Assembly: GCA_951406725.2 (NCBI GenBank)
Contig: OX597825.1
Location: 71,672,001-71,736,000 of the forward strand
Direction of reading: 5' to 3'
DNA: 64,000 bases
Origin: Octopus vulgaris
Lineage: Eukaryota
Part shown: positions 1 through 64,000 of the stretch, piece after piece
Position numbering within the stretch: the stretch's first letter is position 1
How the letters are laid out: the number at the start of each line of letters is the position of its first letter
The notes under the pieces: model-generated
The model's input: the letters and a program-made list of their open reading frames with translations, nothing else
The model's database searches: none
Told to the model about the DNA's origin: nothing
Program-made: the position numbers and the translations under genes

Positions 1-1
1 A

Positions 2-1144
2 AATCAGTTCAAGACTTTAATATTGATGCCATTTCAAGGACAAATAGTGAGATTTTATCAGAATATTGAATTAACTATTGAAAAAGAAAGCGCGAACACT
101 ACCTCTAAAAACACCAATAAAAAACTGTTACCATCGCTGTGTCGAATAGAATTGTTGAATGAAGATGAGAAAACAACGCAATCAAAAGAAATTATTTTAG
201 AAGAAAGTAAAATATGCATATGTTTAGTCGGTTGTAAATGTATTTGTGATCAACCATATACATGCGAAATGATAGACAAGAGAACCACCACTGAATCTCC
301 TGTCAAAGACTTTCCTCATGAGAAACTCTGGGTTATTGTGTGCACAATTTTATTTCTACTTATGCTACTCAATTTACTAAAATTCTCTTTTGGCTTTTGC
401 TTCCCAATTCCCGTTGGCGAAGCAGGGCTATGTGTTTTTATAACAAGTAGCTTTCAGTGTGAATATCTCGAAAAAGATCTTCAGCAAAAAGCAGTAGAGT
501 ACGATGAAGACGGTTACCCAGTGCATCCGAAAACTAAAGAAAGAGTGCGTGCTTTGCAGTACAAGACAATGGGTGCTCTGAATTTATTATTCTTCTTTTA
601 CTTGCCATTTATTGTCTTTCATTGGTTTTTAGCACGAAACAAGATAAATAAAAAGAAAAAGGATATAACGTGGGACAAGTTAGAAACAACTGTTGAAATG
701 GTCAAAGAAGGCGATGACAACTTTTGTTTGCACCGTGCTTTGAAAAGAGCATCATGTCAAACAATATCATCAGATCAGTCCGAATTGCCAGACCCCGTCC
801 AAGAAGAAAGGAATTCTATATTAGAGGAATATGGTAGAAGAATATATAAAGGGAAATGTGGTGAGGAGTCAGTGAAACACCCGTGCGAAAAGTCTCCGAA
901 ATTATCTAAGGATTGCCAACGAAAGAGTAAATTGAAATGTGTGTTTAATAATTTTCGAAAAACAGAGAAAGAACCTAGTTCATGTGAAAGTTCAGACTGT
1001 CAGAAAAGTATTACGGATAATCTTTCAGCATGTATCATACCTGATATTACCCAAACTATTCGCGACGGTCACGAGAGTAGTTCATCTGAGCCTTCTTCAT
1101 GTTCATCATTCAAGAGAACTCCTAAAAAAGATAAATGTTCTTGA
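2..1144 (+). CDS. HAP2: 3' part of a HAP2/GCS1-like membrane protein (paralog 1; 5' end lies outside the window): domain III end, Cys-rich stem, two hydrophobic segments, short (~170 aa) tail
   Basis: Frame is open from base 2 (NQFKTLILMPFQGQ...) and aligns colinearly with the giant gene at ~18250-19350 (QFKTYTLTPFQGE; CRIELLNED vs CVIELWNED; CICLVGCKCICDQPYTC vs CLCLVGCKCSCDPPYPC; GFCFPIPVGEAGLCVFI; DGYPVHPKTKERVRAL; FFFYLPFI; SDQSELPD). Stop TGA 1142-1144. Confidence 0.75.
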   Translation, partial: NQFKTLILMPFQGQIVRFYQNIELTIEKESANTTSKNTNKKLLPSLCRIELLNEDEKTTQSKEIILEESKICICLVGCKCICDQPYTCEMIDKRTTTESPVKDFPHEKLWVIVCTILFLLMLLNLLKFSFGFCFPIPVGEAGLCVFITSSFQCEYLEKDLQQKAVEYDEDGYPVHPKTKERVRALQYKTMGALNLLFFFYLPFIVFHWFLARNKINKKKKDITWDKLETTVEMVKEGDDNFCLHRALKRASCQTISSDQSELPDPVQEERNSILEEYGRRIYKGKCGEESVKHPCEKSPKLSKDCQRKSKLKCVFNNFRKTEKEPSSCESSDCQKSITDNLSACIIPDITQTIRDGHESSSSEPSSCSSFKRTPKKDKCS

Positions 1145-1760
1145 ATTTCATTGGCAGAATTTGTGAAACAGTTTAATATAAAAGTTGCCATTAAAAATAT
1201 TTGTAAATCTTGGGGGAAAGTGACAAACTGCAACATATTTTACCATTGTTCATTGGTAGAATTTGTGAACCTGTTTAATATATTTTTAAAAAAACGCCAT
1301 TTAAAATATTCTTGAATCGTGGGGAAATGTGAAAACCAACATATTTGATTTCAGTGTGCTTAATATTTCAATGACACACTAACAGAGGAATTTTTTTGAA
1401 GAAATACTTAACATTGGAATAGAGCTTGGTTTCGTAAAAATAGACGATATAGATGTTCACGATTTATTTGAATCCTATTCGAAAGGACTAACTCTCAGGA
1501 CATTCTTAATGTAGATCAACAAGCGGGTATACAAAGAAGACGAAGCTGAGTCGATGAAATGTACCACAAATTAAAGGAGTGACTGTAAAATAATTTTATG
1601 TTATGTTTCTCGAATACGAAATTTAAACTATTTGTGATGAATATCGATCCTAACGAACTTCATAACTATAGACAGTTACAGGCAAAGGCAACGAAAGAAG
1701 AATATATTAATGCGTATCAAATTACCATGGTTAAGTATTTTTATTTTTTCAAAGGAAAAA
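1145..1760 (+). mobile_element. Degenerate Tigger/pogo-like transposase remnant with an internal ~103 bp tandem duplication
   Basis: Translations ISLAEFVKQFNIKVAIKNICKSWGKVT, EEILNIGIELGFVKIDDIDVHDLFESYSKGLT and FVMNIDPNE resemble the C-terminal region of Tigger transposases; 1146-1243 is imperfectly repeated at 1249-1346; frameshifts and stops present. Confidence 0.55.
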
Positions 1761-2056
1761 ATTCGTGAAAAGATTATTTTCCGACGTTTTTAGGTAGACT
1801 GCAGTAAAACAATGTTGCATTTCCAATAAATTGTTGAATACTAAGCACATTTTTACCTGTCCTTATTACATTTTCTTCTTTAAGGATAAAACATAAATGA
1901 TAAAATAGTGACCAAGTGTTTTCACACATATACACACGTGCACACTCATACATACATGTATATAGTACATTTAAAAGTAGACAAGGAATACAATAAATAA
2001 ATTTTTGAATTTTATACATTGAATAAGTCTGCTGATTACATTCGAAAGTATGTATG

Positions 2057-2102
<46 letters not shown>

Positions 2103-2103
2103 T

Positions 2104-2136
<33 letters not shown>

Positions 2137-2549
2137 TGCACATACATACATACACTGTGGTTGTCGACTTGTAGATGAATATGACCATCTGTGACAAATG
2201 AGCTTATCCTAGATCTTAAAAATAATTGGTTATCAGCAATGCCCGTGCTGAAATTTAAAGTCAATAACAGCTTGCACAACACTGCCACGACTCCCACCTA
2301 CGAAGCCAAGTAGTCCAGAAACAAGCAAGAACATCTCCTGCTTCGGAATTTCTTTCTCATAGAGAGATGTCTAAACAAAGCATAGGAGGCTCTCACTCCC
2401 AGTTATTGGGTAACCTTGACTCTACTGAGTTCATCCGTCCTTTGACTGGATGAATTTTTTTTTCGTCCTGCAGAGTGTTCCCCGCAAACAACCCTCCTTA
2501 CCAAGCATGCTTTGTAGGGTTGCGAAAGGTTGTATTGGTTACTCAGTAG

Positions 2550-2780
2550 GGCGGCGAGCTGGCAGAATCGTTAGCACGCCGGACGAAATTCTTAGCTGTA
2601 TTTCGTCTGCCGCTACGTTCTGAGTTCAAATTCCGCCGAGCTCGACTTTGCCTCTCATCCTTTCGGGGTCGATTAAATAAGTACCAGTTACGCACTGGGG
2701 TCGATGTAATCGAATTAATACGTTAGTCTGGCCTTGTTTGTCCCCTCTATGTTTAGCCCCTTGTAGGTAATAAAGAAATA
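2550..2780 (+). mobile_element. tRNA-derived SINE, family A
   Basis: ggcggcgagctggcagaa head, gagttcaaattcc B-box-like motif, many copies in window; direct repeat aggttgtattggttac at 2527-2542 and 2780-2795. Confidence 0.85.
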
Positions 2781-2831
2781 GGTTGTATTGGTTACATGTT
2801 TCTAGTAGCACCACGAGTGATCTGACCTGAC

Positions 2832-2916
<85 letters not shown>

Positions 2917-3606
2917 ATTGCAAGAGGAGAGAGAAAATTACTGCTCAGTAAAGCTGCATAGAGGAGTTAGGGGTACACCTTTCTTGGTATTACTGTCATA
3001 ACTGAGAATGAAGTAGGCCTAGTGACATGATTCAAGATGACTAGAATATTTTACTAGCTCTTGAAGTCTGCTGGAAATCCAGCTTTTCGGAAACCACTTT
3101 AAAGCTGACAACCACAATTGTTTTCTTTCTCAGAGTATACGCCATTAATGTTTTAGCATTTTCCTTCTTGCACTCACCGCCAAGGTTGTAGAGCGGTAAT
3201 TATTAAGCGTCTGGGTATATCTATCAAAGTTGGACTACACACTACATACCGAAACTCTCAGTTCCTCTGAGTTTCCTTGTTAAGTTGACCTAGCCCCGCA
3301 AAGCATCCAGTTATTGTATGTTGCCACAGGGAGGTTAAGCAGAAACTTTGGTGAACAAAGAGTCACACACCTGGCTGCTTTCCGCTTCACCGGTTGAGTT
3401 ATCCGGTGGTGTGTGTAAGAACTATTGCACTAGAGCAACACATCAACCTTCACCCACACACACACGTACGCATGCGCACATATAGCATCCCTCGATTAGC
3501 ACGTTAACTGGTACCGTGAAAGAACATCCTCTGTGCTAACTGACTACAATAATCTATATAAATACAGTAATTTGTGCAAGAGCATTTTCAATATGCGTAG
3601 GATATA

Positions 3607-4037
3607 GGCGTAGGAGTAGCTGTGCGGTAAGTAGCTTGCTTACGAACCACATGGTTTCGGGTTCAGTTCCACTGCGTGGCACCTTGGGCAAGTGTCTTCT
3701 GCTATAGCCTCGGGCCGCCCAAAGCCTTGTGAGTGGATTTGCTAGACAGAAACTGAAAGAAGTCCGTTGTATATTGTATATATATATATATATTTGTATA
3801 TATGTATATATATATATATATGTATGTGTGTGTATATGTTTGTGCATCTGTTTTTGTCCCCCCAACATCGCTTGACAACCGATGCTGGCGTGTTTACGTC
3901 CCGTAACTTAGCGGTTCGGCAAAAGAGACCGATAGAATAAGTACTAGACTTACAAAGAATAAGTCCTGGGGTTCGATTTGCTCGACTAAAGGCGGTGCTC
4001 CAGCATGGCCACAGTCAAATGACTGAAACAAGTAAAA
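3607..4037 (+). mobile_element. tRNA-derived SINE, family B (CORE-like segment, internal TA/TG microsatellite)
   Basis: ggcg(c/t)aggagtggctgtgtggtaag head, ggttcagt(c/t)cc B-box-like motif, ccttgggcaagtg core, ...gactgaaacaagtaaaa tail; at least 9 copies in window. Confidence 0.85.
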
Positions 4038-4199
4038 AAAAAAATATGCGGTTGGATTTATGAATTTAGTTTTACCATATTTTAATGTGATATAATAATA
4101 AAGAGTAATGAAAATGTGTTCACTCTGCAACAGTTTATGGGAGTGAATTGGCCGAGTCATTTGAGCATCGGCTGGAATGAATGCCTCACGGTATTTATA

Positions 4200-4645
4200 G
4201 GCGGCGACTGTCCTTGTTTGTCCCCTCTGTGTTTAGCCCCTTGTGGGTAATAAAGAAATAGGTATTTATAGGCGGCGAGCTGGCAGAAACGTTAGCACGC
4301 CGGGCGAAATGCTTAGCGGTATTTCGTCTGCGTTACGTTGTGAGTTCAAATTCCGCCGAGGTCGACTTTGCCTTTCATCCTTTCGAGGTCGATAAATTAA
4401 GTACCAGTTACGCACTGGGGTCGATGTAATCGACTTAATACCTATGTCTGTCCTTGTTTATCCCCTCTGTGTTTAGCCGCTTGTGGGTAATAAAGAAATA
4501 GGTATTTATCTCTGCGTTACGTTTCGGGGTCGATAAATTAAGTACCAGTTACGCACTGGGGTCGATGTAATCGACTTAATACCTATGTCTGTCCTTGTTT
4601 GTCCCCTCTGTGTTTAGCCCCTTGTGAGTAATAAAGAAATAGGTA
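4200..4645 (+). mobile_element. Compound SINE family A (one full copy plus partial duplications)
   Basis: Full copy 4270-4500 flanked by partial repeats of the 3' body. Confidence 0.8.
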
Positions 4646-4974
4646 TTTATCTCTGCTCTCCACAGTCTATGATCGAATCTTACTGCGACCAATTTTGCTT
4701 TCTATCCTTTCGGGGTCGATAATTAAAATGCCTGTCAAAGATCCTTCCCGAGTTACTCTCATAAGATCGCTTTCCCGGATTCTGTGGCGCATGTGTCGCT
4801 GTAGCTGATAAAAGTAGCAGTCGTGCCGTATTAAAAACAAGGAATTTTGAATATTTTTATCCACAGCAGCAATATGTTTTCATTCTCTTATCGTCACCAC
4901 AGGAAACTTGTAACATCCGGTATGTCGATCAGCTAAAATTAGCAAAATTTCCAACTCTAAGGCTTGCAGGGTTG

Positions 4975-4977
4975 TTG

Positions 4978-5015
<38 letters not shown>

Positions 5016-5275
5016 GAGTGAGAGAGCAGTTCATGCCATCAAAGTGACACTGGGGTAAAATATACGAAGCCCAATATACCCATCATGACTACCCGTCTGA
5101 TAAGGGTACACCAGGCACATGCATCACAACCATATGTGCGCGACATGGTGATCTCATATCAAGATAAACTGCGTATGACCTTGCAGGTGGGGCCCAGTTA
5201 GAATTTTCTTCGGGTTGAGTAACCCATCCCGCTCAAAAGGTCCCTGAATAAGGGTTGTTTAAGGATGTTGAAAGA

Positions 5276-5330
<55 letters not shown>

Positions 5331-5485
5331 TATGTTTGACTTTTGCTTTACATTTGCACAAGCTGGTTCCAAGTCTCACCCAGAGACCTCAAGAGACAAC
5401 AAGTTGGAAGTTCGTGTTGGTGTTATGCCTAGGGTGCCATATATTTGGTTTTGTACATAGTGTTGTACTATTATTATTATTATTA

Positions 5486-5560
<75 letters not shown>
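4975..5560. repeat. (ATT)n microsatellites separating short interspersed-repeat fragments
   Basis: ATT runs at ~4981-5014, 5275-5329, 5469-5558. Confidence 0.9.
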
Positions 5561-5561
<1 letters not shown>

Positions 5562-5937
5562 ATTAAGAAAAGACGTCATCTATCTTAATTAATGCGATAT
5601 TCTGTTTGTCCGGGTCTCCTGTATCTCAGTTCTACATAATTTGACCACATGAAGAGCAAGAACAGATATATACAGGAAAGTCCATGTACATTGATATCAA
5701 AATAATTGAGTTTTCCTGAGGAGACATGACATTTAGATTTGAAAATTTTGGACTGGAATCACAATACTTGGAATAATGGTCCTTCTATGCTAAACACCAT
5801 GGGTTTGATTTCTATTTTTGGATCCAGGTTTCTGAATCTTAATGGGATCATAGAAAATGTGAAGTTTGCTGTTTCTGATGGTAAAATTTCGTTAAATTTC
5901 ATTAGGGAATTCTCTACGGTTGTAAATGTTTGTTTTG

Positions 5938-6300
5938 TGGAGGCGCAATGGCCCAGTGGTTAGGGCAGCAGACTCGCGGTCGTAGGATCGCGGTTTCGAT
6001 TCCCAGACCGGGCGTTGTGAGTGTTTATTGAGCGAAAACACCTAAAAGCTCCACGAGGCTCCGGCAGGGGATGGTGGTGATCCCTGCTGTACTCTTTCAC
6101 CACAACTTTCTCTCACTCTTACTTCCTGTTTCTGTTGTACCTGTATTTCAAAGGGCCGGCCTTGTCACTCTCTGTGTCACGTTAAGGGTACACGTATCTG
6201 TGGAGTGCTCGGCCACTTACACGTTAATTTCACGAGCAGGCTGTTCCGTTGATCGGATCAACCGGAACCCTCATCGTCGTAACCGACGGAGTGCTTCCAT
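5938..6300 (+). mobile_element. tRNA-derived SINE, family C
   Basis: A box tggcccagtgg and B box ggtttcgattcc; second copy at 13495; 13-bp TSD aaatgtttgtttt at 5924-5936 and 6302-6314. Confidence 0.85.
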
Positions 6301-6510
6301 GAAATGTTTGTTTTATAGGTATTCATATTTTCTAGTTATTTAGGGGTGATATCGGTGACCTTCGGTGACCTTTTCATATAGCATAGCATTGTTTAGGTCC
6401 TCGTTGTATATATTCTTATCAATGAAGCAGAACGTCATGGACCGAGAAAAGAGACCTGTGACCTACTCATGTGCTTGATTGTCAAGTTACGATCACTCGA
6501 AATGCAAACC

Positions 6511-6741
6511 TATTTCTTTACTACCCACAAGGGGCTAAACATAGAGCGGACAAACAAGGACAGACACACGGATTAAGTCGATTACATCGACCCCAGTGCG
6601 TAACTGGTACTTAATTTATCGACCCCGAAAGGATGAAAGGCAAAGTCGACCTCGGCGGAATTTGAACTCAGAACGCACTGGCGGACGAAATACCACAAAG
6701 CATTTCGTCCGGCGTGCTAACGTTTCTGCCAGCTCGCCGCC
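6511..6741 (-). mobile_element. SINE family A
   Basis: Reverse complement of family A; direct repeat ctcgaaatgcaaacc at 6496-6510 and 6748-6762. Confidence 0.85.
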
Positions 6742-6874
6742 TTGCAGCTCGAAATGCAAACCATTTTCCGCTTCTCATCCAACGACAGACCATTAACCGC
6801 TAGAATTTGCTAAGGGATCTCTAACCCAGCGGAATTTTTCTGTAGACAACGATGTGAAGTAAGGAGCAATCTTT

Positions 6875-7269
6875 GGATCTTTTCGGTTTGAACGGCAGTT
6901 TTTTCTAGCGGTGTCATATGAAATTGTCACCCATAATTATGATCCTAGTATCGATCTATTACATTTCAATATGTTTTAGGGTTAGGGGTGGGGGAAGGGT
7001 ATCTTTTTTTCTTCCCAAATGTAAATAAACCCAATCTGTTTCTTAAATGAGGGACATATTCATACGGCACAGAATGTTTTTTTACCTCAATGGACGTCAT
7101 TGATTGGTTGAAATTTCAGAAATTGAAGAAAAAAAACAACAAATATCTTACAAACCATAGAATTTTCTCAATAAAGCCAAGAGAAAAAGATGTTTTATGA
7201 AAACATTCTACCAGTATACGAAGTTTAAAAGTGTTTAGTTACCTGGAAATTATGTTAAAAACTGCCGTC
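6875..7269 (+). mobile_element. MITE family D (right TIR truncated)
   Basis: Left TIR ggatcttttcggtttgaacggcag; body matches the complete copy at 9212-9633. Confidence 0.8.
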
Positions 7270-7309
7270 ATGAGAAACTGAGACTATCTACATTAGTATT
7301 GACGACAAA

Positions 7310-7699
7310 CTCTTTACTTGTTTCGGTTATTTGACTGTGGCCATGCTGGAGCACCGCCTTTAGTCGAGCAAATCGACCCCAGGGCTTATTCTTTGTAAGC
7401 CTAGTACTTATTCTATCGGTCTCTTTTGCCGAACCGCTAAGTTACGTAAACGTAAACACACCCGCATCGGTTGTCAAGCGATGTTAGGGGGACAAACACA
7501 CACACACACACTTACACACACACACACACACATATACGACGGGCTTCTTTCAGTTTCTGTCTACCAAATCCACTCACAAGGCTTTGGTCGGCCCGAAGCT
7601 ACAGTAGAAGACACTTGCCCACGGTGCCACGCAGTGGGACTGAACCCGGAACCATGTGGTTCGTAAGCAAGCTACTTACCACACAGCCACTCCTACGCC
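7310..7699 (-). mobile_element. SINE family B
   Basis: Reverse complement of family B consensus. Confidence 0.85.
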
Positions 7700-8356
7700 T
7701 GTAAACTACAAACTTCATTTTTATGGATATTTGCTTATGCCTGCAGCTGATGTAGAATTCAACGAGTCTTCTTCGCATTCTATTCCAACGGGAATTCCGG
7801 ATCAAAACCGCTACTTGGATCATCCTCGACATCACTTCAAAATATTGCTCGGACTTGTCTCGAAAAAATGTCTCTCCATGATCTGTAACTGAAAAGTGGG
7901 GAAACAACGTTTTATTCGTGATACTAAATAGCTGAAATTGAGTATGAATCTCCCTGTCATACACACTACCCATTTGCTCCACACAAATGTGACGCACCAC
8001 AACCGTTTGAAATCAGAGCTATTTGAAACACCCGGATCGCGGTTTTTGTAAAGTGGGGAACTTGGATATAAGACGTTTACCTGATGGGGGTGGAGTGTTT
8101 ATGTAAAGGGTTGAATACGGAGTGTTTCAATCTAGAATTTTTATCATCAGGTTTAGCGTTGTTGGAGAAGGACACTGTAGGGTTCTTAGGTAGGGAATAA
8201 ACATTCTTATTGAGATAAAAAGTTAGCTTCAGAACTAATATATATATATATATATAAATTTTAAATGTGGGTGAGAAATTAGATATTAATTTAATTAACA
8301 TCAATTTCACATCAGTGGTCTAGCATATAAAAATCTGAAGGTTCAGTAAATTGTAT

Positions 8357-8482
8357 TATATACATATGAGAGGGATGACCACTATGTGGACAACCCTTAT
8401 GCTAGAAGTAGATCCGCTATGGACCATATAAGGGTTGTATAAGGGTTGTCCACATAGTGGTCATCCCTCTCATATGTATATA
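8357..8482. repeat. Near-perfect ~44 bp inverted repeat (hairpin)
   Basis: tatatacatatgagagggatgaccactatgtggacaacccttat ... ataagggttgtccacatagtggtcatccctctcatatgtatata. Confidence 0.85.
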
Positions 8483-8872
8483 TATATATATATAATTAAT
8501 TAATAAGGGTAATTATTTCATCCAGATAGTCTTGGCTGACGAGCTACAAATGGATTTTTGTAAGTAATATTACATTTAATTCATTAATAGCGAAACAATT
8601 GTCCCAAAATAATCTGTATTTTTGTTATTTTTTATTTGCCCTGTCCGTGTGAGCTAACAGTCGTACTGGCTTTCATGGGAAACATGTATTTTCGTGGTTG
8701 AAACCTTTTGGATTAACTGGTGCTAGAGTGAGCAATATACCTGGAACACACAAGTGCAAACAAGGGAGTCAGAGAAAGGCAGAATGCCACTTAAATCTGA
8801 ACACTACTATAGAAATATTCTTTTAAAAAAACTTTTCTTCTAATTTTTCTAAATTTAATTATTTAATCGTTA

Positions 8873-8910
8873 CAGTTGAAAAGGTCTCAAAATGACCGAA
8901 ACCGGTACTG
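8873..8910 (+). ncRNA. Minimal type I hammerhead-ribozyme-like motif (U3-A8 core variant) in a repeat also present at 45760-45960 (-)
   Basis: cag / ttgaaaa / ggtc-tcaaaat-gacc / gaaa / ccgg-ta / ctg: stem I, core variant, stem II, GAAA, palindromic stem III accggt, UH site. Confidence 0.5.
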
Positions 8911-8958
8911 AAATGTTCATATAAAATTATTTTAGCATTTTCTATTTTTTACTTGTTT

Positions 8959-9004
<46 letters not shown>

Positions 9005-9058
9005 ATATATATATATATATATATTTTAAGTTAATACACGTACACATACACATACCCG

Positions 9059-9093
<35 letters not shown>

Positions 9094-9211
9094 GTGTGTG
9101 TGTGTGCATATATGCATTCATATTTATTGTTCCAAAGGTCTTATACAGAAATATGAGAAAACACCAATGAAAGATTAAACTGGAACCTAAGGTAAGTCTA
9201 AAGGAAAAGTT

Positions 9212-9633
9212 GGATCTTTTCGGTTTGAATGGCAGTTTTTAACATAATTTCTAGGTAAATAAAAAATTTTAAACTTCGTATACTGGTAGGATGTGTTTAT
9301 AAAACATCTTTCTCTCTTGGCTTTATTGAGAAAATTCTATGTTTGTAAGATATTTGTTGCTTTTTTTCTTCTATTTCTGCAATTTCAACCAATCACTGAT
9401 GTCTATTGAGGTAAAAAACATTCTGTGCCGTATGAATATGTCCCTCGTTTAAGAAACAGATTGGGTTTATTTACATTTGTGAAGAAAAAAAGATACCTTT
9501 CATCCCAACCTTAACCCTAACTCTATCCCTAAAACAGATTGAAATGCAATAGCTCGATACTAGGGTCATAATTATGGGTGACAATTTCATATGACACCGC
9601 TAGAAAAAGCTGCCGTTCAAACCGAAAAGATCC
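9212..9633 (-). mobile_element. Complete MITE family D (~420 bp, GG-start TIRs, 8-bp TSD; Merlin-like by structure)
   Basis: TIRs ggatcttttcggtttgaa(t/c)ggcag ... ctgccgttcaaaccgaaaagatcc; TSD gaaaagtt at 9204-9211 and 9634-9641. Confidence 0.85.
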
Positions 9634-9661
9634 GAAAAGTTCTCCTTCATATATATAACAC

Positions 9662-9698
<37 letters not shown>

Positions 9699-9789
9699 GA
9701 CCTTTATATAAATAAATAACGTGAAATACACGAAGAGACGAACAAAAAGACAAACAGGTCAAGGCCTTCGGGCTAAAACATTTTCAAGG

Positions 9790-9972
<183 letters not shown>

Positions 9973-10351
9973 AAATAACGATCATTATAACATACGTTGC
10001 CATTAATGAAATCGATTTAAAGTATTTGTGATTCTTGTAACTACTACGCTATAGCCCGGGTCCGTATTAATGACGCTAACAAACTGACGAGAGCTAAAGA
10101 GAGTTAAAAGAAATCCTGTAGGCTTGTAAATATGAGGTTGAGCTAGAGTGTGTTTACAGTTAGATGCGTGAACAAGCCGCTTCAGCACTTGGGTGTTCGA
10201 TACGCGCGCATGTGCATGATTACTTTGTACATGCACACACCGAAGTGTGTGTAAATATTCATCTAAAGAGAGGTAATATTTGTCCCCACTAAACGTGGGT
10301 GTTCTGTTAGAACAAACTGTAGGATTTTTGTTATCTAACACGAGATCATGC

Positions 10352-10840
10352 ATCTTTTCGAGATGAACGGCAGTTTTTTCTAGCGGTGTCATATGAAATT
10401 GTCACCCATAATTATGACCCTAGTATCGATCTATTGCATTTCAATCTGTTTTAGGGTTAGGGTTAGTTAGGGTATCTTTTTTTTCTTCCCAAATATAAAT
10501 AAACCCAATCTGTTTCTTAAACGAGGGACATATTCATACGGCACATAATGTTATTTACCTCAATGGACGTCATCGATTGGTTGAAATTGCAGAAATTGAA
10601 GAAGAAAAAAACAACAAATATCTTACAAACTATAGGATTTTCTCAATAAAGCCAAGAGAAAAAGATGTTTTATAAACACATTCTACCAGTATAAGAAGTT
10701 TAAAATTTTTTATTTACCTAGAAATTATGTTGAAAACTGCCGTTCAAACCGAAAAGATCCGAGAGATATATTAGAAATGATCTCAGATCTTTTCGGTTTG
10801 AACGACAGTTTTTAACATAATTTCTAGGTAACTAAAAAAT
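10352..10840 (+). mobile_element. MITE family D copy (10352-10760) plus adjacent partial end (10785-10840)
   Basis: Same body and right TIR aaaactgccgttcaaaccgaaaagatcc; a further terminal fragment follows. Confidence 0.8.
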
Positions 10841-11515
10841 GTTTATCTCTCAAACAGTGAGGATGTCAGCTATGCTACAGAGCCCCCCCTCAGACGTTTT
10901 GTCGTAGACAAAACGGCGATAAAATGGACATTCTGCAGCGAAGAGGTGATATCCGAACGGTTGGTCACATAAACTGGCACTAGGTCACCAATTGGGACGT
11001 TCGAGTGATCGTAAGGCCACTGAAAATAATGGAGGCTTGCGTGTTCGAAAACTAGGGGTCACCATTGTAGGGTTTTTAGTTATCTAACACGAGATCATTT
11101 CTAATATATCTCTCAAACAGTGAAGATGTCAGCTACGCAACAAAACTATTCTGTGGTAGTTACCCCGAGTTGAACTCTCATATCGGCTTTTGGTGCAAAA
11201 TGCATTCTTGTATATATTTCCACCTCCAGCGAGACCACCAGATCACGTGATTTTGACCTTCTTTGATCATGTCAATGATGGACATTCTACCGCTAGAGAT
11301 AGGAGCTATTCATCTCTCCACCAGAGATATATAGAAGAACGGTACCAGAACAGGCGCTGGTGTCACGACTAGCCATTGAGTTTGTTAATATATATATATA
11401 TATTAGCGACAGAGGCAGTGTTAATACGGAGAGGTGCCCAGTTAAACGTGGATGTTAAGTTTGAACAAACTAAACTGCAGTAATGACCATGAGAGAAACT
11501 CGTATACTGGCTTTA

Positions 11516-11813
11516 TCTTTATATATAAAATTGAAGTTGTGTGTGTGAGACTCTGTCTCCTCCGATTTAGATTCCTAACTACTCTCACATTTTGCGGTGC
11601 TGTTTAACCAAAAGCGGGTATCTTATAGTCGTCATACATATCGAGCCCTTCTGGGTATTAGCGCGCGCCTACGATGAGTCTACGATTTAAAAAAAAATTT
11701 ACCATCATTTTTCCGCATTTTTAATGATTTTTGCTCGGGTTATATAAGGGAAGTAACACTCTAAAAATGCTTATATAGTTACAAAGCCGAGCAACGCCGG
11801 GCGATACTGCTAG
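11516..11813 (+). mobile_element. Non-autonomous Helitron-like element, family E
   Basis: 5' TC start after A, 3' hairpin ccgagcaacgccggg followed by CTAG then T; related copy at 57623-58135. Confidence 0.75.
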
Positions 11814-12370
11814 TTGTTTATATAGCTAGTGGGGAGATAAATCTTCGCCACCTTCAGTGCTGAAGCCACCAGATAACGTGGCCTAAAGAATTTCAACTGG
11901 CGAAACTTTGGGGCAGCTTACAAATTTTTGCTGCGCCGCTAATAGATTGGATTTGGAGGGAGTACGTTTGTGTCTTTTGGTCTTTCTTAGAAAATAGCAT
12001 TTCTGGGTTTTTGCGCAAAACCGTAATATGCATGTCTCTTCTATTTTTTAAATTATTATAAATCTTAATGTGTGTATGTGAGCGCACGCTCACGTGTGTG
12101 TGTGTGTGTGTGTGCGTGGGTGTGTAATACGTATAGTTTTCTTTCTTTTTTTTTTCTTTGAACGTTTTCAGTTATTGGACTGCTGTCACACCGAGGCGCC
12201 ATCTTCAAAGGTGTAGTTGATCATATCGATTTTAGGGCTAATTTGGCTATGCTATATATTTTATCGATGTTTGTCGATGCTTTATTGAATTACATTTGTC
12301 GAACGACTATGCCACACGACGTTAACGGACATAAAATAAACACAGACTCAAACACACATGCGCGCACACG

Positions 12371-12421
<51 letters not shown>

Positions 12422-12798
12422 TCACACACACTGCAAAATGTCGACAAACCAAATCGAACAGATTTCGTTTAGTGTGTTGGTCAACCGTAATCTATAGCAG
12501 AAGATTCTTACTGAGGGTATCATACAATACGTGTGTATGTGTGTGTGTTTATTATGTGTGTGTGTTTATTATGTGTTGTGTGTGTTGATTATGTGTATGT
12601 GTTTATGCATGTGTGTGTTTATGTGTGTGTGTGTGTGTGTGCGCGCGCTTTCGTAGAAACGTTAGCCTACGCATGACACTGGAACTTGGCGCAGTTGGCT
12701 CCTCTGGTTCACTGGCTCATGCGTGTAGTTATTTTCTCGGTTTTCTTTTGCCGCACCGCTAATTTACGGACAACTTCGGTGGGGGACAAACAAACATA

Positions 12799-12960
12799 GG
12801 CGCAGGAGTGGCTGTGTGGTAAGTAGCTTGCTAACCAACCACATGGTTCCGGGTTCAGTCCCACTGTGTGGCACCTTGGGCAAGTGTCTTCTGCTATAGC
12901 TCCGGGCCGACCAATGCCTTGTGAGTGGATTTGGTAGATGGAAACTGAAAGAAGCCCGTC

Positions 12961-13005
<45 letters not shown>

Positions 13006-13218
13006 TGTGTGTGTTTGTGCGTCTGTGTTCGTCCCCCCAGCATTGCTTGACAACCGATGCTGGTGTGTTTATGTCCCCGTCACTTAGCGGTTCGGCAAAA
13101 GAGATCGATAGAATAAGTACTGGGCTTACAAAAGAATAAGCTCCTGGGTCGAGTTGCTCGGTTAAAGGCGGTGCTCCAGCATGACCGCAGTCAAATGACT
13201 GAAACAAGTAAAAGAGTA
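12799..13218 (+). mobile_element. SINE family B
   Basis: Full-length match to family B. Confidence 0.85.
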
Positions 13219-13289
13219 GAGAGAGAGTAAACACAGTGGTTCTGGGTTCAGTCGCACTGCGTGACACTTTGGGGCAGCCTTGGTGTTTC

Positions 13290-14010
13290 TACTCAGAACA
13301 AACAAAGTTATATGGGGAACTTGTAAATGGAAAGAGGCATCTGCTGTGATTTAAGGACTGTATCAAGTCCTCATTAAAGGCCTGAGATATACAGGAGACT
13401 GACTGGGAGAGCAATACCTGTCATCGCCACAGATGGAGGAAGCAGGTTAAGGAGGGGGTCGATGCCTTAGAGAGAGCACGTATTCTGCATGAAGTGGAGG
13501 CGCAATGGCCCAGTGGTTAGGGCAGCGGACTCGTGGTCATAGGATCGCGGTTTCGATTCCCAGACCGGGCGTTGTGAGTGTTTATTGAGCGAAAACACCT
13601 AAAGCTCCACGAGGCTCCGGCAGGGGATGGTGGTGATCCCTGCTGTACTGTTTCACCACAACTTTCTCTCACTCTTACTTCCTGTTTCTGTTGTACCTGT
13701 ATTTCAAAGGGCCGGCCTTGTCACTCTCTGTGTCACGCTAAATATCCCCGAGAACTACGTTAAGGGTACACGTGTCTGTGGAGTGCTCAGCCACTTACAC
13801 GTTAATTTCACCAGCAGGCTGTTCCGTTGATTGAATGTGCACTGCTGGTGTAGTGAATGGGGAAATTCTAGTTTGCAATGTTTTCAGTCTTATATGCTTG
13901 TCAAGAGCAGGGCTCATTAGCCACCAACGGAGCCGCAAATGCTAAATATAAGTTAGTCCTAGAGCGCACAATGTTCCTAAATTTAAGCAATGGTCTTCTT
14001 CGGTCACGAG
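13290..14010 (+). mobile_element. 3' fragment of an RTE-clade LINE interrupted by SINE family C
   Basis: KDCIKSSLKA*DIQETDWESNTCHRHRWRKQVKEG before the SINE and CLSRAGLISHQRS after it, typical of RTE ORF C-termini. Confidence 0.55.
13495..13830 (+). mobile_element. SINE family C
   Basis: Near-identical to 5938-6300. Confidence 0.85.
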
Positions 14011-14017
14011 TAGACGG

Positions 14018-14584
14018 GTATGTATGTATGTATGTATGTATGTATGTATGTATGTATGTATGTATGTATGTATGTATGTATGTATGTATGTATGTATGTA
14101 TGTATATGTGTGTATGTGTGTGTGTGTGTGTATGTATGCATATATGTATGTGTGTATGTGTGTGTGTATGTATGCATGTGTGTGTGCGTATGTATGTATG
14201 CATGTGTGTGTGCGTATGTATGTATGTATGTATGTGGGTATGTGTGTATGTATGTATGTGTATGTATGTATGTATGTGTGTGTGTATGTATGTATGTATG
14301 TATGTATGTATGTGTGTATGTGTGTGTATATATGTATGTATGTATGTATGTGTGTATATATGTATGTGTGTATGTGTGTATATATGTGTGTGTATGTATG
14401 TATGTATGTGTGTATGTGTGTATGTATGTGTATGGATGTATGTGTGTGTGTATGTATGCCTGTATGTATGTATGTATGTGTGTGTATATATGTATGTATG
14501 TGTGTATATGTGTATGTATGTATGTATGTATGTATGTATGTATGTATGTATGTATGTATGTGTGTGTGTGTGTATGTATGTGTG

Positions 14585-14618
<34 letters not shown>

Positions 14619-15461
14619 TGTATGTATGTATGTGTGTATGTATGTGTGTATGTATGTATGTGTGTGTATGTATGTATGTATGTATGTATGTATGTATGTA
14701 TGTGTGTATGTATGTGTATGCATGTATGTGTGTGTATGCATGTATGTATGCATGTATGTATGTATGTATGTATGTATGTGTGTGTGTATATATGTATGTA
14801 TGTATGTATGTATGTGTGTATGTGTGTATGTGTGCATGTGTGTATGTATATATGTAGGTGTTTATGTGTGTATGTATGTATGTGTGTGTATGTATGTATG
14901 TATGTATGTGTGTATGTGTGTACGTATGTATGTGTATGCATGTATGCATGCATTATGTATGTATGTATGTATGTATGTATGTATGTATGTATGTGTATAT
15001 ATATGTGTATGTATGTATGTATGTATGTGTGTATGTATGTATGTATGTATGTGTGTATGTGTATATGTGTGTGTGTGTACGTATGTATGTATGCATGTAT
15101 GTGTGTGTATGCATGTATGTATGCATGTATGTATGTGTGTGTATATATATGTATGTATGTGTGTATGTGTGCATGTGTGTATGTATGTATGTATGTATGT
15201 ATGTATGTATGTATGTGTGTGTGTATGTATGTATGTGTGTATATATGTATGTATGTATGTATGTGTGTGTATATATGTATGTGTGTATGTATGTATGTAT
15301 GTATGTATGTGTGTATGTGTGCATGTGTGTATATATGTATGTATGTATGTATGTAAGTATGTATGTATGTATGTATGTATGTATGTATGTATGTATGTAT
15401 GTGTGTGTGTATGTATGTATGTATGTATGTATGTATGTATGTATGTATGTATGTATGTATG
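14018..15461. repeat. ~1.45 kb compound (TATG)n/(TG)n microsatellite
   Basis: Directly visible; generates the spurious MYVC/HTYI ORFs. Confidence 0.97.
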
Positions 15462-15876
15462 CTACTGGCAACAGGTATCCCAGTACAACCTATCATATGG
15501 TTGGGCTGTTGATGACAAAACAGACAACCATACTAAGTTTGTTTGGTAAGGGTACTTTCTGTTTAAAACAAAACCTATGAAAAGGACGAAAGAAGTCAGG
15601 AAAATCAACGGTCATCCCACGGATAGGAATGAGAGCTCCCCGGTCCTTGTTTAAGATATTTCTCTTGGAGAAGGAAATTCCAAAAGAGCACCCACCTCAC
15701 TGCGAAGCTGGAGGGTCTTGTTCCTATTTTTTTCTGGATTACGTAGCTGTTTAGGTGAGAGTTTTTAATGGTGATGTGCAAGCTGTTATTGACATTAAAT
15801 ATCAGGAAAGCCATTGCTGAAAACTATTGTCTTTAACATCTCGGGTAAGACAATTTGTCAATAATTGTCGTACTCT

Positions 15877-16279
<403 letters not shown>

Positions 16280-16977
16280 TGTATGTACGTTTGAAAGCCA
16301 GGATTTACGCGTGCCATATCTGTAAAGTTTTATGGGGAATTCCTTTACTGAGCAAAAATACTGACAGATAGATCATCAATGATTTTAATCGTCGGATGAT
16401 ATACAATATATACAATTAAATGGATTTAACTATAAATAGATTGGATAATTTATTCATTGTCACACGCACACACACAGTCACGTGATTACGCGCACGCACA
16501 GTAGTCATAAATATTACCATGTGTAGGAGAACATAAATTAGTAAAATAAATGAGTTACAACTAATGACTCCTTTCCGGTATCTACCCCACCGATGTTGAA
16601 ATCAGTAATAATAATCCATGGTGTACATTTAATCAGAACCGATCTTTATCAACAGGGAGTCAAATTCAAAGTAACAGCGTTGAGAAGAAATAGGTTGTTT
16701 CAAAAAGAATGACGCTAAACAAACGCGATATTGCCAACTGTCTGACATTTTCATGAAGGATGGATATTAAAATGAACATAATAGATAAGAATCCCGCTTT
16801 TTGAAGATATATAAAATCAGTAAGCTTTTTGGTTTTCATTTCTCGTGTGCTTATTTGCATAATTCGGTATATATACAATTATATATTTCTTCATGTTGTA
16901 TTTTTCTATATTCCTCTGTCTCGCTCATCCAATCAAATATTGTTGACGATTTAAATTTCATTAATTATGGTGGAATT

Positions 16978-19900
16978 ATGAAGCTACAGACATTGCTAAG
17001 CACATATGTTTTAACCGTCCTTCTACAACATTCAGACGAGGAACAGCGAAGTTCAAATTCCCATCGGTATCTAACACTGCAACTTGTGGCAGATATACAT
17101 AATTACAACGACTGGAAATTAGGTCGTTTCTACACAATTGAAACCATGATTGATTTAGCCACAAACAAAATTTTTTTTTTCGAAGATTCAGTAACTCTGC
17201 GCGTTTACTTCAGCGATTTACTTGTTGGTTATCCCCTCCAATTTTTGCAATTTGTCAACAATCAACCATACGAAATGACTTACAACCAAACCTGTGATGG
17301 TGATTATAAAAGTGCCGGAACTTTCTGCCAACAGTCCGATGTAGGTGGTAAGTCGTACAAAACAAAAGGATACTGCTGTCCTGAAAGTCTCCAGATGCAT
17401 TGTATTCTATATGATCCTTTATGGTATTCTGTTAATACTCTCGGCAACCCTATAATTATTCAAAGTCTTATGGTAGAGGTCTTTAGAAAAGAAAAACACG
17501 CTGTAAAAGTAGTGCAAAGTGTCGCACAAAGCAATCGTTTTCTTGTCAACGGCAAAACTATCGAGAAGAGAGACGACGACCTTTATTTCACGGCCCGCGT
17601 TCTTCACCAGACCAACTTTAGTTGTAGACAGATAATTTGTTCAAATTTAAATTATTTATTGATACCCGTTGCAAACTCGGCCCTAAACGATAGAAATCCA
17701 CAGGCAAAAACGGACATAAAAGGTGTTAATGAGTACTTGCTTATTAAGAAAAAATATTTTGATTTAAAAGGAACATCTTGTGGAGCAATAGGAATTGTTG
17801 CCGGCGCCGTTTTGAAAAAGACCGACCGTTGTACAAAATCCTTTGTCAAAACTTGTTTCAAGAATCAACCATTGAGTTTCTGGCTTGAAGATAATTTGAA
17901 GAAATTGAACAATAATGTGGAGTCAGACAGATCAAAATATTTCCTATCGCATTTTACCAAGCCAATGGCTCCTTATACTGGAAAAGTTCCCGGTTGGGTA
18001 TCAAATAAATCGTTGTTATTTGTAGAGAATAAAAGGCATTCAGTTCGGGCACAGCTAGATATTATAATAAATCTTAACAAAGATCTTCTTCCTTCTGCAA
18101 TTCCATTATTAAGTGAAGGATCCATTGGAACCTTGTACGGCCACCCATTTTCAGATAGTGGCCACCAATATGAGATTGGTATAAATGTAATTAACATAGG
18201 ACTGATTACAGGAAACTTTAAAGTATTATTAAACTGTGAACCTGATAGACAGTTCAAGACTTATACGTTGACCCCATTTCAAGGAGAAACAGTGATATTT
18301 TTTCACAAGTTTGAATCTATTGAAGGAGGCATTATTCCTGGAAATACTGCCAAATTACAATTTCCAGTGCAGTGTGTAATAGAATTATGGAATGAAGATC
18401 AGAAAACAGTTAAGTCAAAATACCTTATTTTAAAAAGAAACAAACTCTGTTTATGTCTAGTTGGTTGTAAATGTAGTTGTGATCCACCATATCCGTGTGA
18501 AGTGAAAAAAGCTAAAATGATCCATTCTCCGGTCACGGCTATTTTCCGAGACGAAACATTAGTTATTTTCGGTATAGTTTTACTTTTTCTTATGATACTT
18601 AATATGTTAAAACTCATTTTTGGATTTTGTTTTCCGGTATCTATTGGCGAAGCAGGGCTGTGTGTTTTTATAAAAAGCAACTATCAGTGTAAATATTTCG
18701 ATAAAGATCTTCAATATAAAGCTGTAAAATATAATAAAGACGGTTACCCAATGCACCCCAAAACGAAGCGAAGAGTGCGTGCTCTGTCACAAAAGCAAAT
18801 GGGGATTATGAATTTCTTTTTTTTCTTTTATTTGCCATTTATTGGCATTCATTGGCTTTTAGTACGAAAATATATAAATAAAAAGAAATCAGATATAATG
18901 TGGAATAAATTAGAAACAAATATCCAACTGATTCACGAAGGTGACGAAGAGCGTAGTTTGCACGAATCTTTACGAAAAACAACATGTCATTATTCATCAT
19001 CAGATCACTCCGAATTGCCAGATCATATCGAAGAAAAACGGAGTGCTATATTAAATGAATATGGGAAAAGAGTATGCAGACCAAAACGTCGGGAAGATTC
19101 GATTTGCAAACCGTCGAAAAAATCACAGAAACAATCTTCAGAAGACTATCGATCAAAGACTAAATTTAAAAGCATGCTTGCTAATATCATGAGAACTGAC
19201 AAGGATTCTACGTCATCAGAAAGTCTAGAAAGTCAGAAAGGTAAGAGGGATAGATTATCAACATTTCCGTTGACTAAATCGACAAAACGACAGACGTATA
19301 GTACTTCTATAGGACACGAGACTAGTTCATCATCGTTTGAGCCTCCATGCCAACCAACCAGTGAATCTATGAAAGGTATAATTCAGTTTCCACTATCAGA
19401 ATTAATTCTCGATGTTCCTCAAGAGAAGCCACCAGAGGATACTGACAAAAGAAGGATTGAGCGTGGCAATGTAGACGCAACAACTCTCTCTGAAATTGAA
19501 ATGAGTGATATTTCCTGTAGAGAAGTTGGGAAAAAGCCGTCTAAGACCAGCATCTTTAAAAAAAAGCTGTCAAAACCAAAACGGAGCACACCACGTGTTT
19601 CCTGGACAGAGGCAGATTTTGAAGAACAAGTGTGCAGCAGCAAAGAAGGTAAACGGCGTTTTGGATTCAAAGGAAAATCACGGGTGTCATCGAGTAAAGA
19701 ATCCAGAGAAGTGCCAGTTGGACCGTTAGGTGAAGAGAGAGGTAGAGCATCACCAGCTAAGTTAGGTAGCTTTTCTGATGTTTCCGCTCAAGGAGTTGAG
19801 TGCATGCCTCTAGTAAAATCTATGAGTGCGTTTCCCGTACAGGAGAGGGAGTATGTTTCATCAAGACAACCATCGACTACAATGCCATTAACTTCGGAAA

Positions 19901-22900
19901 GGCCGTATACTTCAAGCAGGATGCATCCAAGTGAAATCACAAGAAGTGATATACTACAAAGATCAGTCATTTCACCGGATCAGAAAGAACAGCCAGCCAC
20001 ACTGAAAGGAGTCCCAGATGCTATGTTATACCCCCCAGCATCTCCCACATACACCAAAGAACCATCGGACGTTGCATTTGATCAACAGTTCGTTCGACGA
20101 TCTTCCGATGGCTTTCAGCATTTCTCCAGAGAACAACAACGAAGTCCGATATCTATGGTTATTTCCTTAGAACAACCGCCAATTGAACCAATTTTCGAGC
20201 AGAAGCAAACATCTTCGTTAGAACAAGAGCCGAGTCAATTGTCTAGAAAGGAAACGCAGCATATCTCCTTAGAACAATTGCGAAGTAGACAGCGTAGTGA
20301 AGATATGCAAGTTGTCTCCTTAGAAGAAGAGATGAGTCCACTATCTACCCAAGAGATTCAAGATATTTTCATGGGACAGCCGAGTAGAATTTCTGAGGAA
20401 ACGATGCAGCGCATTACTGGAGTTCAACAGTCGACTTCCACGGCTTCAGCACCTTGTTTCGAGTTTGAAAAATCGCCATTACGTCAACAACTTGACGTGT
20501 TACCCACACAAGAACGAAAGTACAAATCGATGGTAGAGCCAGAGACTCAATTTCCTGTAAAAGACACTCTGTACAAACTGCACTCAGATGGGAAATTATC
20601 TGAAAAAGACAAAGTAACCACTTCAATAGCAGCGCAACAGAGAAAACAATCGAAAAAGGGACACTATCGAGTATCCTTTTTTGATACACCTATATTTGCA
20701 CCTAAAAAAGTAGATGTTAGTTTTGTACCACCAGATGACATAACAACACCGACTTCACCAATGTACGATCAAAAACCAATAAGTATGAGAAAGAGATCTT
20801 CTTCAGCTGATCATCGAAGTCAAATATCCAGAAAAGATACAGTGGAGAGTTCCTTTGAACAACGGCCAAGTGAAACTTACATAGGGGATGTCAAAGAAAC
20901 TCTACCAACATATGATTCAAGAGGTGTATTTGAAGAACTGCATATTCCATCACCTGAAAGGCAGGCTTCAATGCTGTATGATACAGTGAGAGACACGCGG
21001 CATAATATATCGGAAGTGTATAGCCTGTTAACAGACCAAGTAAGTCAACCATCTGTTGAAAGAGAGGGTGCTATCGGGTCGATAACAGAACAGCGAAGTC
21101 GGATATCTGAAACAATGAGTGTTCCGCGTTCCATAACGGACCAGCGGCGTGAAGTATATGAAAGAGAGAGTATTCCCAGTACAATAGCTGATCAACGAAG
21201 TCGATTATCAGAAAGAGAGGGCACTATCAGATCGATATCAGATGAGCGAAGTCAGATACCGGTAACAATGAGTATTCCCAGTTCAATAATGGACCGTCGG
21301 ACCGAAATATCTGAAAGAGAAAGTATTCCCAGTCGATTATCCGAAAGAGAGGGTACTATCAGATCGATATCAGATGAACGAAGTCAGATACCGGTAACAA
21401 CGAGTATTCCATCTGCTGAAAAGCTTCACACTGTTTCATTCCAAGAACAGCCAGATCAAACGTCAACAGTTACCGAAATTTCTCCTCCGGTCACAGAACA
21501 ATATAGCAGTATATCCCCACAAGAAAGGTCACATCTGGAAATGAGAGACAGAGATCAACAATCAGACATAGAGACAAAACCATACATGCCAGTAACAGAT
21601 CTGTTAGATCTAAGAGAAAAGAAAAAGAGTTTAGACGATTTATTAGCAAAGTATGGCATTGAAACACGCGGTCAGATGATTGACAGTATAAGAGGAAGCT
21701 TATCAAGAGAAAGTAGGCATCTGCTAAGTGAAGAAAGAAAGAGTAAATCACTGTTGGATATACAGACTCCGTATTACACAGATACTGAGAGACAAATGTC
21801 TGAGAGAGAATTGCTTGGTTTAGAGAGAGAACGGTCAATTTCTTTAACTGGGCAAAAGAGTAAACACAGTTCGATACCAGAAGATCTAGATAAGTTGTCC
21901 ACAAGAGAAAGTGCACATAGTCTAGTGGCAGACAGACTGAGTGAAGTATACAAAAAGGATAGCATTCTCAGTTCAATAACAGATCAACGAAGTCCATTAT
22001 CACGAAGAGAGAGTGTTCTTAGTTTGCTAGATCAGCGGAGTCGCATTCCCAGTTCAGTACTAGATCAACGAAGCCTGTTGTCAGGACGAGAGAGTATTGC
22101 CATTTCAAAGCCATCTGAGCAGAGTCTGTTATCAGAAAAAGAGAGTATTCTCAGTCCGGTAGCTGACCAGAGGAGTCAGATATATGGAAGAGAGAGTACT
22201 CCTAGTTCAATAGCTGACCAACAAGTACAATTGTCAGAAAAAGAGAGTAGTCTCAGTTCAGTAGCCGACCAGCAGAGTCAAATTACTGTACGAGAGAGAA
22301 TTCGAAGTTCAATCGCAGACCAGCGAAGTCAAATATCTGGGCGAGAGAGTATTCCTAGTTCAGCAATAGGAGAACAAAGTGAAATATCGCCAAGAGCAAG
22401 CACTCCTAGTTCTATATCAGAGCAACCAATCTTATCACCAGAAAGAGAGAGTATAATTAGTTCGGTTCCATATCAGCGAAGTCAGATGCATGAGAGTGAA
22501 AGTTATACTAGCTCTGCAACAGACCAGCTGAGTCGAATACCACCAAGCGAAAGTGTTCCGAGTTCAACAATAAAACAACAAAGTCAGATTTCAGGAAGGG
22601 AAAGTATTCACAGTGCAGTACCATCCCATCTAAGCCATAGTTTCCTTAGTGAGAGTTCTCGCAGTTCTGTTGCAGATCAGCGGAGTCAGATATCTGGAAA
22701 ACAGAGAACGCCTACATCAATAATTGACCAAAGTAGTCAGATATCTGGAAGGGAAAGTACTCCGAGTTCCATAATTGACCAACGGAGTCAAATATCCGGA
22801 AGACAGAGAACTCCTACATCTATAATTGACCAACGAAGCAAGATATCTGGAAAAGAGAGTACTCATAGTACAATAACTGAAAAAGAGAGTCTTATATATG

Positions 22901-25900
22901 GAAGAGAAAGTACACCCAGTGTTGTTACAGAGCAGCAGAGCAAGATATCAGGAAAAGAAAGTATCGCTGGTTCAATGGTAGACCAACGAAGTCAGACATC
23001 ATCAAGAGAGACTACTCCTAGATATATGCCGGATAAACGTAGTCAAATATCTGGAAAAGAGAGTACTCCTAGTACAATAACTGACAAAATAAGGAGTAGT
23101 CCTAGCTCATCAAGGAGTGCTTCTCGCTCAGCAACTGACCAGCGGAGTCAGAGATCCGTGAGAGATGGTACTAGTACGCCTAGTTCAATTAGTGACAAGC
23201 GGAGTCAGGTATCTAGCAGAAAGAGTACTCCTAGTTCGGTAAGTGAACAACGGAAAAAAATATTGGGAAGAAAGAGTACTCCTAGTTCGATAACAGACAA
23301 ACGAAGTCCAATTTCTAGGAGTGACAGTACTACAACTACGAAATCAGACCGGCGGAGTCGAATAAGTGTAAAAAAGAGAACACCAAGCCCAAAGGTTGAC
23401 CAAAAGAGTCAGATGTCACAAAGGGAGAGCAAACCAAGTTCAGCGATAGCACAAAGAAGTCAAATATCTGGAAGTGAAAGTACAGTTAGTTCAACACATG
23501 ACCGACGGAGTCAGATTTCAGAAAAGGAAGGTATTACAGAACAACGAAGTGAGATATATCAAAGAGAGAGTATTCCTAGTACAATACAAGAGCAACGAAG
23601 TCGACTATCAGAAAGAGAGAGTACTATCAAATCGATATCAGATCAGCGAAGTCAGATATCGGGAACAAAGAGTATTCCCAGTTCAATAACGGACCGTCGG
23701 ACCGAAATGTCTGAAAGAGAGGGTATTCCTAGTACTATAGCAGATCAACGAAGTCGATTATACGAAAGAGAGAGTATTGTCAAATCGATACCAGATCAGC
23801 AAAGTCAGATATCAGGAACAATGAGTATTCCCAGTATAATAACGGAACCATGGAGTCAAATATCTGAAAGTATTCCCAGTACAAAAGCAGATCAAGGAAG
23901 TCGATTATCAGAAAGAGAGAACACTATCAGCTCGATATCTGATGAGCGGAGTCAGATATCAGGAACTATGAGTATCCCCCCCAGTTCAGTAACGGAGCGA
24001 CTAACTGAAGTATCTGGAAGACGGAGTACTCCCAGTACAATAGCAGATCAGCGAAGTCGATTAACAGAAAGAGAGAGTATTGTCAGATCGATATCAGATG
24101 CGCGAAGTCGGATATCGGGAAAGATGAGTATCTCCAGTTCAATAACGGATCGGCGGAGTCAAATATCTGGAAGAGAGAGTATTCCCAGTACAAAAACAGA
24201 TCAAAGAAGTCGATCATCAAAAAGAGAGAGTACTGTCAGATCGATATCAGATCAGCGAAGTCAGATATCGGGAACGATGAGTATCCCGCCCAGTTCAGTA
24301 ACGGAGCGACTAAGTGAAGTGTCTGAAAGACGGAGTACTCCCAGTACAATAGCAGATCAGCGAAGTCGATTATCAGAAAGAGAGAGCACTATCAGATCGA
24401 TATCAGATGAGCGAAGTCAGATATCGGGAACGATGAGTACCCCCGCCAGTTCAGTAACAGAGCGACTAAGTGAAGTTTCTGAAAGACGGAGTACTCCCAG
24501 TACAATAGCAGACCAGCGAAGTCGATTATCCGAAAGAGAGAGTACTCTCAGATCGATATCAGATGAGCGAAGTCAGATATCGGGAACGATGAGTATCCCC
24601 CCAAGTTCGGTCACGGACCGTCGGAGTGAAGTATCTGAAAGACGGAGTACTCCCAGTACAATAGCAGATCAACGAAGTCGATTATCAGAAAGGGAGAGTA
24701 CTATCAGATCGATAACAGATCAGCGAAGTCAGATATCGGGAACGATGAGTATCCCCCCCAGTTCAGTAACGGAGCGACTAAGTGAAGTATCTGAAAGACG
24801 GAGTACCCCCAGTACAATAGCAGATCAGCGAAGTCGATTATCCGAAAGAGAGAGCACTATCAGATCGATATCTGATGAGCGAAGTCAGATATCAGGAACG
24901 ATGAGTATCCCCAGTTCAATAACAGATCGGCGGAGTCAAATATCTGAAAGAGAGAGTATTCCCAGTACAAAAGTAGATGAGCGAAGTCGATTATCAGAAA
25001 GAGAGAGTACTATCAGATCGATAACAGATCAGCGAAGTCAGATATCAGGAACGATGAGTATCCCCGCCAGTTCAGTAACGGAGCAACTAAGTGAAGTTTC
25101 TGAAAGACGGAGTACTCCCAGTACAATAGCAGATCAGCGAAGTCGATTATCAGAAAGAGAGAGTACTCTCAGATCGATATATGATGAGCGAAGTCAGATA
25201 TCAGGAACGATGAGTATCCCCCCCCCAGTTCAGTAACGGAGCGACTAAGTGAAGTATCTGAAAGACGGAGTACTCCCAGTACAATAGCAGATCAGCGAAG
25301 TCGATTATCCGAAAGAGAGAGTACTCTCAGATCGATATATGATGAGCGAAGTCAGATATCAGGAACGATGAGTATCCCCCCCAGTTCAGTAACGGAGCGA
25401 CTAAGTGAAGTATCTGAAAGGCGGAGTACTCCCAGTACAATAGCAGATCAGCGAAGTCGATTATCCGAAAGAGAGAGCACTATCAGATCGATATCTGATG
25501 AGCGGAGTCAGATATCGGGAACGATGAGTATCCCCGTCAGTTCAGTAACGGAGCGACTAAGTGAAGTATCCGAAAGAGAGAGTACTCCCAGTACAATATC
25601 AGACGAGCAACGTCGATCATCAGAAAGAGAGAGTACTATAAGATCGATATCAGACGAACGAAGTCAGATTTCTGGAACAACGAGTATTCCCAGTTCAATA
25701 AGAGACTGGCCAAGCCAAGTAACTCAAAGAAAGAGTGTCTTAAGTTGGATGCCAGACCAACGAAGTCGATTGCCAGAGAGGGAGAGCATGGTTAGGTCGA
25801 CATACGATCAGCGAAGTGAGATATCTGAAAAAACGTATTTTCCAATTTCAACAACAGACTGGCGGAGTGAAATATCTGAAAGACATAGAATTTTTAGTAT

Positions 25901-28900
25901 GACACCAGAACAGCGTAGTCGATTACAAGAAACGGAGAGCATTGTAAGGTCCATATACGATCAGCGAAGTCAGATAAGTGGAATAATGAGTATTCCAAGT
26001 TCAATAACAGACCGGCTGAGTGAAGTATCTGAAAGAGAGAGTATTTCCAGTAAAATCCCAGACGAACGGAGTCGATTATCAGAGACAGAGAGTACTATCA
26101 GATCGATATCAGATCTGCGAAGTCAGATATCAGATACAATGAGTATACCCAGCTCAATAATGGACCGTCGGAGTGAAGTATATACAAGGGAGAGCATTCC
26201 CAGTACAATAGAAACCCAGAGAAGTCTATCATCAGAAAGAGAGAGTTCTTTCAGATCGACACCAGACCAGCGAAGTGAAATACCTGGAAGAATGAGTATT
26301 CCCAGTTCAATAACAGACCGGCGGAGTGAAGTATCCGAAAGAGAGAGTATTCCAAGCTCATTAGCAGATCAACGAAGTCGACTATCAGAAAGAGAAAGTA
26401 CTATCAGATCAATGTCAGATGAGCGAAGTCAGATATCAGGAACGATGAGTATCCCTAGTTCAATAACAGATCGGCGAAGTCAAATATCTGAAAGAGAGAG
26501 TATTCCCAGTACAATAGCTGATCAACTAAGTCGATTATCCGAAAGAGAGAGTACTATTAGATCGATATCAGATCAGCGAAGTCAGATATCGGGTACAATG
26601 AGTATTCCTAGCTCAATAACAGACCGTCGTAGTGAAGAATCTGAAAGAGAAAGTATTCAGAGTAAATTAGCAGATCAACGAAGTCGATTATCCGAAAGAG
26701 AGAGTACTATCAGATCGATATCTGACGAGCGAACTAAGATATCGGGAACGATGAGTATTCCCAGTTCAATAACAGACCGCAGGAGTGAAGTATCTGAAAG
26801 AGAAAGTATTCCCAGTACAATAGCTGATCAACTAAGTCGATTATCCGAAAGAGAGAGTACTGTCAGATCGATATCAGATCAGCGAAGTCAGATATCGGGG
26901 ACGATGAGTATTCCCAGTTCACTAACAGACCGTCGGACCGAAATATCTGAAAGAGAAAGTATTCCCAGTACAATTATGGATCAACGAAGTCGATTATCCG
27001 AAAGAGAGAGTACTGTCAGATCGATATCAGATCAGCGAAGTCAGATATCAGGAATAATGAGTATTCCCAGCTCAATAACCGACCGTCGGACCGAAATATC
27101 TGAAAGAGAAAGTATTCCCAGTACTATAGCAGATCAACGAAGTCGATTATCCGAAAGAGAGAGTACTGTCAGATCGATATCAGATGGACGAAGTCAGATA
27201 TCTGGAACAATGAGTATTCCCAGCTCAATAACGGACCGTCGGACCGAAATATCTGAAAGAGAAAGTATTCCCAGTACTATAGCAGATCAACGAAGTCGAT
27301 TATCCGAAAGAGAGAGTACTGTCAGATCGATATCAGATCAGCGAAGTCAGATATCGGGAACAATGAGTATTCCCATTTCAGTAACAGACCGCAAGAGTGA
27401 AGTAACTGAAAGAGAGAGTATTCCCAGCACTATAGCAGATCAACGAAGTCGATTATCCGAAAGAGAGAGTACTGTCAGATCGATATCAGATGGACGAAGT
27501 CAGATATCGGGAACAATGAGTATTCCCAGTTCAATAACGGACCGTCGCACCGAAATATCTGAAAGAGAAAGTATTCCCAGTACAATGACGGATCAACGAA
27601 GTCGATTATCCGAAAGAGAGAGTACTGTCAGATCGATATCAGATCAGCGAAGTCAGATATCGGGAACAATGAGTATTCCAAGTTCAATAACGGACCGCAG
27701 GAGTGAAGTATCTGAAAGAGAAAGTATTCCGAGTACAATAGCAGATCAACGAAGTCGATTATCCGAAAGAGAGAGTACTATCAGATCGATATCCGATCAG
27801 CGAAGTCAGATATCGGGAACGATGAGTATTCCCAGCTCAATAACGGACCGTCGGACCGAAATATCTGAAAGAGAAAGTATTCCCAGTACTATAGCAGATC
27901 AACGAAGTCGATTATCCGAAAGAGAGAGTACTATCAGACCAACATCAGATGGACGAAGTCAGATATCGGGGATGATAAGTATTCCCAGTTCAATAACAGA
28001 CCGCAGGAGTGAAGTATCTGAAAGAGAAAGTATTCCGAGTACAATTGCAGATCAACGAAGTCGATTATCCGAAAGAGAGAGTACAGTCAGATCGATATCA
28101 GATGAGCAAATTCAGATATCGGGAACAATGAGTATTCCCAGTTCAATAACGGACCGACGGAGTGAAGTATCTGAAAGAGAGAGTATTCCCAGTACAATGA
28201 CTGATCAACGAAGTCGATTATCTGAAAGAGAGAGTAGGATAAGATCGATATCAGATGGGCGAAGTCAGATATCGGGAACGATGAGTATTCCCAGTTCAAT
28301 AACAGACCGACGGAGTGAAATATTTGAAAGGGAGAGTTATCCAAGTACAGTAGCAGATCAACGCAGTCGATTATCCGAAAGAGAGAGTACAGTCAGATCG
28401 ATATCAGATGATCGAAGTCAGATATCGGGAACAATGAGTATTCCCAGTTCAATAACGTACCGTCGGAGTGAAGTATCTGAAAGAGAGAGTATTCCCAGTA
28501 CAATGACAGATCAACGAAGTCGATTATCAGAAAGAGAGAGTAGGATAAGATCGATATCAGATGGACGAAGTCAAATATCCAAGACAATGAGTATTCCCAG
28601 TTCAATAACAGACCGACGGAGTGAAATATTTGAAAGTGAGAGTTATCCAAGTACAATAGCAGATCAACGAAGTCGATTATCCGAAAGAGAAAGTACTATC
28701 AGATCGATATCAGATGAGCGAAGTAAGATATCGGGAACAATGAGTATTCCCAGTTCAGTAACAGACCGCAGGAGTGAAGTAACTGAAAGAGAAAGTATTC
28801 CGAGTACAATTGCAGATCAACGAAGTCGATTATCCGAGAGGGAGAGTACTATCAGATCGATATCAGATCAGCCAAGTCAGATATCGGGGACGATGAGTAT

Positions 28901-31900
28901 TCCCAGTTCAATAACAGACCGCAGGAGTGAAGTATCTGAAAGAGAAAGTATTCCGAGTACAATAGCAGATCAACTAAGTCGATTATCCGAAAGAGAGAGT
29001 ACTATCAGATCGATATCAGATCAGCGAAGTCAGATATCGGAAACAATGAGTATTCCCAGTTCTGTAACAGACCGCAGGAGTGAAGTATCTGAAAGAGAGA
29101 GTATTCCCAGTACAATAGCAGATCAACGGAGTCGATTATCTGAAAGAGAGAGTACTATCAGATCGATATCAGATCAGCGAAGTCAGATATCGGGGACGAT
29201 GAGTATTCCCAGTTCAATAACGGACCGTCGAAGTGAAATATCTGAAAGAGAATGTATTCCGAGTACAATAGCTGATCAACTAAGTCGATTATCCGAAAGA
29301 GAGAGCACTATCAGATCGATATCAGATGGACGAAGTCAGATATCGGAAACAATGAGTATTCCCAGTTCTGTAACAGACCGCAGGAGTGAAGTATCTGAAA
29401 GAGAGAGTATTCCCAGTACAATAGCAGATCAACGAAGTCGATTATCTGAAAGAGAGAGTACTATCAGATCGATATCAGAGGGGCGAAGTCAGATATCGGG
29501 GACGATGAGTATTCCCCGTTCAATAACAGACCGCAGGAGTGAAGTATCTGAAAGGGAGAGTACTCCGAGTACAATATCAGACGAACGAAGTCGATTATCA
29601 GAAAGAGAGAGTACTATCAGATCGGCATCAGTTGAAGAAAGTAAGACTTCTGAACAAATAAGTCTCCCCAGTTCAAGAACTGACCGAGGGAGTGAAATAT
29701 CTGAAAGGGAGTCTGTTCCCAGTACAATTATTCACCAAGGAAGTCGGTTATCAGAAAGCGAGAGCACTTTTAGATCTAAATCAGATCTGCAAAGTCAGAT
29801 ATCTGCAGCAGAGAGTATTCCGAGTTCAATAAGAAGCGGGCCGGGTGTGGTGTCTGAAAGAGCGGGTATAGTAAGGTTTTTACCAGACCAACGAAGGCGA
29901 TTATCAGAAAGAGAAACTCCTGTCAGGTCGATAGCAGATCAACGAAGTCAGATATTTGCAAGGTTGCATATTCCCAGTTCAGTATCAGAATGGCAAAGTG
30001 AAGCATCTGAAAGAGAAATTAGTCCCAGGGCAATATCAGACGAACGAAGTCGATTATCAGAAAGAGAGAGTACAATCAGTTCGATACCAGATGAACGCAG
30101 TCAAATAGCTGAAACAGCGAGTGTCCCTAGTTCAGTAATGGAGGTGAGGAGTGAAGTATATGAAAGAGCTCGTATTGTAAGTACGATACCTGACCAACAA
30201 AGTCGATTATCAGAAAGAGAGAGTATTATTAGATCTATATACGATCAACGAAGTCGGATATCTAGAACAATGAGTACCCCCAGTTCAATAAGTGATCGAC
30301 TCAGTGAAATATTTGAAAGGGAGAGTATTCCCAGTAAAATAGAAGACCAACGAAGTCGATTATCAGAAGGGGAAGGTACAATCAGATCCATATCAGGTCC
30401 ACGAAGTCAGATATCGGGAACATTAAGTATTCCTAGTTCAATAATAGACCGTCGGAGTGCGGTATCTGAAAGAGAGAGTATGACCAGAACAATGACAGAG
30501 CCAACAAGTCGATTATCAGGAACCGAAAGTACTATCACATCAATTTCAGGTCCACGCAGTCAGATATCGGGAACAATGAGTATTCCCAGTTCAATAATAG
30601 ACCGGCGAAGTGCAGTATCTGAAAGAAAGAGTACTCCCAGTACAATGACAGAGCAACGAAGTCAATTAACAGGAAGCGAAAGCACTATCACATCCATTTC
30701 AGGACCACGAAGTCAGATATCGGGAACAATGAGTATTCCCAGTTCAATGACGGACCGTCGGACCGAAATGTCTGAAAGAGAAAGTATTCCCAGTTCAATG
30801 ACGGATCAACGAAGTCGATTATCCGAAAGAGAGAGTACTGTCAGATCGATATCAGATCAGCGAAGTCAGATATCGGGAACAATGAGTATTCCCAGTTCAA
30901 TAACAGACCGGCGGACCGAAATATCAGAAAGAGAAAGTATTCCCAGTTCAATGACGGATCAACGAAGTCGATTATCCGAAAGAGAGAGTACTATCAGATC
31001 GATATCAGATGGTCGAAGTCAGATATCGGGAACAATGAGTATTCCCAGTTCAATAACAGACCGGCGGACCGAAATATCAGAAAGAGAAAGTATTCCTAGT
31101 ACAATGACGGATCAACGAAGTCGATTATCCGAAAGAGAGAGTACTATCAGATCGATATCAGATGGTCGAAGTCAGATATCGGGAACAATGAGTATTCCCA
31201 GTTCAATAACAGACCGGCGGACCGAAATATCAGAAAGAGAAAGTATTCCTAGTACAATGACGGATCAACGAAGTCGATTATCCGAAAGAGTACTATCAGA
31301 TCGATATCAGATGGTCGAAGTCAGATATCGGGAACAATGAGTATTCCCAGTTCAATAACAGACCGTCGCACCGAAATATCAGAAAGAGAAAGTATTCCCA
31401 GTACAATGACGGATCAACGAAGTCGATTATCCGAAAGAGAGAGTACTATCAGATCGATATCAGATGGTCGAAGTCAGATATCGGGAACAATGAGTATTCC
31501 CAGTTCAATAACAGACCGTCGCACCGAAATATCAGAAAGAGAAAGTATTCCCAGTTCAATGACGGATCAACGAAGTCGATTATCCGAAAGAGAAAGTACT
31601 ATCAGATCGATATCAGATGGTCGAAGTCAGATTACGGGAACAATGAGTATTCCCAGTTCAATAACAGACCGCAGGAGTGAAGTATCTGAAAGAGAAAGTA
31701 TTCCCAGTTCAATGACGGATCAACGAAGTCGATTATCCGAAAGAGAGAGTACTATCAGATCGATATCAGATGGTCGAAGTCAGATATCGGGAACAATGAG
31801 TATTCCCATTTCAGTAACAGACCGCAAGAGTGAAGTAACTGAAAGAGAGAGTATTCCCAGCACTATAGCAGATCAACGAAGTCGATTATCCGAAAGAGAA

Positions 31901-34900
31901 AGTACTATCAGATCGATATCAGATCAGCGAAGTCAGATATCGGGAACAATGAGTATTCCCAGCTCAATAACGGACCGTCGGACCGAAATGTCTGTAAGAG
32001 AAAGTATTCCTAGTACAATGACGGATCAACGAAGTCGATTATCCGAAAGAGAGAGTACTATCAGATCGATATCAGATCAGCGAAGTCAGATATCGGGAAC
32101 AATGAGTATTCCTAGTTCAATGACGGACCGTCGGACCGAAATGTCTGTAAGAGAAAGTATTCCTAGTACAATGACGGATCAACGAAGTCGATTATCCGAA
32201 AGAGAGAGTACTATCAGATCGATATCAGATCAGCGAAGTCAGATATCTGGAACAATGAGTATTCCCAGTTCAATAACGGACCGTCGCACCGAAATATCTG
32301 AAAGAGAAAGTATTCCCAGTACAATGACGGATCAACGAAGTCGATTATCCGAAAGAGAGAGTACTATCAGATCGATATCAGATGGTCGAAGTCAGATATC
32401 TGGAACCTTGAGTATTCCCAGTTCAATAACGGACCGTCGCACCGAAATATCTGAAAGAGAAAGTATTCCCAGTACAATGACGGATCAACGAAGTCGATTA
32501 TCCGAAAGAGAGTACTATCAGATCGATATCAGATGGTCGGAGTCAGATATCTGGAACACTGAGTATTCCCAGTTCAATAACGGACCGCAGGAGTGAAGTA
32601 TCTGAAAGAGAAAGTATTCCAAGTACAATGAAGGATCAACGAAGTCGATTATCCGAAAGAGAGAGTACTATCAGATCGATATCAGATCAGCGAAGTCAGA
32701 TATCGGGAACGATGAGTATTCCCAGCTCAATAACAGACCGTCGCACCGAAATATCTGAAAGAGAAAGTATTCCCAGTACTATAGCAGATCAACGAAGTCG
32801 ATTATCCGAAAGAGATAGTACTATCAGATCGATATCAGATGGACGAAGTCAGATATCGGGAACAATGAGCATTCCCAGTTCAATAACGGACCGTCGCACC
32901 GAAATATCTGAAAGAGAAAGTATTCCCAGTACAATGACGGATCAACGAAGTCGATTATCCGAAAGAGAGAGTACTATCAGATCGATATCAGATCAGCGAA
33001 GTCAGATATCGGGAACAATGAGTATCCCCAGTTCAATAAAGGATCGTCTGAGTGAAGTATCTGAAAGAAAAAGTATTCCCAGTACAATGATGGATCAACG
33101 AAGTCGATTATCCGAAAGAGAGAGTATTGTCAGATCGATATCTGATGCGCAAAGTCAGTTATCTGGAACACCGAGTATTCCCAGTTCAATAACGGACCGC
33201 AGGAGTGAAGTATCTGAAAGAGAGAGAATCCCCAGTACAATGACGGATCAACGAAGTCGATTATCCGAAAGAGAGAGTACTATCAGATCGATATCAGATG
33301 GTCGGAGTCAGATATCTGGAACAATGAGTATTCCCAGTTCAATAACGGACCGTCGCACCGAAATATCTGAAAGAGAAAGTATTCCTAGTACAATGACGTA
33401 TCCACGAAGTCGATTATCCGAAAGAGAGAGTACTGTCAGATCGATATCAGAGGGGCGAAGTCAGATAACGGAGACGATGAGTATTCCCAGCTCAATAACA
33501 GACCGCAGGAGTGAAGTATCTGAAAGAGAAAGTATCCCCAGTACAATGACGGATCAACGAAGTCGATTATCCGAAAGAGAGAGTACTGTCAGATCGATAG
33601 CAGATCAGCGAAGTCAGATATCTGAAACAATGAGTATTCCCAGTTCAATAACGGATCGTCGGAGTGAAGTATCTGAAAGAGAGAGTATCCCCAGTACAAT
33701 GACGGATCAACGAAGTCGGTTATCCGAAAGAGAGAGTACTATCAGATCGATATCAGATGGGCGAAGTCAGATATCTGGAAGAATGAGTATTCCCAGTTCA
33801 ATAACGGACCGTCGGAGTGAAGTATCTGAAAGAGAGAGTATTCCCAGTACTATAGCAGATCAACGAAGTCGATTATCCGAAAGAGATAGTACTATCAGAT
33901 CGATATCAGATGATCGAAGTTATACATCGGGAACAATGAGTACTCCGAGTTCAATGACAGACCGACGGAGTGAAGTATGGATGCCAGACCATAGAAGTAG
34001 ATTATCAGAAAGAGAGAGCACTGTCAGTTCGATATCAGATGGGCGAAGTGAAATGTCCAGAACAAGGAGTGTTCGAAGTTCAACATCCAACCGTCGGAGT
34101 GATGTAACTGAAAGAGAGTCTGTCCCCAGTACATTCACAGAACAACGAAGTCGGTTATCGGAAAGGGAGAGTACTATCGGATTAACATCAGATGATCGGA
34201 GTCAGATATCCGGTTCAATGAGTATTTCCACTTCGGAAGCAGACCGGCGGAGTGATGTAACTGATAAAGAGAGTATTCCCAGTATAATAGCTGCTCATCG
34301 AAGCCGTTTATCAGAAAAAGAGGTTACTCAATCTCCTGTATCTGACATTCAGAGTCCGATATCAGAGAGAGAAAATCCACAGTTTGACACCGGAAAAGTG
34401 GAGTCAAATATCAGAAAGAGAGAGAATGGAAGTCTCTACGGCAGACCAACGAAGCGCAACACCTAGCAAACGCACTATTCGCAGTTCAATAGCCGATATT
34501 CGTAGTCAAATATCCCGAAGTATGAGAAGTCTCATATCTCCGTTAGATAAGCGGAGTCGCATATCAGAAAAGGAGAGCATTCCGACTTCAATAGCCCATC
34601 AGCTAAGTCAATTATCTGGTAAGGAGAACATTCTTAGTTCTCCGCCAGTCGAAGTGAGTCATGTATCTGAAAGAGAGAGTATTCCTAGTTTAATGAGAGA
34701 CCAACGTAGTCAGATATCTGGACGAGAGAGTATTCTCAGTTCAATGGCTGACCAACGAAGTATATCATCTGGAAGGGAGAGAATACATAGTTCAAAAGAA
34801 GAACAGCCTAGTTCAATAACAAGAATACAGAGTATCTCTAGGGAAATGGGAGATCAACACAGTCAAATTACTGGACAAGATAGCCGTGTGTCTCTAAGGC

Positions 34901-37900
34901 ACAGTACGTTATCGAGAAGCGACAGCAATCTGAGTTCTGTACAAGATCAAGAAAGCCATATATCTGAACCACCATCTATTCGAAGTTCGCTCTCAGAGGA
35001 ATTGAGTCAAATATCTGGAAAACATAGTAGAGTTAGTACAGTACCAGAACAATGGAGTAAACCATCGCGAACTGAGAGCTTACGTATTTCTGTACCAGAC
35101 GAGCAGATAAGTGGAAGAGAAAGTATTCAAAGTCCACTGTCTCTCCAAAGGAGCGAAATATTTGAAAGAGAAAGAATGCATAGTAATGTATTAAGTCAAA
35201 GGAGTCGGGATGATGAAAGTGCATCATTTAAAACTTTTATACCTGAACAGGGAAGTCGAATAACAGAGAGAGAAAGTATTGTTCGTTCCATACCAGACCA
35301 ACGCAGCCGACTTTATGAAACAGTGAGTACTGAGAGACCTTTCGCTGAAGAACGTCAGTTATCTAAAAGCGATATTAGTGTTCAGTCTGGTCCAGACGAA
35401 CGGAGTTATACGTCTAGAAGAGAGATTATTCGTAGTTTAACAACAGAACCGAGCATAATATCAGGAAGAGAAAGTATTCCTGGTTCAATGATAGACAGAC
35501 GTAGTCAGATATCTGGAAAGGAGAGTACCCTCAGTTCAATGACAGACCAGCGAAGTCTGACATCTGGAAGAGAGAGTACTCCCAGTTCTATGACAGACCG
35601 ACGAAGTCAGATATCTGGAAGAGAAAGTATTCCCAGTACGATGAGAGACCGACGAAGTCAGATATCTGGAAGGGAGAGTATTCCCAGTTCCATGAGAGAC
35701 GAACGAAGTCAGATATCTGGAAGAGAGAGTATTCCCAGTTCAATGAGAGACGAACGAAGTCAGATATCTGGAAGAGAGAGTATTCCCAGTTCAATGAGAG
35801 ACGAACGAAGTCAGATATCTGAAAGAGAGAGTATTCCCAGTTCAATGAGAGACCAACGAAGTCAGATATCTGGAAGAGAGAGTATTCCCAGTTCAATGAG
35901 AGACGAACGAAGTCAGATATCTGGAAGAGAGAGTATTCCCAGTTCAATGACAGACCGACGAAGTCAGATATCTGGAAGAGAGAGTACTCCCAGTTCAATG
36001 AGAGACGAACGAAGTCAGATATCTGGAAGAGAGAGTACTCGTAGTTCAATGAGAGACGAACGAAGTCAGATATCTGGAAGAGAGAGTACTCCCAGTTCAA
36101 TGAGAGACGAACGAAGTCAGATATCTGGAAGAGAGAGTATTCCCAGTTCAATGAGAGACGAACGAAGTCATATATCTGGAAGAGAGAGTACACGTAGTTC
36201 AATGAGAGACGAACGAAGTCAGATATCTGGAAGAGAGAGTACTCCTAGTTCAATGAGAGACGAACGAAGTCAGATATCTGGAAGAGAGAGTATTCCCAGT
36301 TCAATGAGAGACGAACGAAGTCAGATATCTGGAAGAGAGAGTACTCGTAGTTCAATGAGAGACGAACGAAGTCAGATATCTGGAAGAGAGAGTATTCCCA
36401 GTTCAATGAGAGACGAACGAAGTCAGATATCTGGAAGAGAGAGCACTCGTAGTTCAATGAGAGACGAACGAAGTCATATATCTGGAAGAGAGAGTATTCC
36501 CAGTTCAATGAGAGACGAACGAAGTCAGATATCTGGAAGAGAGAGTACTCGTAGTTCAATGAGAGACGAACGAAGTCAGATATCTGGAAGAGAGAGTATT
36601 CCCAGTTCAATGAGAGACGAACGAAGTCAGATATCTGGAAGAGAGTATTCCCAGTTCAATGAGAGACGAACGAAGTCAGATATCTGGAAGAGAGAGTATT
36701 CCCAGTTCAATGAGAGACGAACGAAGTCAGATATCTGGAAGAGAGAGTATTCCCAGTTCAATGAGAGACGAACGAAGTCAGATATCTGGAAGAGAGAGTA
36801 TTCCCAGTTCAATGAGAGACGAACGAAGTCAGATATCTGGAAGAGAGAGTACTCGTAGTTCAATGAGAGACGAACGAAGTCAGATATCTGGAAGAGAAAG
36901 TATTCCTAGTTCAATGAGAGACCAACGAAGTCAGATATCTGGAAGAGAGAGTATTCCTAGTTCAATGAGAGACGAACGAAGTCAGATATCTGGAAGAGAG
37001 AGTATTCCTAGTTCAATGAGAGACCAACGAAGTCAGATATCTGGGAGAGAGAGTATTCCCAGTTCAGAGCAGCACAGTCACGTATCAGAAAGAGATAGTA
37101 TTTTTAGTTCAAGACCAGAACAACGGACACAAACATCTAGAAGTGAGAGTAGTCTTAGTTCAATAGTAGATCAACCGAGTGAGGCATCCGTATCTGAGTG
37201 TATGCTTCATTCTACTCCCGATGAACAGCTTCAGATATCTAGAGGAGAAAGTGCTCGTACTTCAATTCCCAACCAGCGCAGTCAGATATCAGATAGATGG
37301 AATACATTTAGTTCTATGCAAGACCAGGAGAATCAGGTCTTTCATAGAGAGAGTATTCTTGGTTCGGTACCAGAACAGTGGAGTCAGGTATTTCTCAGAA
37401 GAGAGAGTATTCAAAGATCAGTACCAAACCAGCGGAGTCAGATATCTGAAAGTGAGAATATTCGCCAAACTATAGCACCTCATCTGACATATATATCTGC
37501 AAGAGAGAGTACTCCCAGTTTAATAGTTGAGCTAGGGAGTCATATATCTGATAGAGCGAGTATTCACAGTTCAACGTCTGACCAGCGGAGCCAGATTACT
37601 GGAAAGGAAAGTTTTGTCAGTTCATTACCAGATCAAGGAAGTCAAATATCTGAGAAAGAGCGTATTTTTACTCCAGTAACAGACCAACGGAGACAGGTGT
37701 CTGAAAGAGAGAGTAGTTTTAGTTCAGTTCCAGGTCACCGCAGTCAAGTATTCCAAGGTGAGAGTGTTCCAAGTTCAGTAGCTGACCAAATGAGCCAGAA
37801 ATCTGGAAGTGAGATAGTTTACACTCCTGTATCAAATGAATGGAGACAATTATCTAGAAATGAAAGCATCGTAGGTTCAACACCATTTCAACGAAGTCAG

Positions 37901-39598
37901 ATATCTGGAAGAGAGAGTATACCTGGTTCTATGATGGACCAGCGGAGTCAGATATCTGGAAAAGTGAGTACTCCCACTTCAATAAGAGACCAACGAAGTC
38001 AGATATCTGGAAGAGAGAGTATTCCTGGTTCAGTAACAGACCAGCGGAGTCAGATATTCGAGCGAGAGGGTACCTCCAGTTCAATGACAGACCAACGAAG
38101 TCAGATATCTGGAAGAGAGAGTACTCCCAGTTCAATGAGAGACCAACGAAGTCAGATATCTGGAAGAGTGAGTACACCCAGCTCAACGACAGACCAACGA
38201 AGTCATTTATCTGGAAGGGAGAGTATTCCTGGTTCAATGATGGAGCAGCGAAGCCAGATATCTGGAAGAGAGGGTACCCCCAGTTCAATGAGAGACGAAC
38301 GAAGTCAGATATCTGGAAGAGAAAGTACTCCTGGTACAATGACGGGTCAGCAGAGTGAGATATCTGGGAGAGAGGGTAGCCCCAGTTCAATGAGAGAGCA
38401 ACAAAGTCAGATATCCAGTCGAGAAAATATTCCCAGTTCAGCGACATCAAGATCCACCTCACATAGACCATTATCAGAAATATCAAGTGGCAGATCTATT
38501 AGGCAGGACACTAACACTTCTGTTGGTGAAGTCCTTGATGAGCTTAGTAGAAGTTCTCGCACTCAATCATCATTGGCGGATTTTCCAGCTGGAATTCAAC
38601 CCAGAGATTCGTATGTAGTCTCATCTCAACAATCCAGGTATGAAAGTGATGTTGCTTTAACTGAGACATCGAATGAATCGTCTAGATCTCAAGCGACTAC
38701 GGTAATTAGGAATGAGTCTGATTCTGCACGTGCTCTTTCAAAATCAAGCAGTAGTCATTCTTCGCAAACATCAAGGAGTTCCTCTTCAGATAAAATTAGC
38801 ACCAACTCAAATGCTTTAAGAAGTACTCTTGACAAAAGTCAAAATAATAATATAAGTGTTAAAAAATATGTTGGGAAAACTGCAAAAAAATTTGACAAAC
38901 CTGGTACCTCCCAAAAGAAAAAAAGTACTAACTTAAATAGCAAGAATTTTCTTGGTAACAGAAAGAAAAATCAAATTGATTCAAGTCAAAATGCAGACCA
39001 AGACAGATCTGATGACCTAATGGATAAGTCAGAAAATAATAGTTCATATGCTGCAGATGGCTTCCCAATGAAACAGGCCCAGAAGAAAGACAGGACACAA
39101 AAGTCCCAAGGAAGGGAAAATATTTGTGAAGGAGAGTATGTTTGTGAAGAAAAAAATGAATCCGGTCTTGACAACAATTCTAGCAATAATAAAGCAGTTG
39201 CATCTACATCTAGGTTTTGCAAAGATACTATAAAAGTATGTAGTGAATCAGCTCAAGGAATGCAGTCTTCAACAACAGACAAAGAATATGTTAACAAACT
39301 GGTCAAATCTGAGAAAGTCTATTATAATTTTCCAGAATCCTCTCGTAACCTCATAAACTCTGGAGATAAATTCAGTCTTTATGGAGCCCTTCGAAAAGAT
39401 GGGAATCGTTATGTTTTCCGCTTAATGCAATTCCTTGAACAGACCTATGAAAACATTGATGGAATAGCACGTCCATTGCAAGGAAGGAAAATATTAATTT
39501 CAAACTCTTACGTGTTTAACAGATATCTCGATTGCTCTGGAGTTCTTTCATTCATTACAAAGAAGCCCAAGTATCCATGTCTGAATAATCCAGATTAA
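16978..39598 (+). CDS. HAP2: Giant single-exon HAP2/GCS1-like membrane protein (~7,540 aa after repairing 5 frameshifts) with a ~17 kb Ser/Arg-rich tandem-repeat tail
   Basis: ATG 16978 opens a signal-peptide-like MKLQTLLSTYVLTVLLQHS. HAP2 motifs occur in order: YPLQFLQFVNNQPYE, C-D...TFC...G...KGYCC, HCILYDPLWYSV..LG.P, YLLIP, YLLIKKKYFDLKGTSCGAIGI...C.......CFKNQPLSFWLED, Ig-like V-INIG...G.F...C, CLCLVGCKCSC, then hydrophobic segments. ORFs 16801-25236, 25368-31340, 31337-32596, 32628-34466, 34384-36858 and 36659-39598 join by +2, -4, -2, -2, -2 indels in C or AG runs. Confidence 0.85.
17770..17892 (+). other. HAP2-GCS1 signature segment (ij-loop region)
   Basis: GTSCGAIGIVAGAVLKKTDRCTKSFVKTCFKNQPLSFWLED vs the remembered family pattern G.ECNKIGV...AF..Q...C......CL.NQL......D. 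Confidence 0.75.
18559..18864 (+). other. Membrane-anchoring region: long hydrophobic segment (18559-18672) and second hydrophobic segment (18799-18864) followed by a basic RKYINKKK patch
   Basis: LVIFGIVLLFLMILNMLKLIFGFCFPVSIGEAGLCVFI and MGIMNFFFFFYLPFIGIHWLLV; both conserved in paralog 1. Confidence 0.75.
21040..38440 (+). repeat. Coding tandem array based on a 51-bp (17-aa) monomer with 153/156-bp higher-order units
   Basis: Monomer e.g. RSQISGRESIPSSMRDE; trimer MSIPSSITDRRTEISER-ESIPSTIADQRSRLSER-ESTIRSISDQRSQISGT; near-perfect monomer block ~35560-37060. Confidence 0.95.
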
Positions 39599-39782
39599 AA
39601 TATAATCGTATATGAATTGTAATTATCCTTGTACCTATGATCTTTTTTTCTGAGAGTTTTTACCCAGAGCCCGATTTAAGATCAAAAGAATGTCAAATTT
39701 TAGAATGAAAATTTTATCAAGACTATCCTGTCTCTAAAGGCAAAATCGACTTTAGTAAAATAATCAAAACAAATCAAACGTT

Positions 39783-39788
39783 AATAAA
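39783..39788 (+). promoter_or_regulatory. Candidate polyadenylation signal of the giant gene
   Basis: First AATAAA seen after the stop codon, ~185 bp downstream. Confidence 0.4.
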
Positions 39789-40463
39789 TTATTCATATAA
39801 TGGAAAAGTTTTTAATTTTAATGACTACAAGTTTCCTCATTTATGCATACATATACATTTTTTTTTTGAGAGAGAGAGAGAGAGAGAGAAAGAAGAACAT
39901 GGGCTTAAATTTGTAATGCTTTTTCACATCTGTAACATATGTTTCAGTATTCAGTAACACAAGATATCTCAGTATAGATGCAATCTGTACACACACAGCA
40001 TAAGGGCAGCATGCATTAGCAAACACATCTCCGGATACAAGATATGGTGCCCTTATGAGCTGCATCTATAGATTATATCAATTGTAAGACATCATGTGTT
40101 ACCCAATGCCAAAACATATGTAAGAGATGAAATAGAGGAGTACCAGGTTCAAGCCTATGTTCTTTTTCCTCTCATTTACGTCCCCTGGGGTTGAATTCTC
40201 CAACTAAAATCCTTTAAGGTGGCGCTCCAGCATGTCCACAGTCAAAATGACTGAAACAAGTAAACGAGTAAAATAATATCCAAGAACACATGTGTTTGAA
40301 AAGATAATTGAAAGCGCTTACACACAAACTAGAAAGAAACTTCTTCAGAAAAGGTTAGTGAAGTTCTGATAAAGAATTTACAACTTTTTTTTAAAAATAA
40401 TAAAAAAAAAAATCTTTTTTATTCTTAGTAAAACTGTATCAAATAATTTTCCCAAAGACTTTA

Positions 40464-40532
<69 letters not shown>

Positions 40533-40560
40533 TGTGTATATAAACAATAATTCCAAAGAT

Positions 40561-40780
40561 AGAGAATATGGAAACCGGTACATCCTCAAAATTTATTTGC
40601 TTTTATTTTACAATGTTATACAGCATATTTTTTTATGGTTATAACAACCTACATATGTTTCCAGCTGCACATATTCTGTGGAAACACATATAGGCCATCG
40701 TAACCATAAAAATATGCTGTATGACATTGTAAAATAAAAGGAAATAAATTTTGAGGACATACCAGTCTCCATATTCTCTG
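40561..40780. mobile_element. ~220 bp imperfect palindrome, probable MITE
   Basis: agagaatatggaaaccggtacatcctcaaaatttattt... pairs with ...aaataaattttgaggacataccagtctccatattctct over ~80 bp arms. Confidence 0.6.
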
Positions 40781-40975
40781 TGTTGGATTTATTGCTAATA
40801 TACACTCAAGATAATATTACCATCCAGTGAATTTCCTATGGGAAGAAATTAAAGAGTGAGTGACAACTTCTGTTAGTCATAGAAGTTAAATACTAATTGA
40901 TGCAGTTAGCCATAACCTGGAACACAACTGAGAGCCACCATGGTATCCACATGGATAATATATCCCTCTAAACTC

Positions 40976-41024
<49 letters not shown>

Positions 41025-41276
41025 GATAATAATAATATGAGGGAATATTAGGGAATATTATTCCAAACTTACAGGGAAAAATTCAATTTAGAAGTACTAA
41101 ATCAAATTTCACAAAATATAATATACATATATAAATTAGAAAAAAAAACGCCTTTTATCAATTCAATAATGAAAAATTAATCGTTCTATAATATTTAATC
41201 TTTCTATAATATGTAATTTTCTAGATGGTATAATTAAATTTTTCATTATTGAATTGATAAAAGGTGTTATACATGT

Positions 41277-41378
<102 letters not shown>

Positions 41379-42772
41379 TATATGGTATTTATTATAGTCA
41401 GACAACTGTAGAAGAAGTATTTGACAAAGAATAAACTATTGTACTTGGCATTTGTTGACTTAGAGAAAGCTTTTGATAAAGAACCCCCCTGTATGCTATG
41501 GTAGGCTCTGAGGAAGCCATGTATAGAGGTGATGTCAATGAGGTGAAAGTTAACTTTGAGTATAGTGGTGAATTTAGTGTACAGGTAGGCATTCATGAGG
41601 GTTTGGTTCTCAATCTCCTCCTATTCATCTTTGTCCTTCAGGCCATAGCTTGAATTCAAGACTGGCTGCTCCTGGGAACTGTTATATGCTGATGATGTTA
41701 CTCTTAAAGCAGTTTCCTTTACAAAACTGGAAAAGAAATACCAGGTGTGGAATCAAAGTGCCTAAAAAAAGTGCCTGGAATCAAAGTGCCTAAAAATTAA
41801 CTTAGCAAAGCCTAAGGTTCTAGTAGACAAGAAAACGGACAGGACCCTTGCATCATCAGGTAAATGGCCCTGCTCAATATGTAGAAAAAGCGTAGGCAGG
41901 AATTCCAGATGATACACCCAGTGTCAGATATGGACACATAACAGGTGCTGTGTAATAATATGAAGGTTATCAGAGAAGGTAATGTTTGTAAGTGAAAGAC
42001 ACACAAGAGTTATAAAAACTACAGATACTCGAAGACTTTTTAGAGGTAGTGGATAATTTTCCCTACCTAGGGAACCTAAATAGCTGTGAGGGAGGATGCA
42101 CAGAAAGTGTAATTGCTAGAATAAAAATAGGATGGAAAAAGTCCAAAAAGCTTTGACCTCAGTTGGCAACCAAAGTTCTCTCTCTCTCTCTCTCTCTCTG
42201 AGTGAAAGGAAGGTTGTATGATGTATGTATACAAACAGCAATGCTACATGTAGACATAGTAGTGAGACATGGACCCTGAATGCAGAAGACATATGAAAAC
42301 TAGTGAGGAATGAAGTGAGTATGCTCTGCTGGATGTGCAATGTCAGTATACATGTGTGACAGAGCACCAGACGAAATTTTAACAGAACCCTTGTGCATAA
42401 GGAACCCCCTAATTTTGGGGGCTTAAAATCTGAAAAAAAAAAGGTTTTGTAATGGATTATAATACTTTCTATGTATAAGAAACTACCTTATTTTTTTAAC
42501 CTAATTTTTGACAAAAGCGGGTTCCTTATACACCTTAAAATACGGTCGATGCAGTGTGCAAGAGAGAAGACTGCGCTTGTTTGGTCATGTGATGCATATG
42601 GATGTAGACAGTTGCATACAGAAATACGAATCACTTAAAGTGGATGGAACTTGTAGAAGATGGAGACCCAGGAAGATAGGAATGAAGTATTGAAGGCTGA
42701 TCTCAAGACACTGAGCCTTACAAAGGATATAATTAAGGATTGAGATACCGGTTGCATTACTGTACTCTAGAA

Positions 42773-43134
42773 CAGTGCTACTCAAAGTGGTGGTCTACAA
42801 ACCAGTGCTGGTCCGTGAGCCATCAGCTGCTGGTATGCGGCAAGTTTCCAGAAAAGAAAGAAACGATAGCACAATTTCAGTAATTTCGCCTTATGCACTG
42901 CAGTAAACAATTGATCAGCTTATGTAATATTGTATTATTTGTTTACAAAATAAATGTAAGATTTTATAATATTCAGGAGTGGCTGTGTGGTAAGTAGCTT
43001 GCTAACCAACCACATGGTTCCAGGTTCAGTCCCACTGCGTGGCATCTTGGGCAAGTGTCTTCTGCTATAGCCCCGGGCCGACCAATGCCTTGTGAGTGGA
43101 TTTGGTAGACGGAAACTGAAAGAAGCCTGTCGTA

Positions 43135-43191
<57 letters not shown>

Positions 43192-43516
43192 TTGTGTGTC
43201 TGTGTTTGTCCCCCTAGCATTGCTTGACAACCGATGCTGGTGTGTTTATGTCCCCGTCACTTAGCGGTTTGGCAAAAGAGACCGATAGAATAAGTACTGG
43301 GCTTACAAAGAATAAGTCCCGGGGTCAAGTTACTCGATTAAAGGTGGTGCTCCCGCATGGCCGCAGTCAAATGACTGAAACAAGTAAAAGAGAAAAAGAG
43401 AGTATATATATTGTTTCCAGTATAAATTAATATTGCTAAGAGACATTACTGGTCCCTGGCACATTGGAGAAAAAAAAACTGCCCGTATGCGATACCAGAT
43501 AGTTTGAGAAGCACTG
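42773..43516. mobile_element. hAT (Charlie-like) MITE with a nested SINE B
   Basis: TIRs cagtgctactcaaa / tttgagaagcactg; perfect 8-bp TSD ctctagaa at 42765-42772 and 43517-43524. Confidence 0.85.
42974..43403 (+). mobile_element. SINE family B
   Basis: Match to family B, inside the hAT MITE. Confidence 0.85.
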
Positions 43517-43764
43517 CTCTAGAAAACCCATCCACCACAGCAGAATTGATACTGGTGCTGGTGCCACATAAAAAAGTATCCAGTACACTCTATGGAGTGG
43601 TTGGCTTTAGGAAGGGCATTTAGCCATAGAAACCATGCCAGAACAATGGAGTCTGACACAACTCCTGGCCTTACCAGCTCCAGTCAAAACATCCAACACA
43701 TGCCATCATGGAAAATGGACATTAAATGATATGTGTGTATTTATATATATATAAAACACGTACA

Positions 43765-43834
<70 letters not shown>

Positions 43835-44059
43835 TGTTTATATGTAAATATATACATATGTATATGTATATGTATAGCATTTTGTCTTAATAACTGATGA
43901 GATGCCGGAGCAGACTTCAGTCCCGGTATCCGAAATCGTGAGTTTTTATTATGACAACCAACTAATTGTCACGTATTATATTTATAGATAAATTCCTCTA
44001 TTTTACATAATATCGAGGTCTCATTCATTCTTTTGTTGTCATATTATTATTATTAATAT

Positions 44060-44092
<33 letters not shown>

Positions 44093-44100
44093 TATATATT

Positions 44101-44159
<59 letters not shown>

Positions 44160-44162
<3 letters not shown>

Positions 44163-45715
44163 AATTAGTTAGTTAGTTAATTTGGCTCAAAAGCAAATAG
44201 CAAGGCCATGTAGGGGGACATAGAGTTAAGTACAGGGTGGTGTTCATGTAAAGAGTTCAGGCCACTTGAGGTCAAGGGAGACTTTGAACAAAGCGGTCGT
44301 CGGCATCTTCACCATCTCGTCTGGCAGCTTGTTCCATGGATCCGCAACCCGGATGGAGAAAGCTCCTCTCCTTCGACTGAGATGAAATCGTCGCAGGTAG
44401 AGCTTTTCGGAATGACCCCGCAGCCGACGCTCTGGAGCAGGAGTGAAGAACAGCTCTTTCGAGAGGTTACACTTTCCGCTTATGATGTTGTGAGCGAGAA
44501 TGAGATCACCACGGCGGTGGCGTTTTTCTAGAGAATAAAGGTCGAGCATCCTCAGCCTTTCTTCATAAGACAAATTTTTGAGACCATGAACCATGCGGGT
44601 AGCCAGCTTCTGGACTCTTTCGAGATGCTGTATGTCTTTGAGGAGATAAGGAGAAGAGGCTTGAATCCCGTACTCCAATAAGGGTCTCACCAGCGTGACA
44701 TAGAGTGGTAGGAATATGGCTGCTGTGAGCATTCCGAATGACCATCGAATCAAGAACAGAGTTCCACGTGCTTTGTTGGCAGCATGGACGCACTAGGCCG
44801 AAGGCGAAAAGGAGGAATCCACCAAGATACCCAGGTCCTTTACCTAATCGGTCCTCTCCAGCAGCAGACGACCCGGCTCAAAATCAAGTTGAGTTTCAGG
44901 AGGAGAGCCAACAGGCAGATGACAGCACTTTGACACGTTCAGACACAGGTCCCATTCGTTAGACCACCTCCAAATTTGGTGGAGGCATCGACGAAGATCC
45001 TCTATATCACCGCGAGGAGCGACCAGTTTGACATCGTCGGCAAATAGAAGGGTGTGTTGCGTGAGGTCGTCGGGCAAGTCATTTATGAAGACTAAGAACA
45101 ATAAGGGCCCAAGTACTGAACCTTGAGGCACGCCACTGCTCGCACTGGAGACGTCGGACCGCGAACCATTAACTTGGACTTGGAAGGAGCGATCTGAGAG
45201 GAAGGCACCAACCCATCGTATAATATCCGGATGGAAACTATATGCTTGAAGCTTGACAAGTAATAGACGGTGGTTTACCGAGTCAAAAGCTTTGGCAAAG
45301 TCCAATAAAACGATGTCAACAGCATCACTATCATCGAGGATGCGCGTCACCAATTCTTCCATTACCAGTAAGTTGGTCAAGCATGATCTCTTCGGCACGA
45401 AGCCGTGTTGGGAATCAGAGATAGAGGCTGTGTTTTGGAGGTGGAGCATCATACTTTTCTTAAGGATGGTTTCAAACATCTTGCTGATTATTGATGTAAG
45501 GGAAACCGGTCGGTAGTTAAGCGGGTCTTCGCGGCTCCCTTTCTTGAAAATTGTGCAGATTATCGCTGTTCTCCAGTCTGCAGGTATAACACCCGTCGCC
45601 AATGACATATTGAATAGACGTGTTAAGGGCTCGCAGATGACCGGAGCCAACGCTTTGATAACCCGTGGGTGTATGCCGTCAGGGCCATGACCCTTGTTGA
45701 CATCGAGGCCTTGAT
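44160..45715 (-). mobile_element. 5'-truncated CR1-like LINE, reverse transcriptase domain to 3' end
   Basis: GPDGIHP, YRPVSLTS, QHGF, DFAKAFDSVNH, GVPQGSVLGPLLF, FADDVKL, LYVTLVRPLLEY, WNKLP; (TAAC)n tail at ~44160-44180; reading frame broken near 44840. Confidence 0.92.
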
Positions 45716-45809
45716 GTGTATAAGGATGAAAAGGAACACACGAGTTGATATATATGAAAAAAAACAAGTCAAGATAGAAAATGCTAAAATAATTTTATGA
45801 AGAACATTT

Positions 45810-45846
45810 CAGTACCGGTTTCAGTCATTTGAGACCTTTTCAACTG
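45810..45846 (-). ncRNA. Second copy of the minimal hammerhead-like motif
   Basis: Minus strand cag-ttgaaaa-ggtc-tcaaat-gact-gaaa-ccgg-ta-ctg. Confidence 0.45.
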
Positions 45847-46201
45847 TAACGATTAAATAATTAAATTTAGAAAAATTAAAAGAATATTTGTATAGTGTTC
45901 AAATACAAGTGGCATTTTCTTTCTTTCTGCTTTTCTCTGTCTCTCTTGTTTACACTTGTGGGTTCGAACGACCTTGAACCCACAAGTGTAAACAAGAGAA
46001 ACAGAGAAAGGCAGAAGCAAGGAAAATGCCACTTATATTTGAACACTATACAAATGTCTAAAATACAACTATTTGCTCCACATTTATTTTCATCTTGTGT
46101 ATAGTCCTGTTAGGATTTCTTGTCTTCATTTTTATGATGGAATTTTCACACACATATATGTATATATACTTGGTAAATTATCCTGGCAGATACCATATTA
46201 T

Positions 46202-46850
46202 CTCCCAAAATGTTATGTATTCCAGCTTTGGCATTCAAAGTTACCCCAACCGCAGAACGGGGCACCACTGCATGGTGCCAAAGATTCCAACATCACCATC
46301 AAAATACAGGACCAGATACTGCAACCTCCCAAAATGTTATGTATTCCAGCTTTGGCATTCAAAGTTACCCCAACCGCAGAACGAGGTGCCACTGCATGGT
46401 GCCAAAGATTCCAATATCACCATCAAAATACAGGACCAGATACTGCAACCTCCCAAAATGTTATGTATTCCAGCTTTGGCATTCAAAGTTACCCCAACCG
46501 CAGAACGGGGCGCCACTGCATGGTGCCAAAGATTCCACCATCACCATCAAAATACAGGACCAGATACTGCAACAGTTTGGGTTTCAGAGGACCGCAGCTC
46601 TTTAACATCCTCCCTAAATGCCTGAGGGACTTGCATGGTGTGGATGTGGGTTTCTTTAAAACTAAACTGGATCTCTTCTTGTCGGGGGTCCCAGATGAAC
46701 TTACCTCACGACAGGAGACACAGATGCAGGCAGCGGCTTCGAACTCCCTTGTTGACCAACTGTCACGTATCAGAGGTGGATTCACATATTAGTGTAGCTC
46801 ATTCAGTGGTGGTGCCCCAGCAAGGCTGCAGCCTTCGAGCTAAAACATTT
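46202..46850 (+). mobile_element. 3' end of a CR1/L2-group LINE with a triplicated 124-bp 5' segment
   Basis: Units start at 46202, 46326, 46450; peptide RGPQLFNILPKCLRDL...FKTKLDLFLSGVPDE. Confidence 0.75.
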
Positions 46851-47247
46851 TTAAGGATTTAAGGATTTATCCACGACAATCCAGTTACATAGTACTCAAG
46901 CTTAAAAGAAAAATTAGTGCTTGTAAGCTTCACTTGTTGGGTAGTTCCCTGTTCCTATTCAGAACTGCAAATATTCCGAAGACTATATAATTGATAACCA
47001 AGAGGAGAGTGGAGATTTAGTCACATCCAAAGTTTTTTATGAAAAAGTTTTCTACAGCATATATAACAGTGACCAACATATATGTCTCTACTGCAGTGAA
47101 GTGTAAAGAATAGTGATACATTGTAATGAGTGCAAAAAAAAAAAAAAAGGTAAAAATTTGCAGATGGCTGGCATAACAGTTCCTCTGCATATTTAGAAAG
47201 AAGCAAATATAGTTATGCTTTCTTTATAGAAGAGATTTATTCTGAGT

Positions 47248-47449
47248 ACTCTTTTACTTGTTTCAGTCATTTGACTGCGGCCTTTCTGGAGCACCGCCTT
47301 TAGTCGAGCAAATCGACCCCGGGACTTATTCTTTGTAAGCCCAGTACTTATTCTATCGGTCTCTTTTGCCGAACCGCTAAGTGACGGGGATGTAAACACA
47401 CCAGCATCGGTTGTCAAGCAATGCTAGGGGGACAAACACAGACACACAA

Positions 47450-47519
<70 letters not shown>

Positions 47520-47681
47520 GACAGGCTTCTTTCAGTTTCCGTCTACCAAATCCACACACAAGGCATTGGTCGGCCCGGGGCTATAGCAGAAGACACTTGC
47601 CCAAGATGCCACGCAGTTGGACTGAACCTGGAACCATGTGGCTGGTTAGCAAGCTACTTACCACACAGCCACTCCTGCACC
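47248..47681 (-). mobile_element. SINE family B
   Basis: Reverse complement of family B. Confidence 0.85.
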
Positions 47682-49800
47682 TAGAGTAGTCTAAGTTAAT
47701 GATCCCAAGTTGGGTCATCCAATAGTACCAAGGTCTGGATGACCATTCTTGGATGATCGCCTAAAGTTATCATTATTGCCTAATGTCTGTTTTCCATGCT
47801 GGCATGGGTTGGTCAGTTTGACAGGAGCTGGCCAGGCAGGAGCTGCACAAGACTTGTGTGTGTTTTGGCTGGGTTTTTATGGCTGAATGCCCTTCCTAAC
47901 ATCAACCATTCTGGAAATAATTTTAGGCAATTATCCAAGGATGATTGCTGAATTATTGGTCCCAGTGTTCACCAAATTGCGTTAAGTTCTAGATTATTGG
48001 TCCCATGTATGGTTCTGCCAAACTCTGGATTATTGCTCCTAAGTATGGTCAGCTAACACTGTCAATTCTGGATTATTGATTCTAAGTAAGGCCAGCTAAT
48101 AGTGTCAAACTCTAGATTTTTGATATCAAATATAATCGTCTAACAGAGTCAACCTCTGAGTTATAGATGCCAGGTATGGTTAGCTAATTTTCCAAGCTTT
48201 AAATTACTGATCTCAGGTATGGATAACTAATAATGACAAGCTGTGAAATATTGATCCTAAGTATGATCCCCTGACAGTGCCAAACTCTGGGTTATTGAAC
48301 CAAGATATCAATTACCAAGCAGTGCCAAGCTCTGGATTACCTCAGGTATCGTCAGCTAATAGAGCTAGGCTCTAGATTATTGATTCTAATAATGGCTACT
48401 AATAGTACCAAACACTGTATTATACACTTTCAGGTGTGATTAGCTTATAAAAACAACTCTGGATTATAGATCCCAGGTACAGTAACCTAATAGTGTCCAG
48501 CTCTGAATAACTGATTAAGGATATGCTGTGATTCATTATACCACATAGGGCCACCTGATACTGCCAAATTCTGGAGATATATAATAACATAAAACACTTG
48601 ATTATTGATTTCTGATATGATTGACCTCATTGTGTAAAATTCTGCATTATTGATGTTGACTATTGTCACCTAATATTACCAATTCTAAATTATTGATCCT
48701 AGCAATGTTTACCTAACAGTTCCAAGTTATGGATTATTGAGCTCAAGAATGGTCAGCTAACAGAGCCAAACTTTAGATTATTGATCCCAGATATGAAAGG
48801 CCTAAATTGTGAAATTCTGGATTATGGATTCGAAGTATTGTCACCTAATATTGTCAGGCTCTGGATATGTGTGTATTATTGATCCTAGGTATGATAAACC
48901 TACTACTGAAAAGTTTGGGATTATTGATTCCAAATGCAATTGCCTAATCATGTCAAGGTCTGGATAATTGATTCCAGTTATTGTCTAGTAATAAGTACCA
49001 AGTTCCAAATTATAGATTCCAGATATATTGATCCAAGGTAAATGTCACCTAATAGTGTCAAGTTCTGGGTTATTGATCTCAAGAATGATCGCATCATAGT
49101 GACAGGGTGTGGATTATTGCTACCGAGTATTGTTTATCTCTATATATATAAACGGCAGTTTGTCTGTCTGTGTGTCTGTGTGTCTGTCAGGTTGTACCCT
49201 CACCCTGACCACGGCTTTCAACCGATTCTGATGAAACTTGACACACACATAGCCCAATGTCATAATTCAAAACTAACACAGCGAAAATTTTGAAAAGTTC
49301 CCCCAGTTTTGAAAAACATCTATAAATTCGACATGAAGTCGAGAATCTAAGCTTTTTATATGCAACACATTTTCTGTCGGGAGACAGCTAGGAACATCAT
49401 ATACATAGAAGTGTTCGAGTGAAGAGAAGACATTGCAACCTACACATGCGCCTTCGTTCCCTAGAGGGAAAGAACTAGATTGGGAATAGTCATTGCCTAC
49501 TAGGGGCTCTTACATACCAGGGCAACGCCGGGCTATGCTGCTAGTTTAATAATAATTCCAAGCTATAAATTATTGATTCCAAGTGTGTTGAATTGATCCT
49601 GTGAAACTCTGAATTATTTATTGCATGCATGTTCACCTAATACAGCCAAGCCATGAATTATTGATGCCAGGTACACTTACCTAAGCGTGCTATCCTCTGA
49701 ATAATTGATCCTAGTTATTTTTACCTAATAATGAAAAGCTGTGGATCACTGATCCTACCTATGTTCACCCAGTGGTGCCAATTTCTGGATTATGAATATC
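47682..49800. repeat. Diverged ~44-bp tandem repeat (minisatellite)
   Basis: Consensus approx. ctctggattattgatcctaagtatggtcagctaatagtgtcaaa; interrupted by an RTE-tail-like fragment (~47770-47912) and a Helitron. Confidence 0.85.
49137..49544 (+). mobile_element. Non-autonomous Helitron-like element
   Basis: A|TC start, 3' ccagggcaacgccggg hairpin and CTAG|T end; the 44-bp repeat resumes after it. Confidence 0.75.
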
Positions 49801-49924
49801 AAGCAGTAGATGGATGGATGGATGGATGGATGGATGGATGGATGGATGGAGGGAAGGACGGACGGACGGACGGACAGACGGATGGACGGACGGACGGATG
49901 GATGGATTTGTTCAGTATATATAT

Positions 49925-50150
49925 ATATATAGAGCAGTTAAATATATATTCCGTATGAAAATTAGGGACTCCAGCATAGAAGTAACTGGTGAATTTGTTG
50001 AGTATATATAGAGTTTATAGAGCAGTTAAAATTTCTCGGTATGCAAATTAGGGATTCCAGCATTGAATTAACTTTTGTTTTTGTTGAGTATATATAGAGT
50101 TTATAGAGCAGTTTAAAATTTTGGTATGCAAATTAGCGACTCCAGCATCA
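49925..50150 (+). repeat. ~86-bp tandem repeat (about 2.5 units)
   Basis: tatagagcagtt recurs at ~49928, 50016, 50102. Confidence 0.85.
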
Positions 50151-50830
50151 ATGATTGATGCCATCCCTGTGGCTAATGTTGGTGGCCTTCTCAGCTTGGA
50201 CGAACTTCATGTCTCCATTGCCCTCAGAGTGGGAGCTGACATATGCACGGGGTTGATCTGTTACTGTGGCAGGCTCCTTGACTCCACAAGCCTCCATGGC
50301 CTTTCTTGGTGCCTGAAAGCTGGTTGCTTCTCGCATCATATGGAGTTGAACCTAATATTCAAGAAGAGCTTGGCTCAGGCAAATATCCCTTCTATCTTGG
50401 AACCATCTGGATTGTCCAGATGTGATAGGAAGAGACCTGACTGCCTCACCCTGTGCCCTTGGTCACGAGGCAGATATCTTGTCTAGGATGTCCCAGTTAG
50501 TGAATCTTGCTTCTTCTCACATCCTGGATGCTGCAGTCAGGGCAAGATCCACAGCTTCTGCAGCTGAGCAGAACAAAATCCTGAAATACCATGGTCTGTT
50601 AGCCAACGACATTGTCCATCCTGTGGTGTTTGAGATGTTTGGTGGTGTCGGACCACTAACTGCAAGATTCTTCTCTTCACTGGCAATTCACCTTGCAGAG
50701 GGAACTGGTGAGGCTCTTGAGGGCGCTTGGTTGTTCCAGTGCATCAGCCTCACTATCACCCACACCAACGCTGCAAGTGTTCTGGTGTGCCTCAATAGCC
50801 ATTAGAGAGGTTTCCCAGTGCCCTCAACTT
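50151..50830 (+). mobile_element. 3' fragment of a CRE-like non-LTR retrotransposon (zinc knuckle plus restriction-like endonuclease), degenerate
   Basis: CYCG...HGLSWC...HHMELN, LEPSGLSRCDRKRPDCLTLCPWSRGRYLV*D, AAEQNKILKY...PVVFEMFG...LFQCISLTI...NA. Confidence 0.8.
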
Positions 50831-50867
50831 TTCAACCCAAGGTGGTGAATTGTTTTGTTTTTTTTTT

Positions 50868-51595
50868 CCTAATTTGCATACTGAACATTTTTAACTGCTC
50901 TATAAACTCTATTTATACTTAACAAATACAGCAGTTATTCTATGAAGGAGACCCTAATTTGCATTCTGAAAATGTTAAACCGATCTATAAACTCTATATA
51001 TACTCAACAAATACAGCAGTTATTCTATGAAGGAGACCCTAATTTGCATTCTGAAAATGTTAAACCGATCTATAAACTCTATATATACTCAACAAATATA
51101 ACAAATATAACAAGTCGCTGATTTGTATACCGAAAGTTTTTAACCACTCTATATACTCTATATAAACTCACAAAATACAGCAGTTAATTCTATGCTGGAG
51201 TCTCTAATTTGTGTATCGAGAATTTTTAACCAATGTAGAAACTCTATATATACTCAACAAAAACAACAGTTAATTATATGCTGGAGTCCCTAATTTGCAT
51301 ACCAAAATTTTTAAACCGCTCTATAAACTCTATATATACTCAACAAATATAACAGTTAATTCTATGCTGGAGTCGCTAATTGGCATACCGAGAATTTTTA
51401 ACCACTCTATAAACTCAAAAAATACAGCAGTTAATTCTATGCTGGAGTCCCTAATTTGCATATCGAAAATTTTTAACCACTCTATAAACTCTATATATAC
51501 TCAACAAAAACACCAGTTAATTATATGCTGGAGTCCCTAATTTGCATGCCAAGAATTTTAAACCGCTCTATAAACTCTATATATACTCAACAAAT
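50868..51595 (-). repeat. ~86-bp tandem repeat (about 8 units), inverted relative to 49925-50150
   Basis: Unit ctaatttgcataccaaaatttttaaaccgctctataaactctatatatactcaacaaa...atgctggagtc is the reverse complement of the left array. Confidence 0.85.
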
Positions 51596-51959
51596 CGTAG
51601 AGTCACAAATATAACAGTAAACCACTAAGCCATGTGCCTTCACACTCAGAATGTAGTGATGGGCAAAATACTGCTAAGCATTTCGTCTGGTGTGCTAACA
51701 ATTCTGTCAGTTCGCCACCTTTACAACAATAATAATAACCACAACAACAACAATGACAGCTAGAAAGGTTTTAAATCTTAAATTAGCCCAATTAGGACTG
51801 ATTTGCGTCTCAACAACAGCACCGACAAAACCAGCAAAGGAGTGCAAAATTAAAAGAATCTAAAAACAGAATTATCAGCAACCAACCTGAATTGGAAACT
51901 CTGTTTCCAGATATAGAACTTGTTAAATACAATGACATGTCTAAATAGCACCAATTGAT

Positions 51960-52978
51960 GTGTTTTTTTTTTTTGTTCAGTTTCTGCAATTTCAACCAAT
52001 CAGTGACGTCTATTGAGTTAAAAAGCATTCTGTGCCGTATAAATATGTCCCTTGTTTAAGAAACAGATTGGGTTTATTTACATTTGTGAAGAAAAAAAGA
52101 CAACCTTCCCTCCACCCCTAATACTAACCCTAACCCTAAAATAGATGAAAATTGAGGTGTTCTGCCCTGAATATAATAAAACGTTAGCCACAGGGATGGC
52201 ATCAATCCAGTCACCTGAGTATTTGGCACTAGCAGACAGTAAGTGGCACCTTGAAAACTGGTCCGACTGGATGAAAATTGATGTGTTCTGCCCTGAATAT
52301 AATAAAAGCAGCGTCACACGAATGGAAATCTCATTCAAATCAAGTAACTGCTCATATTTCACTTAGTAACACTACCAGTAAGATATAAATAAAATATGTG
52401 CATAATGTTAACCCTTTAGCATTCAGGTTTCAGGTTACTCTGTCAAATGCAATGTTTTTGGTTAATATTGTTTTGAATTAATCATACGTTATCTCTTAGC
52501 TTCAAGATTTCGGCGAGGTGTTTGTTTATTTTTAGAATGACATTGTAGGATTGGTGTAAGAGGCCAGAACTAGCTTGTTTGAATATAAAGCAGGTAGAAT
52601 ATTTCGACCAGATATAGTCTGTTTAAAAGGTAAAGGGTTAAACATAGGTTGAGTTAGGGTTAGGGTTAGGGGTGGGGAAAGGGTATCTTTTTTTCTTTGC
52701 AAATGTAAATAAACCCAATCTGTTTCTTAAACGAGGGACATATTCATACAGCACAGAATGATGTTTACCTAAATGGAGGCCAGCGATTGGTTAAAATTGC
52801 CGAAATGCTTGAAATTAAAGTGGAAATATGTTACAACATATAGAATTTTCTCAATAAAGCCAAGAAAAAATGTTTTATAAACACATTCTACCAGTATACA
52901 AAGTTTAAAAGTGTTTAGTTAACTAGAAATTGTGTTGACATGTGCCGTTCAAAAGGAAAAGATCTCCGAAAAGATCCA
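51960..52978. mobile_element. Two oppositely oriented MITE D fragments (51960-52140 minus; 52650-52978 plus) with intervening sequence
   Basis: Both match the family D body; right TIR remnant gccgttcaaaaggaaaagatc. Confidence 0.7.
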
Positions 52979-53815
52979 CTTTGTGTTTCTGTGTTTTATT
53001 TACTTTGTTTTAAGAAAATTATTTACTTTGTGTAAAAAAATTATTTATTTTGTGTTTTATTTTTACTTTGCTAGGCAGTCGTTGTAGGATCGACTAGTCA
53101 TAACTAGCTAGCGCAGATGCACGAGTGCATGCACCGGGACCACTCTTCTTAAGTAGCACCAATTTAGCCATTTCTCCATAGATTGAAAAAAAGATGAAAC
53201 AACCTTAATCGATTTTCGAACTTTATTAGGTTCTCATCAGAGGCGTAGTGGTTCAAACATGAAAAATAGAACTCACGTTGAGTCAGACTCAATTTATTGA
53301 TCAGCGAAAGTTACACAGTGACTGAAGGTTCGAGAGTTTCGTGCAGAGGCATTTATCAAACTAATTAAATCAGTGTTTTCTATATAAAACGAAAAAGCAG
53401 GACAGTATCGGAAACAAATATGACGCAGATACTATTTTATATATACTCAGGAAGGCTTTTGACTGATAATACGACAGAATTAAGGCAAGATAAAGAATGA
53501 AAGTCGTCAATATATAAGGCATTCTGCCTAAACTACGTCTTTAAGATACGATTTGTTAGTAGTAATGCTGAAAGGAAGCTATTTCCTAAGGAATTCAAGT
53601 GAAGGATAAAAAGGGCAGAGAGAGGGGATTAAAGACAAAAGGAAAGTAAAGAGTGGTTGTATACTGTCAACATAACGTGACAGTTCCGTATGGGAATTAC
53701 ACCACTGCTGTTTAGCCCTAAGAAGCATCAACGAATCTTGTCAGCTCCGACACATTTCCTGTTTTCTTTAAATTTGTGAAAGGGAGGCAAGCACCCCCAC
53801 CAGCCAAAATTCACA

Positions 53816-53862
53816 CCTGAGGACATGCATGTTTCTGGGTCTTAACCCGTCATCAGCCCAGG
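53816..53862 (-). ncRNA. Type I hammerhead-ribozyme-like motif
   Basis: Minus strand cctggg-CTGATGA-cgggt-taag-accca-GAA-acatgcatgt-C-ctcagg: canonical core, 6-bp stem I, palindromic stem III, GUC cleavage triplet; C/A mismatch at the base of stem II. Confidence 0.6.
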
Positions 53863-53909
53863 ATAGTGAGACCTGCTGACCGAGGTGCCTGTCTAGCCTT
53901 CACAAATAT

Positions 53910-54153
53910 ACTCTTTTACTTGTTTCAGTCATTTGACTGCGGCACTGCCTTAGTCGAGCAAATCGACCCTGGGACTTATTCTTTGTAAGCCCAGTACTTA
54001 TTCTATCGGTCTTTTTGCCGAACCGCTAAGTGATGAGGACAAACACACACACACAAACATATACACACACACTTATATATATATACATATACGACAGGCT
54101 TCTTTCAGTTTCCGTCTACCATGTGGTTGGTTAGCAAGCTACTTACCACACAG
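53910..54153 (-). mobile_element. Internally deleted SINE family B
   Basis: Family B segments with several deletions. Confidence 0.75.
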
Positions 54154-54759
54154 TGAAATCTATTCACTGGTCACCGTAATTAGAAATATTAAATTTCTAA
54201 ATGTCTCAAAGAGACATGAGCGGTAGTGGAGCAATAGAGTGGTTGTATACTGTCAACATAATGTGACAGTCCTGTATAGGAATTACACCACCGCTGTTTA
54301 GCCCTAGGAAGCATCAACGCTTCCTGTTGGCTTTGACACATTTCCTGTGTCCTTATATTTGTGAAGGAGAGGCAAGCACCCCCACCAGCCAAGATTCACA
54401 CCTGAGGACTTTCTGGTCTGGGAAAGTAAAGATTGAATGAAATATGAAAAGGAGAATCAAGGCTGAAGTGAATGCTTGGCTGGAGTTGAAAAAAAAAAAA
54501 GGCACTTAACCAGGCAGTGGTCAAGCAGATAATGGTATGGGATACTGAATGGTCGTTTTGCACCAAAAAGGTGGACGGGAGGGGAGAAAGACCCATTGAC
54601 GGGGGGGGGGGGGTGCAAGCAGAAAGAAAGAGGAAGTGTAGAGAAAGAAGGCAACAAAGGTTGACAGGAGGTGGTTAACAGTGATGGAGACAGGAAGAAA
54701 TGAAAGGTAGTAAAGAGAGAAAAGAAGATGTGTAGAGAGAAAGAACGATAGAAATAGAT

Positions 54760-54969
54760 ACTCTTTTACTCTTTTACTTGTTTCAGTCATTTGACTGCGG
54801 CCATGCTGGAGCACCGCCTTTAGTCGAGCAAATCGACCCCGGGACTTATTCTTTGTAAGCCCAGTACTTATTCTATCAGTCTCTTTTGCCGAACCGCTAA
54901 GTGACGGGGACATAAACACTCCAGCATTGGTTGTCAAGCAATGCTAGGGGGACAAACACAGACACACAA

Positions 54970-55002
<33 letters not shown>

Positions 55003-55173
55003 CATATATACGACAGGCTTCTTTCAGTTTCCATCTACCAAATCCACTCACAAGGCATTGGTCGGCCCGGGTCTATAGCAGAAGACACTTGCCCAAGATG
55101 CCACGCAGTGGGACTGAACCCGGAACCATGTGGTTGGTTAGCAAGCTACTTACCGCACAGCCACTCCTGCGCC
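54760..55173 (-). mobile_element. SINE family B
   Basis: Reverse complement of family B. Confidence 0.85.
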
Positions 55174-55579
55174 TGTTTTACAAAGAAGAGGATTGGAAGT
55201 CCACCAAATGTTGAAAGCTGTGTGGGGTACCACTGAGTAAGAATAGAAGCGGATGTCTGGCTTTACAAATTTATTTCGTAATTTTGGTTTGCAATTATTT
55301 ATAGTTAAACGTTTCCTTTCAAAGTTTTTACATTCAAACAACTTTTTCATTCCCATTTTGGACTTAACAACCCATATGAGAAAATCGTTTTGACTGAAAG
55401 AATTTTGAAAGGGTTTTATTTTTAGACTGGGGTCAAAACGGTCGAATCCATTCAACCAGTTACAAAGAACTTGGGAGTGGTACTGAAAGATGGAGAGAGG
55501 TATTGACAGACAGACAGAAAGAGAGAGTTACACATTCTAACTGGGTGGCAGCTGTCTTCTATAATTCAAGTAATGCGAG

Positions 55580-56341
55580 CTGGCGAGCTGGCAGAAACGT
55601 TAGCGCGCTGGGCGAAATGCTTAGCGGTATTTCGTCTGCATTATGTTGTGACTTTGAATTCCGCCGAGGTCGACTTTGCCTTTCATCCTTTCGGGGTCGA
55701 TAAATTAAGTACCAGTTACGCACTGGGGTCGATGTAATCGACTTAATACCTATGTCTGTCCTTGTTTGTCCCCTCTGTGTTTAGCCCCTTGTGGGTAATA
55801 AAGAAATAGGTATTTCGTCTGTCGTTACCTTCTGAGTTCAAATTCCGCCGAGGTCGACTTTGCCTTTCATCCTTTCGGGGTCGATAAATTAAGTACCAGT
55901 TACGCACTGGGGTCGATGTAATCGACTTAATACCTATGTCTGTCCTTGTTTGTCCTCTCTGTGTTTAGCCCCTTGTGGGTAATAAAGAAATAGGTATTTC
56001 GTCTGTCGTTACCTTCTGAGTTCAAATTCCGCCGAGGTCGACTTTGCCTTTTATCCTTTCGGGGTCGATAAATTAAGTACCAGTTACGCACTGGGGTCGA
56101 TGTAATCGACTTAATACCTATGTCTGTCCTTGTTTGTCCCCTCTGTGTTTAGCCCCTTGTGGGTAATAAAGAAATAGGTATTTCGTCTGTCGTTACCTTC
56201 TGAGTTCAAATTCCGCCGAGGTCGACTTTGCCTTTCATCCTTTCGGGGTCGATAAATAAAGCACCAGTTTCGCACTGGGATCCCTTTGTCTGTCCTTGTT
56301 TGTCCCCTCTATGTTTAGCCCCTTGTGGGCAGTAAAGAAAT
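55580..56341 (+). mobile_element. Head-to-tail tetramer of SINE family A (~184-bp period)
   Basis: tatttcgtctg recurs at ~55628, 55811, 55995, 56179; only the first unit has the 5' head. Confidence 0.85.
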
Positions 56342-56574
56342 AAATAATTCAAGTAATGCTATATATTCAAAATTAACCATACATGCTGGTTTTGTTGTTG
56401 TTATTGTTGCTGCTACTGTTGTCATTGTCACTTATTATTTTTGTATTTTGATACTACTTTCCTTCAGAAGTTAGTGGTCATAAACTCCCTAGGGAATTTT
56501 ATGGCAGCTTCATCACTTTTATTTATTTAATTATTTTTTTGTTTTGAAACGAGAGCGAACTTAAGCATTTTATA

Positions 56575-56993
56575 CCTATTTCTTTATAACCCACAAGGGG
56601 CTAAACATAGAGGGGACAAACAAGGACAGACATAGAGGTATTAAGTCGATTATATCGACCCCAGTGCGTAACTGGTACTTAATTTAACGACCCCGAAAGG
56701 ATGAAAGGCAAAGTCGACCTCGGCGGAATTTGAACTCAGAACGTAACGGCAGACGAAATACCTATTTCTTTATTACCCACAAGGGGCTAAACACAGAGCG
56801 GACAAACAAGGACAGACATAGGTATTAAGTCGATTACATCGACCCCAGTGCGTAACTGGTACTTAATTTATCGACCCCGAAAGGATGAAAGGCAAAGTTG
56901 ACCTCGGCGGAATCTGAACTCAGAACGTAACGGCAGACGAAATACCGCTTAGCGTTTCGCCCGACGTGCTAACGTTTCAGCCAGCTCGCCGCC
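56575..56993 (-). mobile_element. Dimer of SINE family A
   Basis: Two head-to-tail units on the minus strand. Confidence 0.85.
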
Positions 56994-57622
56994 TGCCAAG
57001 CATTTTATACCGACAGATTTTAGACACTTTTTTCTGAAGCCGATAAGATTATGTAGGGGTGCAAATTTTGATCTTGCAACCCCTAAAAATTCTAGGGGGT
57101 GCAGGTGCACTCGCTGCACCCCTGTTCCCGGGCCCTTGTGTGTATGAGCATGCCAATTTCTTTTTCATATTAAATTTAGATAAAATCTTAATCTACACCA
57201 TCTGAAGCGTATTTGTAGAAAATTTTCATTACAAAACATTAATTTTTCTGGAAGTTATGAGGCAACAAAATCGTGTTTGTGACCGCATTTCTAGGTATGC
57301 CCCGCTTGCGTCGGTTGTCAAGCGGTGGTGGGCACGGACGCAAACACCTACCCATAAACACACACACACAATCTTTCATATTTTGTTTCAGTCACTAGAC
57401 TGCACAAATTGCCCTAATACTAATTCTCTCCCTCCCTCCCTCTCTGTCTATCTATCTGTCTGTCTCTCCCTCCCTCGCACCCTCTCTGTCTATCTGTCTC
57501 TCTCCCTCCCTCCCTCTCTGTCTGTCTGTTTCTCTCTCTCTCCCTCCCTCCCTCTCTGTCTATCTGTCTCTATCCCTCTCTTCCTCTCTGTCTGTCTGTC
57601 TCTCTCTCTCTCAATATATCTA

Positions 57623-58135
57623 TCTATATATATATAAAACTCTAGTTGTGTGAGTGTCTGTCCCCTTCGATTTAGATTCCTAACTCCTCCCACTTTTGCG
57701 GTGCAGTTTAACCAAATTCGGGTATCTTATAGTCGTGATTCATATCGAGCCCGTCTGACTATTAGCGCGCGTCAACGATGAGTCTACGATTTTAAAAATA
57801 ATTTAATATCATTTTTTATTCCATTTTAATGCATAAAATGCATCGTATGTCGATGGCGGCGGAGTTGGCGTCCACGCTCACAGCTGCACCTGTTTGCTTC
57901 TCCCCCTTCCCTCCCTCGTGAAGCTGTGGGGAAGGGAGTTTAAGGAAATCAACGTCGTAATGCGTTGTCAAGGAGACCAGCGTTCTTTTAGAACAACGAC
58001 TTCATGGCTTGAAGACACCAAAACAGAAATGGCTAAGAAAGCCCGAATTGGCATCTATAAAGGAAGTAACTCTCTAAAAATGCTTATATAGTTATTTCCC
58101 TTACAAACCCGAGCAACGCCGGGTGATACTGCTAG
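57623..58135 (+). mobile_element. Non-autonomous Helitron-like element, family E (longer variant)
   Basis: TC start, same 5' and 3' segments as 11516-11813, cccgagcaacgccggg hairpin, CTAG|T end. Confidence 0.75.
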
Positions 58136-58142
58136 TATATAT

Positions 58143-58192
<50 letters not shown>

Positions 58193-58870
58193 TAAAATCA
58201 AAAGTTCTGCAAAACGAAGGGTTATTGAAAGTCTAAGGGAGGGAACTCAAATCGGAATCTGTCGACAACAAAAATTCTTCAAAATGCGGTCTTGAGATTG
58301 TCGTCAGGCCTCGAGATCGCATTAGAATCTCATAAATTTCAATAAAATACTTCTAGAATAAACACAGTGTGATTATGCGAATGTTTATCATCATATGTAA
58401 TATGATGTAATGGTCATGTTGCCCGAACAAGTATAATTGTTGGTTTCCCATTGATTAAAATTACTGCCCATATTCCAATTCCAAACTTTCGTCAAAGAGA
58501 ATTCTTTCACGAAATATGGTTCTTAGAATTCAAGTACGAGCAGTTATAAAACCCCTTATTTTGGGGAAATTAATCAGTGATCGCTGGTTGTTACTAAACT
58601 CCACGACACTCACTCCTTTGAAATATTGGCTATTTTAATGCCATGTCTCTTACTTAAATCCAACAATGACTTATTTGATCGACCAAAGATTGGTCCAGGC
58701 CATGTCTAAAATAAACCAATGTAGTAAATATTTTCGTTTTCTTCACTTCTTTCCAACCTGTTAATGAAATTTATTTCTGCGATTGTGAAACTGTTTTTAT
58801 AGCGGTGGAAAAGAAGACGAACTTATCTTCAACATACATGCACATTCAACATGACGTTAAGCGTCTTGAT

Positions 58871-58903
<33 letters not shown>

Positions 58904-59055
58904 AGGGGTTTGTATGATTGTGTAAAGAGAGATATATATTATTCAAAGGAATTCCAACTCTGTCTGTTTTTTATGTTTTATTTATATTCTTTATAATATT
59001 AATGTAGAATATAGAATATATAGTATAAATAGTGTAAAATGATAGATAGATATAC

Positions 59056-59163
<108 letters not shown>

Positions 59164-59429
59164 TAAAATTCATGAATAGATTCAGGCCCAATAATGTAAG
59201 GGAGCTAATTCTGAAACACAAATTAGTGTGATTTGACAAAAGGTCGCGACGGCGTGAAATGTTGTTTTGTTGGGTCATTTATAAAAGCCAGGTAGCATTT
59301 TGAGGCTTAAGTGTAAATTCCTGAGGGCGGCATTGCACTCAGACATATCTATAAATATTCTTCTCTTACTGGTTACGGTGACAAACACACACATACACAC
59401 ATATACAGTCCCTGTCTCTTTTTCTCTCG

Positions 59430-59467
<38 letters not shown>

Positions 59468-59487
59468 AGAGTCTCCAACTGAAATGA

Positions 59488-59770
59488 CTCCTCCTCCTTC
59501 GCCTTCTCCTCCCCTTGCTTCTTCTGCCCCTACTCCTTCACCTCCTCTTGCGCCTTCTCCTCCCTTTGCTTCTTCTCCTCCTCCCCCTACTCCCTCACCT
59601 CCTCCTTCTTCTTCTTCTTCTTCTTCCTTTTCTCCTCCTTCTTCTTCTTCTTCTTCTTCTTCTTCTTCTTCTTCTTCTTCTTCTTCTTCTTCTTCTTCTT
59701 CTTCTTCTTCTTCTTCTTCTTCTTCTTCTTCTTCTTCTTCTTCTTCTTCTTCTTCTTCTTCTTCTTCTTC
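59488..59770. repeat. (CCT)n/(CTT)n pyrimidine tract
   Basis: Directly visible; explains the poly-E/S/L/K ORFs. Confidence 0.95.
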
Positions 59771-59975
59771 ACTCGCGCTCCGCACGTTTTCTTTTTCATT
59801 TACCTCGTTTTAGACATTCGATTGCGGTCATGCTGGGGCAACCGTTTTGCGGCTTTTACTCGAACACATCGACCCTTGGATTTATTTTAAAGTCTGATAC
59901 TTATTCTGTTTTCTTTTTCCGCCGAACTTCAGAAAAATGGGTGCCCTTTAATTAAATTTTCTACAAATGTGTGTG

Positions 59976-60366
59976 TTGTGGTAAGTAGCTTGCTTACCAA
60001 CCACATAGTTCCGGGTTCAGTCCCACTGCGTGGCACCTTGGCCAAGTATTTTCTACCATAGTCTCGGGTTGACCAAAGCCTTGTGAGTGGATTTGGTAGA
60101 CGGAAACTGAAAGAAGCCCGTCGTATATATGTATTTATATATATGAATGTGTGTGTGTATATATTCGTGTCTGTGTTTGTCCCCCAACATCGCTTGACAA
60201 TCGATGCTAGTGTGTTTACGTCCCCGTAACTTAGTGGTTCGGCAAAAGAGACCGATAGAATAAGTAGTAGGCTTACAAAGAATAAGTCCTGTGGTCGATT
60301 TGCTCGACTAAAGGCGGTGCTCCAGCATGGCCACAGTCAAATGACTGAAACAAGTAAAAGAGTAAA
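59976..60366 (+). mobile_element. SINE family B (5' end clipped)
   Basis: Match to family B. Confidence 0.85.
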
Positions 60367-60703
60367 TGTCTTTCAGAGTATGTAGATATCGGTTATATGG
60401 GAATTTCATTCGAAAAAGAAAATTAGTGGACTCGTACATATCACATTTTCATTTCGAAATTTCATGTGATGTGTGTCAGTATGTAATGTGTATGAACATA
60501 CCAATTTCTTTTTCGTATTAAATTTAGATAAAATCGTAATCTACACCATCCGTTGTAGAAAATTTCATTACAAAACAATAATTTTTCTGGAAGTTATGAG
60601 GCAACAAAATCGTGTGTGACAGAGAACCACATTTCTAGGTATGCCCCGCTTGCGTCGGTTGTCAAGCGGTGGTGGGCACGGACGCAAACACCCACCTATA
60701 CAC

Positions 60704-60927
60704 ATTTCTTTATTATCCACAAGGGGCTAAACATAGAGGGGACAAACAAGGACAGACATAGGTATTAAGTCGATTACATTGACCTCAGTGCGTAACTGGT
60801 ACTTTATTTACCGACCCCGAGAGGATGAAAGGCAAAGTCGACCTCGGCGGAATTTGAACTCAGAACGTAACGGCAGACGAAATACGGCTACGCATTTCGC
60901 CCGGCGTGCTAACGTTTCTGCCAGCTC
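60704..60927 (-). mobile_element. SINE family A
   Basis: Reverse complement of family A. Confidence 0.85.
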
Positions 60928-61734
60928 ACACACACGCACGCACGCACACACACACAATCATTAAACTGCACACTTTGTCCTTTATTCTTATTCTCTCTCT
61001 CTTTCTCTCTAACGATAGTTTATTTTACAGTCTAAGGGAGGTAACTCAAATCGGGGGCGGGGGGATGCATCAACTCATGTTAACATATGGCATCTGTCGG
61101 TAACAAAAATTCTGCAAAATGCGAGGTCATGAAATTGTCGTCAGGCCTCGAGATTGCATTAGAATCTCATAAATTTCAATAAAATACTTCTAGAATAAAC
61201 ACAGCGTGATTATGCGTATGTTTAAACACCAATATATAAGCTGCAGGCATAATTATATCGGGGAACAATTTTGCTTCATAACTATGAATTTTGGGGATCA
61301 ATCTCATTACGCACGACTTTGGAGCCAGCGTATGCAACTAACGATTCGGGAATGACTAATAAATCTTGTTTGTAGACAGAAATATTGTGGAAAATCGTTG
61401 TAGATCGACGAAATATGAGAAACAGGCGACACGCTATATACCGGTGATTTCGAATTAAAGTACATCGTAGTATATGTTCCGCATGGGAACCGCAATGCGG
61501 AAACAATTCCCTGTCGTTCTTCTCATCAAAGTTGGTATTGGTAGACTAATGCACTGAAAAACTTGTAATCAACGAAGTTATTATCAAGAAGATGATATGG
61601 GTGTTGCTGATGACGCTAGTATTTACATTTTGCGATATAAAATTGATAAAACCGTTATAACATTATAATGGTGAAGGAAAATGTTGCCTTCAGTGCTCAG
61701 GTGTACTACAATGAAAAAAAAAAAAAGGCAATCA

Positions 61735-62156
61735 GGCGCAGGAGTGGTTGTGTGGTAAGTAGCTTGCTTACCAACCACATGGTTCCGGGTTCAGTCCCAC
61801 TGCGTGGCATCTTGGGCAAGTGTCTTCTGCTATAGCCTCGGGCCGACCAAATCTTTGTGAGTGGATTTGGTAGACGGAAACTGAAAGAAGCCTGTCGTAT
61901 ATATGTATATATATGTGTGTGTGTGTGTGTGTATGTTTGTGTGTCTGTGTTTGTTCCCCTAGCATTGCTTGACAACCGATGCTGGTGTGTTTACGTCCCC
62001 GTCACTTAACGGTTCGGCAAAGAGACCGATAGAATAAGTACTGGGCTTACAAAGAATAAGTCCTGGGGGTCGATTTGCTCGACTAAAGGCGGTGCTCCAG
62101 CATGGCCACAGTCAAATGACTGAAACAAGTAAAAGAGTAAAAGAGTAAAGAGTAAA
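61735..62156 (+). mobile_element. SINE family B
   Basis: Full-length match with (agagtaa)n tail. Confidence 0.85.
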
Positions 62157-62164
62157 GAGAGAGG

Positions 62165-62955
62165 TGTACTGTTGGCAGATTTCAAGATGCTTGGAAGTTT
62201 TGAAGGATTTAGTGTCTCGACAGCTAACAACTGATGCGGGTAGTTTATTCCATGCTTCAGCAATTCTGAGCGTGAAAAAATGTTTCCGAAGGTCATGGGT
62301 GCTGTGTTGTTTTTTGATTTTATAAGCAAGTCCGCGAGCGTTTGTACCAAGAAGGTACCCAAGGTTGTTGTTGGAAAGATGGTGGATAATCTTGTGAGTT
62401 TCTATCAAGTCAGTTGCCGGACGTCCGAGCTTCAATGTATCCATGTTCAGGGAAGCAAAACGTTCACAGTATGGTAGATGTCTGACGGGGCGGGGTGTAT
62501 TCGTTTGGTTGCACGTTTCTGAACAGTCTCCAGGAGATTTATACGCTGAGCAAGATAGGGATTGCAGATTGGAGATGCAAATTCCGAGTGTGGACGTACC
62601 ATTGTCGTATACAATTTTAAATAGATAGCTAGAGAGCGGCTGACAAAGGTCTTATTGAGTGATGTTAGCACCCTCTCAGCCTTCTTGACAATCTTAGGGA
62701 TGTGGTTTGTCCAACGCAGATCGTTGTCTACAACGGTGCCCAGATCACGTCCGCTTGAAGACTTCTTGAGATTGATGTTGCTGAGGGAGTATGTAAAGGC
62801 TGGATTTTTCTCTCCCAAAATGCATGGTGACGCACTTGTCCACAACTAGCCTGAGTTGTCAGTCAGAGATCCATTGCTGCATTGTATCCAGGTCTGATTG
62901 CAGGAAAGATCTATAACGCATAGGATCTGTTCTTTTTATTTCGAGGTGCAGCTTG
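62165..62955 (-). mobile_element. Degenerate CR1-like LINE 3' fragment
   Basis: RDLGTVVDNDLRW, KLYTTMVRPHSEFASPICNPYL...LETVQKRATK, RKHFFTLRIAEAWNKLP. Confidence 0.85.
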
Positions 62956-63404
62956 AGGTATTGGTTGTTGTTTAGCGCTCCCGGTTAAGGTCTGATCCAG
63001 CAGATATAAGATAAGCGCCATGTCAACCGCGACCATCTCATCTTATTAGAATTATTCTACGATCACCATTATCTAATGTTCCTCTCTTTACCTTTCCTTC
63101 GTAAAGTGTGTTGAGTGTTATTTAAGCGAGATTTAGTTTCTACACATGCTTTCAATAAGTTATTATAATTTTGAATAACGAGTTAAATTGTAAGTCCGCA
63201 CTATTCGGGAAATTCCACAACTCGTTTTCCGAATTATTTTTGTTCCAAATGTTATCCAGAGTTAATTCCCTTGATGTGACTTACCTCCCTTCGACTGTAA
63301 ACTCTAGTATTGTGTCTTCAATTTTTATAGAATTTTAGCCGCTGTCTGTCGGCGTATCTGCCTGTCTATAAATAGTACACTCTTTTGTTTTCAAAATATC
63401 GATC

Positions 63405-63440
<36 letters not shown>

Positions 63441-63667
63441 AATATACGCACACACACACACACATGTCTATCTATCTGTGTGTGTGTGTCTAAACGCACG
63501 TTTTCTATGTTTATTTGTCTGGAGGGTGACTCAATACTTTTGTAGAGTACAAATTATTCTGAAACAAGGATATTATTGATAGCAACTTCGAAGTTTCGAC
63601 CAGCTAACCCATCCTCAGACTGGTCGAAAGTTGGAAGTTATTGTCAATAATGTTTTTGTAGAAGAAA

Positions 63668-64000
<333 letters not shown>

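Follow-up and report, generated by a model that had tools for sequence, protein, structure and literature searches.

The analysed window comprises 64,000 nucleotides of Octopus vulgaris DNA (assembly GCA_951406725.2, contig OX597825.1) and contains an intronless, single-exon gene of 22.6 kb at 16978-39598 (+), referred to here as gene B, with an intronless tandem paralogue, A, just upstream. Gene B encodes a membrane protein of ~7,540 aa and ~850 kDa that derives from a molluscan HAP2. The features of the locus are as follows.

1..1144 (+), 3' part of tandem paralogue A, whose Met lies 1,253 bp before the window
16550..17049 (+), 5' flank and first ~24 codons of gene B, 95-99% identical to paralogue A
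16978..17034 (+), start Met, then a putative signal peptide judged by eye
17035..18558 (+), HAP2-like ectodomain with domains I, II and III and a Cys-rich stem (Pfam, PDB, model)
17374..17403 (+), strand c to strand d, with a cd connection of 7 aa; conserved Arg and two Cys gone
17779..17856 (+), ij loop; cysteines kept, Phe replaced by Val and Gln by Lys
18559..18627 (+), transmembrane helix (hydropathy, model)
18799..18864 (+), second hydrophobic helix (conserved in animal HAP2s), then a basic run
18865..21060 (+), low-complexity linker, alignable to paralogue A over the first ~160 aa
21061..38440 (+), coding repeat region with a 51-bp (17-aa) unit
23561-33978 (+), 153-bp three-unit higher-order array, ~68 copies
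35458-38440 (+), homogeneous 51-bp array, ~59 copies
39266..39598 (+), conserved C-terminal domain of ~105 aa and stop codon (spiralian/hemichordate HAP2s)
39783..39788 (+), first AATAAA 3' of the stop codon, candidate polyadenylation signal

As assembled, 16978-39598 is divided over six overlapping open reading frames, interrupted by five frame breaks.

16789-25236 (+), ORF 1
25188-31340 (+), ORF 2
31253-32596 (+), ORF 3
32481-34466 (+), ORF 4
34291-36858 (+), ORF 5
36614-39598 (+), ORF 6
25218..25226 (+), frame break 1, C9 where sister units have C7 (+2), from unit comparison
31287..31290 (+), frame break 2, (AG)2 versus (AG)4 in 44 of 56 motif matches (-4), from unit comparison
32507..32512 (+), frame break 3, (AG)3 instead of (AG)4 (-2), from unit comparison
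34355..34368 (+), frame break 4, (AG)n run 2 bases short, assembly error as shown by four of four read sets
36640..36645 (+), frame break 5, (AG)3 instead of (AG)4 (-2), from unit comparison

All five breaks are slips of 2-4 bases in (AG)n or C runs, i.e., the one C9 run and four shortened (AG)n runs, and three of them fall in units of deviating length (158 versus 156 bases, and 149 and 151 versus 153 bases). Correction of the five slips yields 7,542 codons, and the six ORFs very probably constitute one 7,542-aa frame, the single protein being a reconstruction. One break in five was checked against reads: at 34362-34363 two extra bases are present at full depth in all four read sets. The in-frame segments downstream of the breaks contain no interrupting stop codons, and in a second species the frame survives two 30-bp insertions. 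Introns were considered as the cause of the breaks and rejected: breaks 2-5 lack any short GT-AG candidate that has a pyrimidine tract, and break 1 offers four weak-donor candidates. Read sets X8-X10 (62-69 M letters, 0.80-0.88 of words) and X18 are RNA-like in size and depth, from which we infer transcription. The initial annotation had proposed one giant protein of ~7,500 aa appearing as six ORFs; the ORF list bears out the latter, and the former holds as well, with slips explaining the breaks and the assembled sequence at 34362-34363 failing in all four read sets. The locus thus shows how assembly slips can hide a 22.6-kb single-exon gene.

Residues 1-640 of gene B are confirmed as HAP2/GCS1 by descent, with a class II fold. 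The Pfam profile PF10699 (HAP2-GCS1) matches residues 56-484 with an E-value of 1.1e-24 (87.4 bits, cut-off 27.4), and five PDB sequences match, comprising four named HAP2 chains and 5ow4 (T. cruzi HAP2). The ectodomain model has a pLDDT of 85.9 and leans on the 66-row HAP2 alignment from which it was made; folding of the single sequence without alignment gives a pLDDT of 32. In a Foldseek search with the model the top 8 rows are all HAP2. Known HAP2 structures include those from Chlamydomonas (5MF1, 6DBS and 6E18), Arabidopsis (5OW3), Cyanidioschyzon (7S0K) and T. cruzi (5OW4), and the model aligns to 7S0K with a VIA Z of 19.8 (rmsd 9.1, 408 aligned) and to 5OW4 with a VIA Z of 16.7 (rmsd 3.9, 208 aligned). 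A trimer prediction with three copies of model residues 16-348, in which the alignment was not used, scored 0.00 with an uncertain fold and speaks neither for nor against a trimer. In a FastTree tree of 34 rows gene B groups with animal HAP2s, inside a mollusc group (SH-like support 95), its long branch making the placement tentative. With the known HAP2/GCS1 fusogens it shares the three-domain fold, most disulfides, the Glu of strand b, a putative N-terminal leader and a membrane anchor. Unlike them, it has a second hydrophobic helix and misses two disulfides, 16 of the 20 conserved Cys columns being kept while the cd-loop pair and an N-terminal pair are gone.

A further difference concerns the fusion loop between strands c and d. 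This cd loop comprises 7 aa in gene B versus 40 in Chlamydomonas, has no equivalent of Arg185, and is predicted by the model to be a 4-residue turn. PMC5332557 reports that in Chlamydomonas HAP2 R185 binds E126, F376 and Q379, and that R185A/Q or deletion of 184-186 abolishes fusion and liposome insertion; according to PMC6089408, Arabidopsis HAP2 without its fusion helix has zero transmission. In the alignment with 63 other rows, the cd-loop Arg is kept in 47 of the 49 rows that have a residue there, and the two cd-loop Cys in 45 of 47 and 51 of 51, respectively. Gene B has none of these three residues. The surroundings have changed as well: the ij-loop Phe, present in 60 of 60 other rows, is Val278, and the Gln, present in 53 of 60, is Lys281. 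Glu99, the E126 equivalent in strand b, is kept, whereas its salt-bridge Arg is absent. Of 140 proteins, 52 could be scored for the CC-HC cysteine spacing, which is 7 aa in gene B, paralogue A and the distant orthologue P0002, 11 aa in three tick proteins and 25-1,716 aa in the other 46; an apparent 6-aa cd loop in P0109 was dropped as a misalignment of an N-terminally truncated fragment. The three proteins sharing the cd deletion form one clade within the molluscs (stem 1.24, support 100, FastTree), and a long stem is expected after a change of role.

Measured against these data, the HAP2/GCS1 ancestry of the initial annotation is borne out by the Pfam score, the fold and the tree, its profile and Foldseek checks both return HAP2, and the molluscan lineage implied by its 'cephalopod-like' agrees with the tree. 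The HAP2 motifs do follow in the right order from Met 16978, but the fusion loops, ~20-50 residues that normally separate GYCC from HC..YDPLWYS, are gone. Its wording of a gamete-fusogen ectodomain is not supported, as the cd loop with the R185 equivalent, essential in Chlamydomonas and Arabidopsis HAP2, is deleted, and gene B is filed as HAP2-derived rather than as a canonical HAP2 fusogen.

Among named proteins, those placed closest to gene B in the tree are 'Hapless 2-like' proteins from Solemya (KAL5009314), Pecten (XP_033735139), Lineus (XP_064623729), Tubulanus (XP_074662084) and Mytilus (CAC5374079). Gene B has the architecture of the bivalve, nemertean and brachiopod members, with a juxtamembrane hairpin, a second hydrophobic helix and a C-terminal domain, but these keep a cd loop of 27-38 aa with the Arg and the Cys pair, and have a linker of 94-334 aa versus ~6,800 aa in gene B. 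Another relative is P0002, a Logan protein of 1,163 aa (36% identical), perhaps from another cephalopod. It too has the 7-aa cd loop and the C-terminal domain, lacks the four cysteines missing from gene B, and has a repeat of period 10 in the linker that gene B expanded; its linker, however, is 411 aa long with another repeat unit, and the partner Glu is also gone. Word-index protein searches at E 0.001 (near lengths, 1,513-4,816 and 4,817-5,000 aa) gave no match; known relatives were missed and a 7,500-aa protein is beyond the index.

Hydropathy peaks at residues 518-550 and 608-629, and the tail that follows is probably cytoplasmic, as favoured by composition and basic flanks despite the two hydrophobic helices, which could let the tail face outward. 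An atlas search with the juxtamembrane piece gave no match. The ~6,900 aa after the membrane, compared with '500 residues or more' for long HAP2 tails elsewhere (PMC8777248), are mostly S/R/E-rich, as first described (S 24%, R 13%, I 10%, E 10%). The tail is near charge-neutral (1,040 K+R versus 1,007 D+E) with 0.6% Asn, and its hydrophobic windows never exceed 0.74. It contains 316 copies of the 17-aa unit (13-21 in 5 shuffles) and 529 S/T-x-x-D/E motifs (at most 336 in 20 shuffles), whereas RxxS/T motifs are rarer than in shuffles (225 versus a mean of 276). The repeats evolve under purifying, protein-level selection, with a pN/pS of 0.29 and no stop codons in 27 units. Alleles number 46 synonymous and 50 replacement, versus 106:331 possible. 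In the degenerate part (run X18), 7 synonymous and 24 replacement codons occur among the 39 of ~84 fixed differences listed, and such near-neutral differences imply that much tail sequence may not matter.

The protein closes with the C-terminal domain of the family: its last 110 aa correspond to the conserved domain of spiralian HAP2s, intact and with ~41% identity to a bivalve HAP2. One copy of this domain was found in the genome; it has no Pfam family, and an atlas search returned only prokaryotic leads below 0.9. An unnamed domain common to spiralian HAP2s is thereby brought to light. Since this domain closes the protein, the tail is a ~6,800-aa expansion of a linker that spans 94-411 aa in relatives, and not, as initially described, a giant repeat tail fused on at the end.

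Paralogue A (798 aa) shares the 7-aa cd loop but stops early, without repeats or C-terminal domain, and no remnant of either was seen in the interval between A and B. The dN/dS between the two genes is 0.54. Outside 16550..17049 they have a dS of 0.58, so that the nearly identical stretch, which covers promoter and signal peptide, is probably the product of gene conversion. No HAP2 copy besides A and B was found in the genome. A canonical intron-split HAP2 was not found elsewhere in it, one search being stricter at first look, so that small exons could escape.

The tentatively preferred reading makes the protein of gene B a membrane tether of gametes, derived from HAP2 but without insertion of a hydrophobic loop. 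With the part that inserts into the partner membrane lost, it would no longer act as a one-sided, virus-like fusogen. Its most likely place would be the membrane of male germ cells or sperm, where it would act in adhesion or tethering, the ectodomain binding either itself or a protein partner carried by the egg. The linker would be disordered and heavily phosphorylatable and is probably cytoplasmic; it could serve as a long spacer or cortical scaffold, carrying the C-terminal domain to an intracellular partner, and paralogue A would be a short version that shares the promoter region and is probably co-expressed. Hydra HAP2 is specific to spermatogenic cells (PMC2766252); animal HAP2 expression data were found in the literature only for Hydra, and the search found no bilaterian HAP2 fusion assay and no title or abstract on cephalopod HAP2 ('hap2' in a cuttlefish genome paper denotes haplotype 2). 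Its origin is probably a processed copy that took over from an intron-containing parent. Introns in HAP2 genes usually lie between strands b, c and d (PMC6089408), and if the copied transcript had skipped the c-d exon, the missing introns and the clean deletion would have a common cause; no poly(A) remnant was seen to back retroposition.

Retention in gene B of domains I-III, the ij-loop cysteines and the Glu counts against the tether reading, as does the compatibility of a short loop with fusion in Fsx1. The main rival, somewhat less likely, is that gene B is still the gamete fusogen, with a rebuilt tip. Either the 4-7-residue cd turn and the bc loop would touch the target membrane, or the protein would be needed on both sides or be helped by a partner, as in the case of Fsx1 and EFF-1; the giant tail would do no more than localise or regulate it. 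The entire ectodomain fold is retained and no further HAP2 was found, and the tip is an indel hot spot of the family according to PMC5332557 and PMC6089408, the latter also describing three small loops in T. cruzi HAP2. PMC9259645 reports that archaeal Fsx1 fuses cells bilaterally with a functional 6-residue cd loop, as short as that of gene B, and that GPI-anchored AtHAP2 still fuses, which leaves tails free to vary. The Lys at the Gln position could perhaps stand in for the lost Arg beside the kept Glu, but P0002 has neither that Glu nor that Lys, and the Arg is essential where tested (PMC5332557). Moreover, a single residue of the cd turn is hydrophobic, and the bc loop, a polar stretch, shows no conservation between A, B and P0002. 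Archaeal Fsx1 and nematode EFF-1/AFF-1 share the class II fold (Foldseek E 1e-12 and 9e-12), but identity is ~10%, and gene B shows no sign of bilateral fusion, domain IV or metal sites.

A broader scenario, which seems unlikely, is that a whole cephalopod lineage swapped its HAP2 for a processed, loop-less copy that still merges sperm and egg in a loop-independent, two-sided or receptor-assisted manner, having grown in the octopus to ~850 kDa with a repeat linker that sets distance or builds a cortical platform at the fusion site. Nature would then have run a deletion test of the HAP2 mechanism, and no other fusexin in these searches would come near this one in size. Gene B is a maintained HAP2 without exactly those residues found essential by mutagenesis in algae and plants. 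If it fuses without them, the mechanism changes; if gene B is repurposed instead, cephalopods use another fusogen, A and B being the only copies found and the animal needing one if neither fuses.

It is improbable that gene B has a structural role in somatic tissue, as a spacer of the titin or mucin type anchored by a HAP2-derived head and possibly with an extracellular tail, any gamete role having passed to A. The two hydrophobic helices permit an outside tail and A is of normal size, but a basic run follows the second helix, the domain after the tail is C-terminal in all relatives, the converted 5' region is common to A and B, and A, which sits on the longer branch, has the more decayed ij loop and is without the C-terminal domain. 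Very improbable is that some breaks are real, so that translation would halt after ~2,750 aa at the first stop (25236) or the locus would be in decay, with no 7,500-aa protein in this individual: reads cover one break in five, (AG)n and C runs slip in vivo too and the array length rests on one assembly, but the read-checked break is an assembly error and three others are of its type, the downstream segments lack stops, purifying selection acts on the repeats and nothing has broken the C-terminal domain.

A shortened cd loop without the Arg is also found in the HAP2-like proteins of ticks (Rhipicephalus, Ornithodoros and Ixodes). Unlike in gene B, it measures 11 aa and keeps the Cys pair, and its position on a separate branch of the tree points to an independent reduction.

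An ORF scan of the window (C12 71672001-71736000 of a 2.80 Gb source assembly, from a host we take to be an octopus, given its mollusc tree position and its repeat families) reveals six long, overlapping plus-strand ORFs at 16789-39598, in a block where the plus strand is A-rich. Read as one frame from the Met at 16978, these form gene B. Its residues 1-640 match Pfam HAP2-GCS1 in a profile search (E 1.1e-24) and solved HAP2 chains in a PDB sequence search. An ectodomain model built on a 66-row alignment (pLDDT 85.9) has HAP2 structures in its best eight Foldseek rows, the next ones being Fsx1, viral class II proteins and EFF-1, and VIA-align places it on Cyanidioschyzon HAP2 (7S0K) with Z 19.8 and an rmsd of 9.1 over 408 aligned residues. 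On this sequence and model evidence the descent of gene B from HAP2 is secure, and the HAP2/GCS1 identity that the initial annotation gave to the N-terminus is borne out by both profile and structural model.

All five frame breaks in gene B are length changes of 2-4 bases inside simple runs, one in a C run (C9 versus C7 in sister units) and four in (AG)n runs, each 2 or 4 bases short. The array copy number derives from one error-prone assembly, and reads cover one of the five breaks, the one outside the long arrays (34110-35460, four of 24 listed read sets). At this break, reads of X1 and X2, either of which may come from the source DNA, and of X8 carry an extra AG behind 34363 at full depth, and those of X18, from a more distant organism, an extra CA behind 34362, along with two further 30-bp insertions in the region that preserve the frame. 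Twenty-seven of the 153-bp units contain no stops in the read frame, with a pN/pS of 0.29; the other two frames contain 87 and 48 stops, with ratios above 1. A bivalve HAP2 query matches both ends of the locus in a genome search. Twelve of the 138 HAP2-like proteins retrieved have, in their C-terminal ~100 aa, a match to the final 110 aa of gene B (best E 1.8e-25, against at most 10.8 bits in 20 shuffles). This domain, carried also by P0002, P0003, P0005-P0007, P0013, P0041, P0049, P0088 and P0101, is common to spiralian and hemichordate HAP2s, was found as a single copy in the genome and matched no Pfam family. The run-length breaks, read test, C-terminal domain and selection on the repeats together make it very probable that the six ORFs are one continuous frame, 7,542 codons long after correction (about 846 kDa), in agreement with the single ~7,500-aa protein first proposed. 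Introns are not needed to explain the breaks. The protein is organized as follows:

N-terminus: putative leader
To about residue 525: ectodomain
Residues 528-550: transmembrane helix (hydropathy and model)
Between the two helices: short conserved hairpin
Residues 608-629: second hydrophobic helix, basic residues directly after
Between second helix and C-terminal domain: linker, ~6,800 aa
Window 39266-39595 (+): C-terminal domain, ~100 aa

The giant repeat tail of the initial annotation is thus present, but as an enlarged family linker capped by a conserved domain; seven relatives have 94-411 aa at the same place. Its unit is 51 bp, in part arranged as a 153-bp triple. The linker is charge-neutral, without hydrophobic segment, scarce in Asn and Cys, and enriched in S/T-x-x-D/E, with no enrichment of RxxS/T. 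Such a composition suggests a disordered, phosphorylatable spacer, probably cytoplasmic; with a two-pass topology the tail would lie outside the cell. P0002, a Logan protein of 1,163 aa, has at this place a period-10 repeat unrelated to the gene B unit, and the linker therefore tends to expand in this lineage.

Aligned to Chlamydomonas and Cyanidioschyzon HAP2, gene B lacks about 40-50 residues in the stretch that joins strands c and d, where the cd (fusion) loop is located. Among 52 scorable of 140 proteins, isoforms included, a 7-aa cd loop occurs only in gene B, its tandem upstream paralogue gene A and P0002; the loop has 11 aa in three tick proteins and 25-1,716 aa in the other 46. The outcome was the same when loops were counted in an alignment of 66 rows, 48 of which could be used after a single fragment had been left out. 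The conserved cd-loop Arg, kept in 47 of 49 other rows, is gone from gene B, as are both cysteines of the loop disulfide, and the ij-loop Phe and Gln are replaced. With these losses the earlier wording "gamete-fusogen ectodomain" is not sustained. The tick proteins P0024, P0058 and P0089 (Rhipicephalus, Ornithodoros, Ixodes) lack the Arg but retain the Cys pair, and their fusion tip has been eroded independently. The opposite extreme is seen in many HAP2-like proteins, among them P0010, P0136-P0138 (Megachile) and others in the P0015-P0050 range, with cd-loop insertions of 84 to 1,716 aa and a retained Arg-Gly-Gly..Cys motif. Fedry 2018 (PMC6089408, in part) describes the HAP2 tip as highly variable and strands b, c and d as separated by introns.

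The fold, the anchor, the cd-loop deletion, the giant selected linker and the terminal domain of gene B are established; the protein has fairly likely lost one-sided membrane insertion. In Fedry 2017 (PMC5332557, in part), folding and trafficking proceed without the HAP2 Arg and its segment, which are essential for fusion and liposome insertion; in Fedry 2018, the Arabidopsis fusion helix is likewise dispensable for folding and trafficking and essential for fusion. We tentatively favour a non-fusing tether, which by analogy with Hydra may be expressed in the male germ line, the ectodomain serving in adhesion or tethering and the linker as spacer or scaffold. Several observations count against it. 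Substitutions in the degenerate tail are near-neutral (7 synonymous versus 24 replacement codons, for part of the differences), and the Arabidopsis HAP2 C-terminus must be positively charged but is not sequence-specific (PMC2841615, in part), so that HAP2 tails may tolerate change and the expansion may in part be neutral. Furthermore, no other fusogen candidate emerged from the genome searches, and the 6-residue cd loop of Fsx1, close in length to that of gene B, is required for its bilateral fusion (Moi 2022, PMC9259645, in part), which speaks against regarding gene B simply as a dead fusogen. The chief alternative, for which Fsx1 is the precedent, is somewhat less probable than the tether: a fusogen whose tip has been rebuilt in minimal form. 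A somatic structural role is unlikely, and a truncated or decaying gene B very improbable.

Gene A, which begins 1,253 bp ahead of the window and ends at window position 1144, is intronless and encodes 798 aa; part of it is in the databases as P0001 (561 aa). It shares 57% identity with gene B over the first 640 residues and the identical cd-loop deletion, and is devoid of repeats and C-terminal domain. Despite a dS of 0.58 (dN/dS 0.54), a tract of some 500 bp spanning the start codon is 95-99% identical (window 16550-17049 versus about 1070-1575 of L002, the upstream stretch), pointing to probable recent gene conversion across promoter and signal peptide and suggesting co-expression. Genome searches, whose counts are minimum values, found no HAP2 besides A and B. 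A FastTree tree (34 rows: 30 hand-picked from 132 matches, two cluster members, and genes A and B) unites both genes with P0002 in one long-stemmed clade, placed tentatively within molluscs. Since animal HAP2 genes contain introns (PMC2766252, in part), a processed copy may plausibly have replaced an intron-containing parent.

Bivalves and other spiralians already have annotated HAP2-like genes, and molluscan HAP2 as such is therefore not new. The longest of the 132 HAP2-like matches has 2,562 aa, and long known tails comprise 500 residues or more (PMC8777248, in part). Searches of the open literature, mostly by title and abstract and with PMC7688107 in part, turned up no report of a cephalopod, loopless or giant HAP2. 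Gene B is a real, maintained, new form of HAP2.

The surroundings of gene B contain a broken LINE reverse transcriptase at 44244-45794 (-) (PF00078, E 1.4e-32), and RT-like fragments, judged by eye and without Pfam match, at 46043-46792 and 62112-62651. Non-coding repeats are:

14018-15461: GTAT run, 1.4 kb, yielding spurious ORFs
46202-46573: 124-bp tandem array
49906-51595: 86-bp tandem array
55626-56946: 184-bp tandem array

About 8 kb past the window end lies a FAR-17a/AIG1 family gene (7866-8594 (-) of L006, the stretch reaching past that end; E 5e-39), with the entire Pfam domain in one open frame and hence apparently intronless, like gene B.

Follow-up and report, generated by a model that had tools for sequence, protein, structure and literature searches.

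The window (the whole stretch of 64,000 nucleotides that was analyzed) is located on contig C12 of a genome of 2.8 Gb in 227 contigs. It carries an intronless gene of the HAP2/GCS1 type on the forward strand and, at its beginning, the 3' part of a tandem paralog situated about 18 kb upstream of that gene. The first open reading frame extends from 16789 to 25236 (+), with the likely start ATG at 16978, and six overlapping frames in succession give the gene a span of 22.6 kb (16978 to 39598). The positions of the features are listed in Table 1.

Table 1. Features of the HAP2-like locus in the window (positions counted from the first letter of the window).
Feature	Position	Strand	Basis and remarks
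Tandem paralog, 3' part (locus L002)	1..1144	+	797 residues; begins ~1.25 kb before the window; link GYCC-PESVQI-RC; short tail
Block shared with the paralog: 5' leader with the sequence upstream of it, and signal peptide	16500..17088	+	94.7% identity over ~590 bases; 98-100% at ~16700-17000
First open frame, intronless, coding for a likely signal peptide, the HAP2 ectodomain, the anchor and the beginning of the tail	16978..25236	+	ORF, PF10699
Likely signal peptide, ~residues 1-19	16978..17034	+	Judged by eye; following segment without the usual N-terminal Cys pair
Glu99 (GAA), HAP2 salt-bridge Glu	17272..17274	+	Kept; no loop Arg left as partner
c and d strands, GYCC and HCxxxDPLWY motifs retained	17368..17430	+	Translation, alignment
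Six-residue cd link PESLQM replacing the HAP2 fusion loop	17380..17397	+	Translation; Chlamydomonas comparison; model
ij loop, C268-C293	17779..17856	+	Three Cys and Gly kept; Phe to Val278, Gln to Lys281
Ig-like domain III, approximate limits	18112..18441	+	Model residues 362-468 vs Plasmodium HAP2 domain 3: Z 11.5, rmsd 2.0, 93 aligned
Transmembrane helix, residues 529-547	18562..18618	+	Hydropathy peak 2.67
Second hydrophobic segment, residues 610-628	18805..18861	+	Conserved across other animal HAP2s
Coding tandem repeat, 153-base unit, ~68 copies, Ser/Arg/Ile/Glu-rich	23561..33978	+	TRF
Five further overlapping frames continuing the tail	25188..39598	+	Frame breaks lie at a C9 run and on or next to AG runs
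Coding tandem repeat, 51-base unit, ~32 copies	35458..37066	+	TRF
C-terminal domain also found in HAP2s of other molluscs and of nemerteans; marks the gene's 3' end	39260..39595	+	~41% identity to the Solemya, Pecten and P0002 ends; one genome copy

Residues 56-484 of the product match the Pfam family HAP2-GCS1 (PF10699) with 87.4 bits against a curated cut-off of 27.4 (E 1.1e-24), which is the sole Pfam match at E up to 1. The AlphaFold model, computed from a 65-row alignment, has a mean pLDDT of 80.6. Its closest solved structures are all HAP2 proteins (the top eight Foldseek rows and the top six VIA rows), ahead of Fsx1, hantavirus Gc and EFF-1, and the best match is Cyanidioschyzon HAP2 (7s0k; Foldseek E 2e-22; Z 19.4, rmsd 8.9, 401 aligned). 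The product is thus a HAP2/GCS1 homolog by descent and by fold. It is not a member of the EFF/AFF family; PF14884 (EFF-AFF) was not matched. With regard to a type I membrane layout, there is a clear anchor (residues 529-547), a further hydrophobic segment that may or may not cross the membrane, and a likely signal peptide judged by eye. Word-based protein searches yielded either no match, P0002 itself alone, or P0003 alone, the latter being the paralog's own truncated record.

The translation of the stretch covering strands c and d is GYCCPESLQMHCILYDPLWYS, in which only six residues separate the CC and HC motifs. The initial annotation had described this as an apparent deletion of the HAP2 fusion loop, and translation, alignment with Chlamydomonas HAP2 and structural model all give the same result. 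Along the Chlamydomonas chain the matched stretches stop at 147 and restart at 186, corresponding to a stop at 136 and a restart at 138 in the query. In the model, the link forms a four-residue turn (PESL; pLDDT ~90) joining strands c and d (model residues 111-115 and 120-125). The hydrophobic loop, the Arg and the third Cys are absent from the link, as initially reported, together with the mid-loop Cys. The two missing cysteines presumably form one disulfide in other members of the family, in which they are present jointly. Three cysteines before the loop, one within it and one after it are described for HAP2 (PMC5332557). Eight core cysteines of domain II are retained, and the N-terminal Cys pair is gone together with both loop cysteines; its absence, also claimed at the outset, follows from the position of the first Cys of the protein, which is residue 106.

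The spacing between the CC and HC motifs was measured in the 51 of 82 relatives in which both flanking motifs were present, the other 31 being fragments or giving no motif match. In 47 of the 51 it amounts to at least 24 residues and includes an Arg and two or more Cys, some very long counts reflecting insect insertions or mis-anchoring. Three tick proteins have a spacing of 10 residues with two Cys and no Arg, and a single relative, P0002 (Logan protein; 35% identical to the window protein), has a spacing of six (GFCC-PHVLEA-HC). The paralog, which is 56% identical, has a link of the same six-residue length. Equally short loops being routine among animal HAP2 proteins, a possibility that the initial annotation had itself raised against its interpretation, is therefore ruled out.

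The junction was also confirmed in independent assemblies: contigs from all four sequencing runs aligned (four studies, none flagged as a possible source) cross 17380-17397 gap-free, with well over 31 letters on either side. The reading frame is open through the site of the link, and no intron or hidden exon is possible there because 18 bases are too few. An assembly error or a hidden exon is ruled out by these gap-free contigs in four of four runs, together with the same link in the paralog and in P0002. RNA editing that would restore the Arg left no sign in the contigs, which lose rare variants. At 19500, full-length contigs of other runs differ in length by 3 and by 12 bases; both differences are frame-keeping.

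A phylogenetic tree was computed from 29 rows chosen out of 45, with the loop columns excluded. The three proteins with a six-residue link are united with 100/100 support, their stem being 1.0 changes per column long, and this trio is nested with the proteins of Solemya and Pecten and with P0034 (98/97), whose loops comprise 26-37 residues. Since the trio is nested among long-loop mollusc HAP2 proteins, the gene belongs to a mollusc and the loop was lost secondarily. From this tree position and the size of the genome, the lineage is probably that of an octopod. The loss is older than both the split from P0002 and the tandem duplication. The short-loop proteins of the ticks Ornithodoros, Rhipicephalus and Ixodes are placed among the arthropods on a long stem of their own. 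A single origin of the mollusc and tick short loops was rejected (p-AU 0.001); as the group was named only once the first tree had been inspected, the test loses a little of its strength, although long branches would, if anything, attract each other. The shortening in ticks thus appears to be separate from the mollusc loss. Ornithodoros turicata has both forms, namely the short-loop P0024/P0085 and P0031, which has a 25-residue loop bearing an Arg.

According to PMC5332557 and PMC6327110, the ij loop of HAP2, with F376 and Q379 among its residues, forms a cage around the loop Arg, which is paired with a Glu in strand b. The strand-b Glu is kept in the window protein, as had been stated from the sequence, and in the paralog, and is an Asn in P0002. 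The reported alteration of the ij-loop motif likewise stands. Where the other aligned proteins have the Phe (57 of 57), both paralogs have Val; the Gln occurs in 50 of the 57 others and is replaced by Lys, Lys and Asn, respectively, in the three short-link proteins. P0002 has kept the Phe and lost the Glu. In the short-loop tick proteins the ij loop is degenerate and even the invariant Gly is lost. The structure that supports the Arg has decayed in both lineages that lack the Arg, and this coupled decay provides evolutionary support for the view that the ij motif exists to hold the loop Arg.

The ij loop also bears on the proposal that the protein is still a one-sided fusogen, inserting a substitute apolar surface made of the bc and ij loops. 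The run GAIGIVAGAVL is indeed more apolar than the usual motif, and HAP2 tips are reported to vary greatly, with three short loops being used in T. cruzi (PMC6089408). However, the apolar run is not common to the paralog (ATTGISIGSVT) or to P0002 (GAVGVTEEAFL), the bc loops of the short-link proteins share no aromatic residue, and T. cruzi retains the Glu-Arg bridge (PMC6089408), so that we regard a substitute surface as improbable.

The paralogs differ strongly in how similar they are along their length. They are nearly identical in the block that covers the upstream region, the 5' leader and the signal peptide, and 60-84% identical beyond it; read depth over 16500-17088 is approximately doubled in two independent runs (X4, X6). 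The near-identity of this block is likely to reflect gene conversion and co-expression of the two genes. A third copy, found by DNA search on contig C9, is a short decayed fragment with one stop and one frame break; a 26-base pattern designed for it gave no exact match.

Across 608 codons the paralog pair shows a dN/dS of 0.55 (bootstrap 0.45-0.69) at a dS of 0.58, with 0.59 in the ectodomain and 0.39 in the membrane region, which is the most constrained part. The ectodomain frames of both paralogs contain no stop and no frame break. From the dN/dS value the gene is considered to be maintained, and the ectodomains of both copies are under moderate purifying selection. Maintenance combined with fast evolution is frequent in recognition proteins; relaxed selection would be compatible with the fast evolution, too.

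Downstream of the membrane region the coding sequence continues into a long repetitive tail, in which both the 153-base and the 51-base repeats are rich in Ser and Arg. By their position at the C9 run and the AG runs, the five frame breaks in the tail suggest read errors, real slippage being the alternative. If they are read errors, the protein would comprise about 7,500 residues, of which about 6,900 belong to the tail; if they are real, the product would stop at about 2,750 residues. The C-terminal domain at the 3' end of the gene is not present in the paralog with its short tail. It has no Pfam match and no usable match in the Atlas; its match to P0075 was not significant, and it gave a pLDDT of 41 when folded alone.

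These data allow an assessment of the view that HAP2 had become redundant and that the gene, under relaxed selection ever since, is decaying as a relic. The dN/dS is high, the tail contains five frame breaks, and the copy on contig C9 has decayed. Against this, the ectodomain frames have remained open over a dS of 0.58, the dN/dS interval excludes 1, the length differences among contigs keep the frame, the tail breaks are located at error-prone runs, and about 41% identity to bivalve HAP2 persists in the C-terminal domain, although it lies 20 kb further downstream. A relic is accordingly considered quite improbable.

The genome was searched for a loop-bearing HAP2 with Pfam and with the gene itself, Solemya, P0002 and C-terminal-domain queries; none was found, and only the two HAP2 genes described here were returned. 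This count is a minimum, as two of the searches (Solemya and P0002 queries) used a stricter first look and a small-exon gene could escape. A query with the 107-residue Solemya loop stretch yielded two chance matches and missed the 16978 gene itself, and is therefore uninformative. A search for the EFF-AFF family gave no match, nor any in the controls.

The initial annotation had offered, among other roles, that of a partner or inhibitor of a canonical HAP2, and a protein that regulates or inhibits a loop-bearing HAP2, or joins it in a heterotrimer, would be an arrangement with a counterpart in ticks, where both forms coexist in Ornithodoros turicata. Because no loop-bearing HAP2 was found among the genes returned by the queries above, this option is unsupported for the present genome, in which we consider it the least probable of the readings, while it may still apply to ticks.

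Two intronless genes with a DC-STAMP domain and Cys-rich ends were found in the genome, with open frames of 767 and 695 residues. Their size and domain point to putative DCST1/2-like genes, which may also be present in animals with a full-loop HAP2. They are relevant, too, to an origin of the 16978 gene by retroposition of a loop-skipping mRNA, which was considered in view of its lack of introns and of the introns that HAP2 genes often have between strands b, c and d (PMC6089408). In Pecten, Lineus and Ornithodoros, however, the differences between annotated isoforms lie outside the loop, and the two DCST-like genes are likewise intronless.

The reading that we tentatively prefer, at somewhat less than even confidence, is that the product is a docking or partner-binding protein of the gamete surface which cannot fuse membranes alone; expression in gametes is assumed by analogy with the family. 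The deletion between strands c and d removed the loop, the Arg and both cysteines and left the modeled tight hairpin tipped by Pro-Glu-Ser. With neither an Arg bridge nor an apolar loop, the protein would not insert into the target bilayer, and the standard one-sided route is very likely closed. We infer the loss of the loop-inserting one-sided mechanism because published HAP2 mutants lose fusion: R185A, R185Q and the TRA deletion are reported to abolish fusion and liposome binding in Chlamydomonas (PMC5332557), and deletion of helix alphaF or R163A to abolish fertilization in Arabidopsis (PMC6089408). More tentatively, the retained rod-shaped ectodomain may be displayed on sperm and bind the egg or a partner protein, and the long Ser/Arg tail might anchor or cluster the protein inside the cell. 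Membrane merger might then be left to other machinery, most plausibly the DCST1/2-like pair of this genome; a preprint from 2026 proposes that HAP2 was supplemented or replaced by DCST machinery (PMC13192892).

Several observations count against the docking interpretation. The whole three-domain scaffold, the stem cysteines and the anchor are retained, all of which are needed by a fusogen, and P0002 keeps the ij-loop Phe. Moreover, no HAP2 gene other than the two paralogs was found in the genome, and this pair may therefore have retained the ancestral function.

The main rival, rather doubtful but substantive, is a two-sided or receptor-anchored fusogen similar to EFF-1/AFF-1 or Fsx1, in which a partner, or copies in both membranes, would replace the loop and trimer fold-back would drive merger; in one variant, the paralogs with their common promoter region could act together. 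In its favor, the class II fold is complete, all remaining domain II cysteines are kept, the queries above returned no further HAP2 gene, and the near-identical 5' block suggests co-expression. Published precedents include archaeal Fsx1, which fuses bilaterally with a six-residue loop (PMC9259645), EFF-1, which is bilateral and has an electronegative (acidic) tip, and Arabidopsis HAP2, which is bilateral in heterologous cells (both PMC8784728); in Tetrahymena, HAP2 R164A is reported still to have fused when crossed to wild type (PMC8777248). On the other hand, the Fsx1 loop is described as uncharged, protruding and required for fusion (PMC9259645), whereas a four-residue turn with one Glu is found here. 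Two-sided fusion would also need a partner or expression in both gametes, and the long stem branch and the lost N-terminal Cys pair suggest a wider change.

The designation 'non-fusogenic' in the initial annotation is consequently retained in part. As a statement on the loop-inserting mechanism it agrees with the published mutants; as a statement on fusion of any kind it goes beyond the data, since Fsx1 and EFF-1 fuse two-sidedly without such a loop.

In published work the HAP2 loop is variable and the salt bridge conserved. No earlier example of a class II paralog without the loop was found in PMC8706100. No paper on a loop-less HAP2 of cephalopods or ticks was found among the matches listed from open full-text articles; HAP2 proteins of cephalopods or ticks may appear in supplementary alignments or distribution tables (e.g. 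of PMC6089408 and PMC9259645, or fig. S5J of PMC13192892). Complete loss of the loop in a maintained gene, twice in animals, thus appears to be new. A bolder synthesis, which we rate as unlikely, is that cephalopod-like molluscs and ticks independently made a loop-less fusexin, and that the mollusc form is the sole HAP2 left and fuses gametes two-sidedly or receptor-anchored by means of co-expressed paralogs, one of them with a tail of nearly 7,000 residues. If true, nature would have provided a HAP2 capable of fusion without lipid insertion. At stake is either a fusogen that is being retired into another job or a HAP2 that fuses without the supposedly essential loop and salt bridge. The locus provides a natural test of whether and how animal HAP2 fuses gametes. 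Mollusc relatives with the loop (Solemya, Pecten) can be contrasted with those without it, and ticks, in which the two forms coexist in the genome of one species of Ornithodoros, allow the contrast to be repeated independently.

The nearest named relatives in the tree are the HAP2 proteins of bivalves and nemerteans (Solemya velum KAL5009314.1, Pecten maximus XP_033735139.1, Lineus and Tubulanus), which share with the 16978 protein the ectodomain core, the Cys-rich stem, the anchor, the second hydrophobic segment and the C-terminal domain. They differ from it by their 32-37-residue loops, which contain an Arg and two Cys, by an N-terminal Cys pair and by the Phe and Gln of the ij loop; a few hundred residues make up their tails, as compared with about 6,900 in the 16978 protein if the frames join. 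The tick HAP2-like proteins (Ornithodoros XP_064484784.1, Rhipicephalus KAL1487266.1 and Ixodes CAN8032015.1) resemble the mollusc protein in their short Arg-less loop, degenerate ij loop and long branch. In contrast to it, they have 10 residues in the loop, keep both loop cysteines and the N-terminal Cys pair, are of separate origin and, in Ornithodoros, are accompanied by a long-loop paralog. Characterized HAP2/GCS1 proteins (Chlamydomonas, Arabidopsis, Cyanidioschyzon, Trypanosoma) have PF10699 and the three-domain class II fold in common with the 16978 protein. The latter lacks two of their features, the Glu-Arg bridge and a cd loop that inserts into membranes, each of which is essential in Chlamydomonas and in Arabidopsis. 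Canonical loop-inserting HAP2 is therefore the wrong label and should not be applied to this protein, which departs from that type in all four features tested (salt bridge, cd loop, ij-loop Phe/Gln and Cys set). Fsx1 and EFF-1/AFF-1 agree with it in fold class (Foldseek E 2e-12 and 4e-10) and in a short or polar tip without an Arg bridge, but they are far more distant than HAP2 and never had the bridge that the 16978 protein has lost.

The promoter region, leader and signal peptide are nearly identical between the HAP2 gene of the window and its tandem paralog (window 16500-17088 versus L037:8270-8858), unlike the coding regions of the two genes, which are only 60-84% identical; the 5' block is likely to have arisen by gene conversion. 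In the public record of the paralog (P0003), an internal Met serves as the start; the 236 residues before it, among them the signal peptide and the loop region, are missing, and this N-terminal incompleteness may be the reason why the loss of the loop escaped notice.

Five frame breaks, located at a C9 run and at AG runs, were found in the repeat tail of the window's gene (see table). The total length of the protein would be approximately 7,500 residues if the tail frames are continuous. For the C-terminal domain, no Pfam family was matched and the structure model was not reliable. The decayed third HAP2 copy contains one stop and one frame break, and a piece matching it is also present in contigs from three other runs. 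The short interspersed repeat of the window carries an internal CA/TA microsatellite.

Features of the window and of related loci
Feature	Location	Strand	Remarks
Giant Ser/Arg-rich repeat tail	window 19000-39598		153- and 51-base units
C-terminal domain	window 39260-39595		~110 residues; conserved among mollusc and nemertean HAP2s
Short interspersed repeat, several copies	window ~42935-43245, 47385-47689, 54916-55236, 59929-60336, 61706-61990
LINE-type reverse transcriptase element fragment	window 44244-45794	-	RVT_1, E 1e-32, at 44844-45794
LINE-type reverse transcriptase element fragment	window 62112-62845	-
Third HAP2 copy (L034), decayed	G000:C9:52604151-52604286	-	membrane-anchor region only
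DC-STAMP-domain gene	L039:331-2634		intronless; DCST1/2 size; Cys-rich C-terminus
DC-STAMP-domain gene	L040:1204-3291		intronless; DCST1/2 size; Cys-rich C-terminus

Two long-loop relatives, P0025 and P0051, do not carry the RGG motif that normally stands directly before HC, and their loops may also be altered; one of the two comes from the dragonfly Ladona. HAP2-like proteins from three tick genera (P0024/P0085, P0055 and P0056) have a 10-residue loop without the Arg, together with a degenerate ij loop; in Ornithodoros, a long-loop paralog (P0031) is present besides the short-loop protein (P0024/P0085). The shortening of the loop in ticks appears to be independent of its loss in the mollusc HAP2.
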